A stretch of 38,024 nt of DNA from an uncultured Chroococcidiopsis sp. GTDB taxonomy: Bacteria > Cyanobacteriota > Cyanobacteriia > Cyanobacteriales > Chroococcidiopsidaceae. The stretch is taken from positions 1 through 38,024 of the forward strand of contig CAXTYC010000041.1 of NCBI GenBank assembly GCA_964248365.1, written 5' to 3'. Below the pieces are notes generated by a model. That model saw only the letters and a list, made by a program, of their open reading frames with translations, was not told the origin of the DNA and did no database searches. Below, piece by piece: positions 1 through 38,024 of this stretch (positions are counted from its first letter, which is position 1; each line of letters starts with the position of its first letter). Made by a program: the position numbers and the translations under genes.

Positions 1-2179
1 AATTGGGAGCTTCAAATAGCTCTAAATCTGATTCAGTTTCTCTTGTGCTAAATAAGTCTGCACTGCTTGAGTCTAGACTAAAATCCAGTTCCTCGCTTGT
101 TAAGTCAAATTCTGCCATTAGATTAGCAGTATTCTCGACACCTGGAGCGTCAGCCGGAGCCTCAAATAGCTCTAAGTTTGATTCAGTTTCTCTTGTGCTA
201 AATAAGTCTGCACTAGTGGAGTCTAGACTAAAATCCAATTCCTCGCCAGTATCGTCAAATCCTGCTATTAGCTCAGCACTATTCTCAACACTTGGAACGG
301 AAGCTAGAGCTTCAAACAGCTCTAAATTTGATTCAGTTTCTCTTGTGTTAAATAAGTCTGTGCTGCTAGAGTCTAGACTAAAATCCAATTCCACACCCAG
401 AGCGTCAGCTGGAGTTTCAAATAGCTCTAAATTTGATTCAGTTTCTGCAATCATACTGCTGAATAAATCGCTGGCGCTAGGAGTAAGGCTCGATTCGACA
501 TCAGTAGTAATTTCAGGTGCAGGTGTTGGTGTTGCATATACTGGTGCATCTAAAAAATCATTAGAGTCACTTGATAAAGTGCATTCCAATACTGTAGTCA
601 AATCGGTTGGCTCAACAAACCAATTGTCATCAAGTTTCTGTTTTGGTTCGCTGCTATTGCTCAAAGCAAAGTCAATGTGGCTATCTACATCATTGTTCGT
701 GTCTAAGGGAACAGGGGGGAGTGCGAACGATTCTTCCTCTGAAGCAAACAAATCATCTGTACCCAAGGGGAAAGAAAATTCTTTTATGTCCAACTCAATT
801 TGAGTTGTTGTGTCAGGTTCCTCTGCCCACAAACTGCTCAAATCAGAGTTTTCTGCTGTTGCCATCGTAGATACTTCTAACAAGTCAAGATTTTTTAAAT
901 CTGCTTCTGGAGCTTTAAACAAATCACAGAATGCAGGCTCTACCTCTATTAAGTCTAGTGATGTGTCTTGAGCCTCGTCAAATAAACTGTTAAGTGCCAA
1001 AGTCTCTTCAGAGGAGATTTGGGGTAAATCGTCTTTTGAATGCTTAATTAGACTGTTTTCTAACTCATCTTCTATATTGAAGTCTAATAGATCTGAATCT
1101 TGCCAATCTTGGTTATTGTCATTTGAATTGAAAGTAAATAAACTACTTAAGTTATCTTCTGCTGCCCAATCGGTGATTTGTTCTTCTGTAGTTAACTGGG
1201 CAACATTTACTAAAAATTCTGACTCAACCGAGTTGTGTTCTGTGTTACTAAGACGTTGTGTTGTTTGTTGCTGGGCGACTTCTATTGTCTCGGTTAGTTG
1301 TTTATCTTGAGACTCAAAGTTAGTGCTTGTGTCTTCCCCATCGGATAAGAAAGTCTTTAAGGAGAGTGCTTGTAGTTGTTCGCAGGTTGCGATCGCATCT
1401 GCACGGGAGGCTAAAACTAATTCCTGTGCCTGTTTGATTTCCTTAATCACAATTGGGGCTAGAATGCGATAGGTATTGTCTAAATTAGCGATCGCGTAGG
1501 CTGCCGTTTCACACAAGGTACACCAGCCAGACAAGTTAAATTGTTCGCCCAGTTGTGCTAGCTGATTACACAATTGGTCTAGTTGTTGACGTGTTTGAGG
1601 TGTTTCTGCTTGCTTGAACAGCTGTAACATCTGCCGCAGTATTTCCGGCACACTGTTTTGAAACACTGACACCTGTGAGGCTGTGGTTGCTGGTGCTACT
1701 TGCTTTAATGTTGGAGCAGCAAAGGATTCCTCTAGCTGCATAGTACCACCAGCTTGATGCATTTGTGATTCCAGATGTTGCTCAAGAGTGGCAAACACTG
1801 GCTCCACTTCTGACATCAGACGATCGGCTACATCTTCTGTCAAGCCTGATTCACTCTGAAGGTGATCTAATAGCGCCTGCAAATTATCAAACATTCGCAG
1901 GAACAAAGACTCAATAGTTTGGTCAATTTGAATTGACTGACACTCCTTCAGAACTTTGAAAAAGTCCTCCAAACGGTGAGCCGTGCGCTGGATGCTATTA
2001 AGTCCCAGCATTGCCGCTCCGCCTTTAATCGAATGCGCTGCTCGGAAAATTTCGTTCACCATTTCCGAGTCTTTGAGTGTGTTTTGCAGATCTAGCAAAC
2101 CCTGCTCAATCGTACTTAAGTGATCTCTAGCTTCCTCAATGAAGTAGCCCAGAATTCGCTGCTGTTGTTCTGGTAACAT
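1..2179 (-). CDS. hmpE: CheA-like hybrid histidine kinase HmpE/PilL, N-terminal part (runs off the window start)
   Basis: Not in the ORF track. Manual translation from ATG at 2179 gives MLPEQQQRILGYFIEEARDHLSTIEQGLL...EIFRAAHSIKGGAAMLG (Hpt domain) followed by a long acidic linker. The frame is consistent with the repeats near position 5, and the gene lies directly downstream of the MCP. Confidence 0.9.
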   Translation of the reverse strand, partial: MLPEQQQRILGYFIEEARDHLSTIEQGLLDLQNTLKDSEMVNEIFRAAHSIKGGAAMLGLNSIQRTAHRLEDFFKVLKECQSIQIDQTIESLFLRMFDNLQALLDHLQSESGLTEDVADRLMSEVEPVFATLEQHLESQMHQAGGTMQLEESFAAPTLKQVAPATTASQVSVFQNSVPEILRQMLQLFKQAETPQTRQQLDQLCNQLAQLGEQFNLSGWCTLCETAAYAIANLDNTYRILAPIVIKEIKQAQELVLASRADAIATCEQLQALSLKTFLSDGEDTSTNFESQDKQLTETIEVAQQQTTQRLSNTEHNSVESEFLVNVAQLTTEEQITDWAAEDNLSSLFTFNSNDNNQDWQDSDLLDFNIEDELENSLIKHSKDDLPQISSEETLALNSLFDEAQDTSLDLIEVEPAFCDLFKAPEADLKNLDLLEVSTMATAENSDLSSLWAEEPDTTTQIELDIKEFSFPLGTDDLFASEEESFALPPVPLDTNNDVDSHIDFALSNSSEPKQKLDDNWFVEPTDLTTVLECTLSSDSNDFLDAPVYATPTPAPEITTDVESSLTPSASDLFSSMIAETESNLELFETPADALGVELDFSLDSSSTDLFNTRETESNLELFEALASVPSVENSAELIAGFDDTGEELDFSLDSTSADLFSTRETESNLELFEAPADAPGVENTANLMAEFDLTSEELDFSLDSSSADLFSTRETESDLELFEAPN
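7..447 (-). repeat. Intragenic 150-bp (50-aa) tandem repeat in the CheA linker
   Basis: Units beginning GAGCTTCAAATAGCTCTAAAT.. recur at about 7, 157 and 307, with a partial copy at about 411. On the minus strand they encode ELDFSLDSSSADLFSTRETESDLELFEAP-like blocks. Confidence 0.85.
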
Positions 2180-2189
2180 AGTAATAGTG

Positions 2190-2300
2190 TTGAGTTTTGA
2201 GTTCTAAGTTTTGAGGTAAGAGAATTCGTTTTGAGTGCAGAAATAATGTTGAGTTTTGAGGTAAGAGAATTAGTTTTGAGTTCTAAATTGTTTGAGCAAC
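2190..2300. repeat. Short tandem heptamer-like repeats (GAGTTTT/TTTTGAG), STRR type
   Basis: Repeated TTGAGTTTTGAG and GTTTTGAGGTAAGAGAATT blocks between the MCP and CheA genes. Confidence 0.7.
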
Positions 2301-2464
2301 TCAAGACTTGGTATTAAATAAGAAATCAAATTAACCTTGGCAATTTCATTTCTACTCTTGAACTCAAAACAAAGGTAGGGTTGGCTTGAAAAGACTCACC
2401 TTTGCGATCGCCTTTGACATTTGTCATTTGTGCAAACCCGCTCCTATATCTCAAACGCTGGCTT

Positions 2465-5206
2465 TTACACTCGGAAGCGCTCGACTGAGGTGAGCAATTC
2501 ACCCGCTACCTGCACTAAGTTTTGCAGGGAGCCGGAAACGCGCACTGCTTCCTGAGAGGTTTCTTGGGCTGTTAGCTCGACTGACTGCACTACAGATGCT
2601 ACAGAACGAGATGTTTCAGTCTGTTGCACCGTGTCAGCAGTAATTGACCCTACAAGAGTATCGATCCGATCTGATACTTGTACAATATCTTCTAGCGCTC
2701 GCTTGGCTTGTTCGGCTAGCTTGGTTCCTTGAATAACCTGCTGAGTGCCTTCCTCCATTGCAGTCATTACCGAACCTGTTTCGCTTTGAATTTGCCGCAC
2801 AATTTGTTCGATTTCTTTGAGTGCCTTGGCAACCCTATCTGCTAGCTGACGCACTTCGTCTGCTACGATCGCAAAACCCCGACCTGATTCTCCAGCTCTT
2901 GCCGCCTCAATACTGGCATTGAGTGCTAACATATTCGTCCGCGAAGCAATTTGAGAAATCAGTGCTACGATCTTGGAGATTTCTTGACTCGATTCTGCTA
3001 GACGCTTCACTTTACGAGTTGTTTCCGCCACAGTTTGGCGAATTTCCAAAATACCTGCTACAGTTCGCTCTACTGCTTCACCGCCTTTCTTGGCAGTGTC
3101 TGAGGCTGATTGAGCAACAGATTCAGCTTCCCGTGCTGATTCGGCTACCCTTTGAATTGCATCCGTTAGCACCTGTACAGAATTTAGCGTTACAGCCAGT
3201 TCCTCTGCTTGGTGCAAGGCATCTTGAGACAAAGCACGAGCAAATGTTTCATTTTCGGTTGAGCCTTGACTTACTTGACGTGCTGCTAGCTTCACTTGCT
3301 GCACAATTTCGCGCAGGTTTTGAATTGTCAAGTTAAACGAGTCAGCAACTGCCCCTAAAACGTCAGCTGTGACTTCAGCTTGCACTGTCAAATCTCCCCT
3401 AGCTGCTCCTTCTACATCATCCAGCAGCCGAATCACTTGACGTTGCAATTCTTCTTTGGCTTGTTCCTGCTCTTGTGCCTTGCGTTGTGTATCCAGGGTA
3501 GTCTGGGAAATGCCTTGCAGCATTTGATTAAACTCAGAGGCTAGAAGACCAAATTCATCTTCTGAATAAACTGTAGCTTGAGCATCAAAATTGCCTGTTC
3601 GCACAGCTGAAAATTGAGTTCTCAGATCCATTGTGGTTTGTTGGATCTGTTTGGTTGTCATTCGCCCCAGAAAGCGCGAGGTGGCAAAACCCGCCGCACC
3701 TGCTGCTACAGCCGTTGCCAAACTTGTAGGAAAGGCTTTATTGTCTTTTTGAATTAAACAGCCGCCTAAGCCAAGTACTGCTACAACTAGGGCAGAGCTA
3801 ATTCCCACAGCACTAGCGGTGAGCCATTGCTTTTTTGCTAGGGAGGCTTGTTCAAACTGTGCTAGTAAGCTATTGTTACTAGTACTATTTACCTTGCTAT
3901 TAGAGCTATCTTGAGACAAGGTAGATTTTTGTGCTGGGGCAAAACTGGAAAGAGTAAATTCTTCACCTTTGCGATCGCTATCGTTACCGCTTTTTGCTTC
4001 AGACAGGTCAGGCAGTGACCCATTAGATGGTATAGGAGAAGACAGCATTCCTGAATCCATTAATTGAGCAGTTGCTTGTGGTAGCTCAAATTCTTCTATA
4101 AAATCAATGTTGCTTGACTGACTCACTTCGGCTTGGTTCACCTCTTCCTGAAAAGTATTTGCTGCTGACTGCGAACTGAAGTGTTCAAACTTATTCAAGT
4201 GGGCATCATTTTGGTTATAGAATCCATTAGTATCGTTAGACCGAGCTAAATCAGTACCCTCTTGGCTATGAAATCCATTCTCTTCGGCTTTTTCGGTCGG
4301 TGTAAAATCAACCTGCTCTGAGTGTGTTGGTGGATGCTGCTGTGTCGTCGAGTAACCCAAATCTTCTGTGTTTGCTTTTGGCTTGAACTTTGCTGCTGAA
4401 ATTAATAGGGTTACATCGTCTAGGTCGGGTATATCTGAGTGTAACCACTGATTTAACCCAGATGATGAAAATTCACTCTCTTCCAGACTCGTATCACGAG
4501 AATCACTTGCAAAGTGAGAATTGAAGTCAGTAACTTCCTCAAAAGAGTAGTTGAAATTACCATCAGTCGTTTTAAAACCGTGAGTTTGGCTTTGTTCAAC
4601 TAAATCCGTACCATAATCATATTCACTGCCATCGGGTGCTTGAGTGTTTTCTGGTTGCTTCAGGTTAAAAGGGTCTACTAACGGTGATAAATATTCCTCT
4701 GCGCTAGTGTAATGGCTACTAGCGTTGCTTTCCTGGTAAGTATTACCAAATGGCTGCTCTAATTCAAAAGCTGGTTCTGAACTATTGGAAGCAAAATTTG
4801 CCTGATGATACCAATCTTCTGGATTTTCTTGCTCTTTTGCTAAATGATCGAGTGGTGGAGAATCAGCCGTTAGTAAAAAATTATCCTCCGCCGCGCTATT
4901 TTGAAGCATCCCACTAGCTAATTGGTCAGAGCTTTCATACTGATTTACAGACTCCAAACCATTTTTGGCGCAATCAATTAGTTCTATATCTTCTGTAAAT
5001 TGCAGTACTAATTGATACTGTTCCCGTGCTGTTTCATACTGTCGGAGAACACAGTAAATGTGACCCCGCAAAAGGCGACAATTAGGATCGTTTGGCAAAT
5101 CTTGGACTAACTTGTCAATCAAGATTGCCGCCTCTTGGTAGTTACCCTGAATATAAGCCTTTTGAGCTTGTTGATATTCCTGATCGTGATTGATACTTGA
5201 TGTCAT
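2465..5206 (-). CDS. hmpD: Methyl-accepting chemotaxis protein HmpD/PilJ (N-terminal TPR, two hydrophobic segments, HAMP, MCP signalling domain)
   Basis: TPR-like N-terminus, [37 protein letters not shown] hairpin, and operon context. Confidence 0.93.
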
Positions 5207-5230
5207 TTGCTGCCTCTGCTTGCCTTGATT

Positions 5231-5761
5231 TCATGCTGCCCAACGCTCACTTTGAACAATTGCCTTTTGATCGAGCAGTCGAAGATACTGATGGGTATGC
5301 TCATTTAAAACCCACTCACCACGAATAAATGGTGTCATTATGTCCGAAGCTTGATTTAGCTGTTGCAATCCTTCTACATTGAGCCATTCCATATTGATGA
5401 TTTGGTCAACAGCCAACCCAAGTAATATTTCTTGATCTTCGACGGCAATTACTGAAATCTCTGATCTATCAGTATTTAATGCTGTTGGTTCTCCTAGTAA
5501 TTGACCAAGATCAGCTACCCAAATCACTCGTCCTCGTAAATTTAGAGTACCCAAAAGTAAAGGAGAAACATTGGGAATTGGGGTAATTCGGTCGAGAGGA
5601 GTCGAAATCACCTCTCGGATTGCTACTGCTGGTAGTGCCAACTCCTGACCAGGAGTAACGTAAAAACGCAGGTGCAATTCACCTTCTCGAATTTCTAATT
5701 GCTGAAATTGATGTGCAGCTTGAACTTGTTCGGTAACGACTGACAAGTCCAGATTTACCAT
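5231..5761 (-). CDS. hmpC: CheW-like protein HmpC/PilI
   Basis: ITPIPNVSPLLLGTLNLRGRVIWVADL CheW motif. Confidence 0.92.
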   Translation of the reverse strand: MVNLDLSVVTEQVQAAHQFQQLEIREGELHLRFYVTPGQELALPAVAIREVISTPLDRITPIPNVSPLLLGTLNLRGRVIWVADLGQLLGEPTALNTDRSEISVIAVEDQEILLGLAVDQIINMEWLNVEGLQQLNQASDIMTPFIRGEWVLNEHTHQYLRLLDQKAIVQSERWAA

Positions 5762-5772
5762 TGCATTCTCCC

Positions 5773-6138
5773 TTATCCTTTTAGTAATTGTTTGACTGTT
5801 GCCACCAATTCTTTCGGCTGAAACGGTTTGACAACATAAGCGTCTGCGCCTTGCTTCATGCCCCAGTAGCGATCAAATTCTTCCCCTTTGGAAGAACACA
5901 TTACTACTGGTACATTTTGGGTTTTTGGATCGGTTTTTAGCTTTCGGCAAACCTCATAACCGTTCATTTTGGGCATGACAATATCCAGCACAACTAAATC
6001 GGGGCAAGACAGCTCCATATGCTGCAAAGCCTCCATACCATCGTTGACTGCCGTAACTGTCAACCCACTGCTTTTTAGGGCATCTATAATTAGTTCCCGT
6101 TGAGTGGGACTATCATCCACGACCAGCACTGTACTCAT
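5773..6138 (-). CDS. hmpB: CheY-like response regulator HmpB/PilH
   Basis: Single receiver domain (VLVVDDS, DLVVLDIVMP, KPF). GGAGG RBS upstream. Confidence 0.93.
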   Translation of the reverse strand: MSTVLVVDDSPTQRELIIDALKSSGLTVTAVNDGMEALQHMELSCPDLVVLDIVMPKMNGYEVCRKLKTDPKTQNVPVVMCSSKGEEFDRYWGMKQGADAYVVKPFQPKELVATVKQLLKG

Positions 6139-6665
6139 AACTTTTATCTGCCTCCTGGGTTAAACGTTCCTATTTGAGGGAACGACCACTATGGTTAACA
6201 TATAATCTTTATCAATTGAGTAAACTTAATTATTTACTAATCGATTCAAAGCTACCAATGTGGTATAAGCTGATTGTGTGATAGTAATTTCAGTTTCTAT
6301 TTGAGCTTGCATAAAGTAATAAAGATTAAATTTTGCAATCAAACAAGTGTGGTAAAGCTAAAAGGCTAGTTGAAATTATGGAAATTCATTGCGTAAGACT
6401 CGGTTTAAAATGTCCTTTATAAGAAGACTAGCGACACATACGCCGTAAATTATCAAAAGTGAATTGAATTCCTTAAGCTTAAAGATCAATTGCCTTAGTA
6501 GCTGAATTTTTCAGGTAGCCTTACTAAAAAACTACAAAATCAACTTAACGCTACCTTTGTTATATGTCCAAGCGAAGATCCACTGAGAAAGGAGTCGAGT
6601 TTAAATGGTATTTTTGTTTTTCTTCAGTGGATGTACAGAGGTGAATGAAGATACCTTATGCTTTA

Positions 6666-7901
6666 TTAAGAAGCTATTACAAGCTCCTGTTTAGCAAAAT
6701 TATTGTGGCACAGATGCAAATGTTTCTCTACTAACATTAATAACTCGTTATCTGCAAATGGTTTAGTTAGGTAATCTGTTGCTCCTACCATTCTGGCTTT
6801 GACTCGATCAATGAATTGATCTTTACCTGTTAGCATGACAATTGGTGTCTGACGAAATTTGCTTGCGTGGCGTAGCATGGCACAAAGCTCATAGCCGTCT
6901 AGTTCTGGCATGGCAATATCACATAGGATTAAATCTGGTTTGAGCTGAAAGACAAGGTTGAACGCTTGAAGGGGATTAGTACAACCAACAGCGTCGTAAC
7001 CCTGAAGCTTGAGAATAGACTCTATAGCTTCACAAATGGCGATCGCATCGTCAATGCAAACAATCCGAGGAATCCCTGTATTCAAAGGTTGCAAGATGGG
7101 GGGAGAATCGCAAGTAGAAACCATAGCTGGGTTGAGCATTTGAATCCAGCCTTGTTTGACAAAGGGATATATTGCTCTACCAACAGATAAAATATCTCGA
7201 TTCAGATAACGAGATAATTGGCGAAGTGAGGTTTTGCCATCTATCCAAAGCTTGAGATGGTTGAAAGTAGCTGTTGGTAAGACTTGGCGTAAACTCATAT
7301 AGTTGGCGATCGCAAGACACTGATTGGGAGATTGAATATGTGGATGTAATTGCTTCCACATTTGCACTTGCTGCATAATTTTCTTCATCAACGAACCGAT
7401 CTCCAAAGTGGTTAATCGGGGTGACAGGGCAGAACCATGCTCAAAGATGAACGATCCTTGGTGTAAGCCCAGCAGATCGAAGAGTGTTTCATGCACAATG
7501 CTTTGGATGATACTGCGACCTTGATCTGGGGTGAGAATATGGTGTTCAAGCAGCGCCCAGAGGTAGGTATATTCAGGAGCATTTTGAGTAGCTACCGATG
7601 GGAGTGGTAGGCGATCGAGACGTGTTTCTAAACGATAACGACGTAGGTAGTCGCGCAGACGGGATAAGCTGCTGTCACTATCAGTGACATAAATAATTTG
7701 ACCATTAAGGAAAAATATAAACCAGGACTGTTGTTTCTGGAATTGGAAGTTACCAGGGGTAAAGCGGGGATTTTCAGCCGAGCTTGTGATACTAACAGCG
7801 GGTTGACTGTAGGCTTCGACATAAAGTTCGCCTGTGCGCTGTCCCAATTCAATCAGCTGGAGAATACTGCGAATATCGATTTCATTTAAGTTGCCTTGCA
7901 T
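6666..7901 (-). CDS. hmpA: PatA-family response regulator HmpA/PilG
   Basis: MQGNLNEIDIRSILQLIELGQRTGEL N-terminal PATAN/DUF4388-type region plus a C-terminal receiver domain. First gene of the cluster. Confidence 0.9.
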   Translation of the reverse strand: MQGNLNEIDIRSILQLIELGQRTGELYVEAYSQPAVSITSSAENPRFTPGNFQFQKQQSWFIFFLNGQIIYVTDSDSSLSRLRDYLRRYRLETRLDRLPLPSVATQNAPEYTYLWALLEHHILTPDQGRSIIQSIVHETLFDLLGLHQGSFIFEHGSALSPRLTTLEIGSLMKKIMQQVQMWKQLHPHIQSPNQCLAIANYMSLRQVLPTATFNHLKLWIDGKTSLRQLSRYLNRDILSVGRAIYPFVKQGWIQMLNPAMVSTCDSPPILQPLNTGIPRIVCIDDAIAICEAIESILKLQGYDAVGCTNPLQAFNLVFQLKPDLILCDIAMPELDGYELCAMLRHASKFRQTPIVMLTGKDQFIDRVKARMVGATDYLTKPFADNELLMLVEKHLHLCHNNFAKQELVIAS

Positions 7902-8332
7902 TTAACTTATAATGCTCCTATAAGATCTGTGTGTGTCTCTGTTGTTAATCTTTCCCCCAGTTTTTTCCAATCTCTCAGATCGCTTGGTCATTTATCATTG
8001 GTCAGTGGGAGCAGGTTTAATTCCTTTATCTGTCATCTCAACAGTCATGTTTGTAAAACCCGCCCGTACAAGCGATCAGTTGCAAAGAACAAAAGGACAA
8101 AGGACAACTCGTATTTGTAACTACTTATAAAAATGGCAGACTTGATGAGTTAAGCAATAACTCGGAAGTGATTACGGCTGTACTCAGTCCACAATAGAGT
8201 TCGGATAGTTATACCTGTGGAGTGTACTTAAATAAAGTTTAAGCTAAATGAAGTTTTATCCATTTGGATTAAACCGTGATAATAAGGATATTTCCAGGTT
8301 TAGGCATTAGGTAAATCAAGAGGGCGATCAGT

Positions 8333-9919
8333 GTGTTGTATCTAGCAGAAGTACAAAAGCAGAAAACGTTTATAGGTACACCCAAGACAGAAATTAAGCT
8401 GCTGGCTTTTCAGCGGGCTGACTCTAGTTGGAATCCTGTACAGCCAGAAGAAGTAATTCCGGCTGAGGAAGCCAATAATTTTAATGCTGGGGCGCTGGTA
8501 CTAGCTGATTTAAATGCCAATCGACAAGTGCAACGGGTTCAGGAAGCTGGGCGACCTTTGGTTAGTATGTTGCAAACTTTCTCCCGTCACTTGGAAAAAG
8601 CTAAAAGTCAGGAAGACGAAATTGAACAGTGGAAAGAATCTCTGAGATTTCAGAGTGAGGAAATGAGCCGCCGCCACATGGAAATGGAGGCGCGATTAGA
8701 ACAGCTCGAGCAAATTGAAGAGGAATATAAGCAGCTACAAAGTAATCCGCCGCAGCCTGGTTTAGATGAGACGACACTCAGCCAAGTTGAAGAATTACTT
8801 GAACGCTTGTCACAAGGTACGCCTACAGCATCTGTGCGACAGGAGCTAAATTTTGCTTTGGAAATGGTAGAAACTGGGCAAGCTACTCTAAATCCACATT
8901 GGCAAAAACTAGGGGAACAGAAGCACTCCACCGACGAGCAGCAGTCAGAAGTCGATCGCCAAGCCTTGATACTGCAAACTAGTAAACAAGAGTGGCAACA
9001 GGCACAAAAGGCTCTGGAGCAAGACAAAGTAGCTTTACAGGTGCAAATTGCTGAACTTAAAAGCAAGCAAGATTATGCTCAGAGCTTAAGTATACAACTA
9101 CGTAACCAGGAAGATTTATATCAGCAGCTTTACCGTCTGATTCAGCCTGTTGATGAGATACTTTTCGTCGAGCAAGTTGATTTAGAAGCACTGGAGAAGA
9201 TGTCTTTAGAGCAGTTGCAGCAAGTTGTGCAACAGTTGCATCGAGATTGGGAAAATGCTTCTCGGTTTGTGCATGAGCAGGAAGAAGAGCTAGTGTTGAA
9301 GCAACAGACAATTGATGAACTGCAAGAGGCGTTAAGCAAGGCAAATGAACACGATCGCACTAGTATAGAAGCAGAACTTGCCGACGAGCGAGACAGCTAC
9401 GAATTTCTGCATCAAACATTGGTTGGTCAACGCCAAAATTTGCAAGAGCGCAAAGACACGCTGCGTCAGCATCAATCTATGCTGTGGCAGCGGCAAGGAA
9501 TTAGTATCGGTAATAGACAACAAGACTACAAACTTGATCTTGACCCGATTTTGAGTCAAATTCAGACGCAAAAGCAACAACAAATGCTTGCTCTGAAAAA
9601 GTTGGAGCAGGAGATCAAGCAAATGCGCTCTTGTGTCGACGGGGCACAAGGTAAGCTTGACAATCAGGCTCATGAACAGGAAATGAAGTGGGAACAACTG
9701 CAAACCTGGGAGCAAGAATTGCTGTCTTTACGGGCGGTGACGGCAGAATGCTGGGGACGGGTGAATCTTTATCAAGAGATGCTAAGACCAGTTCAAGATA
9801 GCATTGACGGGCTGCGACAGAAGTTACAGGCGATCGCACTGATGTTGGAAGAACAAGCAACGGGAGATTATCAGGTGGAAGCGATCGCGCAAATTCGTCA
9901 GAAGTTAGTTAAAGCTTAG
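8333..9919 (+). CDS. hmpF: Coiled-coil motility protein HmpF
   Basis: MLYLAEVQKQK N-terminus, long Q/E-rich coiled coil, divergent from hmpA as in Nostoc hmp loci. Confidence 0.88.
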   Translation: MLYLAEVQKQKTFIGTPKTEIKLLAFQRADSSWNPVQPEEVIPAEEANNFNAGALVLADLNANRQVQRVQEAGRPLVSMLQTFSRHLEKAKSQEDEIEQWKESLRFQSEEMSRRHMEMEARLEQLEQIEEEYKQLQSNPPQPGLDETTLSQVEELLERLSQGTPTASVRQELNFALEMVETGQATLNPHWQKLGEQKHSTDEQQSEVDRQALILQTSKQEWQQAQKALEQDKVALQVQIAELKSKQDYAQSLSIQLRNQEDLYQQLYRLIQPVDEILFVEQVDLEALEKMSLEQLQQVVQQLHRDWENASRFVHEQEEELVLKQQTIDELQEALSKANEHDRTSIEAELADERDSYEFLHQTLVGQRQNLQERKDTLRQHQSMLWQRQGISIGNRQQDYKLDLDPILSQIQTQKQQQMLALKKLEQEIKQMRSCVDGAQGKLDNQAHEQEMKWEQLQTWEQELLSLRAVTAECWGRVNLYQEMLRPVQDSIDGLRQKLQAIALMLEEQATGDYQVEAIAQIRQKLVKA

Positions 9920-9961
9920 TTATGTTAGGGTTTCGTGAGTTTTTAAGAATGTATTAAACGA

Positions 9962-9988
9962 ACCGCAAAGGACGCAAAGGACGCAGAG
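9962..9988. repeat. Short 9-mer tandem repeat (CGCAAAGGA) between convergent hmpF and tilS
   Basis: ACCGCAAAGGACGCAAAGGACGCAGAG. Confidence 0.5.
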
Positions 9989-10024
9989 GAAGAATTACAA
10001 AGGGAATGTCGGCTTTTGTCAGGG

Positions 10025-11026
10025 TTATAAATGTTTTAGGCAAATCCAGTCTTTTTCTACACAGGCGAAAGTTTGCCCTGGAAAGGGATCGGTCTGTGAA
10101 CGGTTAGGGGCTGTAATTAGGGCTGTCAGTTTTTCAATATGTTCAAAACTAGGGTTGCAAGGTAGTATCTGTTGCAAGATTTGACGCATGACGCGGCGTT
10201 GCAGGGCGAGTGGCGCTGTTTGCAATACGCGGCGATTGAGTCGTATAGGTAATTGACCAATTGCTACTTGTTGATCTGAAATGACTTGTTGATATAGTTG
10301 ATGGGCAGCTTGTTCTAAATATTGCACTTCTGCTTGTAATAGTTCAGCCGTTTGAGCTAATGTTGACTCGACTTGTGGGTTGAAGTGGTGCAAATAGGGT
10401 ATTAATTCCTGACGAATGCGGTTACGAGCATACTTTAAATCTTGATTTGTGGTATCTTCCCAAACTTTAATATGCATATCTTGGCAAAATTGTCCAGTTT
10501 CAGATCGTGTGATTTCCAAAAGTGGACGGACTAAGACAAGTCCAGCATCAAGGGGGCGTTTCCAAGTGAGGGCTTGCAAGCCATCAGCACCGCTGCCACG
10601 AATTAAGTTGTAAAGTAGAGTTTCGGCGCGATCGCTCAATGTATGACCTGTAACGATGCAGGTGTAACTATTTGTTAATGCGATCGCACTTAAAGCTTGA
10701 TATCTCCATTGTCGCGCTGCTGCTTCACTGGGCAATGAAAGCTCGGCTGTATGACAATAAAATGGGGTTGACTCTTTTTTAGCTAGCTGTTCTACGTAAT
10801 TTGCATTCGCTTGGGAGTCGGAACGCCAACGGTGATTGCAGTGAGCAATTCCTAATTGCCAGCCCCACTTTGATTGTAAATCTAATAGTAATTTGAATAA
10901 GCATAGCGAATCTTGCCCACCGGATACAGCAACGAGTATCCTTTGGTTACGTTCCAATAGCTGACGCGATCGAATTGTACGATGCAGCTTGGCATGAAGA
11001 GGATTCCAGGTGGAGCGGAGCATCAA
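10025..11026 (-). CDS. tilS: tRNA(Ile)-lysidine synthetase
   Basis: VAVSGGQDS PP-loop, TGHTLSDRAETLLYNLIRGSG and YARNRIR motifs. The ATG at 11023 may be the true start. Confidence 0.95.
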   Translation of the reverse strand: MMLRSTWNPLHAKLHRTIRSRQLLERNQRILVAVSGGQDSLCLFKLLLDLQSKWGWQLGIAHCNHRWRSDSQANANYVEQLAKKESTPFYCHTAELSLPSEAAARQWRYQALSAIALTNSYTCIVTGHTLSDRAETLLYNLIRGSGADGLQALTWKRPLDAGLVLVRPLLEITRSETGQFCQDMHIKVWEDTTNQDLKYARNRIRQELIPYLHHFNPQVESTLAQTAELLQAEVQYLEQAAHQLYQQVISDQQVAIGQLPIRLNRRVLQTAPLALQRRVMRQILQQILPCNPSFEHIEKLTALITAPNRSQTDPFPGQTFACVEKDWICLKHL

Positions 11027-11036
11027 TTATCAATTA

Positions 11037-11516
11037 TCAATTATCAATTAAATTAGTGGTTCTGCTGTCACTATACCAAGCTTGATTAATATCTAGAATA
11101 AGAATGGTAAAAGTGTTTTCTTGTTCAGTAAAAATTGCCCCGTAGCTGACTGCTTTGAGCAAATCGTTATTAGCAAAAGAGTGAGGCAAAGCTTGAATGC
11201 TATCTTTGGATAATTCTACTAAATTTGGTGGCTCTTCTACTGGAATTGCACAGATTATTCCTTGATTTACCTGGGCGATTAACAAAAAAGGGGTGTGAGT
11301 GTTTACATCAAGGGTATAATTGCTAGGCAACTTCTGATGTAAATCAAGTAGCGCGATCGCGTGGGAACCTATTTGTACTAATCCCCTAGTGGGTGAATTC
11401 CTATTATTCATAGGAGGATAATTGACCACCTTAAGAACAACAGAAATTGGTAGTGCTAGGAAATAATCAGCAATTTTAAAAACAATGAATTTTCCAAGCG
11501 CATTGGAGTTGTTCAT
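11037..11516 (-). CDS. Second, divergent CheW-like protein of the phototaxis cluster
   Basis: FIVFKIADYFLALPISVVLKVV CheW-like N-terminus. Immediately follows cheA. Confidence 0.75.
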   Translation of the reverse strand: MNNSNALGKFIVFKIADYFLALPISVVLKVVNYPPMNNRNSPTRGLVQIGSHAIALLDLHQKLPSNYTLDVNTHTPFLLIAQVNQGIICAIPVEEPPNLVELSKDSIQALPHSFANNDLLKAVSYGAIFTEQENTFTILILDINQAWYSDSRTTNLIDN

Positions 11517-11518
11517 AG

Positions 11519-14371
11519 CTATTTAGAGATTAAATCTGCTACTGTTGCTAACAATTCCTGCTCTAGATATGGCTTTTTCATATAAACAGTTGCCCCTAAT
11601 TCGCTGGCAACTAAGCGGTGCTTTTCACCAGTGCTAGAAGTCAATATTATCACTGGAATTTGCGATAGGATGGGGTCTTGGCGACGGTGGTTGAGAAATT
11701 CAAAACCATTCATGCGAGGCATTTCAAGATCGCAGATCACTAATTGAATATGCGAGTGCGATCGCAATTGTTCTAAGGCTTCATAACCATCACCTACCTG
11801 AACCACCTGATAGCCAGAATTTTGCAATGTTAAGGCTAGAGTTTCACGCCAGGTGAGTGAGTCATCCACGAGCAGCACTTTCACCGCCCTGTTTTTAAAC
11901 CCTAAATCCGGTTGCGAAGGTTGTTGAGGGCTGAGATAATTGGATGAAGTTGGAGTTATCAGACTTACAAAACTATCACTGGTGTGGGTAATTGGCGCTA
12001 CTTTAGTTGAAGCATTACTGTTTTGGTCAAACACATACTTTGTCAGCGCTGCTCCATCAATTACTAGTGCTAGTTGCCCCGAAGCCAAGATACTACCACC
12101 GTAAATATAGCATGGTGGTACAATTATCGAGTCTAAAGGTCGGATAACTAATTCCTGTTCCTCGATAATTTGGTCTACTTCTAAAGCTAAAACTTTATCC
12201 TGGTAACGCAGAAGCATTATTTGTCCCAGTTGCCAAGTGTCAGCGTTAAAATTTTCAGCAGTCGGCGCTGTTTGGGGTGCTGTAACCGCAGAGAAATAAT
12301 TCAAAATTTGCTCAAGCTTGCGCCCTGGGATTAGTTTTTCATCTGCGTCCTTACCCCATCTTAAAATGCCTTCCTCCCAGGAGGGAATTTGCGGCGAGGA
12401 AGGCATGAGAATTTGCTCAACGGTATCACTCAACACAGCGTATATCTTGGAACCAGCCTGACACAGAAACAATTTTGCCATCGTCAGGCTAAAAGGTATT
12501 TGTAGTAGAAAAGTCGTGCCTTGAAGCGGTTGAGAATGAACAGTAACTGCACCTTGAAGGGCTTGTAATTGGGCGCGGACGACATCAAGACCTATTCCCC
12601 GCCCAGAAAGGTTACTTACCGTAGTTGCAGTAGAAAAGCCTGGTTCAAAGAGTAAATCTATTAGTTGGGCTTCGTTGAGTTGGTAAGACTGTTGCGGCGA
12701 AACTATTTTACTGTCTACCGCTTGTTGCCGAATTTGTTCAAAGTTGAGTCCTTGACCATCATCTCGGACTTCAATCATCAGATTGCTACCTTGATTGAAG
12801 GCACGAATTTCAATTTGACCTGTTTGGTTTTTGCCTTGTTGTTGTCGCACTTCTAGGGGTTCAATCCCGTGATCGAAGGCATTGCGAACTAGGTGCAGCA
12901 GGGGATCGTAAAGCTTTTGGGCGATCGTCTTATCTACCAAAATTTCAGTACCACCCAGTTTTAACGCTACTGACTTACCGTGTAAGGTTGACAATTGTTG
13001 CAACACAGCAGGTAAGCGGCTAAAGACATCGCCCAAAGGAACCATTCGCGCTTCTAAACAGTCATCACGGGCGTTGGTTAACAGTCGGCTTTGTTTTTCT
13101 AGTAGCTGATTTGATTGGTGTGCCACTAAGTCAATGGTGTTGGTAGCTGCTTGCAGTTGCTCTACATTTTCTAGCAGGGAATGCACTAACAGATGGATGT
13201 GGCTATCGAGTTCTATTTCTTGTAGCTCAAAGTAATCACCCAGTTCTTCAAGCATTTGCTGATGCTGCTGCAACCGGGTGGATAATTCTTGAATTCCGCC
13301 TTGAAGTTTTTCATCCTCTAAGGATTGACGGTTTTGGTTGGTGAGTAATTCCCCAATCAGATAATTCAGGCGCTCCAAATGCTTGATATTGACGCGCACT
13401 GTATCAGGTATGGAAGTTGAAGTCGAGTTTTGTTTGTGTTGTTCGTTTGAGTCATTTTCGTAGGTAAGAGCAGGTATAATTTCAAACTCAGGTTCATCAA
13501 TAGTGGGTTCCTCCTCCTCGAAATCTGGAATATTCCAAATAGCATCAAGAAGCGAATCTGCCTCCTCAGCTCCCTCAGCTCCCCCTGCTTCCCCTCCAGC
13601 TAACTCTTGCAAGACAAAAGAAGGATTACCGCCCTCGGTGCGATCGCCAGCTAATATGCTTGCCCTACCTTGTTGAAAGTCTTCTAAAGCTGTCTGGGCT
13701 ATGATTAAAACTTGATCGGGATGTCTGGCTCTAGCAGCTATTGCAGTTGTTGCAATTGCTCCAAACCCTGGCAAATTCAAAGATTCAGCCAAGCCCAAGA
13801 ATACTTCAGCCTGGGTTTGAAGGGTGGAGGCGATTTCTTCGGGCTGACCGCTGGCTATAGCTTTAGCAATCTCTTCTAGTCTTTGAGCAACACCCACCTC
13901 AAAAATTGATTGCGTTACATCAAAGCCCAATTCTGTCGAAGTGGGTATGTAAGCGGAGTCAAAACAGTCTCCCAACTTCTCTTGCAGTTGGCTAAAGATT
14001 GCAGCAGAGTAGTCAAAAAGTTCGGCATCATTACTACTAACACCTGTAATTTGTGCTACTAAAGGTTCGCGTAAGCACTCGTATGCTTCAAAAAGTAAGG
14101 CTTCAGTTTCTTGATCGATACTTATATCTGGTTTGCACAGAGCTTTAAAAATATCCTCCAGCGAGTGAGCTACTGCCTTGATGCCTTCCAACCCTACACT
14201 AGCTGCTGCCCCTTTCAGAGTATGGGTAGCTCGCATTAAAGTGTGAACCTTGGTAATACTCCAGTCTTCTCTGAGACTGAGCAGTTCTTGTTCCAATACT
14301 TGCAACAGCAGCGGCGCTTCTTGAAGAAAATAAGCGTAGCTTTGCTCGCGGATAGTAGGGTCGTTAGTCAT
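11519..14371 (-). CDS. CheA-like hybrid kinase (Hpt-HATPase-CheW-REC), PixL/PtxE type
   Basis: LMRATHTLKG Hpt, HLVRNAFDHG N-box, SGRGIGLDVV G2 box, C-terminal receiver domain. Confidence 0.93.
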   Translation of the reverse strand: MTNDPTIREQSYAYFLQEAPLLLQVLEQELLSLREDWSITKVHTLMRATHTLKGAAASVGLEGIKAVAHSLEDIFKALCKPDISIDQETEALLFEAYECLREPLVAQITGVSSNDAELFDYSAAIFSQLQEKLGDCFDSAYIPTSTELGFDVTQSIFEVGVAQRLEEIAKAIASGQPEEIASTLQTQAEVFLGLAESLNLPGFGAIATTAIAARARHPDQVLIIAQTALEDFQQGRASILAGDRTEGGNPSFVLQELAGGEAGGAEGAEEADSLLDAIWNIPDFEEEEPTIDEPEFEIIPALTYENDSNEQHKQNSTSTSIPDTVRVNIKHLERLNYLIGELLTNQNRQSLEDEKLQGGIQELSTRLQQHQQMLEELGDYFELQEIELDSHIHLLVHSLLENVEQLQAATNTIDLVAHQSNQLLEKQSRLLTNARDDCLEARMVPLGDVFSRLPAVLQQLSTLHGKSVALKLGGTEILVDKTIAQKLYDPLLHLVRNAFDHGIEPLEVRQQQGKNQTGQIEIRAFNQGSNLMIEVRDDGQGLNFEQIRQQAVDSKIVSPQQSYQLNEAQLIDLLFEPGFSTATTVSNLSGRGIGLDVVRAQLQALQGAVTVHSQPLQGTTFLLQIPFSLTMAKLFLCQAGSKIYAVLSDTVEQILMPSSPQIPSWEEGILRWGKDADEKLIPGRKLEQILNYFSAVTAPQTAPTAENFNADTWQLGQIMLLRYQDKVLALEVDQIIEEQELVIRPLDSIIVPPCYIYGGSILASGQLALVIDGAALTKYVFDQNSNASTKVAPITHTSDSFVSLITPTSSNYLSPQQPSQPDLGFKNRAVKVLLVDDSLTWRETLALTLQNSGYQVVQVGDGYEALEQLRSHSHIQLVICDLEMPRMNGFEFLNHRRQDPILSQIPVIILTSSTGEKHRLVASELGATVYMKKPYLEQELLATVADLISK

Positions 14372-14407
14372 AGTATTTTGGTATAAATAATTACTACATT
14401 AATATGA

Positions 14408-14584
14408 AGGGGCTAGGGGCTAGAAGAGGGCAAAAGGAGGCAAAAGGAGGCAAAAGGAGGCTAAGGGAGAAAGTGCATTCAAATTTTTTGACTTGAAAGC
14501 AAGGATATGGTATAAAACACCCCCTCAGATCCCTCAGATCCCTCAGCTTTCCTCTAGTCCCTAGCCCCTGCGCCCTAGCCCCTA
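14408..14584. repeat. STRR cluster with inverted heptamers (GGGGCTA ... TAGCCCC) around AAAAGGAGGC and CCCTCAGAT tandems
   Basis: Seen directly between the MCP and CheA genes. Confidence 0.7.
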
Positions 14585-14585
14585 A

Positions 14586-17500
14586 TTATTCGACCTTGAA
14601 CTTACCTACACTGGTTTGGAGATCAGCCGCCATTGTCAGCAACTCTTGGAAGGCAGCGGCTAGGTGCATAGAATCAACAGAGGTTTTATTGGCAATGTTT
14701 GCCACTTCATTCATGGTTTGAGTGACTGACTGGGATTGCTGAGTTTGGATTTGGGTTGCTTTGGTGATGCCTTCTACTAGCTGGCTGATTTCGGCTGTAG
14801 CTTCAACGATCGCATTGAGACTGCTGCGGGTTTCTTTAACTAAGTCAGTGCCTGTAACCACTTGTTGAATACCTGTCTCCATTGCCTTGCTCACTTGGGC
14901 AGTACCTGCTTGAATTTCCTGCACTAGCGCGGCAATTTCTGTGTTAGCTGCTGCTGACTGTCTGGCTAGACTTCGCACTTCATCTGCCACTACGGCAAAC
15001 CCTCGCCCGTATTCCCCTGCTCTTGTTGCTTCAATCGAAGCATTTAGCGCCAATAGCTGAGTTTGAGTTGTGAAGTTACCGATCAAATTTACTACTCCCG
15101 AAATCTTTTGCGAGGATTGCGACAGACGCTTAATCAGCTTGCCTGTTTCCGCTACAGTTTCTCGAATAGCAAGAATTCCATCCACAGTCCGATTCATCGC
15201 TGCATCTCCAGCCCGTACAGTTTGGTTTGTTCTTTGGGCGGCTAATTCCACTTGTTGAGCATCGGCGGCAACAACTGCACTAGAATTTACCATTACTTGA
15301 ATTTTCTCTAGAGCTAGGTTAAGGGACTGTAACTGTCTATTAGCCTGAGTCGCTAGCGCTGACAGGTCTGATTCACTTGCTTGACAAGTTTTGGCAACTG
15401 TGCAACTAGCGGATTGCACTTGCACTACAGTTTTACGCAAGCTTTGCAGGGTGTTGTTATAGGCATCGGCGATCGTACCGACCTCATCATCTGTAATTGG
15501 AGCGCGAACGGTTAAGTCTCCATTCAAAGCTGGTCTTACCGCGATCAGCAGTTGAATAGCCCGCTGTTGTAGCTGTTCTTTTGTTTCTTTCTCTCGTTGG
15601 GCAATCTGCGTCAATTGCTCAGACTTCTGTCGCACCTGTTCTACATACTCAGCCTGTTTTAGGACTGCACCTACTTGTAAGCCAATCTGGGCTAAGCTAC
15701 TCACTTCTACCTCTTCCCAATCGCGGGGACTGGAGTTTTGATAAGCGCCTAGTAACCCCCAAAGCTTCTGATTCACAAACACAGGCACAATCATGTAAGC
15801 TCTGACTTGCATTTGCTCCAGTAGTTCGACATGACAAGGAGAGTGTCCGGCAGTGTAGATATCATTTACAGCCAGGGTTTCGTTGTGGCGATATCTTCCC
15901 CCTTGGGTTTCTTGCAAGTGGCTGTCTGAGATGATTGGCATAGTATCGAGCAAGCGACTCCAGCTGTGCGCAACAGATTCCGCTACAAACTCACCGCTCC
16001 AGTCAGGGTTAAATTTATATAGCGCTACCCTATCGACTCCCAACAGATAGCGGACATCTTGTGTCGTAATTTGGAAGATGGTTTTACTGTCGAATGAAGA
16101 TCGCAACAGCCTACTAGCAATTTTGGTCAAGCCTTGCTCTCGTGCAGCAGATGCAGCTAATTTGTCAGATGAAGCACGAACTTGCTGCAATGCTTCTGCT
16201 TGCTGTAGAGCAATACCCAGGGGATAGCTTACTTTGATCATGCATTCGATTTCCCATTCTTCCCAGTGGCGAGGAGCAGAGTTTTGATAAGCAGCCATCA
16301 AGCCCCAGAGTTTATCTCCTTGGAAGATGGGAACATTTATGTAGGCTCTGGCTTGGTATTTTTCTAAAGTTTCTAGGTAACAGGAGGAGAAGCCAGCAGC
16401 GTAGATATCATCAACTCGTAAAAACCGTTCACCTTTGGTATAAATTCCACCCTGAGTTTCTTTAACATAGGTATCAGTCGAAGTATGGGGAACAGGTAGG
16501 TTATTTACAACACAGCGATCGCCTACAACTTTATTACTCTTCAAGCTAGCATCATGTTCCTGTTCTTTGAGCAGTGCTAGCCAACCTGGAGCAACCGATT
16601 CAGCAACAAATTCACCACTCCAATCAGGATTGAAACGATAAAGTACTACGCGATCGGCTTTTAGCAACTGTCGTAATTCTCGTGTAGCAGTTCTAAAGAT
16701 GCTCCCAATATCTAGCGACTGCCGAATTTTATCAATAATACGGGCGATCGTACGCTCTAGTTCAGCAGATTTAGCGATCTGATCGACTTTAAGTTGAAGT
16801 TGATTCCGAACTTCTGCTTGCTGTAAGGCAATACCCAGGGGGCTACTTAGCTGTAGCATAATATTAATTTCCCCTTCTTCCCAATGTCTGGGACCGGAGT
16901 TGTGATAAGCGCCAAGTAATCCCCAAAGTTTATTATCTTGAAAAATCGGTACAATTATGTAAGCTCTAGCTTGGTATTTTTTTAAAGATTCCAGGTAACA
17001 GGGAGAAAAGTCAGCAGCGTATATATCATCAACAGATTTAAATTTTTCCCCTTTAGCATAGTCACCTCCCCTAGTTTCTTGCAGGTAAGTATCAGTATCA
17101 CTGGTAGAGTAAGCTGTTAAATCCTTCAAAGTACAGCGATCAAAGTTAGTTCTGTCTGCTTTCAATACTTGCTCATGCTCTTGCTCTGTAATTACCGAAA
17201 CCCAGCCAGCGGTGACAGATTCTGCTACAAATTCCCCACTCCAATCCGAATTAAAGCGATAAATTACTACTCGATCGGCTTTGAGCAAATGTCGCAATTC
17301 TTTGGTAGCGGTGCGGAAGATACTATTAATATCGGGCGAGCGCTGGATTTTCTCAATTACTTTGACCAGGACTTTTTGCTGCTGTGTAACACTTTGGAGT
17401 TGGGCGCGATATTCAACTGGTTGTAGGTTTAAGCTTAGCTCGGCGACAGTTTGATACAACAAATTAATCTCATTTTCCTGCCATTGCCGAGAGCTAGAGC

Positions 17501-18188
17501 ATTGCTGTACGACTAGCAAACCCCATATTTGACCTTCTAACACAATTGGCATAGCTAAGCTTGCTGTCACCTGAAATTTCTCCAAGAGTTGAACTTGGTA
17601 GGGACTCAGGTTTAACTGATAAATATCATCCAGCACTACTACTTGCTGCTGCTGGTAGGCTGAATCATCTTCAGCTCCAAACATCACTGCTGATATTGTT
17701 TCACCTAAAGTAGGGGTATAACCGCTTATCATTGACTCTGCTAAAACTACACCCCGATCTTTATCCTGAAAACGGTAGATGATAGCTCGATCTACTTGTA
17801 AATGGTGATGCACACAGGTAACTGTAGATTTGAGTAGAGTATCAACATCCGATGCCATCCGCATCTGCTCTACAATGGCTAATAATCGGGTTCGTTCACT
17901 TTTAAAGCTTTGCGAAGTTGCTGTTAGTTGATCTTTAAAACCTATTTGTAAAAGTTGCGCTAATTTCTCTAGCTGACGAAACTTAACTTGGGCTTCTGGG
18001 GTATTCAAAAATCCCTCTTTTTCTAGTTCAGATCGGAAAGCACTAACTAATGCCATCGGTTGATTTGCATCAAATTCGTCTCTAGCTCCCGTGCCTACTG
18101 CGCCGTTGCCAAGAGCTTTAGTTTGATCGTGTTGCCCTTGATTTAACTTAGGTTCCCGTTCTAGATTAAATAAATGTTTAATTTGCAT
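14586..18188 (-). CDS. Multi-GAF cyanobacteriochrome methyl-accepting photoreceptor, PixJ/PtxD type
   Basis: Four GAF domains ([32 protein letters not shown]), three with a bilin-binding Cys (FSPCY, FSSCY, HSPCH), plus a C-terminal MCP domain. No obvious transmembrane segment. Confidence 0.92.
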
Positions 18189-18409
18189 ACTTAATTCCTG
18201 CTTTTAGATTTCTGAGTGTACTTTAGAGGTTACTATTCCTTATTGATTATGAGTGCTATTTTCTGTGACTAAGACAACTTAAAAAAATTCTGGATTTAAT
18301 TAGTAGATTGCATAACGCCCCTGTTTTGTGTTTTCGTTGTAACAAATGAAGTTAAGAAAGTATATAATCTTATAGCAGTGAGTAGATAGATTAGGACAAG
18401 TCAATCAAA

Positions 18410-18470
18410 TTCGTAATTCGTAATTCGTAATTAATGATTCTCCCCCTCTCCCCTGATTCCCCCTACTCCC
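18410..18470. repeat. STRR repeats (TAATTCG)n and (TCCCCnn)n
   Basis: TTCGTAATTCGTAATTCGTAATT followed by TCCCCCTCTCCCCTGATTCCCC. The same blocks recur at 19414-19555. Confidence 0.7.
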
Positions 18471-19015
18471 TACTCCCTCCTATAACTGCGATGAACTTGC
18501 CACAAAGGACAACGAGCGATCGCAGAGGTATCCAACACTATTCCATTTACACCTGGTAAGTATCCCTTGACGAAAGGTAGTAATCTAGGTGAAAATACCT
18601 CGGCAGTGGCTCTTTGGAGTTGATCTGCGTCATGTAATTCGATATCCTTCACATACGGCACAACTAAACCCATAGACTGCCCATTGATCTGAATTACTAT
18701 TGCCATAGGTGGCTCTGTGTGTCCCCTTTGCGATCGCAAGGGGGGATAATCAATCAAATGATTTAGATCTATCAGCCAAAGCATTTTTCCGCGCCAGTTG
18801 TAAATTCCTAAAACACAACTTGGCATTTCTGGAACGGGTAAAATATCTACTATGCTAACGCTCAGAACTTCCGTAATTTGTTCTAGGGGAAGCAAACCCC
18901 TATCCTGAAAACCGAGAGCAAAGCGAAGAAACTTCTGACTGTTTTGTGACAGTGTCAGATCATTAGTTAATTGGCTAAGGCTGTTGGTTGTTACCAGTGG
19001 GTTAAATGACTCCAT
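18470..19015 (-). CDS. CheW-like protein, PixI/PtxC type
   Basis: ILPVPEMPSCVLGIYNWRGKMLWLIDL CheW motif. Confidence 0.9.
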   Translation of the reverse strand: MESFNPLVTTNSLSQLTNDLTLSQNSQKFLRFALGFQDRGLLPLEQITEVLSVSIVDILPVPEMPSCVLGIYNWRGKMLWLIDLNHLIDYPPLRSQRGHTEPPMAIVIQINGQSMGLVVPYVKDIELHDADQLQRATAEVFSPRLLPFVKGYLPGVNGIVLDTSAIARCPLWQVHRSYRRE

Positions 19016-19019
19016 CTGT

Positions 19020-19382
19020 CTAGTAAATTAATTGCTGGACGATTTGCATTAGCTTTTGCTGATCTACAGGTTTAGCTAGGTAGGCATTAGCTCCCAACAT
19101 CGAACCCCAAAGCATATCAACAGGGGTTCCTTTTGAAGAGCAGATCACAACGGGAATTTGTTTGGTGTCTTCATTGGTTTTCAGGTAATGACACAATTCA
19201 AACCCGCTTTGACCTGGTAAAATCACATCAAGAATTACCAAGTCCGGTTTCTGTAGCCGCAATTTTGTCTGGGCTTCCTCACCACTCTTAACACTAACTA
19301 CTGTAAGACCAAATTGTCTCAAATAAGCGGTTAGAACTTCGGTATCTGTTAAGCTATCTTCAACTACAAGCACTGTACTCAA
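19020..19382 (-). CDS. CheY-like response regulator, PixH/PtxB type
   Basis: Single receiver domain. TTG start with AGGAG RBS. Confidence 0.9.
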   Translation of the reverse strand: MSTVLVVEDSLTDTEVLTAYLRQFGLTVVSVKSGEEAQTKLRLQKPDLVILDVILPGQSGFELCHYLKTNEDTKQIPVVICSSKGTPVDMLWGSMLGANAYLAKPVDQQKLMQIVQQLIY

Positions 19383-19413
19383 CGCCTTTGCTCCTGCAAT
19401 ATATAACTGTTCA

Positions 19414-19556
<143 letters not shown>

Positions 19557-19562
19557 ACTGCA

Positions 19563-20786
19563 CTAAGCATTCTGATGGTTCCCTTGCCTAAATTGAACTG
19601 GTTTTGGTATTGATAAATACTTCCGTACTACGGCAAGTACCTTGCTTTGATCAATGGGTTTTGCCAAGAAATCCGTTGAGCGAACCATCTTAGCCCGAAC
19701 TCGATCTACAATTCCATCATTCCCTGTAAAAATAATTACAGGTGTATCTTTGAAAATCGAAGTCCGGCGGATTTGAGCGCAGATTTCATAACCATTGGCA
19801 ATGGGCATGACCAAATCCAAGAAAATCAAGTTGGGCTTGTGTTCTAACAACATGGGCAAGGCAAGGACGGAATCTTGCAGGCTGATGTACCGATAGCCTG
19901 CCTTAGTGAGAATTTGCCCCATAATCTGACTGTCTCTAGGGCTGTCGTCGATATATGCTATCAAGGGAGCATTCGGCTGGGGTTTAGAAGTATAAGATGA
20001 TGACCCAGAGGGAATTGTTGTCAATCGCTCAATTGATGCACCAATGTCGGGGATTTCGGTAAATTTCATTAACCCTTGACTGACATAGGGTATAAGTGAA
20101 GAGGTAAGTAGCAAAGGCTCTTGTCTCAACTTTAGAGCTAAGTCTCTTAAAGTCCGCTTTCCATCTACTAAGGTCGTGAGGCTGCGGTAGGCAATTGCCC
20201 CTGTTTGCTGTTGCAATCGTTCTTTGTGCCAAATTACCGGAGCAAGGTTAGGGGAAAAGTCTTGTAGCCCTGCGTGTTGCCATTTTGCCCAAGCTTGCTG
20301 TGCCAGCTTCCAAGCTGTGTCTGGTTGGATGAAGACGAGGGGAGAAGAATACAGTGTAGCTTCGGGGACGTAAATATAGGTTAGCCCAGTTGCCATGCGA
20401 TCGCGCTGCACATCCTCCTGCTGTATAATATCGAACAACACCTCGGCAATACTGCCTTGCACAACTCCTACCATCTGCTGGCGCAAAATTTCTCTTTTCT
20501 TTAGTAATTCTGCCAAATATTCATAATTGCGACTTTGACTATCCGTTCCTCCGGCAATACTGGTAGCATCAACGTTAATTTGCGGACAGTATTGACACAA
20601 CTGTCTGCACCAACGTCGCACTGGATGCGTACCGCCTGCATCCCCAATCAAATGACCCAAATGGAAATATAAACTCCACTGCTGACTTTGTGAGCCTTTG
20701 ATATCCAGTCTGCCGTTCCTTAGCTTTCCTTGGCTCCACGCCTGAAGCCAATTGCTCATACCTGTAAATAAATGGCTCTGGGTCAT
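19563..20786 (-). CDS. PatA-family response regulator, PixG/PtxA type
   Basis: PATAN-type N-terminus (GRLDIKG..WSLYFHLG..GGTHPVRRW) plus a receiver domain (FLDLVMPIANGYEIC). Confidence 0.9.
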   Translation of the reverse strand: MTQSHLFTGMSNWLQAWSQGKLRNGRLDIKGSQSQQWSLYFHLGHLIGDAGGTHPVRRWCRQLCQYCPQINVDATSIAGGTDSQSRNYEYLAELLKKREILRQQMVGVVQGSIAEVLFDIIQQEDVQRDRMATGLTYIYVPEATLYSSPLVFIQPDTAWKLAQQAWAKWQHAGLQDFSPNLAPVIWHKERLQQQTGAIAYRSLTTLVDGKRTLRDLALKLRQEPLLLTSSLIPYVSQGLMKFTEIPDIGASIERLTTIPSGSSSYTSKPQPNAPLIAYIDDSPRDSQIMGQILTKAGYRYISLQDSVLALPMLLEHKPNLIFLDLVMPIANGYEICAQIRRTSIFKDTPVIIFTGNDGIVDRVRAKMVRSTDFLAKPIDQSKVLAVVRKYLSIPKPVQFRQGNHQNA

Positions 20787-20900
20787 TGAATCGGTTCCCT
20801 TAGTTTAGCAGATGTTGAAAAGAGTCATTTTGTTAACTTCTGCACAATCTTCTGTTTTAAAGAAAGAATCTCTGTCAATACCTCTAACTCTCGCAACCAC

Positions 20901-21026
20901 TAAGCTGTTGTGCATTTAAGTTGCATCGTGATGGCAGCACTCTAAGCGGGGGATGCAGGGGTAGCAGGGGGAGATAAGACGATTGTCAAATCCCACGAGA
21001 GTGCAAATTAAATGTGCTTTAGCTTA
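20901..21026. mobile_element. TA-flanked MITE-like element
   Basis: Imperfect 25-bp terminal inverted repeats TAAGCTGTTGTGCATTTAAGTTGCA / TGCAAATTAAATGTGCTTTAGCTTA, with an internal G-rich tandem and no ORF. Confidence 0.6.
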
Positions 21027-22009
21027 TCCTCATTTTAGGTAAAAAACTAATTTTACTCTCCTCATATTCTTTTTGCCTGCCCAATAAAATTTCTTTTACT
21101 TATTAAATGCATTTGTTTGTACTTTATTAATAATTTATACATAAGAGTTTGGAAAAAACACACCCGCTCAAACTTATAATGATTACTTACTAATTAATTC
21201 CTGACTAATTAGTTTTAATCACCAGTATTTAATTATGCTTACGATGTTGAAACAAAAAAACCAAAAGCAACCGAGAAGTCTGACTTTAACACGTCACGAG
21301 TGATTTTATATGTGATAATTTTTATTGACCTTGCTTAGTTCTTAATGTAACATTTTTATTTTTACATGAGCATAAAATTTAAGTACTGGTCAAGTCAAAG
21401 GTTTTGTCTTGGCAATCCTGGGTTTGATAAAAGATTGCTTTGCCACCCGTGCCGCCCCCTCAATCACTGCAAGTAGTGAAGGAAAAAACTGTATTATAAA
21501 TAATAAATTATGGATTGAACGCGATCGCATTCAATATTCAGCCCAAAGCTTACTCTTCACAGTTATTGACAAATTGCCTCAAGTTTGCTAAACTAAAATA
21601 TCAAAAATTAAAGAGTGTTCAAAGGGACGAGTGCAAAATACGAAAAGTTGTATTTACCTTTTCCCTTTTCCTTTTGCCTATTCTTCCAATGTGGCAACAC
21701 GTCTATTGTGGCATTGATTAGCTAAAGATGCATCTTTAGCTAAATCATTGGTGAGAGTGATAAATGATGCATTTAACCTACCAAGATGCGAACAAGGTTG
21801 AGGGCTGCTATGTTAGGAGAGGTGTGAAGAGCGATAACTACGCTCACAAGGGCGCTTACGTACTCGTTTGATGGTTGTCCTACCTGGGAAAATGAGAAAA
21901 TCTAGGTGTGGAATATTATTGCCTAGCTAAATGAATCAACGCAATCGATAATTATACAATTGAGTCGAACATCTAATCGTTTGAACAACAGTAATCGGAG
22001 TCGAGTGCC

Positions 22010-23272
22010 ATGCTGCCGATAAGCCAAGCAGAGGCAATTATTTTAGATTTGGTGCAACCACTAGATGAAGAGCGAGATGGGGAAGTTGTCAGCTTGCTAA
22101 CGGCAATTGAGCGGATTTTAGCAGCGCCAGTCGTAAGCAAGCTAGATTTTCCCCACTGGGACAACTCGGCGATGGACGGGTATGCAGTGCGTCATGAGGA
22201 TGTGCAGCACTGTAGCGGGGAGCAACCAGCGGTTTTGGAAATAGTAGAAGAAATTCCGGCAGGGCGATCGCCTCAGTCTACAATTCTACCAGGGCAAGCA
22301 GCGCGAATTCTTACGGGTGCAGTCATGCCAGCAGGTGCTGACACCGTTGTAATGCAGGAACACACACGGCGAGAAGGCGATCGCGTACTGATCTTAACAT
22401 CTCCCTCGCCACGAGCCTTTGTCCGACACCAAGCGTCTTTCTACCAAGCAGGCACACCACTTTTGTCACCAGGAGTTATGCTTCAGGCAACTCAACTTGC
22501 CGTACTAGCAGCCGTCCAGTGTAACCAGATGAAAGTCTACCGCCGTCCCCGCGTAGCAATTTTATCTACAGGGGATGAACTGGTAAAACCCGATCAACAT
22601 TTACAATTAGGTCAGATTGTAGACTCAAATCAGTACGCCCTCACCGCACTGGTGACACAGACAGGGGCAGAACCTTGGCAAATGGGCATTGTTCCCGATC
22701 AGCCAGAGGCACTAAATAAAGCAATTACCCAGGCGATCGCCAGCTCTGATGTAGTCTTGTCTTCTGGTGGCGTGTCGGTGGGAGATTATGACTATGTTGA
22801 ACCTCTTTTGGAGTCTCTAGGAGGAGAGATTCATATTCGTGCTGTAGGGATAAAACCTGGTAAACCGTTCACCTTCGCCAAGTTTGCCGCCTCAGCTGCT
22901 ACCAATCACAAACCAGTATTGTTCTTTGGTTTACCAGGAAATCCAGTTTCTGCTTTGGTGTGTTTTTGGCGGCTTGTCCAACCAGCACTGAAGAAACTTT
23001 CTGGTTTAGCTCGCAGTTGGGGACCTGTGTTTGTACAGGCGCGATCGCAGCATGACTTGCATTCAGATGGTAAGCGGGAAACTTATCTTTGGGGACAACT
23101 ACACCTAGTTAACGGCAAATACGAATTTTACCTGGCAGGTGGTAGCCATAGCTCCGGCAACTTGATTAATTTAGCTCAAACCAATGGTTTAGCAGTACTA
23201 CCCGTAGGGCAAACTTTCATTTCAGCCGGAGAACAGGTACAGATTTTAAAAGTTGGTTCGCCTGTAGTCTAA
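22010..23272 (+). CDS. moeA: Molybdopterin molybdotransferase MoeA
   Basis: NSAMDGYAV, STGDELV, SSGGVSVGDYD, KPGKP and GLPGNPVS motifs. Confidence 0.96.
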   Translation: MLPISQAEAIILDLVQPLDEERDGEVVSLLTAIERILAAPVVSKLDFPHWDNSAMDGYAVRHEDVQHCSGEQPAVLEIVEEIPAGRSPQSTILPGQAARILTGAVMPAGADTVVMQEHTRREGDRVLILTSPSPRAFVRHQASFYQAGTPLLSPGVMLQATQLAVLAAVQCNQMKVYRRPRVAILSTGDELVKPDQHLQLGQIVDSNQYALTALVTQTGAEPWQMGIVPDQPEALNKAITQAIASSDVVLSSGGVSVGDYDYVEPLLESLGGEIHIRAVGIKPGKPFTFAKFAASAATNHKPVLFFGLPGNPVSALVCFWRLVQPALKKLSGLARSWGPVFVQARSQHDLHSDGKRETYLWGQLHLVNGKYEFYLAGGSHSSGNLINLAQTNGLAVLPVGQTFISAGEQVQILKVGSPVV

Positions 23273-23355
23273 GTTTGAGATTTGCTGATCGCACTGTTGC
23301 TCAGCATCACAGGTTAGATTGATCAGAAAACATTATTTTCTGTCTGACAGATGCT

Positions 23356-23667
23356 CTATTGAGTTTGTTTGTAATTTAGTAGAGCATTGAGTTTGACCTT
23401 TTGATCTCTGCTAAAGCGCTTTCAAGCAATATCTATTACAATCTGATCGTATTTAGACATTACTGCCTCTATTTGTTTTACATCTTGGGCAACCTCAAGC
23501 TGAGCTATCAATCTCAAAACCACAGCTTCCCAATTGAAATGGGATGAATGACTTTCCCATTCATGACTTTGACCTGAATCCCATTCATTGTCTTCTCGCT
23601 CAAGTTTCCCAAACTAGTCTTGATAATATCGGTAAACTCCTGGTACTGTATCGTAATAATCAGACAT
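23356..23667 (-). pseudogene. Possible degraded small hypothetical gene (about 103 codons, two internal stops)
   Basis: AAGGA RBS and ATG at 23667. Reads MSDYYDTVPGVYRYYQD*FGKLERED...WEAVVLRLIAQLEVAQDVKQIEAVMSKYDQIVIDIA*KRFSRDQKVKLNALLNYKQTQ* in one frame. Confidence 0.35.
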
Positions 23668-23906
23668 AATAAATTCCTTAGCAATTAGTGAAAATGAAGT
23701 CATGGTATGCCACCCATGCCGACCGAACTCGTTACTGTCGTATCTTTTAGCTTACAAAGCTCTATATAATTGTGTAATTTTTAATATTTAATTAGTTAAA
23801 TATTCAGTACATATTTAAAAAAACAAAATAAAATCATTGAATTAATATTAGTAAGGTGGGTATGGGTGGCAAACAAGGAATTTATAGAATAATAACAGCA
23901 AAGCTT

Positions 23907-25496
23907 TTATCCTCTTTTACCATTCGGTCGCAGTGTCATCCAATTAGTTTTAGCTAGGGCTAACTGCTCATCTGTAAGTTTTGCTCCGCTCAGATTAGCT
24001 CCACACAAGTTTGCACCTCTGAGATTGGCGTTGTTCAAATAAGCATCACTCAGATCTGCGCCTCGCAAATCTGCTCCAGATAAGTCAGTATGACTAAGGT
24101 AAGCTTCGCTTAAGTTTGCGTCTCTCAAATTCGTTTGGCTCAGACTAGCTTGCCCTAAATCGCTTTTAGATAAATTAGCTCGTTGGAAATTTGTGCCATC
24201 CAGCTTGGAGGAATGGAAATTGATTCCTGCTAAGTTTTTACCTGGCAGATTAAGCGATCGCAAATCTTTTCCAATAAAGTCACGCTCACCTTTGACATAT
24301 GCCGCGAGAAAACTACCAGTATCTAACCGAATATTTTCTTTAATCTTTGAGGCATTGGGATTATAAGTTTTTGCGGATGGTGCGGCATTTAACTTGTTTG
24401 GCGGGGCTGGTTGGCGTGTGAGCGTAGCATTTAGATTTACTGGCTGTGCTGACTTATTTTGTCGCGCTCTGATTGCTTCTGCTGTCGAAGCCACAGAAGG
24501 AGGAGTAGAGCTATTTGTCCGCTGTTGTTCCCCAACTGAGCGAGTAGTTCGCATAGTAGGTTGAGTAGCCATACCTTTGGCGATGCTCTCAAAGTATGGT
24601 TCTAGCTCCAGTGCTTTGAGGACATCGCTAGCCGATTGGTAACGATGGCGAACAGATGCCTCTAGCATTTTCTTCAAAACACCAGTCATGTGTTGACTTA
24701 GATGTACTTCTCGCTCCCAAAGCATCTCACCTGTTGAAGGGTGGTAGTCAAAGTCTTTAGGAGATTTGCCAGTTAGGAGGTATAGACAAGTTATGCCCAC
24801 TGCGTAAATATCACTAGCATAGACTGGACGCATGGCGATTTGCTCTGGGGGAGCATATCCAGTAGTACCAACTGCAAAGGCTGTCAAGGCAGTTTGTTCG
24901 TGTTGACCGCCAAATGTTTGGCTTACTTGATTTTTTACTGCGCCAAAGTCGATTAGCACCAGTCTACCGTCTTCTGCGCGACGAATTAGGTTGTTAGGTT
25001 TGATGTCTCGGTGAATTACCTGTTGCTTATGGAGGTATTGCAATATCCCCAAGATTTCACTTAAGAATTGCTTGACTCCTGCTTCGCTCATGGGACCATT
25101 ACGTTTGATTTCCTGCTGTATCGTCCAGCCGTTGACGAATTCTTGAACTAGGTAAAATTGTTGATGATCTTCAAAGTAATCCAGTAGTCTTGGCACTTGG
25201 GGATGATTACCAATTCTGCCCAAGGTATTAGCTTCTCTAGCAAACAGTTCCCGCGCCATCGGCATAACTTCTGGTGTGTTTGTAGCCAGACGCAGCTGTT
25301 TAATTACGCATATTGGTTGACCTGGTAAGCTATCATCCTTGGCTAAAAAGGTAGCTCCAAAGCCTCCTTGTGCTAAGGCTCGTATCACACGATAGCGATC
25401 GCGCAATTTTGTTAGCCCGTGACCACACGATTGACACGTTTGGCTAGAATCTGAATTTTCTGGATGAGAGCAAGACGGATTTAAGCAGTAGCTCAT
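23907..25496 (-). CDS. Hanks-type Ser/Thr protein kinase with C-terminal pentapeptide repeats (SpkB-like)
   Basis: MSYCLNPSC zinc-ribbon start (ATG 25496), QGGFG, HRDIKPNN, DFG and GYAPPEQ motifs, then A(N/D)LxG pentapeptide repeats. Confidence 0.92.
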   Translation of the reverse strand: MSYCLNPSCSHPENSDSSQTCQSCGHGLTKLRDRYRVIRALAQGGFGATFLAKDDSLPGQPICVIKQLRLATNTPEVMPMARELFAREANTLGRIGNHPQVPRLLDYFEDHQQFYLVQEFVNGWTIQQEIKRNGPMSEAGVKQFLSEILGILQYLHKQQVIHRDIKPNNLIRRAEDGRLVLIDFGAVKNQVSQTFGGQHEQTALTAFAVGTTGYAPPEQIAMRPVYASDIYAVGITCLYLLTGKSPKDFDYHPSTGEMLWEREVHLSQHMTGVLKKMLEASVRHRYQSASDVLKALELEPYFESIAKGMATQPTMRTTRSVGEQQRTNSSTPPSVASTAEAIRARQNKSAQPVNLNATLTRQPAPPNKLNAAPSAKTYNPNASKIKENIRLDTGSFLAAYVKGERDFIGKDLRSLNLPGKNLAGINFHSSKLDGTNFQRANLSKSDLGQASLSQTNLRDANLSEAYLSHTDLSGADLRGADLSDAYLNNANLRGANLCGANLSGAKLTDEQLALAKTNWMTLRPNGKRG

Positions 25497-25731
25497 AAGA
25501 GCATTAATCCTTGTTGGAAGGAAACATATAGAGCGATCGCACCTTGTCAATTATTGAAATATACGTCTGAGGATTACTAGGTAGTTCTTGCGGATCTTGA
25601 TTGAAGAGTTGCTAAAGATATTTTCAGGGAAAATACTGTTTTTCTGAGCTTTTGATTAACTCTAGCTAACAATCAATTACTAAGTGAAAACACGTAAATT
25701 TCCTGGCAAGCTTTTTCTGACGCTCTTTGCT

Positions 25732-26672
25732 TATAGAACCTATTTGACATCTAACAATAGGCTGCAAGTCTCTTGACCATCAGCCTAATAAAACAAAGAT
25801 TAACCTTGGCAGTCGCATTAGCGAGAGTTCTCTCAAAGTTTTTAACAAGAATTTTGCATCTCTCCATCCAAGCATTTGACCGCTCAATCACCCACCGCGC
25901 TATGACTGGAACAAACCCAAGTTTTCCTTGTACCTTCTTTTCAAATTTCGATAGTTTAGTCGAAAGTTCAAACATAGTTTTCGTCATGATCTGGGGATAA
26001 ACCTTTTCTAACTCCTGTCTGAGATATTGAGGGTGATAGCCGCGATCTAGGAGGATAGTGATCTTGGGAATATTAACGGGTTTTGACTGGAAATAATCGA
26101 TGTTTTTAGTTAGCATCTCTAACAGACCCCCATCATCAGATACATTTGCTTTAGTGCAGTGAGTAAAGAAGGGGAATCCGAGCGTATCAACGGCTAGATG
26201 CCTCTTAATCCCATTCGTCGATTTGTAGAAACAATAACCTTTAGAGTTCACACTAGCATTACAAGTATTTTTAACCGCTTGGGAGTCGATAATTATCAAC
26301 CTAGTCCACTTAGCTTTTTTTTAACCTGCTCACGCACTTGAGAATGTAAAACTCTCATCAGTTCTTCTACCACACCAACAGATCGCCACTGCTTGTAATG
26401 CTAATAGACGGCCGAGTACGCAGGCAAGTCCTTGGGTAAATCTTGCCAATTGCAGCCATTCTTAAGTTGATAAAAGATGCCATCTAAGAGTTCTCTTTTT
26501 GTCCAGTTGGAGGGTCTGGTCTGTTTCTTGGTCGGCAATATCTGCGGCAGTATAGTCTCCAGAATTTCCCACTCTTCGTCTGTTAGGCTGCTAGAGTATG
26601 GCATGACTACTGAATATAACTGCTGCCGTAACTGTACTTCAACACAGTAAAAGATGTCAAATGGGTTTTATA
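25732..26672 (-). mobile_element. IS5-family insertion sequence with a disrupted two-frame transposase (26604 to 25751)
   Basis: Inverted repeats TATAGAACCTATTTGACATCT / AGATGTCAAATGGGTTTTATA. Motifs YSSSLTDEEW, IIDSQAVK and RWVIERSNAW. In-frame TAG at 26401-26403 in place of Trp (VY*HYKQWR). Confidence 0.9.
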
Positions 26673-26861
26673 GAATGTAGGGGATTTCTAGTTAGAGAAG
26701 ATAGCAACTGTGGTTGGAGCTAATGCACTTTTTCTACCGCAGATGCTACCTCTAAATGGACTAGTGCAGCCTGGTAGAAATAACTTCTGTGTTTATTCAG
26801 TTATGAGTAACCCTCAAATTTCCACTTGACTACAATGAAGCCTAAAAATAATGGCAGGCTT

Positions 26862-27650
26862 TAAGAGCTGATTCGTAAAGAAAATCTAAAGAGCATCGAA
26901 TCTGGCTAGGATCAAGTTATAGGCTAAATTCAGTCTAATTGTGTTGCTGCCGATGAGCCGTCTACCCACAATTGAAAACCAAGAGCGCCAACCCTACCCA
27001 AGTGATTTAAGTGATGCCGAATGGGTCATTTTGAAGCCCCTGCTACCTGCACCAAAGGGTTTTGGACATCCTGTGGAAGTGGACTTGCGAGAAATTCTCA
27101 ACGGAATTTTTTATGTGCAACCTTGGGATGTCAGTGGGAAATGCTGCCCCATGACCTGCCTCCCAACACCACCGTGTATGGCTACTTTCAGAAATGGCAA
27201 CGTAGAGGCATCTGGCAGGTTCTTCACGATCAGGTGCGTCATCAACTGCGAATTGAGCGCACGGGCAAGATGAACAATCAAGCGTAGACAAGAGCCGATT
27301 CTCAATCAGTCAAGACAACGGAAAAAAGGGGGAGGTATACGGTTTCGATGGTGGCAAGAAGGTTAAAGGGCGTAAGCGCTATATCGTCGTAGATTCTCAA
27401 GGCTTGTTACTCGGTGTTTTAGTTACCCAAGCCATTAGACGTTTCCATAAATTAAAGTTCCAGCCCTAATAACAATTCGCGTAACGCTCTCGCATCACAG
27501 ATCACCTAAGAGGGCTGGAACCTTAATTTTTGGAGAAATCTAATGCCTCAGAACGACTAGGGGCAGTTGTAGTGCTGCATGAAGTTGTGGAGCAATTGTC
27601 CAAGTTGAAAGTGGTTTGGGTAGACTCTGGTTATTCGCGAGAAAACTTTA
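26862..27650 (+). mobile_element. Truncated IS5-family element with a transposase pseudogene
   Basis: YPSDLSDAEW..LREILNGIFY, WEMLPHDLP, DSQSVKTTEK, GFDGGKKVKGRKR..VDSQGLL, VWVDSGY. Frameshifted, interrupted by a hairpin unit at 27434 and cut at 27650 by an IS630 end. Left boundary approximate. Confidence 0.85.
27434..27544. mobile_element. Hairpin unit (MITE-like) inserted in the IS5 transposase
   Basis: 34-bp imperfect inverted repeats ATTAGACGTTTCCATAAATTAAAGTTCCAGCCCT / AGGGCTGGAACCTTAATTTTTGGAGAAATCTAAT. Removing 105-108 bp rejoins VTQA|NASERLG. Confidence 0.85.
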
Positions 27651-28156
27651 TACCAATTCTCTAAAAAGTGGCTACAGATGATAAAATAAGATTAAATTAG
27701 ACAATCAGATTTAAAATGGCTGGGACATATCACCTAGAAATCAAAGAGACTGTAGAAGAACTCAAGGAATTACTCACAAGACAAAAAACTGTATATTCTA
27801 AACAAAGAGTGCAGCTATTGTATCCCCTTAAAACAGGGCATAGTCAAACGATTTCTCGCAAGCGCACAAATTATAGGTCGTAACCGAGTCACCTGGCACA
27901 AGTGGATTAGACAGTATAAAGCTTTTGGAATTGAAGGACTATTAGAAAAAAAATATTCGCTCTTGTTGACCAAGAGTAATTCCCAGGTGGGCAGAAAAAG
28001 CACTCGAGAAAAGATTACACGAAGCACAAGGATTTAATGGTTATCAAGAAATTGTCAGGCAGGAACAAAACTTGCTCGTAAATACTTGCTACAAGACAGT
28101 TCACAAGCTCGTTTATGAACGTTTGGAATCCCAGCCGAAAGTACCACGTCCCCAAA
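27651..28156 (+). mobile_element. IS630-family element, left end and HTH ORF remnant
   Basis: Left end TACCAATTCTCTAAAAAGTGGCTACAGAT. ATG 27716 gives MAGTYHLEIKETVEELKELL..., frameshifted, breaking off after KVPRPQ. Homologous to ORF 33034-33534. Confidence 0.8.
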
Positions 28157-30292
28157 AGATTTCTCCAAAAATTAAAGCAACGACCGAATAACATGAACGC
28201 GTAACGCGAAAGCACAAAGGACAACCCAAGAGGGTAACAACTGAGGCAGAAAAATAAAGTCTTAGAATATTGCCTTAAAAAAATACAGCCCAGGAATGTG
28301 GCGATAAAAAATAATGGCAACCCGCCGTTCTCCCCGAATGCATTCGGGGATCTGGCGGACAGCGATGCCTAATACAACACAAACAACCCGTGATGCCGAC
28401 AAATTCCCTCTTGAGGGAAGCCATTATTTTTCTAGCCTTGCCTCCCATGCCCTCTTTGAGTGGGAGGCGAAGGAACCTGAAATTTTAGGTCAGGCAAATG
28501 TTCGTTATCTGTTTGCCCCCGTGAGTTACGAGGGGTGTCTGAAGCCTGACCTAAAATTTTTGCGCTCCTTTCCAGGTCTGTTGTGAACAATGGACTATCT
28601 ATTGGGTTTAAGGGCTGGGAGAATAGTTTAAGAAAATTGGGCAATCGGGCGCAAAAAGGTGCAATTGATTTATCAACAAGTACGATTACTTGAAAATAAA
28701 AGCACCTTTTTGCCCACCATCAGAATTCGTGACCGACTTATCCAAAAAATAGGGCAGGCTTAATAACCCCACGAGTAAACAAGGGGGCTTCACAACTATC
28801 GAACGAAGCCTGCCCTATTTTTAAAGAAGGAATTGGTGAGGAGCCGAAACGACAGTCGCATTTGAGGATTGCCCAATTTTCTATAGGTTCAAGGTAACGG
28901 CTAGCTGTATTTTTTGGCGAGGCAACCGCGTGAAAAATAGTGGGAAACCGATGTAAACCTTAAAAAATAGAGACAGCCGCTGTGTTTAGAGTTATCTGTT
29001 GGTATTACGAGGTATCGTAGTTGAAGGCTGTCTCTATTTTTTATGTCGTTTTTTCCTGGTTGGGAGGCACACCGCATGAAAAATAAGGCAGGAGAGGCTC
29101 AGCTTGAAAAATTGGCGGAACCAAATTTATCGTTATCTGTCGGGAATAACCAGATCTCGTGTTGTGTTGAAGGTTCCGCCAATTTTTTGCCGCCACGTCC
29201 CTTGGGCTTTTTGAGTAATCTGTGGTGCATAGTGGCTTATCTGTTTTGTATCAAGCCCGAAGGTTTTTTGGGAGGTAAAGCTTGAGAAAAAGTTGGCCGC
29301 AAATCTATCGTTATCTGTCGGTCGTGACGAGTTAATGGTGTTGTTTGAAGCAGGCAACTTTTTCTTGTCGCAGTGTTCACTCGTCGCCATTACATTTGGC
29401 GCAAAAAATAAAAATTTGACCGTGTTTTAAAGTTTATTCGTTGGTAGTGAGAGAGCTGGATGTGACGGTCACGCATCTCCGGAAAAAATGGGGCAGGCAA
29501 ATTTATCGTTGTCTATGGGTAGTAACGAATTGTCGTGTTGTGTTTACGCAGCTCCCATTTTTCTAGGTTCACCCTCGTCAAATTTTTATTTTCAAGCCTG
29601 ACTTATATTCCCGCCCTCTTTAAGTGATGTGTGGCGCATAGTGGGTGAAGGATTTGGTTTAAGGGTTGGGAGGCATGGCTTGGAAAAAAGGGGAACACGA
29701 CCTACCTTAAAAAAATGAGACATGAAATGTTGCCTGAAAAAATATGTCGGTCCGTGTATTAGGTTATCTGTTGGTATTACGGGGGATTTGTGTTGACGGA
29801 CCGACATATTTTTTGGCTAAGGCTCTCCTGCCTTCTATGGAGGTTATCTGTTGGTGCGGGAGTCGATGCCAAAAAATATGTCAGGCTTTTTGTCTTGTCG
29901 AAAGGTATATATGGTTATTGCGTGTTGTGATGAAGCCTGACTTATTTTTTTTAAGGCAATATTCCAAGAGGGATCTTTTAAACAAGGCACGGGAGGTAAA
30001 AGCTAGAAAAATAAGTCAGGCTTTTTGAGTGGTTGGTAATGTATAGAATATTGCCTTAAAAATAAGGCGAACCCTCTTTGAGTTATCGTGTTGACATCAT
30101 GGTTATTAGTGTTGTTATTAGGGCTGAAGCCTTATTTTTGGCATCGGCTCCCATATTCGGGGATCTGTGTTGTTATAAGCCTGACTTATTTTTTGTCGCG
30201 TTCCTTCCAAGTCTCATTTTTTTATGTCGGTAAATCCTGGGAAGGCTCTTTTGGGTTATTTGTGTTGCTGGGCGTGTTATCTGTTGGGTTTA
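28157..30292. repeat. Nested array of about 16 A-tract/T-tract hairpin units
   Basis: Perfect or near-perfect arm pairs include 28480-495/28544-559, 28631-646/28867-882, 28745-761/28806-822, 28961-978/29026-043, 29107-122/29172-187, 29737-755/29796-814, 29871-888/29933-950, 30007-023/30177-193 and 29708-721/30211-224. Confidence 0.9.
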
Positions 30293-30765
30293 GAGGGCAT
30301 TTCTAAATTAATCGTTAAGTTTTTTCTTCCAGTTCACCTAACCGTTGCAACATCAACCGAATCATTGCCCCTTGGATTATTGCCTCACTCACTTCTGGTA
30401 AAAGTTCATAATCCTTGCTTAAACGTCGGTTTTGATTAAGCCAGCCAAAGGTTCGTTCCACAACCCATCGCTGGGGTAAAATCACAAACCCTGATTCAGA
30501 GCGCTTAACCACTTCAACTTTTGCGCCACACAACTGCTCGACAACTCGTGCGAAGTTCTCTTTTTGATCACCTTGATCCACCCACAGCAGTTGCAATGCC
30601 TTGGCTTGTTGTGCATCTAAATCGTGTACCGCAATCACCCCACCTGGTTGCTCTGAGCAGTTGGCATTGAGGACGACTACCGCCATCAGCAACCCCAAGG
30701 TATCGACCAAGAGAAACCGCAAGCGTCCTTTGACTAACTTGCCACCGTCGAAGCCATAGACCTCC

Positions 30766-30811
30766 ACGCCAGTTGCTTCAAGTCGGCACCGCCGCCCAAC
30801 GCACTGGCTCC
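30766..30811. repeat. Small dispersed repeat-like insertion at the IS5 frameshift site
   Basis: GCCAGTTGCTTCAAGTCGGCACCGCCGCCCAACGCACTGGC (GCCAG/CTGGC ends) splits the GAAAAAAGGG|GGAGGT motif that is intact in the IS5 copy at 27321. Confidence 0.7.
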
Positions 30812-31084
30812 CTTTTTTTCCGTCGTTTTGACCGACTGACTATCGATACTGCCTGCAGCGAAAGAATGCTTGCCCACTTGGCAGGGTAACTCTCGTCGCA
30901 AAGAGTCATGAATCTGTTGCCAAATGCCTTTTCGCTGCCACCGGCGAAAGTATTTGTAGACTGTTTGCCAGGCGGGTAAATCTTTTGGCAAGTCGCTCCA
31001 AATGCAACCATTGTGTATTTGGTAGAAGATCGCATTGAGAATTTCTGTGTGATCTACTTGGCGCTTGCGTCCCCTCGCTTTAGG

Positions 31085-31928
31085 GGTAGTGCAATTTTGT
31101 AAAGGATAGAGGAAAATAGCCAGGAGTTGAGTTTTTCCCCGAATGCTCAGGTATGAAACCCTATTTGATTTGTCCAACTTGCGGTTCCGATGACATCATG
31201 AAAAACGGTACAACTCGTCGGGGCAAACAAAACTACAAATGCCGTGATTGCGGTCGTCAGTTTGTCGAAAACCCGCAGTGGAGACCGATTCCTCCTGACA
31301 GCAAAGCGATGATAGACCGCTTGTTGCTAGAGCGAGTTCCTTTATCAGGCATTGCCCGTGTAATGCAGGTATCTGAGGACTGGTTGCAAGGATACGTCAA
31401 CCGTTGCTATGAGACAGTGCCACATAAGGTGCAGGTGCAACCCAAAAACAAAGTCCGCTTGGAAGTGCAGATGGACGAGTTGTGGTCGTTTGTGGACGAC
31501 AAAGGCAACAAGCAGTGGGTATGGCTGGCAATTGATGTGGCAACTCGTGAGATCGTTGGGTGCTACATCGGCGACCGTTCTAGAAATTGTGCTGTTGCTT
31601 TGTGGGAATCGATGCGCCTGAGTGTATCGACAGTGCGCGGTCATCTACACCGATTACTGGGAGGCTTATGCGACGGCACTGCCACGTCAACGTCACCGAG
31701 CTGTAGGTAAGGAAAGTGGATTGACCACCTACATTGAACGGTTGAATAACACACTCAGGCAACGGGTGTCACGCTTAGTGAGAAAAACATTGTCCTTCTC
31801 CAAGAAGTTGGATAATCACATCGGTGCGATCTGGAATTTTATTCATTACTACAATCAGAGGATTCAAGCGCAGCGAGCTAGTTGTTAAGAAGATTATTTT
31901 TCTCCATCCTTTACAAAATACCACTACC
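31085..31928 (+). mobile_element. IS1-family insertion sequence (InsA/InsB, ORFs 31153-31710 and 31622-31888)
   Basis: Inverted repeats GGTAGTGCAATTTTGTAAAGGAT / ATCCTTTACAAAATACCACTACC. Motifs CPTCGS..KNG..GKQNYKCRDCGRQF, QMDELWSFV, YTDYW and IERLNNTLRQR. Frameshift near 31615. Confidence 0.92.
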
Positions 31929-32079
31929 CAACTGTTTTTCTGTGCTCACCTACTTAAGCTTTTATTTAGAAATGCGCTCTCATTGACTGTTTTCAAATAT
32001 TCCTCAATCTAGTTGCTCAACATTTTGCTGATTCCGGATTAATTATTCAACTTGACAACGGCGCATTTCATTAAATTGA

Positions 32080-32350
32080 CTCCTGAAAAATTAAGCCAGC
32101 CAAAGAAGGCTTGAAAAAATAAGTTTGACTGTCAACAAAGATCTCTCATTCACAACCAGTCAACTCAATACACGGTCAAACTTATTTTTTTGCGCCAAAT
32201 GTAATTTTGAAACCCCACGATTAATCATGGGGAGCAACAGATTTACATTTGACGCAAAAAATAAAAATTTTACCGTGTTTTAAAGTTTATTCGTTGGTAG
32301 TGAGAGAGCTGAATGTGACGGTAAAATTTTTATTTTCAAGCCTGACTTTA
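32080..32350. repeat. Second cluster of hairpin units (two in opposite orientation inside an outer pair that closes at 33603-33618)
   Basis: Arm pairs 32114-132/32172-190 and 32256-276/32318-336. Outer AAAAATTAAGCCAGCC (32086-101) pairs with GGCTGGCTTAATTTTT (33603-618) across the IS630. Confidence 0.85.
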
Positions 32351-32355
32351 ACTCA

Positions 32356-33595
32356 TACCAATTCACGAAATGCCTGATACAAATAAAGCTTCCAGAATAA
32401 AATCCCATCCAGTGATAGAAGCGACAACTCAATCAGTTAGCTTGTCGAGAATTTGAGCCAGAGCTGCTCTCAATTCATCTAAAGTCTCAAATGATTGCCA
32501 CCTCAGGTATTTCTTCATTTCTTTCCACAATCTTTCAATCGGATTGACTTGGGGAGAATGGGCAGCTTGAAACAGTAAAATGACGGTTTCGGGAACTTGT
32601 AATAACTCACAGCTATGAAATCTGCCTTGGTCTAACTGAATAATATGTATATCATCAGGATAAGCTTGTACAAACTGTGCCAAAAACTGCTCAAAACAAA
32701 CAGTATCCAGGTGAGAATACTCAAAAAAAAGTGGTCTCCTGTCAGCGGTCCACAATTCCATACAGATAAAATGCCTTGGGTGTCCATTGTACTTGTCCGA
32801 CTGGTTTAACTCCTTTTAGTGTTAATAACGTTTCCTCAAAATAATGAAACAGCCTTCAAGTGCGAATACCTGCTGTGTACGAGAGATTTTTAAATAAGGC
32901 TGTTTCATTATTTTTAGGATTCCATATAACTTTCTGCCGGTAATCGTCTTCAGACCAAAGCGACTTTCATCTTCACACCAGTAAGGAACATTTTTGTCTT
33001 GACTTGGTGTGACTAAGTACTCCAAAACGACATCTAGCAATTGAGGCAGTTTTTTTTAAAATTTTCTTGTGCTTGGGGTGATTGTTTGATGCTTTGCGGA
33101 CGTGGCACTTTCAACCCCGCTTTAAGTAGGTAATGTACTGTGTCATGTACCACTTTATAGGACCCATCAATTCCTTCCGAAGCTTTTAACCAAGTTTGTA
33201 CTTCTCCATAACTTTCAAATCCCTCTGGTTGTGCTAGTTCCAACCGCCGCCGTTCTCTGACTTCTAAAGGAATAATTTTTGGTCTTTCTGGACGAGGAGG
33301 CACATCTAATAACCTATCTATTCCACCTGCTCTGTATTGCCGTAGCCACCGTTGTACTGTGACTCGACTTTTTCCCAGTACTACTGCTAAATGCTGTACT
33401 GTCTCTACTTGTTGAGTTTTTAGTAAATACAATGCTTGAATACGCACCAACGCAAATGCTTCTTTTTGTTGCTTTAACAACTGTTTTAACTCGGATGCTG
33501 TCTCTGCTATATTGATTTTAACTACGCCTGTCATCGGGAAAAATAGTTCATAGCTGTTTTTCTACTATTTGTATCATATACAAAGTGAATTGGTA
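32356..33595 (-). mobile_element. IS630-family insertion sequence, both ends present, transposase disrupted
   Basis: TA-flanked inverted repeats TACCAATTCAC..TGATACAAATA at both ends. HTH ORF 33034-33534 and DDE pieces (DESRFG, QLDQGRFH, SPQVNPIERLW). Confidence 0.92.
32826..32929. mobile_element. Hairpin unit inserted in the IS630 transposase
   Basis: 19-bp perfect arms AAAATAATGAAACAGCCTT (32838-856) / AAGGCTGTTTCATTATTTT (32896-914). Removing 104 bp (TAA duplicated) restores GRKLTLKGVKP. Confidence 0.88.
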
Positions 33596-33630
33596 TCAGA
33601 AAGGCTGGCTTAATTTTTTTAGGAAACATC

Positions 33631-33736
33631 TCATAAAGCTAAACGTCTTCAAGTACCATATCAGATCATTTTATTATTTCAGAGTCCCCATTCTCCACAA
33701 TTAAATCCACTTGAGCAAGTTTGCCAATATATGGAG
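33631..33736 (+). pseudogene. IS630 transposase DDE fragment
   Basis: HKAKRLQVPYQIILLFQSPHSPQLNPLEQVCQYM. Confidence 0.75.
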
Positions 33737-34984
33737 CAGTGACACGATTTCTGATAATGCCAAAATACTTAACTAGACAGAATGCTTTCCATCCAATGTA
33801 TGTCACTTATTTCTTGACACATACAGGCTTGAAGAAGCGCAAAGTTTATCTAGTAGTTTATTACCCCATACTTTAGGAATATCTACTAGGTGCAAAATCA
33901 AATAAGCTATTCCCTGTAGCATAAATTTGTATAGTAATACCATTGACATTTTTTGTAATGAGATGGTCAAGTTTTAGATGCATCTTTAGAAACTTCCATA
34001 GCAACTCGATTCCCCACGGCATCGATAAATTTCCAGAATTTCTTCATCAGTAATAACTCCTTCTCCTGTTCGAGGTAAATTTGTCACTAATCGATACTCT
34101 GCCTTCGTTTCCAAATCACAGAATTGGATAACTCGGTATAACCCCCGCTTTTGACGCATTTGGCGAAAAGAAAATAAGACAACCTTTAAACCACACAAAC
34201 TATCCGTTATGCACCACCTACCCATTAAAGAAGGTTGTCTTATTTTCTAAGCCTTACCCCCGCGACCAGTCCCTACCTGCGTTAATTCAGATTCTTCATG
34301 AAATTATAGCTTGTATTTATTCCCAATTCGGAGAACAAAATACTTATCTGCTTCCACTGTATTTTGTAAAAACTTTAGACCAGCAAATCCTCTATCCATC
34401 ACCCCAACATCATTTTCTGGCAGGGCATTCATCATCTTTTGACCATATTTATAATCATGGTTTAACCCAAAAATAATGAAATTCTCCTCAGTAACACCAG
34501 TGTTTAAGTGCAAAGAACTAAAAAGTTTGAAGGAATGATATCCCAAACTCCACAACAATTTACCTGTTAAAGAGATTGTGGTTGAATCTATCGGACAATA
34601 GCATATTTATCATTAAGTCTCTTTCGAGAAACTAGCCTAGATAGTTGGCGGTAAATTTGTTGAAATATCTGCTGGCTCCGATGAGAGCTAGCTTTAGAGA
34701 AAGTAGAGATATTTACAGAAAAGCCTGTGTTGTTTAATCGCGCGAAATTTATCTCTCATACTTGTTAAGCTTTTATCCATTGCATAGCTTAACCAACACT
34801 AGACAAACAAGCGGGTGTTCAAAACTGGATAATCGTTTTTAGGTAGGGGCGCTAGAACCTTTACAGGCAATCTTGGGAAACGAACTTATAATCACAAGCT
34901 ATTACTATTATTCTAAAATCCGCCCAAGTTTATCAGATTTTGGGTTGATTTTTTATGTGTTTTTTTTAACATTCAACACTTCTG
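33737..34984 (-). mobile_element. IS4-family element with a transposase pseudogene
   Basis: Minus strand reads LPKNDYPVLNTRLF, PIDSTTISLTGKLLW, GVMDRGFAG and YRLVTNLP..IYR, with several frameshifts and stops. One end is CAGAAGTGTTGAATGTTAA (ending 34984). The other end is not recognisable. Confidence 0.8.
34157..34264. mobile_element. Hairpin unit inserted in the IS4 transposase
   Basis: 18-bp perfect arms AGAAAATAAGACAACCTT (34169-186) / AAGGTTGTCTTATTTTCT (34231-248). Removing 108 bp rejoins QVGTG|RQKRGLYRV. Confidence 0.88.
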
Positions 34985-35159
34985 GAAAATTAACTAAACA
35001 AATTATTGCATCTATTGCTGGAAGGCAATATATTTTAGAGGCTTTATCTGTTGCCGCCTTTTAGAGAATTGGTATTATCCAATCCAATCATCGCATCAAT
35101 TACTCAACGACAATATATCCTGCTTGCTTTATCTGTTGCCCTATTTTAGAGAATTGGTA
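34985..35159 (+). mobile_element. Two tandem IS630 right ends with C-terminal coding remnants
   Basis: IIASIAGRQYILEALSVAAF* and IIASITQRQYILLALSVALF*, each followed by TTTTAGAGAATTGGTA (ends 35074 and 35159), complementary to the left end at 27651. Confidence 0.8.
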
Positions 35160-35722
35160 TAACTCAATTACCTCAACAGATAACGTAACAATTGCCTTCC
35201 CCAATTTTTCGAGCCTTGCCTCCTACGGGTTCAAACCAAACAGATAACTCAATAACACCGTGCCGTCAACTCAAAAAACCCACCCTCTTTTTCCAGGTCC
35301 TAGCCTCGCAGAGCTTCATACCCCGTCCTTCACCCACTATGCACCACAGACTACTCAAAAAAGCTCTCCCATATTTTTTAGGCAATTTTCACTCGTCTCA
35401 TTTTTTTAGAGTTACATCGTGTTCCCCTATTTTTTGCAACGCCCAGTTGTACCCTCTTAAAAAGATCCACGTCACCAACTCGAAAACCCTAATACAGGGT
35501 AATACCATGAGCATAAAAATAAATCCTGCCTGCGTATTGGGTATATTGGTTGTGAGCGGAGGATCTTGAAAAGATGGCAGGATTTATTTTTAAAGTCTCA
35601 TCTTTTGGCTGGCATTATTTTTCACAAGATAGCCTCCCTTGGCTTTAAACCTTTGTAGATTATTCCGCAGTGCGACACAGATATTTTTAGAAGCCTGCCA
35701 TTATTTTTCTTCTTCTTCCCTC
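35160..35722. repeat. Third cluster of hairpin-family sequence (mostly right arms, one complete unit)
   Basis: Complete pair 35514-530/35576-592. 35326-35435 is an inverted homolog of about 29617-29746. AACAGATAAC loop motifs present. Confidence 0.8.
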
Positions 35723-35725
35723 AAA

Positions 35726-36084
35726 AAGACCACAACAGTGGTGCAGTGTTGTCATATGTGTTAGCGCCCCATGACGATGAAGCGTTTGTGAAGTTGAAAG
35801 CCCTGTTAGAGGCGTTTGGGATTACCCATTTCTACACTGATGGCTGGGGAGCTTATGAACGCCATCTTGACGTTGATGTTCATACCGTTGGGAAACGCAA
35901 TACCCAGAAGATTGAACGAAAGCATTTAACAAGCGTTGCGGACTCGAATTAAACGATTAGCTCGTAAAACGATTTGCTTTTCGCGCATCCGAATATATGC
36001 ACGATGTTGTCATCGGATTGTTTATCAATCGGTACGAATTTGGCTTAGCCATTTAGAACCAAACAACAACTCTATAACACTACC
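35726..36084 (+). mobile_element. IS1-family 3' fragment (InsB remnant and right inverted repeat)
   Basis: DHNSGAVLSYVL..FYTDGWGAYERH..TQKIERKHLT..RTRIKRLARKTICFS. Ends in CACTACC. Confidence 0.85.
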
Positions 36085-36176
36085 GACGAAATTAACAGCG
36101 TTCTGTTTGTTGATAGCAAGGTGACTGGGGGGAGAACTGGGTGATTCTTATAAGTACATTATAAGGAATGTGAATT

Positions 36177-37352
36177 TTATTTTTTTAGCAAGCTTAACAA
36201 ATTGCGGTTCTGCTTGCGACGCAAAAAAGTTACAAAAGCAGTGACTAGCATTACCAAGCTAAGTCCACAGACTCCATCCCACTGCCAGTAACTCCAGCCA
36301 TATGCTGCTAAAAATGACCCGATTGCTCCGCCGACAAAGTAGAACATGATATAAAGGGCATTCAGGCGGCTATGAAACTCTAGTGGCAAGCTATATATTT
36401 GTGTTTGATTGGATATTTGTGTAGTTTGTACTCCCAAATCCAGTAGAATTACTCCAACCACCAATCCCCACAGTTGATGTCCTAGTCCCCAGAACACTAG
36501 GAACGACAACGTGCTGATAGCAAGCCCCAACCCGATGGTTAGCCTTGGACTGCTTCGATCTGCCAATTTACCAACTAAAGGGGCAGCAACCGCCCCAACC
36601 ACACCTACCAGACCAAATAGCCCTGTGACATCACTACCATAGTGGTAGGGCGGCAGCTCTAGCTTGAACACCAAAGTACTCCAAAAGGCGCTAAATGCAC
36701 CAAACGACAAGGCTCCAATTGCTGAAACGTCTCGTAGCACCTGATACTTCCGAACTAATTTGAACAAAGACCCCATCAAGTTTTGATAAGAAACTTTGAG
36801 TGATGATTGGCTTTTTGGCAGTATCCTAAACAACGTTACTGCCAAAGCGACCATCAGCCCACTAGCGAGCCAGTACATTGCTCTCCAGCCAAAGAGCGCC
36901 CCAACAAACCCGCTCACAGTTCGAGCTACGAGAATGCCGATTAACAATCCGCTCATGACTGTGCCGACTACCTTGCCGCGTTGTTGTGGAGCAGCAAGAG
37001 TTGCTGCAAACGGAACTATGATCTGGGCGGCGATCGCACTCATGCCAATCGCAAAGCTAGCGCCAATCAGCCAAGTAATGGTGGGTGACATTGCAGCCAA
37101 AGCCAGAGCTAAAGCCGTTACCCCTAACATGGTCACGATTAGTTTCCGTCGCTCGACTAAATCACCTAAAGGAACAAACAGCAAAATTCCAAAGGCATAG
37201 CCAATTTGGGTTAGTACGGGAATGAATCCTACTACGTGAGCCGACTGATGAAAGCTCTTTTGTATCACTGCTAACAGGGGTTGGTTGTAATATAGATTAG
37301 CGACAGTGGCTCCACTGGCAATCGCCATACTCCAAACAAGGTAAGAGCGCAT
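36177..37352 (-). CDS. MFS transporter
   Basis: ANLYYNQPLL, PLGDLVERRKL and GLLIGILVARTVSG motifs, about 12 hydrophobic segments. Start placed at ATG 37352 because the longer ORF overlaps the divergent HAD gene. Confidence 0.9.
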   Translation of the reverse strand: MRSYLVWSMAIASGATVANLYYNQPLLAVIQKSFHQSAHVVGFIPVLTQIGYAFGILLFVPLGDLVERRKLIVTMLGVTALALALAAMSPTITWLIGASFAIGMSAIAAQIIVPFAATLAAPQQRGKVVGTVMSGLLIGILVARTVSGFVGALFGWRAMYWLASGLMVALAVTLFRILPKSQSSLKVSYQNLMGSLFKLVRKYQVLRDVSAIGALSFGAFSAFWSTLVFKLELPPYHYGSDVTGLFGLVGVVGAVAAPLVGKLADRSSPRLTIGLGLAISTLSFLVFWGLGHQLWGLVVGVILLDLGVQTTQISNQTQIYSLPLEFHSRLNALYIMFYFVGGAIGSFLAAYGWSYWQWDGVCGLSLVMLVTAFVTFLRRKQNRNLLSLLKK

Positions 37353-37429
37353 ACTAAGACTATATACTGATAATTTGACTAAAGCCGAAAGTAGTAATAT
37401 TAGCGCAATAACAGTTAGGAATTGATAGC

Positions 37430-37748
37430 ATGAGCGAACTACGTGCATTGATTTTTGATGTTGACGGAACTTTAGCAGACACACAAGCGTGATGGTCATC
37501 GCTTAGGTTTTAATCGCGCTTTTGCCCAAGCCGGACTTGATTGGGACTGGTCCGAGCTATTATATCGGGAATTACTCGCAGTAGCAGGAGGCAAAGAACG
37601 GATACGATTTTACTTAAACAAGTACCGACCAGACTTTGCCTGTTCTACTAATCTTGATGAATTTATTGCCCAGCTTCACGCTGCCAAAACTGTGCATTAC
37701 CAGCAACTAGTAGCATCAGGTGCTATCCCATTGCGTCCTGGGGTTACA
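37430..37748 (+). pseudogene. CbbY-like HAD-superfamily hydrolase, frameshifted and truncated
   Basis: MSELRALIFDVDGTLADT, then a frameshift near 37485, then RDGHRLGFNRAFAQAGLDWDW..GGKERIRFY..IPLRPGV. Similarity stops abruptly at about 37748. Confidence 0.85.
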
Positions 37749-38024
37749 ACATCTCTTGGGCAAAAATGGCGGTTTGATGATTGGAACGAGAGATTTGCCT
37801 CGAATCATTCGAGGCAAACTCTCTCGGATATCTGTTAGTGTCGCGGATCTTTGTTGAAGGCACGCTCGCCGTCGCCAAAATATTAGGAATGCCCTGTTTT
37901 AAAGATCCCCTGCGCTTCGTTTAACCTAAATGAGTAGTAATACTCAGGGACGGTTAGCAAGGGTTAAGCACGAATGGCACGAAGAAAAGCTCTGAGGTAT
38001 ACAGGATAAGGACTACAGTTTTTA
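37749..38024. repeat. Probable start of another hairpin-family cluster
   Basis: GCAAAAATGGCGG left arm, palindrome 37787-37826, and loop-like ATATCTGTTAGTGTCGCGGATCTTTGTTGAAGG. Closing arms are not visible in the window. Confidence 0.5.

What the first reader, a model, noticed from the sequence alone, without database searches (positions are those of the whole stretch)
27434..35722. Unrecognised family of ~105-110 bp mobile hairpin units with variable but self-complementary stems
Seen: at least 20 units share one plan: a short flank, AAAAA(T) plus a 7-13 bp stem, a 40-50 nt G/T-rich loop (often GTTATCTGTTGG...TGTTGAAG), the reverse-complement stem plus TTTTT, and a short flank. The A-tract to T-tract span of uninterrupted units is nearly fixed: 80 (28480), 78 (28745), 83 (28961), 81 (29107), 78 (29737), 80 (29871), 77 (32114), 81 (32256), 77 (32838), 80 (34169) and 79 (35514). 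Stem sequences differ between units (AGAGACAGCC, TGGCGGAACC, ATGTCGGTCCGT, AATGAAACAGCC, AAGACAACC, AAATCCTGCC) but match their own partner arm over 16-19 bp. Established: ordinary MITEs conserve terminal repeat sequence, whereas integron attC sites and REP/IS200-IS605 ends are recognised as folded ssDNA. Inference: these units are mobilised by a structure-recognising enzyme encoded elsewhere, or through an RNA, or one arm is re-templated from the other. No cognate enzyme gene is visible in this window.
Basis: partly seen in the sequence, partly recalled or inferred. Interest (0 to 1): 0.9.

Follow-up and report, generated by a model that had tools for sequence, protein, structure and literature searches.

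The report
Foldback mini-transposons with self-matching, flipping hairpins
The region is a junkyard of small non-coding jumping elements from a cyanobacterium, each a long DNA hairpin whose two arms stay matched although every copy differs, probably because one arm is recopied from the other during DNA replication.

Summary
A structure model finds 14 full units there, plus 5 weaker or partial ones. The same model finds 87 loci genome-wide. Strict hairpins number 53, against 0-1 in each of five shuffles.

These are mobile units of about 105-115 bp. Three comparisons of filled and empty sites, and one nested insertion, show that the unit moves with 13-20 nt of conserved ends outside the A and T tracts. 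So they do have conserved termini, in at least five classes. One class carries a TA duplication of the IS630/Tc1 type. Another is bounded by TTCCC on both sides.

The stems are no more variable than the loops (mean pairwise identity 0.55 against 0.56). What is special is that each unit's arms match each other: 34 of 65 loop-defined copies, against 3.4% of cross pairs.

Close paralogs show compensated changes, a matched indel, hybrid arms, and a 41-nt loop inverted relative to the ends. These are the two known marks of template switching between inverted repeats.

No transposase partner, Rfam family or published description was found.

The scan has reported the same process before, on other DNA.

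The parts
27450..27528 (-). Hairpin unit. The longer imperfect arms are 27430-27467 and 27511-27548. It lies beside IS4/5-type transposase remnants.
   Evidence: E 0.0072; I1: 38-nt arms, 84% complementary; for the neighbouring DUF4096 fragment at 26941-27273.
28480..28559 (+). Hairpin unit, 80-nt span, with 16-nt perfect arms.
   Evidence: I16; E 0.0065.
28745..28822 (-). Hairpin unit, 78-nt span, with 17-nt perfect arms.
   Evidence: I15; E 0.00068.
28961..29043 (+). Hairpin unit with a beta-like left end and a family-A loop (GTTATCTGTTGG...).
   Evidence: I11; E 1e-11; DNA fold z -6.1; for the flanks.
29107..29187 (+). Hairpin unit with alpha ends, nested inside another unit's arm.
   Evidence: I17; E 1.8e-6; z -3.45.
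29285..29365 (+). Hairpin unit with decayed arms (88% complementary).
   Evidence: I21; E 0.0063.
29390..29469 (+). Left part of an alpha-class unit that is split by a nested insertion. It is a paralog of 32243-32322.
   Evidence: D6: 80 nt, 96% identical; partial match 29417-29471.
29470..29576 (+). Nested 107-nt unit with delta ends (hairpin 29484-29562). It is inserted into the right arm of the unit above and is flanked by GT on both sides.
   Evidence: D6 and D18 define the break against the intact paralog; E 0.024; sequence.
29577..29604 (+). Right part of the split alpha-class unit.
   Evidence: D18: 28 nt, 96% identical to 32321-32348.
29737..29814 (+). Hairpin unit with 19-nt perfect arms and a family-A loop.
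   Evidence: I5; E 9e-12; z -7.59.
29871..29950 (+). Hairpin unit with a family-B-like loop.
   Evidence: I12; E 2.3e-6.
30058..30139 (+). Hairpin unit with epsilon ends (GAATATTGCC ... GGCATCGGCTCC, about 30046-30157).
   Evidence: E 0.0016; sequence; the same ends occur in G005 and G014 units.
32114..32190 (-). Alpha-class unit whose loop is inverted relative to its ends.
   Evidence: I10; E 1.1e-10; comparison with C84:1811.
32243..32348 (+). Intact alpha-class unit (hairpin 32258-32336). Its 41-nt loop is inverted relative to its ends, compared with the close paralog C66:2644.
   Evidence: I6; D6, D18; E 1.4e-7.
32838..32914 (+). Hairpin unit inserted in an IS630-type transposase gene (32429-33534, minus strand).
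   Evidence: I2; E 2.1e-8; DDE_3 and HTH domains on either side; an identical copy with the same flanks is at C37:23489.
34169..34248 (-). Hairpin unit with a family-B loop.
   Evidence: I9; E 2.9e-6.
35514..35592 (+). Hairpin unit with 17-nt perfect arms.
   Evidence: I13; E 1.4e-10; z -4.8.
29202..29260 (+). Partial unit (loop and one arm).
   Evidence: model positions 11-69, E 0.12; D12.
35450..35501 (-). Weak partial match. Membership is uncertain.
   Evidence: model positions 13-67, E 0.81.
30315..31177 (-). Context: IS4/5-type transposase in two ORFs. Not part of the family.
   Evidence: DDE_Tnp_1, DDE_Tnp_1_2, DUF4096.
31153..31888 (+). Context: IS1-type transposase in two ORFs. Not part of the family.
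   Evidence: Zn_ribbon_InsA, DDE_Tnp_IS1.

Best explanation
The units belong to a diverse superfamily of non-autonomous mobile elements (MITE-like foldback elements) of about 105-115 bp in a cyanobacterial genome.

Each unit has:
- class-specific ends of 13-20 nt
- an A5-6(T) tract
- a 7-13 bp arm
- an unstructured G/T-rich spacer of 37-49 nt
- the complementary arm
- a T tract

The whole unit, ends included, moves in trans. The transposases are not encoded in the window and probably differ by class (inferred). Gamma units behave like Tc1/IS630-type MITEs, with a TA duplication. Beta units are bounded by TTCCC on both sides. Alpha units show no duplication.

The window is a dump of dead insertion sequences, where such units pile up and insert into one another.

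The matched but copy-specific arms are best explained by DNA-polymerase template switching between the two arms during replication. This is a known process that recopies one arm from the other (arm homogenisation) and can invert the spacer. Here it is inferred from its footprints, not observed. Selection on a folded form during transposition may add to it.
For: Mobility of the whole unit:
- The beta unit at C14:120330-120438 interrupts a VOC/glyoxalase-type gene. It is absent from the same site in five congeneric genomes, which carry a single TTCCC there.
- An alpha unit in G005 is absent at G000 C52:17768/17769, inside flanks that are 91% identical.
- The alpha unit at C8:62938 sits in an IS5-like transposase gene that is uninterrupted in the G003 copies.
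- A 107-nt unit is nested in a paralog in the window.

Copy number and spread:
- 87 loci in this genome.
- At E<=0.001, G005 has 8 matches, G014 has 10 and G038 has 1. The other 24 of the 28 family genomes have none.

Ends:
- 11 gamma copies carry TA on both sides in 10 cases and TC on both sides in 1 (rows).
- 8 of 10 parsed beta units have at least 4 of 5 TTCCC positions on both sides. One has TTCCT on both sides.

Arm matching without ascertainment by structure:
- 34 of 65 loop-HMM hits pair with their own arms at a score of 13 or more. Only 142 of 4160 arm pairs taken from different units do so.

Footprints of template switching:
- Compensated differences between close paralogs. There is 1 pair in C66:2644 vs C37:49177, and 3 pairs (plus 1 unpaired change) in C7:146800 vs C58:12493.
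- C37:6072 and C37:333 differ by a block that includes a matched indel in both arms, while their 41-nt loop is identical.
- The window paralogs differ by G:C to T:A at one arm position.
- Spacer inversion: C66:2644 and window 32259 align through arms and loop in one orientation, and through ends and arms but not loop in the other. Two further pairs behave the same way.
- Across classes, the loop lies forward or reverse relative to the ends in 12 and 5 alpha units and in 11 and 7 beta units.

Published mechanism: template switching between short inverted repeats causes arm homogenisation and spacer inversion (PMC8604942, abstract and passages read; PMC7202029, start of abstract in the listing).

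Pairing is not needed for gamma mobility: hybrid-arm copies occupy separate sites, each with its own TA.

The stems are not hypermutable. Differences per aligned column in 11 sister pairs are 48/399 in the flanks, 35/346 in the stems and 42/507 in the loops.
Against: - No transposase with matching ends was found, so trans-mobilisation is inferred.
- The spacers here are 37-49 nt. The documented spacer inversions I read were 2-5 bp, and shorter spacers favour switching (PMC8604942).
- Hybrid-arm copies persist. The two arm variants of the gamma class assort as if independent: (1,1) 4, (1,2) 4, (2,1) 2, (2,2) 1 (rows). Homogenisation is therefore not fast.
- No orthologous unit shared with another species was found, so change of the arms in place was never seen directly.
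- Compensated changes between paralogs could also come from selection on active lineages before insertion.
- Gamma units show no loop flips (11 forward, 0 reverse).
Confidence: 0.6

Rival explanations
1. The units are moved as folded single-stranded DNA by a structure-reading enzyme encoded elsewhere (an HUH/Y1 transposase as for IS200/IS605 and REP/RAYT, or an integron-like tyrosine recombinase). The arms co-vary because only lineages that keep the hairpin are copied.
For: - Arm pairing is kept across about 45% sequence divergence.
- The alpha insertions show no target duplication in two comparisons.
- Beta units sit next to a fixed pentamer, TTCCC. This could be read as insertion beside a specific short target.
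- Y1 transposase genes exist in the genome: 5 matches, two of them within about 1 kb of units.
Against: - Y1 genes occur in 26 of the 28 family genomes, while the units were found in only 4.
- The Y1 gene near units on C40 and C7 is truncated and has its own, different end hairpin.
- The units have one central hairpin, not two subterminal ones.
- The gamma class has TIRs and a TA duplication, as double-strand cut-and-paste elements do.
- Hybrid-arm gamma copies still reached new sites.
- The loop lies in both orientations relative to the ends. That is hard to reconcile with strand-specific recognition.
Confidence: 0.2
2. The hairpins are kept at each site by selection on the host. For example, they could act as bidirectional transcription terminators (A tract, GC-containing stem, T tract) or as small structured RNAs.
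For: - The A-tract, stem, T-tract layout resembles a two-way intrinsic terminator (sequence).
- The hairpins are far more stable than shuffles: z from -2.76 to -7.59 in 10 units, with 0 to 3 of 200 shuffles folding as well.
Against: - The loop of 37-49 nt is unstructured in the folds. From my own knowledge, this is far longer than terminator loops.
- Many units sit inside dead transposase genes or inside each other, where no host function is expected.
- One unit breaks a host gene.
- Loop orientation is free.
- There is no Rfam match.
Confidence: 0.08
3. New copies are made through an RNA or a self-primed single strand. One arm plus the loop is copied, and the second arm is synthesised by fold-back priming at each transposition.
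For: - Perfect arms that differ between copies, including a matched indel.
- Most copies are singletons: only 8 of 2278 pairs have loops at least 90% identical.
Against: - The ends outside the hairpin are asymmetric and conserved. Fold-back synthesis would make them symmetric.
- Hybrid-arm copies exist and have spread.
- Differences between sister copies are ordinary substitutions spread over flank, stem and loop at similar rates.
- No reverse transcriptase link was sought or seen.
Confidence: 0.05

Closest known systems
Bacterial and cyanobacterial MITEs (for example Nezha and the Anabaena and Microcystis MITEs, as summarised in PMC3184786, passages read)
   Same: - Short, non-coding, multi-copy and predicted to fold into a stable hairpin.
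- Filled and empty sites occur between related genomes.
- They insert into genes and into insertion sequences.
- One class (gamma) has TIRs and a TA duplication.
   Different: - These units are smaller (105-115 bp, against 130-435 bp for the listed cyanobacterial families).
- No parent IS with the same ends was found.
- At least five end classes share one internal plan.
- Copies are very diverged (mean identity about 0.56) and yet keep matched arms.
Template switching at quasipalindromes and short inverted repeats, giving arm homogenisation and spacer inversion (PMC8604942; PMC7202029, listing; the Ripley 1982 model as cited there)
   Same: Both footprints are present. There are multi-base, compensated arm differences, including an indel, and there is spacer inversion between close paralogs.
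   Different: - The spacers here are 37-49 nt, against 2-5 bp in the yeast cases I read.
- Here the process acts on a mobile family of about 90 copies.
- It is inferred from comparison of paralogs, not seen along a lineage.
REPINs and REP elements with RAYT transposases (PMC3116915, passages; PMC3733652, listing only)
   Same: Hairpin-forming, non-autonomous, dispersed and about 100 nt long.
   Different: - REP sequences are conserved and carry a GTAG or CGTC head. Here the arms differ between copies and start with an A tract.
- No RAYT gene flanked by units was seen.
Small dispersed repeats (SDR) of Nostoc punctiforme (Elhai et al. 2008, PMC2527708). The paper is not held. I know it only from citing passages and from memory.
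   Same: Very small mobile repeats of filamentous cyanobacteria, of unknown mechanism, often nested in other repeats.
   Different: - SDRs are 21-27 nt modules (recalled).
- SDR5 inserts inside the HIP1 octamer (PMC4390886).
- I could not compare sequences, so an overlap with the loop motifs is not excluded.

Membership tests
MITE | Short, non-coding and present in many dispersed copies | tested here: met
   The units are 105-115 bp. There are 87 loci on 40+ contigs. The centre of a unit lies inside an ORF of at least 150 aa in 3 of 87 cases.
MITE | Filled and empty sites that show insertion of the whole unit | tested here: met
   and the nested insertion.
MITE | Terminal inverted repeats | tested here: inconclusive
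   The gamma ends, AGTAGGTCGTC... and ...GACGAGTGTACT, are inverted repeats. The alpha and beta ends are asymmetric and pair only loosely.
MITE | Target-site duplication | tested here: inconclusive
   Gamma has TA in 10 of 11 copies and TC in 1. Beta has TTCCC on both sides and a single copy at the empty site. Alpha shows none in two comparisons.
MITE | A parent insertion sequence with the same ends | tested here: not met
   This draft assembly holds no pair of matching ends that encloses a transposase. The one candidate, on C18, is an IS inserted into a gamma unit.
Template-switch product (quasipalindrome correction) | Multi-base arm changes that restore or keep complementarity | tested here: met
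   (pairs C7/C58, C66/C37 and C37:6072/C37:333).
Template-switch product (quasipalindrome correction) | Inversion of the spacer between unchanged arms | tested here: met
   three pairs; alpha 12 forward and 5 reverse; beta 11 forward and 7 reverse.
Template-switch product (quasipalindrome correction) | Change seen along one lineage at one site | not testable with these tools
   No orthologous unit exists in the related genomes held. No reads of the strain were found.
REP / REPIN with RAYT | A conserved REP sequence with a GTAG or CGTC head, and a RAYT gene flanked by REPs | tested here: not met
   The arms differ between copies and begin with A5-6. Two weak Y1 matches (C1:339385 and C39:38678) were not examined further.
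IS200/IS605-derived element | Two subterminal hairpins, no duplication, insertion next to a fixed 4-5 nt target, and a Y1 transposase whose presence tracks the element | tested here: not met
   The units have a single central hairpin. Y1 occurs in 26 of 28 genomes, against 4 with units. The TTCCC beside beta units is the only compatible trait.
Integron attC site | R''/R' core sites, extrahelical bases, cassette ORFs between sites, and intI nearby | tested here: not met
   The stems are perfect, without bulges, and start with A tracts. The units abut or nest, with no cassette ORFs between them. I did not search for intI.
Rfam RNA families | A match to a curated covariance model | tested here: not met
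   One search gave only two chance-level miRNA matches, at 19.5 kb. There were none in 27-36 kb.
SDR families of Elhai et al. 2008 | Identity to the published 21-27 nt consensus sequences | not testable with these tools
   The paper is not held. The loop motif was not found in the held literature in a relevant paper.

The most novel reading that the evidence does not exclude
The internal cassette (A tract, arm, G/T-rich 40-nt spacer carrying two direct copies of a GG.TATCTGT-like motif, arm, T tract) may be a module in its own right. It may have been acquired by mini-transposons with unrelated ends and insertion chemistries: TA-duplicating, TTCCC-duplicating and non-duplicating.

Two routes are conceivable. 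The cassette could insert into the centre of short palindromic cores; bare beta and epsilon cores do exist. Or a host or transposon factor could need it. It would then be a structure-defined passenger shared between transposon families, kept in shape by self-templating.
Probability: 0.15. Interest if true: 0.7.

Novelty: new variant of a known kind. Interest (0 to 1): 0.42.

Why it matters
Hairpin covariation is usually read as proof of a selected RNA or single-stranded DNA structure. This family suggests another route. About 90 old, diverged copies of a mobile element keep 16-19 bp arms matched, and their spacers flip. That is what a replication slip between inverted repeats would produce with no selection at all.

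If this is confirmed, three things follow:
- It gives a natural, many-copy read-out of template switching in a cyanobacterium, at spacer lengths of about 40 nt, far above those documented.
- It warns against inferring structure-reading enzymes or functional RNAs from covariation in palindromic repeats.
- It adds a set of small elements that break genes and insertion sequences in this genome.

Tried and rejected
- **Rfam.** A scan of the whole window at E<=1 found nothing relevant.
- **Elhai 2008.** The paper is not held, so the SDR comparison rests on citing passages and memory.
- **Literature on the loop motif.** A search returned only unrelated primer hits: 32 papers held a term and the 15 listed were all unrelated.
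- **Pattern scan of 185,579 species genomes** for the canonical loop-A unit. It returned 7 stretches. I read only the one cyanobacterial hit (L116), and it is not a hairpin unit. By their titles the other six come from non-cyanobacteria, and I did not inspect them. The window's own genome is left out of that scan.
- **BLAST against plasmids.** A 1.9 kb stretch of the array gave no match.
- **A longer copy with the same ends enclosing an ORF.** None was found. The gamma pairs about 1.1 kb apart enclose unrelated junk. The C18 pair is an IS inserted into a unit. The C22 hit has no ORF. The delta pair on C54 came from loose motif matches and I did not follow it.
- **Y1 transposase as partner.** Its presence does not track the units.
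- **The idea that the loop alone is the mobile part, inserted into pre-existing terminators.** I rejected this for two reasons. The insertions include the ends. Short-loop A/T-tract hairpins are few, about 20 of the 116 found by a looser hairpin scan.
- **The idea that the stems are hypervariable.** I rejected this.
- **DGR-like adenine mutagenesis.** I considered it and dropped it by inspection. The differences are ordinary substitutions, and no statistic was run.
- **Sequencing runs.** No RNA holder is listed. There are only two metagenome runs with a small share of the words. I did not lay reads.
- **Position relative to ORFs**. This is uninformative, because an inserted unit breaks any ORF.

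Full report
**What is there.**
- Between 27.4 and 35.6 kb the window carries a dense set of hairpins of one plan: A5-6(T), an arm of 7-13 further bases, 37-49 unpaired G/T-rich bases, the complementary arm, then (A)T5-6.
Their arms are 16-24 nt at 94-100% complementarity.
- A covariance model built from 44 copies of the genome, run over the whole window without filters, finds 19 distinct places. Fourteen are full-length at E<=0.01, and all lie within 27450-35591.
- As single-stranded DNA, ten units with their ends fold into the expected long hairpin. The z-scores run from -2.76 to -7.59 against 200 shuffles each, and the loop stays essentially unpaired.
- The surrounding DNA is a graveyard of insertion sequences: fragments of IS4/5-, IS1- and IS630-type transposases. 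Units sit inside these fragments and inside each other.

**It is a genome-wide family, not a local array.**
- The window is contig C41 of a 5.58 Mb, 102-contig assembly.
- A strict hairpin rule finds 53 hairpins in the genome, against 1, 0, 1, 0 and 0 in five dinucleotide shuffles. Of the 53, 45 span 76-82 nt.
- The model finds 93 matches at E<=0.01, which I resolved to 87 loci. Only 150 of about 1995 first-look candidates were scored, so this is a lower bound.
- Of the 87, 25 lie on contigs under 20 kb, which hold 6.5% of the genome.
- Among the 28 genomes of the same family, matches at E<=0.001 occur in this genome (80), in one congener G005 (8), in G014 of another genus (10) and in G038 (1). 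The other 24 have none.
- In a sample of 151 genomes of the order, two others have one match each. Only 31 candidates per genome were scored, and stricter filters were used.
- The units in G005 and G014 have the same plan but partly different ends and stems.

**What moves.**
- Copies oriented by their loop fall into classes by the 13-20 nt outside the A and T tracts. I call them alpha (..GGAAGCTTG | TTGCGCCAAAT..), beta (..TTTTCCGTCTT | AGAGGTTACATCGGA), gamma (AGTAGGTCGTCTG | ATGACGAGTGTACT), delta and epsilon. Of 84 non-duplicate units, 35 fit none of these at my threshold.
- The beta unit on C14 interrupts a VOC/glyoxalase-type gene. It is missing from the same site in five congeners. Those genomes read TTTCCC once there, while the filled site has TTCCC on both sides of a 109-nt insert.
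- An alpha unit of G005 is missing at C52:17768/17769 of this genome, within flanks that are 91% identical, and there is no clear duplication.
- The alpha unit on C8 sits in an IS5-like transposase gene that is uninterrupted in the G003 copies.
- In the window, a 107-nt delta unit (29470-29576) splits the right arm of an alpha unit whose intact paralog lies at 32243-32348.
- So the mobile unit includes the conserved ends.
- Gamma units are about 110 nt and 85-100% alike. They are flanked by TA on both sides in 10 of 11 copies and by TC on both sides in one (rows). This is the signature of Tc1/IS630-type elements (the family trait is from my own knowledge).
- Eight of ten parsed beta units have at least 4 of 5 TTCCC positions on both sides, and one has TTCCT on both sides.
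- I found no longer element with the same ends around a transposase gene.
- Y1 transposase genes are present, but they occur in 26 of the 28 family genomes, so they do not track the units.

**The arms.**
- To avoid choosing copies by their structure, I searched with an HMM of the loop alone. Of 65 hits, 34 have their own two flanks pairing at a score of 13 or more, against 142 of 4160 pairs of flanks taken from different units. The remaining hits are truncated or interrupted copies, hybrid-arm copies and a few false hits.
- The arms are therefore copy-specific and self-complementary.
- They are not hypervariable. Over 2278 pairs of units, mean identity is 0.56 for loops and 0.55 for the stem segment.
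- In 11 non-overlapping sister pairs, the differences per aligned column are 48/399 in flanks, 35/346 in stems and 42/507 in loops.
- The family is simply very diverged. Only 8 pairs have loops at least 90% identical.
- Within sister pairs, arm differences are often compensated:
  - one pair of changes in C66:2644 vs C37:49177
  - three pairs plus one unpaired change in C7:146800 vs C58:12493
  - a block with an indel in both arms of C37:6072 vs C37:333, whose loops are identical
  - a G:C to T:A change between the two window paralogs
- Against this, hybrid copies exist. The two gamma arm variants occur as (1,1) 4, (1,2) 4, (2,1) 2 and (2,2) 1 (rows). Several beta-class units carry arms of two different types.
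- Hybrid gamma copies sit at separate sites, each with its own TA. Perfect pairing is therefore not needed for that class to move.

**The loop flips.**
- C66:2644 and the window unit at 32259 align through arms and loop (about 93% over that part) when the loops are co-oriented, but then their ends do not align. When the ends are co-oriented, ends and arms align and the 41-nt loop does not. Two further pairs show the same.
- Relative to the ends, the loop lies forward or reverse in 12 and 5 alpha units and in 11 and 7 beta units. It is forward in all 11 gamma units, which form the youngest class.

**Reading.**
- I therefore read the units as MITE-like foldback elements, moved in trans by transposases that probably differ by class. 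Their internal arms are kept matched, and their spacers flipped, mainly by this replication slip. Selection for a fold during transposition is a possible second force.
- The main caveats are these:
  - The 37-49 nt spacers are far longer than the 2-5 bp cases I read.
  - Hybrid arms persist.
  - No unit could be followed at one site through time, because no orthologous unit is shared with the held relatives and no reads of the strain were found.
- Bare beta and epsilon end pairs without the hairpin exist (C26:49120, C40:6302 and C40:5446 = C7:145571). There is also a beta unit whose hairpin is reduced to AAAAAATCTCATTTTTT.
- I read these as hairpin deletions. They also leave open the bolder idea that the hairpin cassette is a module that enters such cores.

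**Comparison and novelty.**
- The closest known kind is the bacterial MITE. Many are known in cyanobacteria (PMC3184786).
- This family differs in four ways:
  - its small size
  - one internal plan shared across at least five end classes
  - strong divergence with preserved pairing
  - a freely flipping spacer
- It fails the tests for REP/REPIN, IS200/IS605 derivatives, integron attC sites and Rfam families (see the membership table).
- I could not compare it with the SDR families of Elhai et al. 2008, because that paper is not held.
- Earlier notes of this scan report arm homogenisation and loop flipping in hairpin repeats of other genomes, one of them a mat cyanobacterium. I saw those notes after reaching this reading, and they are not independent evidence.

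Noticed in passing
window 32085-32101 and 33603-33619: AAAAATTAAGCCAGCC and GGCTGGCTTAATTTTT look like the two arms of one unit. They have been pushed 1.5 kb apart by later insertions: two units and the IS630-type element, which itself carries a unit.
   Followed up: partly
G000 contig C18, about 108976-110407 (not in the window): An insertion sequence of about 1.3 kb sits in the loop of a gamma-like unit. Its ends are CAGGGCAAGCGCAAGAAAA.., and it has a 10-bp duplication, CCGTGTATTA. It holds an ORF of 307 aa, which I did not classify.
   Followed up: partly
G000 contig C14, 120330-120438 (locus L051): A VOC/glyoxalase-like gene is split into ORFs of 68 and 51 aa by a beta unit. The gene is uninterrupted in five congeners.
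   Followed up: yes
G000 contigs C1, C2, C6, C16, C22 and C53: A second, unrelated palindromic repeat of about 120 bp (AAAAGTTGGGGG ... CCCCCAACTTTT, with a G-rich interior) occurs in at least 8 copies.
   Followed up: no
window 34989-35158: Two tandem 85-bp copies (75% identical) each hold TTTATCTGTTGCC, which resembles the family-A loop motif. An inverted copy of the motif follows at 35163-35188.
   Followed up: no
G000 C40:5280-5995 and C7:145405-146120: A 716-bp stretch is 100% identical on the two contigs. It holds a truncated IS200-type Y1 transposase gene and, about 220 nt upstream, the bare epsilon core GGAATATTGCC|GGCATCGGCTCC.
   Followed up: partly
window 6-455 and 15698-17357: There are three tandem 150-nt repeats at the window's start. 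There are also internal repeats of about 618 nt inside the 1200-aa ORF at 14586-18188.
   Followed up: no

Follow-up and report, generated by a model that had tools for sequence, protein, structure and literature searches.

The REPIN/RAYT repeats are hairpin-forming mobile sequences of ~100 bp that cluster, and insertion sequences of the ISAzo13 family generate an AT-rich target duplication of 3 bp. The units described here are likewise clustering hairpin repeats of ~100 bp, but they have no REP sequence in common with the RAYT-like loci of their genome and, in addition, most of their sub-lineages possess a target duplication.

MITEs are well known in cyanobacteria, as the available text of three sources shows (PMC3184786, PMC10969869, PMC3542288). 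In what is accessible of two of these (PMC3184786, PMC3542288), Nezha, the MaeMITEs and the MITEs of Anabaena sp. 90 are small and gene-less, with inverted ends and a stable fold, and their recent mobility is evident from empty and filled sites and from gene disruption, all of which applies equally to the present units. However, Nezha is longer (130–170 bp, versus ~105–115 bp for the units here) and is tied to ISNpu3, and the accessible text does not mention a link to ISAzo13, nested copies, inverted spacers or targets specific to sub-lineages. The ISAzo13 family is mentioned only in surveys in the available parts of PMC9208149 and PMC3526298, and no tie between this family and MITEs was found in the literature searched, which misses most subscription papers. 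The units form an undescribed family of a known kind, the MITE, with unusual variation of the target words, and it may overlap with the MITE groups of Table S4 in PMC3542288.

The nested site and its setting

The window, which denotes the whole stretch of 38,024 nucleotides analysed, comes from an uncultured Chroococcidiopsis sp. (assembly GCA_964248365.1, contig CAXTYC010000041.1). Within it, 29390–29604 consists of a copy of the 106-bp unit at 32243–32348 (102 of 106 positions identical) and a net insertion of 109 bp, with the tetramer GTCA present at both 29468–29471 and 29577–29580. Deletion of 29472–29580 in silico leaves two copies of 106 bp that differ at four positions (29399/32252, 29418/32271, 29459/32312 and 29470/32323), and pairwise alignment thus bears out the original prediction of two near-identical copies, the latter uninterrupted. 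The inverted third relative that it had noted at 32107–32204 is also real, lying on the other strand with 76% identity. A 265-nt contig from a public run (X2) matches 29429–29693 without differences and spans both junctions, although its support is limited to contigs at a depth of 2.5 and 29418 lies outside its span. As this contig crosses both junctions without differences, assembly error is unlikely to be the source of the nesting. It is nearly certain that 29390–29604 represents a MITE inside a MITE, one mobile unit having inserted into another with boundaries about as claimed, and the host and inserted units belong to two sub-lineages of one family.

The two copies were presented as a filled and an empty site. 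The uninterrupted copy does exist, but the pair are paralogues at different loci and not alleles of one site, and at the target position the ‘empty’ copy reads GTAA, not GTCA. This is a consequence of a paired change: the differences at 29418 and 29470 (29579) lie opposite each other in the stem, G-C in one copy and T-A in the other, and 32243–32348 lacks the GTCA target because it carries the derived T-A pair. The G-C pair is retained in copies on four other contigs (C66, C84, C37 and C22) and in the inverted copy at 32107–32204. The copy on C66, which is identical to the 32243 copy at 74 of 79 core bases with the spacer flipped, keeps GTCA and is the better comparator for the target.

The only sister of the inserted unit (C70:1423–1527) has a flipped spacer, shares both outer ends with it and has GTCA as its left and GCCA as its right border. 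Counted as 105 + 3 bp, this sister forms a net insertion of 108 bp that is in frame in an open reading frame of 284 aa. Since the sister shows GTCA/GCCA, and ISAzo13 and the Nostocales relatives duplicate 3 bp, a TCA duplication with one shared G fits the nested site better and is more likely than a 4-bp GTCA; the tetramers predicted stand where they were placed, whilst their reading as a 4-bp duplication does not hold up as well. The insert boundary is consequently ambiguous by 1 nt, and under the 3-bp rule the insert occupies 29472–29577 (Table 1). The interrupted frame of the sister (C70:1060–1914) has no Pfam match and stays open across the unit, which adds 36 codons.

Table 1. Positions of the nested site, its copies and further family units in the window
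Feature	Position	Strand	Remark
Host MITE, left part: outer end (TTAC type), left arm 29403–29423, G/T-rich spacer, right-arm start	29390..29471	+	
Duplicated target TCA, left copy (GTCA 29468–29471 if 4 bp)	29469..29471	+	3-bp rule
Inserted MITE of the other sub-lineage, arms 29482–29499 and 29545–29562; 106 bp under the 3-bp reading	29472..29577	+	
Duplicated target TCA, right copy	29578..29580	+	
Host MITE, remainder of right arm and outer end	29581..29604	+	
Uninterrupted paralogous host-MITE copy, derived T-A pair in both arms	32243..32348	+	
Third, more diverged copy of the host sub-lineage	32107..32204	-	
Cluster of adjacent and nested family units holding the nested site; 11 profile hits, 28362–30194	28307..30250	.	
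Related unit interrupting an IS5-family transposase pseudogene	27430..27548	.	by eye from sequence
Unit in an IS630-family transposase gene	32827..32930	+	
Further unit (core coordinates)	34171..34246	-	
Second small cluster, nested or partial units	35200..35710	.	

For the unit within the IS630-family gene, a relative without these 104 bp is present in another public run (X1), joined at 32826–32931. Much of the surrounding DNA is a dense graveyard of broken IS5, IS1 and IS630 elements (25750–28200, 30292–33600 and 34990–36080), in which an IS1 (31084–31929) lies inside the end of an IS5-family element. Other repeats in the window include a separate hairpin repeat of five copies with conserved flanks and a variable loop, present at 28630–28730, where a MITE unit adjoins or sits inside it, and elsewhere in the genome at C21:42384, C26:2960, C28:5618 and C44:14979. 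Three tandem copies of 150 bp occupy the start of the contig (6–455), and an 85-bp tandem duplication with IS630-type end sequence lies at 34989–35158.

The family in this genome and its relatives

A strict scan of the genome, a draft assembly of 102 contigs, returned 71 hairpins of the unit shape versus 0, 1 and 0 in three block shuffles; one unrelated hairpin was dropped to leave the set of 70 units used. A profile search, in which some hits were counted on both strands, gave 84 at E<1e-3 and 125 at E<0.1. The family comprises at least 70 copies in this genome, in units of ~105–115 bp. Each unit has two ends of ~35 bp, composed of a variable outer end of 10–19 bp, an A-run/T box and an inner arm of ~10 variable bp, which enclose a G/T-rich spacer of ~40 bp with shared motifs; the second arm mirrors the first and carries a different outer end. 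The inverted repeats are near perfect over the inner 17–20 bp and imperfect over the outer 10–19 bp. Dif-like and DnaA-like words occur in some spacers, but a role for them was dropped as they are not conserved. A further hairpin insert of 20–30 bp is frequent in the spacers (C3:77348, C3:271864, C29:41142, C50:21170, C74:1985 and Fischerella units) and, we presume, resembles very small mobile repeats of the SDR-like kind.

The units are short, multicopy and without a transposase, possess terminal inverted repeats and have demonstrably been mobile, as empty sites attest, all of which are characteristics of MITEs. Genes of IS1, IS630 and IS5 elements and intron RT genes are interrupted by them, the net insertion being 104–116 bp, and homologues of these genes exist without the units. 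An empty homologue was found within the genome for 7 of 109 unit clusters, and duplication lengths differ by sub-lineage. Eighteen of the 109 clusters exceed one unit in length, and many units are inserted in the arms of others. The youngest sub-lineage has 11 full-length copies of 85–100% identity, some pairs being 99–100% identical. Seven of these 11 lie on one 50-kb contig (C37, at 318, 6055, 11218, 12299, 22406, 35827 and 37050), which suggests either local hopping or a recently invaded plasmid. Individual units also show later damage: a CC-type unit has been cut to 48 bp (C50:19012–19064), with both outer ends kept and the spacer and inner arms deleted, and a larger element that bears a transposase and a 10-bp repeat, which we take to be ISAs1-like, is inserted in the spacer of a TA-type unit (C18:108976–110387). 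The genome is cyanobacterial, as shown by its 5556 HIP1 sites and by the cyanobacterial labels of its relatives.

Beyond this genome the distribution is patchy. A covariance model, whose training set included sequences of five relatives, matched 4 of 28 genomes of the family rank (71, 10, 8 and 1 matches). Under stricter filters the model (R2) matched none of 150 other genomes of the phylum; as it matched only one of five chosen Nostocales genomes, it under-detects relatives. The end pattern of the CC type was absent from 300 other genomes of the order. A scan of a genome collection gave seven hits, all in two MAG records, and only chance matches with no hairpin came from viral sequences, scanned four times with 7, 0, 8 and 9 hits, and from a metagenome scan (2 hits). 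Genomes of the same genus gave no intergenic empty sites because they are too distant, the best matches being 74–84% over genes. One TA-type sub-lineage is nearly identical in draft genomes of two genera (L065 and L066 in G005; L071, L074 and L075 in G014), which suggests horizontal transfer or binning carry-over.

The most informative relatives are found on plasmids of the Nostocales. A search of distant plasmids gave one hit for the host unit, on plasmid AP018300.1 of Fischerella sp. NIES-4106 (79% identity over 70 bp); the match is a full unit with a spacer nearly the same as that of the host. Used as a query in turn, this unit matched 5 of 400 other genomes, all of one family, whilst the 1 kb around it, which includes several unit types, matched 23 plasmids from Nostoc, Fischerella, Tolypothrix and Calothrix. 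In the 300 of 312 kb of AP018300.1 that were scanned, 19 hairpins of this general build were identified by strict rules and more by similarity. On two Nostocales plasmids, AP018300.1 (L116:3700–4700) and NZ_CP024790.1 (L125), clusters of units are located immediately upstream of parA/parB, with repeated palindromes beside them that are candidate parS sites. A role as plasmid centromere was considered for the units near parAB and dropped, as the units are scattered over the plasmid.

End architecture, target duplication and the candidate enzyme

A link to the ISAzo13 family (DDE_Tnp_ISAZ013, PF07592) is indicated by the Fischerella relatives, whose end motif is also found downstream of a PF07592 transposase. 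A set of 23 distinct ISAzo13 ends shares the order T(A/T)A, ~9–13 variable bases mostly starting GG or GA, an A-run and TAA, the last near position 16, and the unit ends follow the same plan. Scored with a matrix derived from these ends, the 140 unit ends of the present genome average -0.1 versus -3.5 for 3000 random A-run sites (p 6e-13). The resemblance is stronger in Fischerella, where 71% of 34 unit ends exceed the 95th percentile of the control under the same matrix, as against only 17% of the 140 ends here; the best-scoring ends of this genome are mostly of TTAC-, TA- and related types, with none of the CC type among the top 25. In Fischerella, one ISAzo13 end and one MITE end are nearly the same over the first ~20 bp.

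The target duplications of these relatives are also consistent with the link. One ISAzo13 element of 1313 bp, present in seven identical copies, has an exact 3-bp duplication in all seven. The flanking triplet matches in seven of eight Fischerella units, and in the eighth after a shift of 1 nt. The Nostocales kin of the host unit (Fischerella AP018300.1, Nostoc flagelliforme and Tolypothrix) have GG...CC ends and, judged by eye, matching 3-bp flanks, and a nested copy beside an uninterrupted sister was recognized by eye in N. flagelliforme. A length of 3 bp fits TCA at the nested site, although the targets of the present genome include CCW, TCA and ACC and vary in length. Despite these similarities, the units differ from ISAzo13 in possessing no transposase gene, in ends that have here drifted from GG/GA, and in duplications of 0–3 (4) bp that are often imperfect and often not AT-rich.

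Other findings speak against the link. The assembly gave no PF07592 hit, although one sub-lineage has copies that are 99–100% identical. A remnant of ISAzo13 does persist, 49 aa together with its end (C11:75827–76008; 39% identity, E 3e-5). Units and ISAzo13 seldom go together: among the genomes of the family rank, ISAzo13 is present in two of four carriers of the units and in 8 of 24 non-carriers, and it is found in two of five Nostocales carriers. This genome yielded no MITE–IS pair whose ends are identical, a search with half-end matrices, for partner arms up to 6 kb away and among the listed ORFs beside units found no autonomous element, and at the integrase, Y1, IS110, RT, resolvase and DDE_3 loci no enzyme gene was found flanked by unit ends.

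On balance, the units are probably ISAzo13-type MITEs moved in trans by a DDE transposase, with arms kept alike by template switching. An enzyme of this type would have moved the copies in the present genome, where it may since have been lost, may be unassembled or may have diverged. According to this model, the transposase would bind the A-run/TAA box ~16 bp inside each end, and the unit, cut out or copied, would be joined into the right arm of the resident copy at 29469–29471, where a staggered cut would duplicate TCA. The A-rich arms of resident units would be favoured targets, which would lead to nesting, and template switching would homogenize the arms.

Ordinary ISAzo13 behaviour does not explain the spread of target words (TA, CCW, TCA, ACC or none) or the imperfect duplications. 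Duplications of 2–3 bp are present in most sub-lineages. The young sub-lineage duplicates 2 bp, TA in 10 of 11 copies and TC in one. In CC-type units the flanking triplet matches, by eye, in 17 of 25 cases and is mismatched at the third base in eight, two of these tracing to a single event that was copied together with its IS; that third base covaries (p 0.02–0.04), in a register picked by eye, a choice that favours matches. ACC and CTC duplications are seen in one case each. The host sub-lineage duplicates only 0–1 bp (sites on C66 and C51 compared with IS630 homologues, with no extra codon), and some insertions into arms seem to have lost 1–2 bp when judged from the opposite arm, a weak guide as the arms can differ.

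One way of accommodating this spread, which we consider unlikely, is that a single ISAzo13-type transposase moves all sub-lineages whilst the bases at the unit's own ends steer the choice of a 2–3-base target and end up in the junctions. If true, such steering would explain the lineage-specific words (TA, CCW, TCA and ACC), the mismatched ‘duplications’ and the blunt or 1-bp-loss insertions; it would constitute a DDE system in which the cargo DNA, and not the protein alone, determines the target word, and the arm conversions and spacer flips would arise during transposition of the ~106-bp fragment. The clean duplications of varied triplets in ISAzo13 copies and Fischerella units speak against it. 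It is further weakened by piggyBac, for which, according to the available text of PMC7351741, a carried overhang is confirmed, yet target choice is not set by that overhang.

Conservative recombination through a circle, catalysed by a serine, tyrosine or IS110-type recombinase, is quite unlikely. Here, the apparent duplication would be a short core common to the element junction and the target, and each sub-lineage would pick targets that match its own core, in keeping with the sub-lineage-specific words at both junctions (TA, CC, CA and ACC), the mismatched third bases, the blunt cases, the end-to-end junctions of CC-type units and GTCA/GCCA at C70. However, the copy flanked by TC on both sides and the covarying third base of the CC type, subject to the same choice of register, favour true duplication, and the relatives have clean 3-bp duplications of the DDE type. 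Moreover, none of the candidate genes (15 integrase hits, three resolvase hits and one IS110 fragment) is flanked by unit ends, and no distant partner arm was found around a gene. The best integron-integrase score (TIGR02249) is 65 bits against a whole-protein cut-off of 265, as measured on partial stretches of the integrase catalytic domain from 9 of the 15 hits, and a reading of the units as integron attC sites or empty cassettes finds no support in this score.

It is very unlikely that different DDE transposases move different sub-lineages, with the TA type moved by an IS630-family enzyme and ISAzo13 acting only as an ancestor. The 2-bp TA duplication in 10 of the 11 young copies would suit such an enzyme, and the genome has 21 DDE_3 hits as opposed to none for PF07592. 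Nevertheless, a rough search for ends at 14 DDE_3 loci found no IS end like the unit ends, the one perfect match being two inserted units, and those IS630 ends that lie in the window belong to a different type.

Arm conversion and spacer inversion

The change at 29418 and 29470 had been described as compensatory. Pairing is kept whilst sequence differs, and this holds as a pattern across the family: in a 15-bp stem compared over 34 units, 91% of positions are paired and 132 changes affect both sides, a partly circular result given that the units were chosen for pairing, and the covariation score is 0.648 versus 0.166 after shuffling. Selection on a hairpin need not follow from this. Across 770 stem positions in 70 units there are 11 G-T and 11 A-C oppositions on the G/T-rich strand, i.e. 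no wobble bias. Relative to the outer ends, the spacer can face either way, the counts for the two orientations being 6 and 3 in the host sub-lineage and, in two coarser classes, 13 and 4 and 9 and 4. Two arm variants, set apart by an indel and by several positions, are combined in the young sub-lineage as X/Y (4), X/X (4), Y/Y (1) and Y/X (2), which implies that whole arm tracts convert and that unlike arms are no bar to spread; three of these arm states are found among four young copies with one common spacer variant. Given the lack of wobble bias, the two spacer orientations and the conversion of multi-base tracts, the paired change looks like the result of one arm being copied onto the other by template switching and not of selection for pairing. 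In the available text of PMC8604942, template switching between short inverted repeats homogenizes their arms and inverts the spacer, both of which are also observed in these units; there, the process is described in yeast coding DNA, and its rate in the present units looks high. Polymerase template switching between the inner arms of 17–20 bp, as opposed to hairpin selection, would account for both the matching arms and the spacer flips.

Hairpins that move as single strands by an HUH enzyme, of the REPIN/RAYT or IS200/IS605-like kind, with the stem selected for its structure, would also be expected to show well-paired stems with many double changes, and the G/T-rich spacer and five Y1 transposase hits are compatible with this. 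Such a mechanism is highly improbable given that the spacer can lie either way round between the ends, that target bases are duplicated and that the youngest copies include some with mismatched arms. In addition, both RAYT-like genes are flanked by unrelated REP-like repeats, and no unit sequence was found flanking the RAYT gene at these two loci. Each of the two genes (L027:1841–2416 and L028:2133–2685) has its own set of REP-like repeats, and the second is split. That the units are a family of structured non-coding RNAs, with the strong covariation reflecting RNA function, can be set aside as scarcely credible: no Rfam family reaches gathering level (a single chance match scored 31 bits against 117), there is no G-U excess, and the units are randomly oriented and insert into coding genes.

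ISAzo13-type MITEs whose arms are kept alike by template switching thus remain the preferred interpretation, and they caution that copying, with no structural selection, can produce ‘compensatory’ changes in DNA inverted repeats. The present family adds an undescribed, recently active group of MITEs to those of the cyanobacteria and links it to the little-studied ISAzo13 family, whilst its more than 70 copies provide a natural series for timing arm conversion and spacer inversion. If the cargo does steer the target, a set of ~106-bp substrates that differ in target word would allow direct tests of the chemistry of ISAzo13 transposases and of how they choose their targets.

Follow-up and report, generated by a model that had tools for sequence, protein, structure and literature searches.

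A nest of short MITE-like inverted-repeat elements, probably built by repeated insertion into earlier copies, in a Chroococcidiopsis genome

The 2,136-nt array at positions 28157..30292 of a contig from an uncultured Chroococcidiopsis sp. is very probably a nest of about twenty non-coding elements of ~105-115 bp, produced as non-autonomous, MITE-like DNA inserted again and again into copies already present. The window is the whole 38,024-nt stretch that was analysed (contig C41 of G000, a 5.58-Mb draft of 102 contigs); its gene content is cyanobacterial, with chemotaxis and pilus operons and a kinase with pentapeptide repeats, and from ~25.7 kb to 36 kb it is a field of broken IS5, IS630, IS1 and IS4-type genes. 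The first-pass annotation had treated the array as one object, a set of hairpins inside hairpins, and had offered for it either repeated insertion into existing units or folding as one large multibranched RNA or single-stranded DNA structure. The first of these origins is upheld by the evidence below and the second is not, and among the many nests that this dispersed element group forms, the array is simply the largest. The nest itself reaches past 28157..30292, at least from 27435 to 35723.

Each unit consists, in order, of an outer end of 13-15 nt, an A-tract, a stem of ~11 nt, a loop of ~45 nt, the mirrored stem, a T-tract and a different outer end. Perfect repeats of 16-20 bp start 13-15 nt inside the unit, the outer segments agreeing only in their first few bases, and the loop carries two related short motifs ~21 nt apart (e.g. 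at 28991-29017). The outer ends fall into about ten consistently paired families (A, A2, B, C, D, E, F, G, H and I), and two further families, M and N, were found in relatives. Motifs described earlier as recurrent flanks of the A-tracts are indeed present, but they belong to the elements themselves, as these outer ends.

The bracket-like nesting of arms is real, and all twelve of the arm pairs listed previously are present when 16-nt arms are used wherever only single positions had been given. Pairing is complete at 28278/28915 (12/12), 28480/28559 (16/16), 28631/28882 (16/16) and 29708/30224 (14/14), perfect over 12 nt at 28651/28713 and 17 nt at 28745/28822, and amounts to 19 nt at 29737/29814, 15/16 at 29871/29950, 17 nt at 30007/30193 and 11 nt at 30058/30139. 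The pair reported to begin at 28306 matches at 12/12 but starts one base later (28307-28318/28420-28431). The proposed long-range pair 29085/29834 does match at 17/19, but it forms no enclosing bracket, because it joins two like junctions of host arm and element end and crosses other brackets. A bracket that had been overlooked, 29405/29592, encloses 29471-29576. Perfect inverted repeats of at least 12 nt number 21 in the array. Of 17 window tiles, 14 have none or one, and the remaining three, with 14, 5 and 5, hold units; 200 sequences from a Markov model of the array have 0.81 on average and 10 at most.

Support for serial insertion comes from removing inner units in turn, at cut points picked by the analyst from the end families and with a profile built from simple units only. 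Four of the five closed outer units then reduce to unit length (97-110 nt), and only after removal do they match the full profile (1-77 or 1-78, E 3e-5 to 4e-3). The fifth, of family I, comes down to 88 nt with a core of 53 and gives no profile match after reduction. Closed units take up 1770 of the 2136 nt of the array, to three levels; the remainder consists of unclosed ends, arms and loops (Table 1).

The array starts where the open reading frame of an IS630 transposase breaks, as had been noted, and its first sequence is homologous, as also proposed, to the single family-G unit upstream (70% over 37 nt, with a 19/19 inverted match of the ends). That upstream unit is flanked on either side by a motif presumed to be that of its host gene, and an empty copy of the site was sought and none found. 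At the other border an IS5-type element begins at 30293, exactly where a right arm is expected. The closing halves of the units at the right end were likely removed by a deletion involving IS5, since the element begins at the due right arm, its two 3-base flanks are unlike each other and the middle of the host IS630 gene is missing. Family-H ends at 26831-26865 and 35690-35723 match each other 8.9 kb apart and bracket the whole IS field; 8 bases of arm are present at both, and the ends are the remains either of a single unit that took in the whole field or of two copies that each lost a part.

Table 1. Features of the array and its surroundings, in window coordinates
Feature	Position	Strand	Remarks
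Family-H opening end and arm, then IS5 end	26831..26865	+	
Single unit, family G, inside broken IS5-type transposase gene	27435..27543		38-nt arms, 84%
IS630 transposase gene, 5' fragment, host of array	27710..28156 (IS630 match 27710-28161)	+	fragment stops where array begins
Family-G left end, arm and loop, then opening end of another unit	28157..28260		neither closes within array
Outer unit, family D, three insertions	28261..28918	+	right outer end itself interrupted; 658 to 97 nt, core 78, arms 16/17, profile 1-77, E 1.7e-4
Inner unit, family A, in left arm of 28261..28918	28291..28448	-	palindromes 28331-28350, 28404-28419
Inner unit, family A, in loop of 28261..28918	28460..28575	+	
Family-I unit, in right arm of 28261..28918	28617..28898		holds two more elements; same 4 bases at 28613-28616 and 28899-28902
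Short inner element J	28648..28724		core about 63 nt; approximate ends
Inner unit K	28725..28842	-	
Family-A-like unit, opening end and arm start	28919..28939	+	unclosed
Simple unit, family B	28940..29059	+	E 5.9e-11
Family-A-like unit, left arm interrupted, right arm shortened	29060..29267	+	after removal profile 2-74, E 0.0028
Simple unit, family A, in left arm of 29060..29267	29090..29205	+	
Simple unit, family A	29268..29380	+	
Outer unit, family A2, one insertion in right arm	29390..29605	+	215 to 109 nt, profile 1-77, E 3.1e-5
Inner unit L	29471..29576	+	
Loop remnant	29606..29664	+	unit arms not placed
Family-A unit opened at 29665, loop 30242-30292	29665..30292	+	right arm missing at IS5 end; profile 2-55 only, E 1.6
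Outer unit, family B type, insertions in left arm, loop and right arm	29694..30241	+	548 to 106 nt, arms 17/17, profile 1-78, E 0.0015
Inner unit, family D, in left arm of 29694..30241	29722..29829	+	E 3.5e-12
Inner unit, family D, in loop of 29694..30241	29857..29968	+	ends reversed relative to loop
Family-A unit in right arm of 29694..30241, one insertion inside	29989..30210	+	222 to 110 nt, profile 1-78, E 0.0039
Innermost unit, family D	30043..30154	+	third level
IS5-type element, IS1-type element (31084-31929) inside	30293..31979	-	terminates array
Probable 3' remnant of IS630 host gene, middle missing	31983..32090 (approximate)	+	read against IS630 copy 32429-33534
Two further A2-type units	32100..32350		
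Family-F unit inside second IS630 gene	32824..32929	+	TTA both sides; identical copy on C37
Single further unit	34160..34262	-	approximate ends
Second, smaller nest, closed by family-H end	35200..35723		arm matches that at 26844

Units are dispersed through G000. A hairpin unit finder gave 68 matches, of which two were removed as unrelated repeats and 66 retained, and none on a 2-Mb Markov control; the core profile gave 107 matches at E<=0.01 and 120 non-redundant ones at E<=0.1, at a density of about 10 per Mb on large contigs versus 62 per Mb on small ones. Of 100 paired ends, 78 lie 95-114 nt apart, measured end to end. Smaller nests occur on contigs C7, C22, C28, C40, C58, C64 and C74, and genome-wide clustering is borderline (27 matches with a neighbour within 200 nt, against a mean of 14.9 and a maximum of 27 in 300 runs of a weak null). 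Near copies of the A2 unit 29390..29605 lie at 32243 and on C66. The composite of I and J at 28617-28898 recurs on C21 (42350-42520), C26 (2700-2990), C28 (5600-5780) and C44 (14950-15240); nests can thus move as a whole, because the composite is found at these four other sites with the same flanking 4 bases.

The element group is patchy and spread over more than one lineage. A covariance model matched six of 61 genomes (G000 66, G014 29, G005 17, G021 2, G046 2 and G052 1), and five congeners gave no match among the 75 candidates scored in each. Similar units, with other ends again, lie on Fischerella sp. NIES-4106 plasmid 2. Among 150 further genomes of the phylum three matched, one of them unit-like and two resembling short terminator-type hairpins, and BLAST of the array over 401 genomes of the order matched 13, of which those in G005 and G014 are real and ten others looked like chance. 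Loop-pattern scans gave matches in viral (3), genome (15) and metagenome (22) sequences, none of which the profile recognised, from collections in which near relatives may be absent; individual units or ends, used as BLAST queries against plasmids, found chance matches, and a Nostoc plasmid with an IS630-type MITE gave no core match. A match on a Microcystis plasmid (NZ_CP025929.1, L284) was rejected as a CRISPR-like repeat; at 2100-2520 of that sequence an unannotated CRISPR-like array of 35-nt repeats lies between two transposase genes. In G014, the family-D copies at L095 and L106 (contigs C419 and C217) have common immediate flanks, different stems and opposite loop orientation.

The units are short, non-coding and multi-copy, and comparison of filled with empty sites shows that they insert, as expected of MITEs. 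One splits a Tn554-like tnpB. Two family-C copies, in an IS1 and in a group II intron gene, have TA on both sides when set against empty homologues of 69-79% identity, and a separate 108-nt insert at an empty-site comparison has no duplication. The A2 copy in an IS630 gene on C66 adds 106 nt net with no duplication, of TA or otherwise, intact transposases of 94% and 85% identity having a single codon between the two flanks. What stands at the junctions depends on the family: C and M have TA, F has TTA, I has four bases, N has GG and A2 has no duplication. At the A/D sites in arms there is no duplication, and comparison with partner arms and uninterrupted kin suggests that one target base is missing. 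Nine of the 22 ends that start with the 5-mer of 29991-29995 (a set including three family-C ends and one doubtful end) have GGC 3-5 nt upstream, against a background of 1.1%, and all nine sit in arms of other units; a preference of the A/D families for GGC in kin arms would explain the brackets. On C8 (62850-63512, L317) a family-A unit lies in frame in what is taken, from its flanking motif, to be an IS903-like transposase, adding about 36 codons and no stop; no empty copy of this site was found.

Near-identical family-C copies occupy different sites on C37 (333, 6071, 11233, 12316, 22421, 35843 and 37065) and C86 (2376 and 3307), likely a recent burst. On C86 the two copies enclose an IS630 fragment, lie inverted to each other and might behave as a composite. 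On C40, from 45303 onward, a group II intron-type element lies in the loop of an A2 unit, and in the Fischerella plasmid two intron genes have units just past their ends.

The mover of families C and M is likely of the IS630 type, to judge from ends and target. ISY100, of the IS630 family, inserts at TA and duplicates it according to the account in PMC2170065, and families C and M, which occur outside the array only, have IS630-type ends with TA at both junctions. The route to the family-M match led from a family-M query to a Nostoc MITE and from there to an annotated IS630 transposase; family-M ends agree with the termini of this Nostoc-linked element and with those of an Oscillatoria copy in 21-23 of 30 positions, where shuffles reach at most 17-20, and with those of an IS630 in G014 itself at 23/30. 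Three family-C ends match related IS630 termini at 19/26, a partly circular comparison in that the termini were picked on a shared 6-mer, although two of the IS630 terminus sets were fixed independently by copy boundaries. The IS630 loci compared with families C and M have no stem-loop core, and the units are therefore not plain internal deletions of them. Families A, A2, B, D, G and I do not have such ends, no array end exceeding the shuffle maximum.

Other candidates for moving the array families gave no cognate. In four comparisons their ends matched none of 44, 60, 72 and 32 IS termini, some of which were wrong picks by the repeat finder. No long or autonomous element with array-family ends was found in G000, an assembly without contigs below 2141 nt in which one could be missing, and none with unit ends was found in 40 stretches of relatives or in the Fischerella plasmid; apparent long elements with matching arms were rejected, their spans being pairs of separate copies. 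IS110 had no matches in G000 and six loci in four relatives, without the core; 20 IS607/resolvase loci had no cognate ends among the matches listed and a best profile match of E 0.69; IS256 was absent from all six genomes scanned and ISAzo13 from G000 and G014, and rve-family elements gave no cognate. In a terminus scan 8 of 158 ends beat the maximum of 12 shuffles by 1-2 matches, which is not taken as real.

An improbable alternative is that the units are sites of a tyrosine or serine recombinase, with the arms as crossover sites at which the loop is inverted or swapped and the nest as a by-product of recombination among sites, or a cassette platform of the integron or dif-module array kind. 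The unequal outer ends, the several families without duplication, the loop found both ways round, the near-fixed length of about ten helical turns and the weak tie of the loop to the end family (rho 0.29; in 24 of 66 cases the unit with the most similar loop has the same ends) would all suit such a system, and G000 has 15 tyrosine recombinase matches, several of them close to units. These neighbours, however, are mostly genes interrupted by units or share small mobile contigs with them, and the adjacent integrases were ruled out as movers since units interrupt or just adjoin them. Moreover, there are no genes between the arms, collapsed end pairs number one among 100, arm sequences vary freely, unlike crossover sites read by a protein, the 26 resolvase, IS607 and IS110 loci gave the one weak profile match mentioned above, and families C and M bear IS630 ends.

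It is highly improbable that the region is transcribed as a large multibranched RNA, or that the single units act as small structured RNAs or two-way terminators under selection. An A-tract, GC stem and T-tract is the layout of a two-way terminator, which the units resemble, and stretches of the array fold far below shuffles. Yet both strands of two nests do so alike (z -9 to -12), loops lie on both strands inside the array, and at 45 nt they are long for terminators, whose loops are usually shorter. Rfam 15 gave no family at its cut-off and three sub-threshold matches, all outside the array; the order of units recurs at no other locus, and units break genes. In 46 aligned cores 95.8% of cells are paired, with 199 double changes, figures biased in that units were chosen as hairpins; arm mismatches are strand-neutral (G-T 12, A-C 12), and 28 of the 62 pairs with similar ends have their loops in opposite orientations with respect to those ends. 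Since the arms covary, mismatches are strand-neutral and loops flip, the unit is, as far as its sequence tells, a DNA inverted repeat and not an RNA. Template switching at short inverted repeats homogenises or corrects arms (as described in PMC5941160) and inverts spacers (as described in PMC8604942), and would account for both perfect arms and flipped loops without selection on the fold.

It is scarcely credible that the assembler created the nest by stitching together repeat copies from different places: G000 is a draft and no compared contig spans the whole array, but the units differ strongly among themselves and reduce cleanly, and metagenome contigs from two runs (of one study, which could be the source) match 28434-28609 and 29429-29693 exactly and 28548-28946 with 5 differences, and run across several nested junctions with more than 31 nt on either side.

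Among known systems the DNA nest resembles most closely the prokaryotic MITEs, in which cyanobacteria are described as rich (PMC3184786, PMC10969869, PMC3542288). Nezha, the MaeMITEs and the MITEs of Anabaena sp. 90, compared here by their published descriptions (PMC3184786, PMC3542288), are likewise short, non-coding, multi-copy and gene-breaking and are bounded by inverted repeats, as the units broadly are, and Nezha resembles ISNpu3 much as C and M unit ends resemble transposon ends. The units differ from them in having a perfect repeat that is subterminal and drifts freely in sequence, outer segments of 13-15 nt that are not alike on left and right, and one core under many end families, several of which insert without duplication. 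Families C and M have the terminal ~15-27 nt and the flanking TA in common with IS630/Tc1-mariner elements (ISY100, as described in PMC2170065, and L281, L308, L309, L371 and L372), and the IS630 copies at these five loci have, like the units, a variable stretch followed by an A/T-rich tract; in contrast, the IS630 loci have no core, array-family ends do not match theirs and the A2 copy has no TA duplication. REPINs, which work with RAYT transposases, also form ~100-bp hairpin units in several groups per genome, with unordered clusters and asymmetric intermediates, and their clusters are reported to arise by insertion into or beside existing copies (PMC3116915). REPIN arms are, by that description, conserved palindromic REPs, whereas unit arms vary and are not self-complementary, so that the units do not qualify as REPINs.

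Subterminal inverted repeats or unequal ends, short cores and the targeting of other repeats are features of IS1111/IS110 and IS607. The units are like these in their subterminal repeats or unequal ends, in short cores and in repeat targeting, but their outer segments are longer, and no such ends or cores were found at the 26 loci of these families. CORE-SINE-type retroposons of animals join a common central module to ends from different autonomous partners; the shared module makes them an analogy, but they are RNA-based and eukaryotic, and the units show no sign of an RNA intermediate. The openly accessible literature searched held no account of this element group or of a shared core with exchangeable ends.

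The nest would then have arisen as MITE-like units inserted serially into earlier copies inside a broken IS630 gene, after which IS5 would have deleted the right part of the array and left several units unclosed. Transposases would act in trans, of the IS630/Tc1-mariner type for C and M and presumably another enzyme for the array families A, A2, B, D, G and I. That enzyme would, in the case of A, A2, D and G, insert without target duplication, often losing about one base, and in the case of A/D would prefer GGC in the arm of an existing unit, giving the brackets. Template switching during replication would keep the arms perfect and flip the loop, and a folded product under selection would not be required. 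More tentatively, and with rather more doubt than confidence, the core stem-loop may have acquired the ends of several unrelated mobile systems, IS630 in some families and elsewhere an undescribed enzyme that does not duplicate its target, drops a base and aims at the arms of kin, so producing deep nests.

MITEs, and repeat clusters inserting into one another, are already known. What is unusual is the combination of about ten end families and differing junction signatures with the same inner module and near-fixed length, as well as the arms of that module, which stay perfect while their sequence drifts and at which some families aim. Were the exchange of ends around one core true, the group would be a prokaryotic DNA counterpart of the core-sharing retroposons and a pointer to new insertion chemistry. 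If the core aids movement it would be a cis enhancer working across transposases, and if the non-duplicating families have an enzyme of their own, their ends would serve as bait for finding it. In these genomes units break genes, and nests record the order of insertion.

Small palindromic inserts of 16-40 nt in unit loops and arms, at 28331-28350 and 28404-28419 of the window and in loops on C2, C5, C64 and C70, are a separate, smaller repeat class. A collapsed family-B unit of 45 nt on C50 (19015-19059) has its two outer ends but lacks the loop. Elsewhere in the window, 2465-20786 holds two chemotaxis/pilus gene clusters (PatA-like, CheY, CheW, MCP and CheA, names presumed from domain patterns), one of which includes a multi-GAF photoreceptor-type MCP at 14586-18188.
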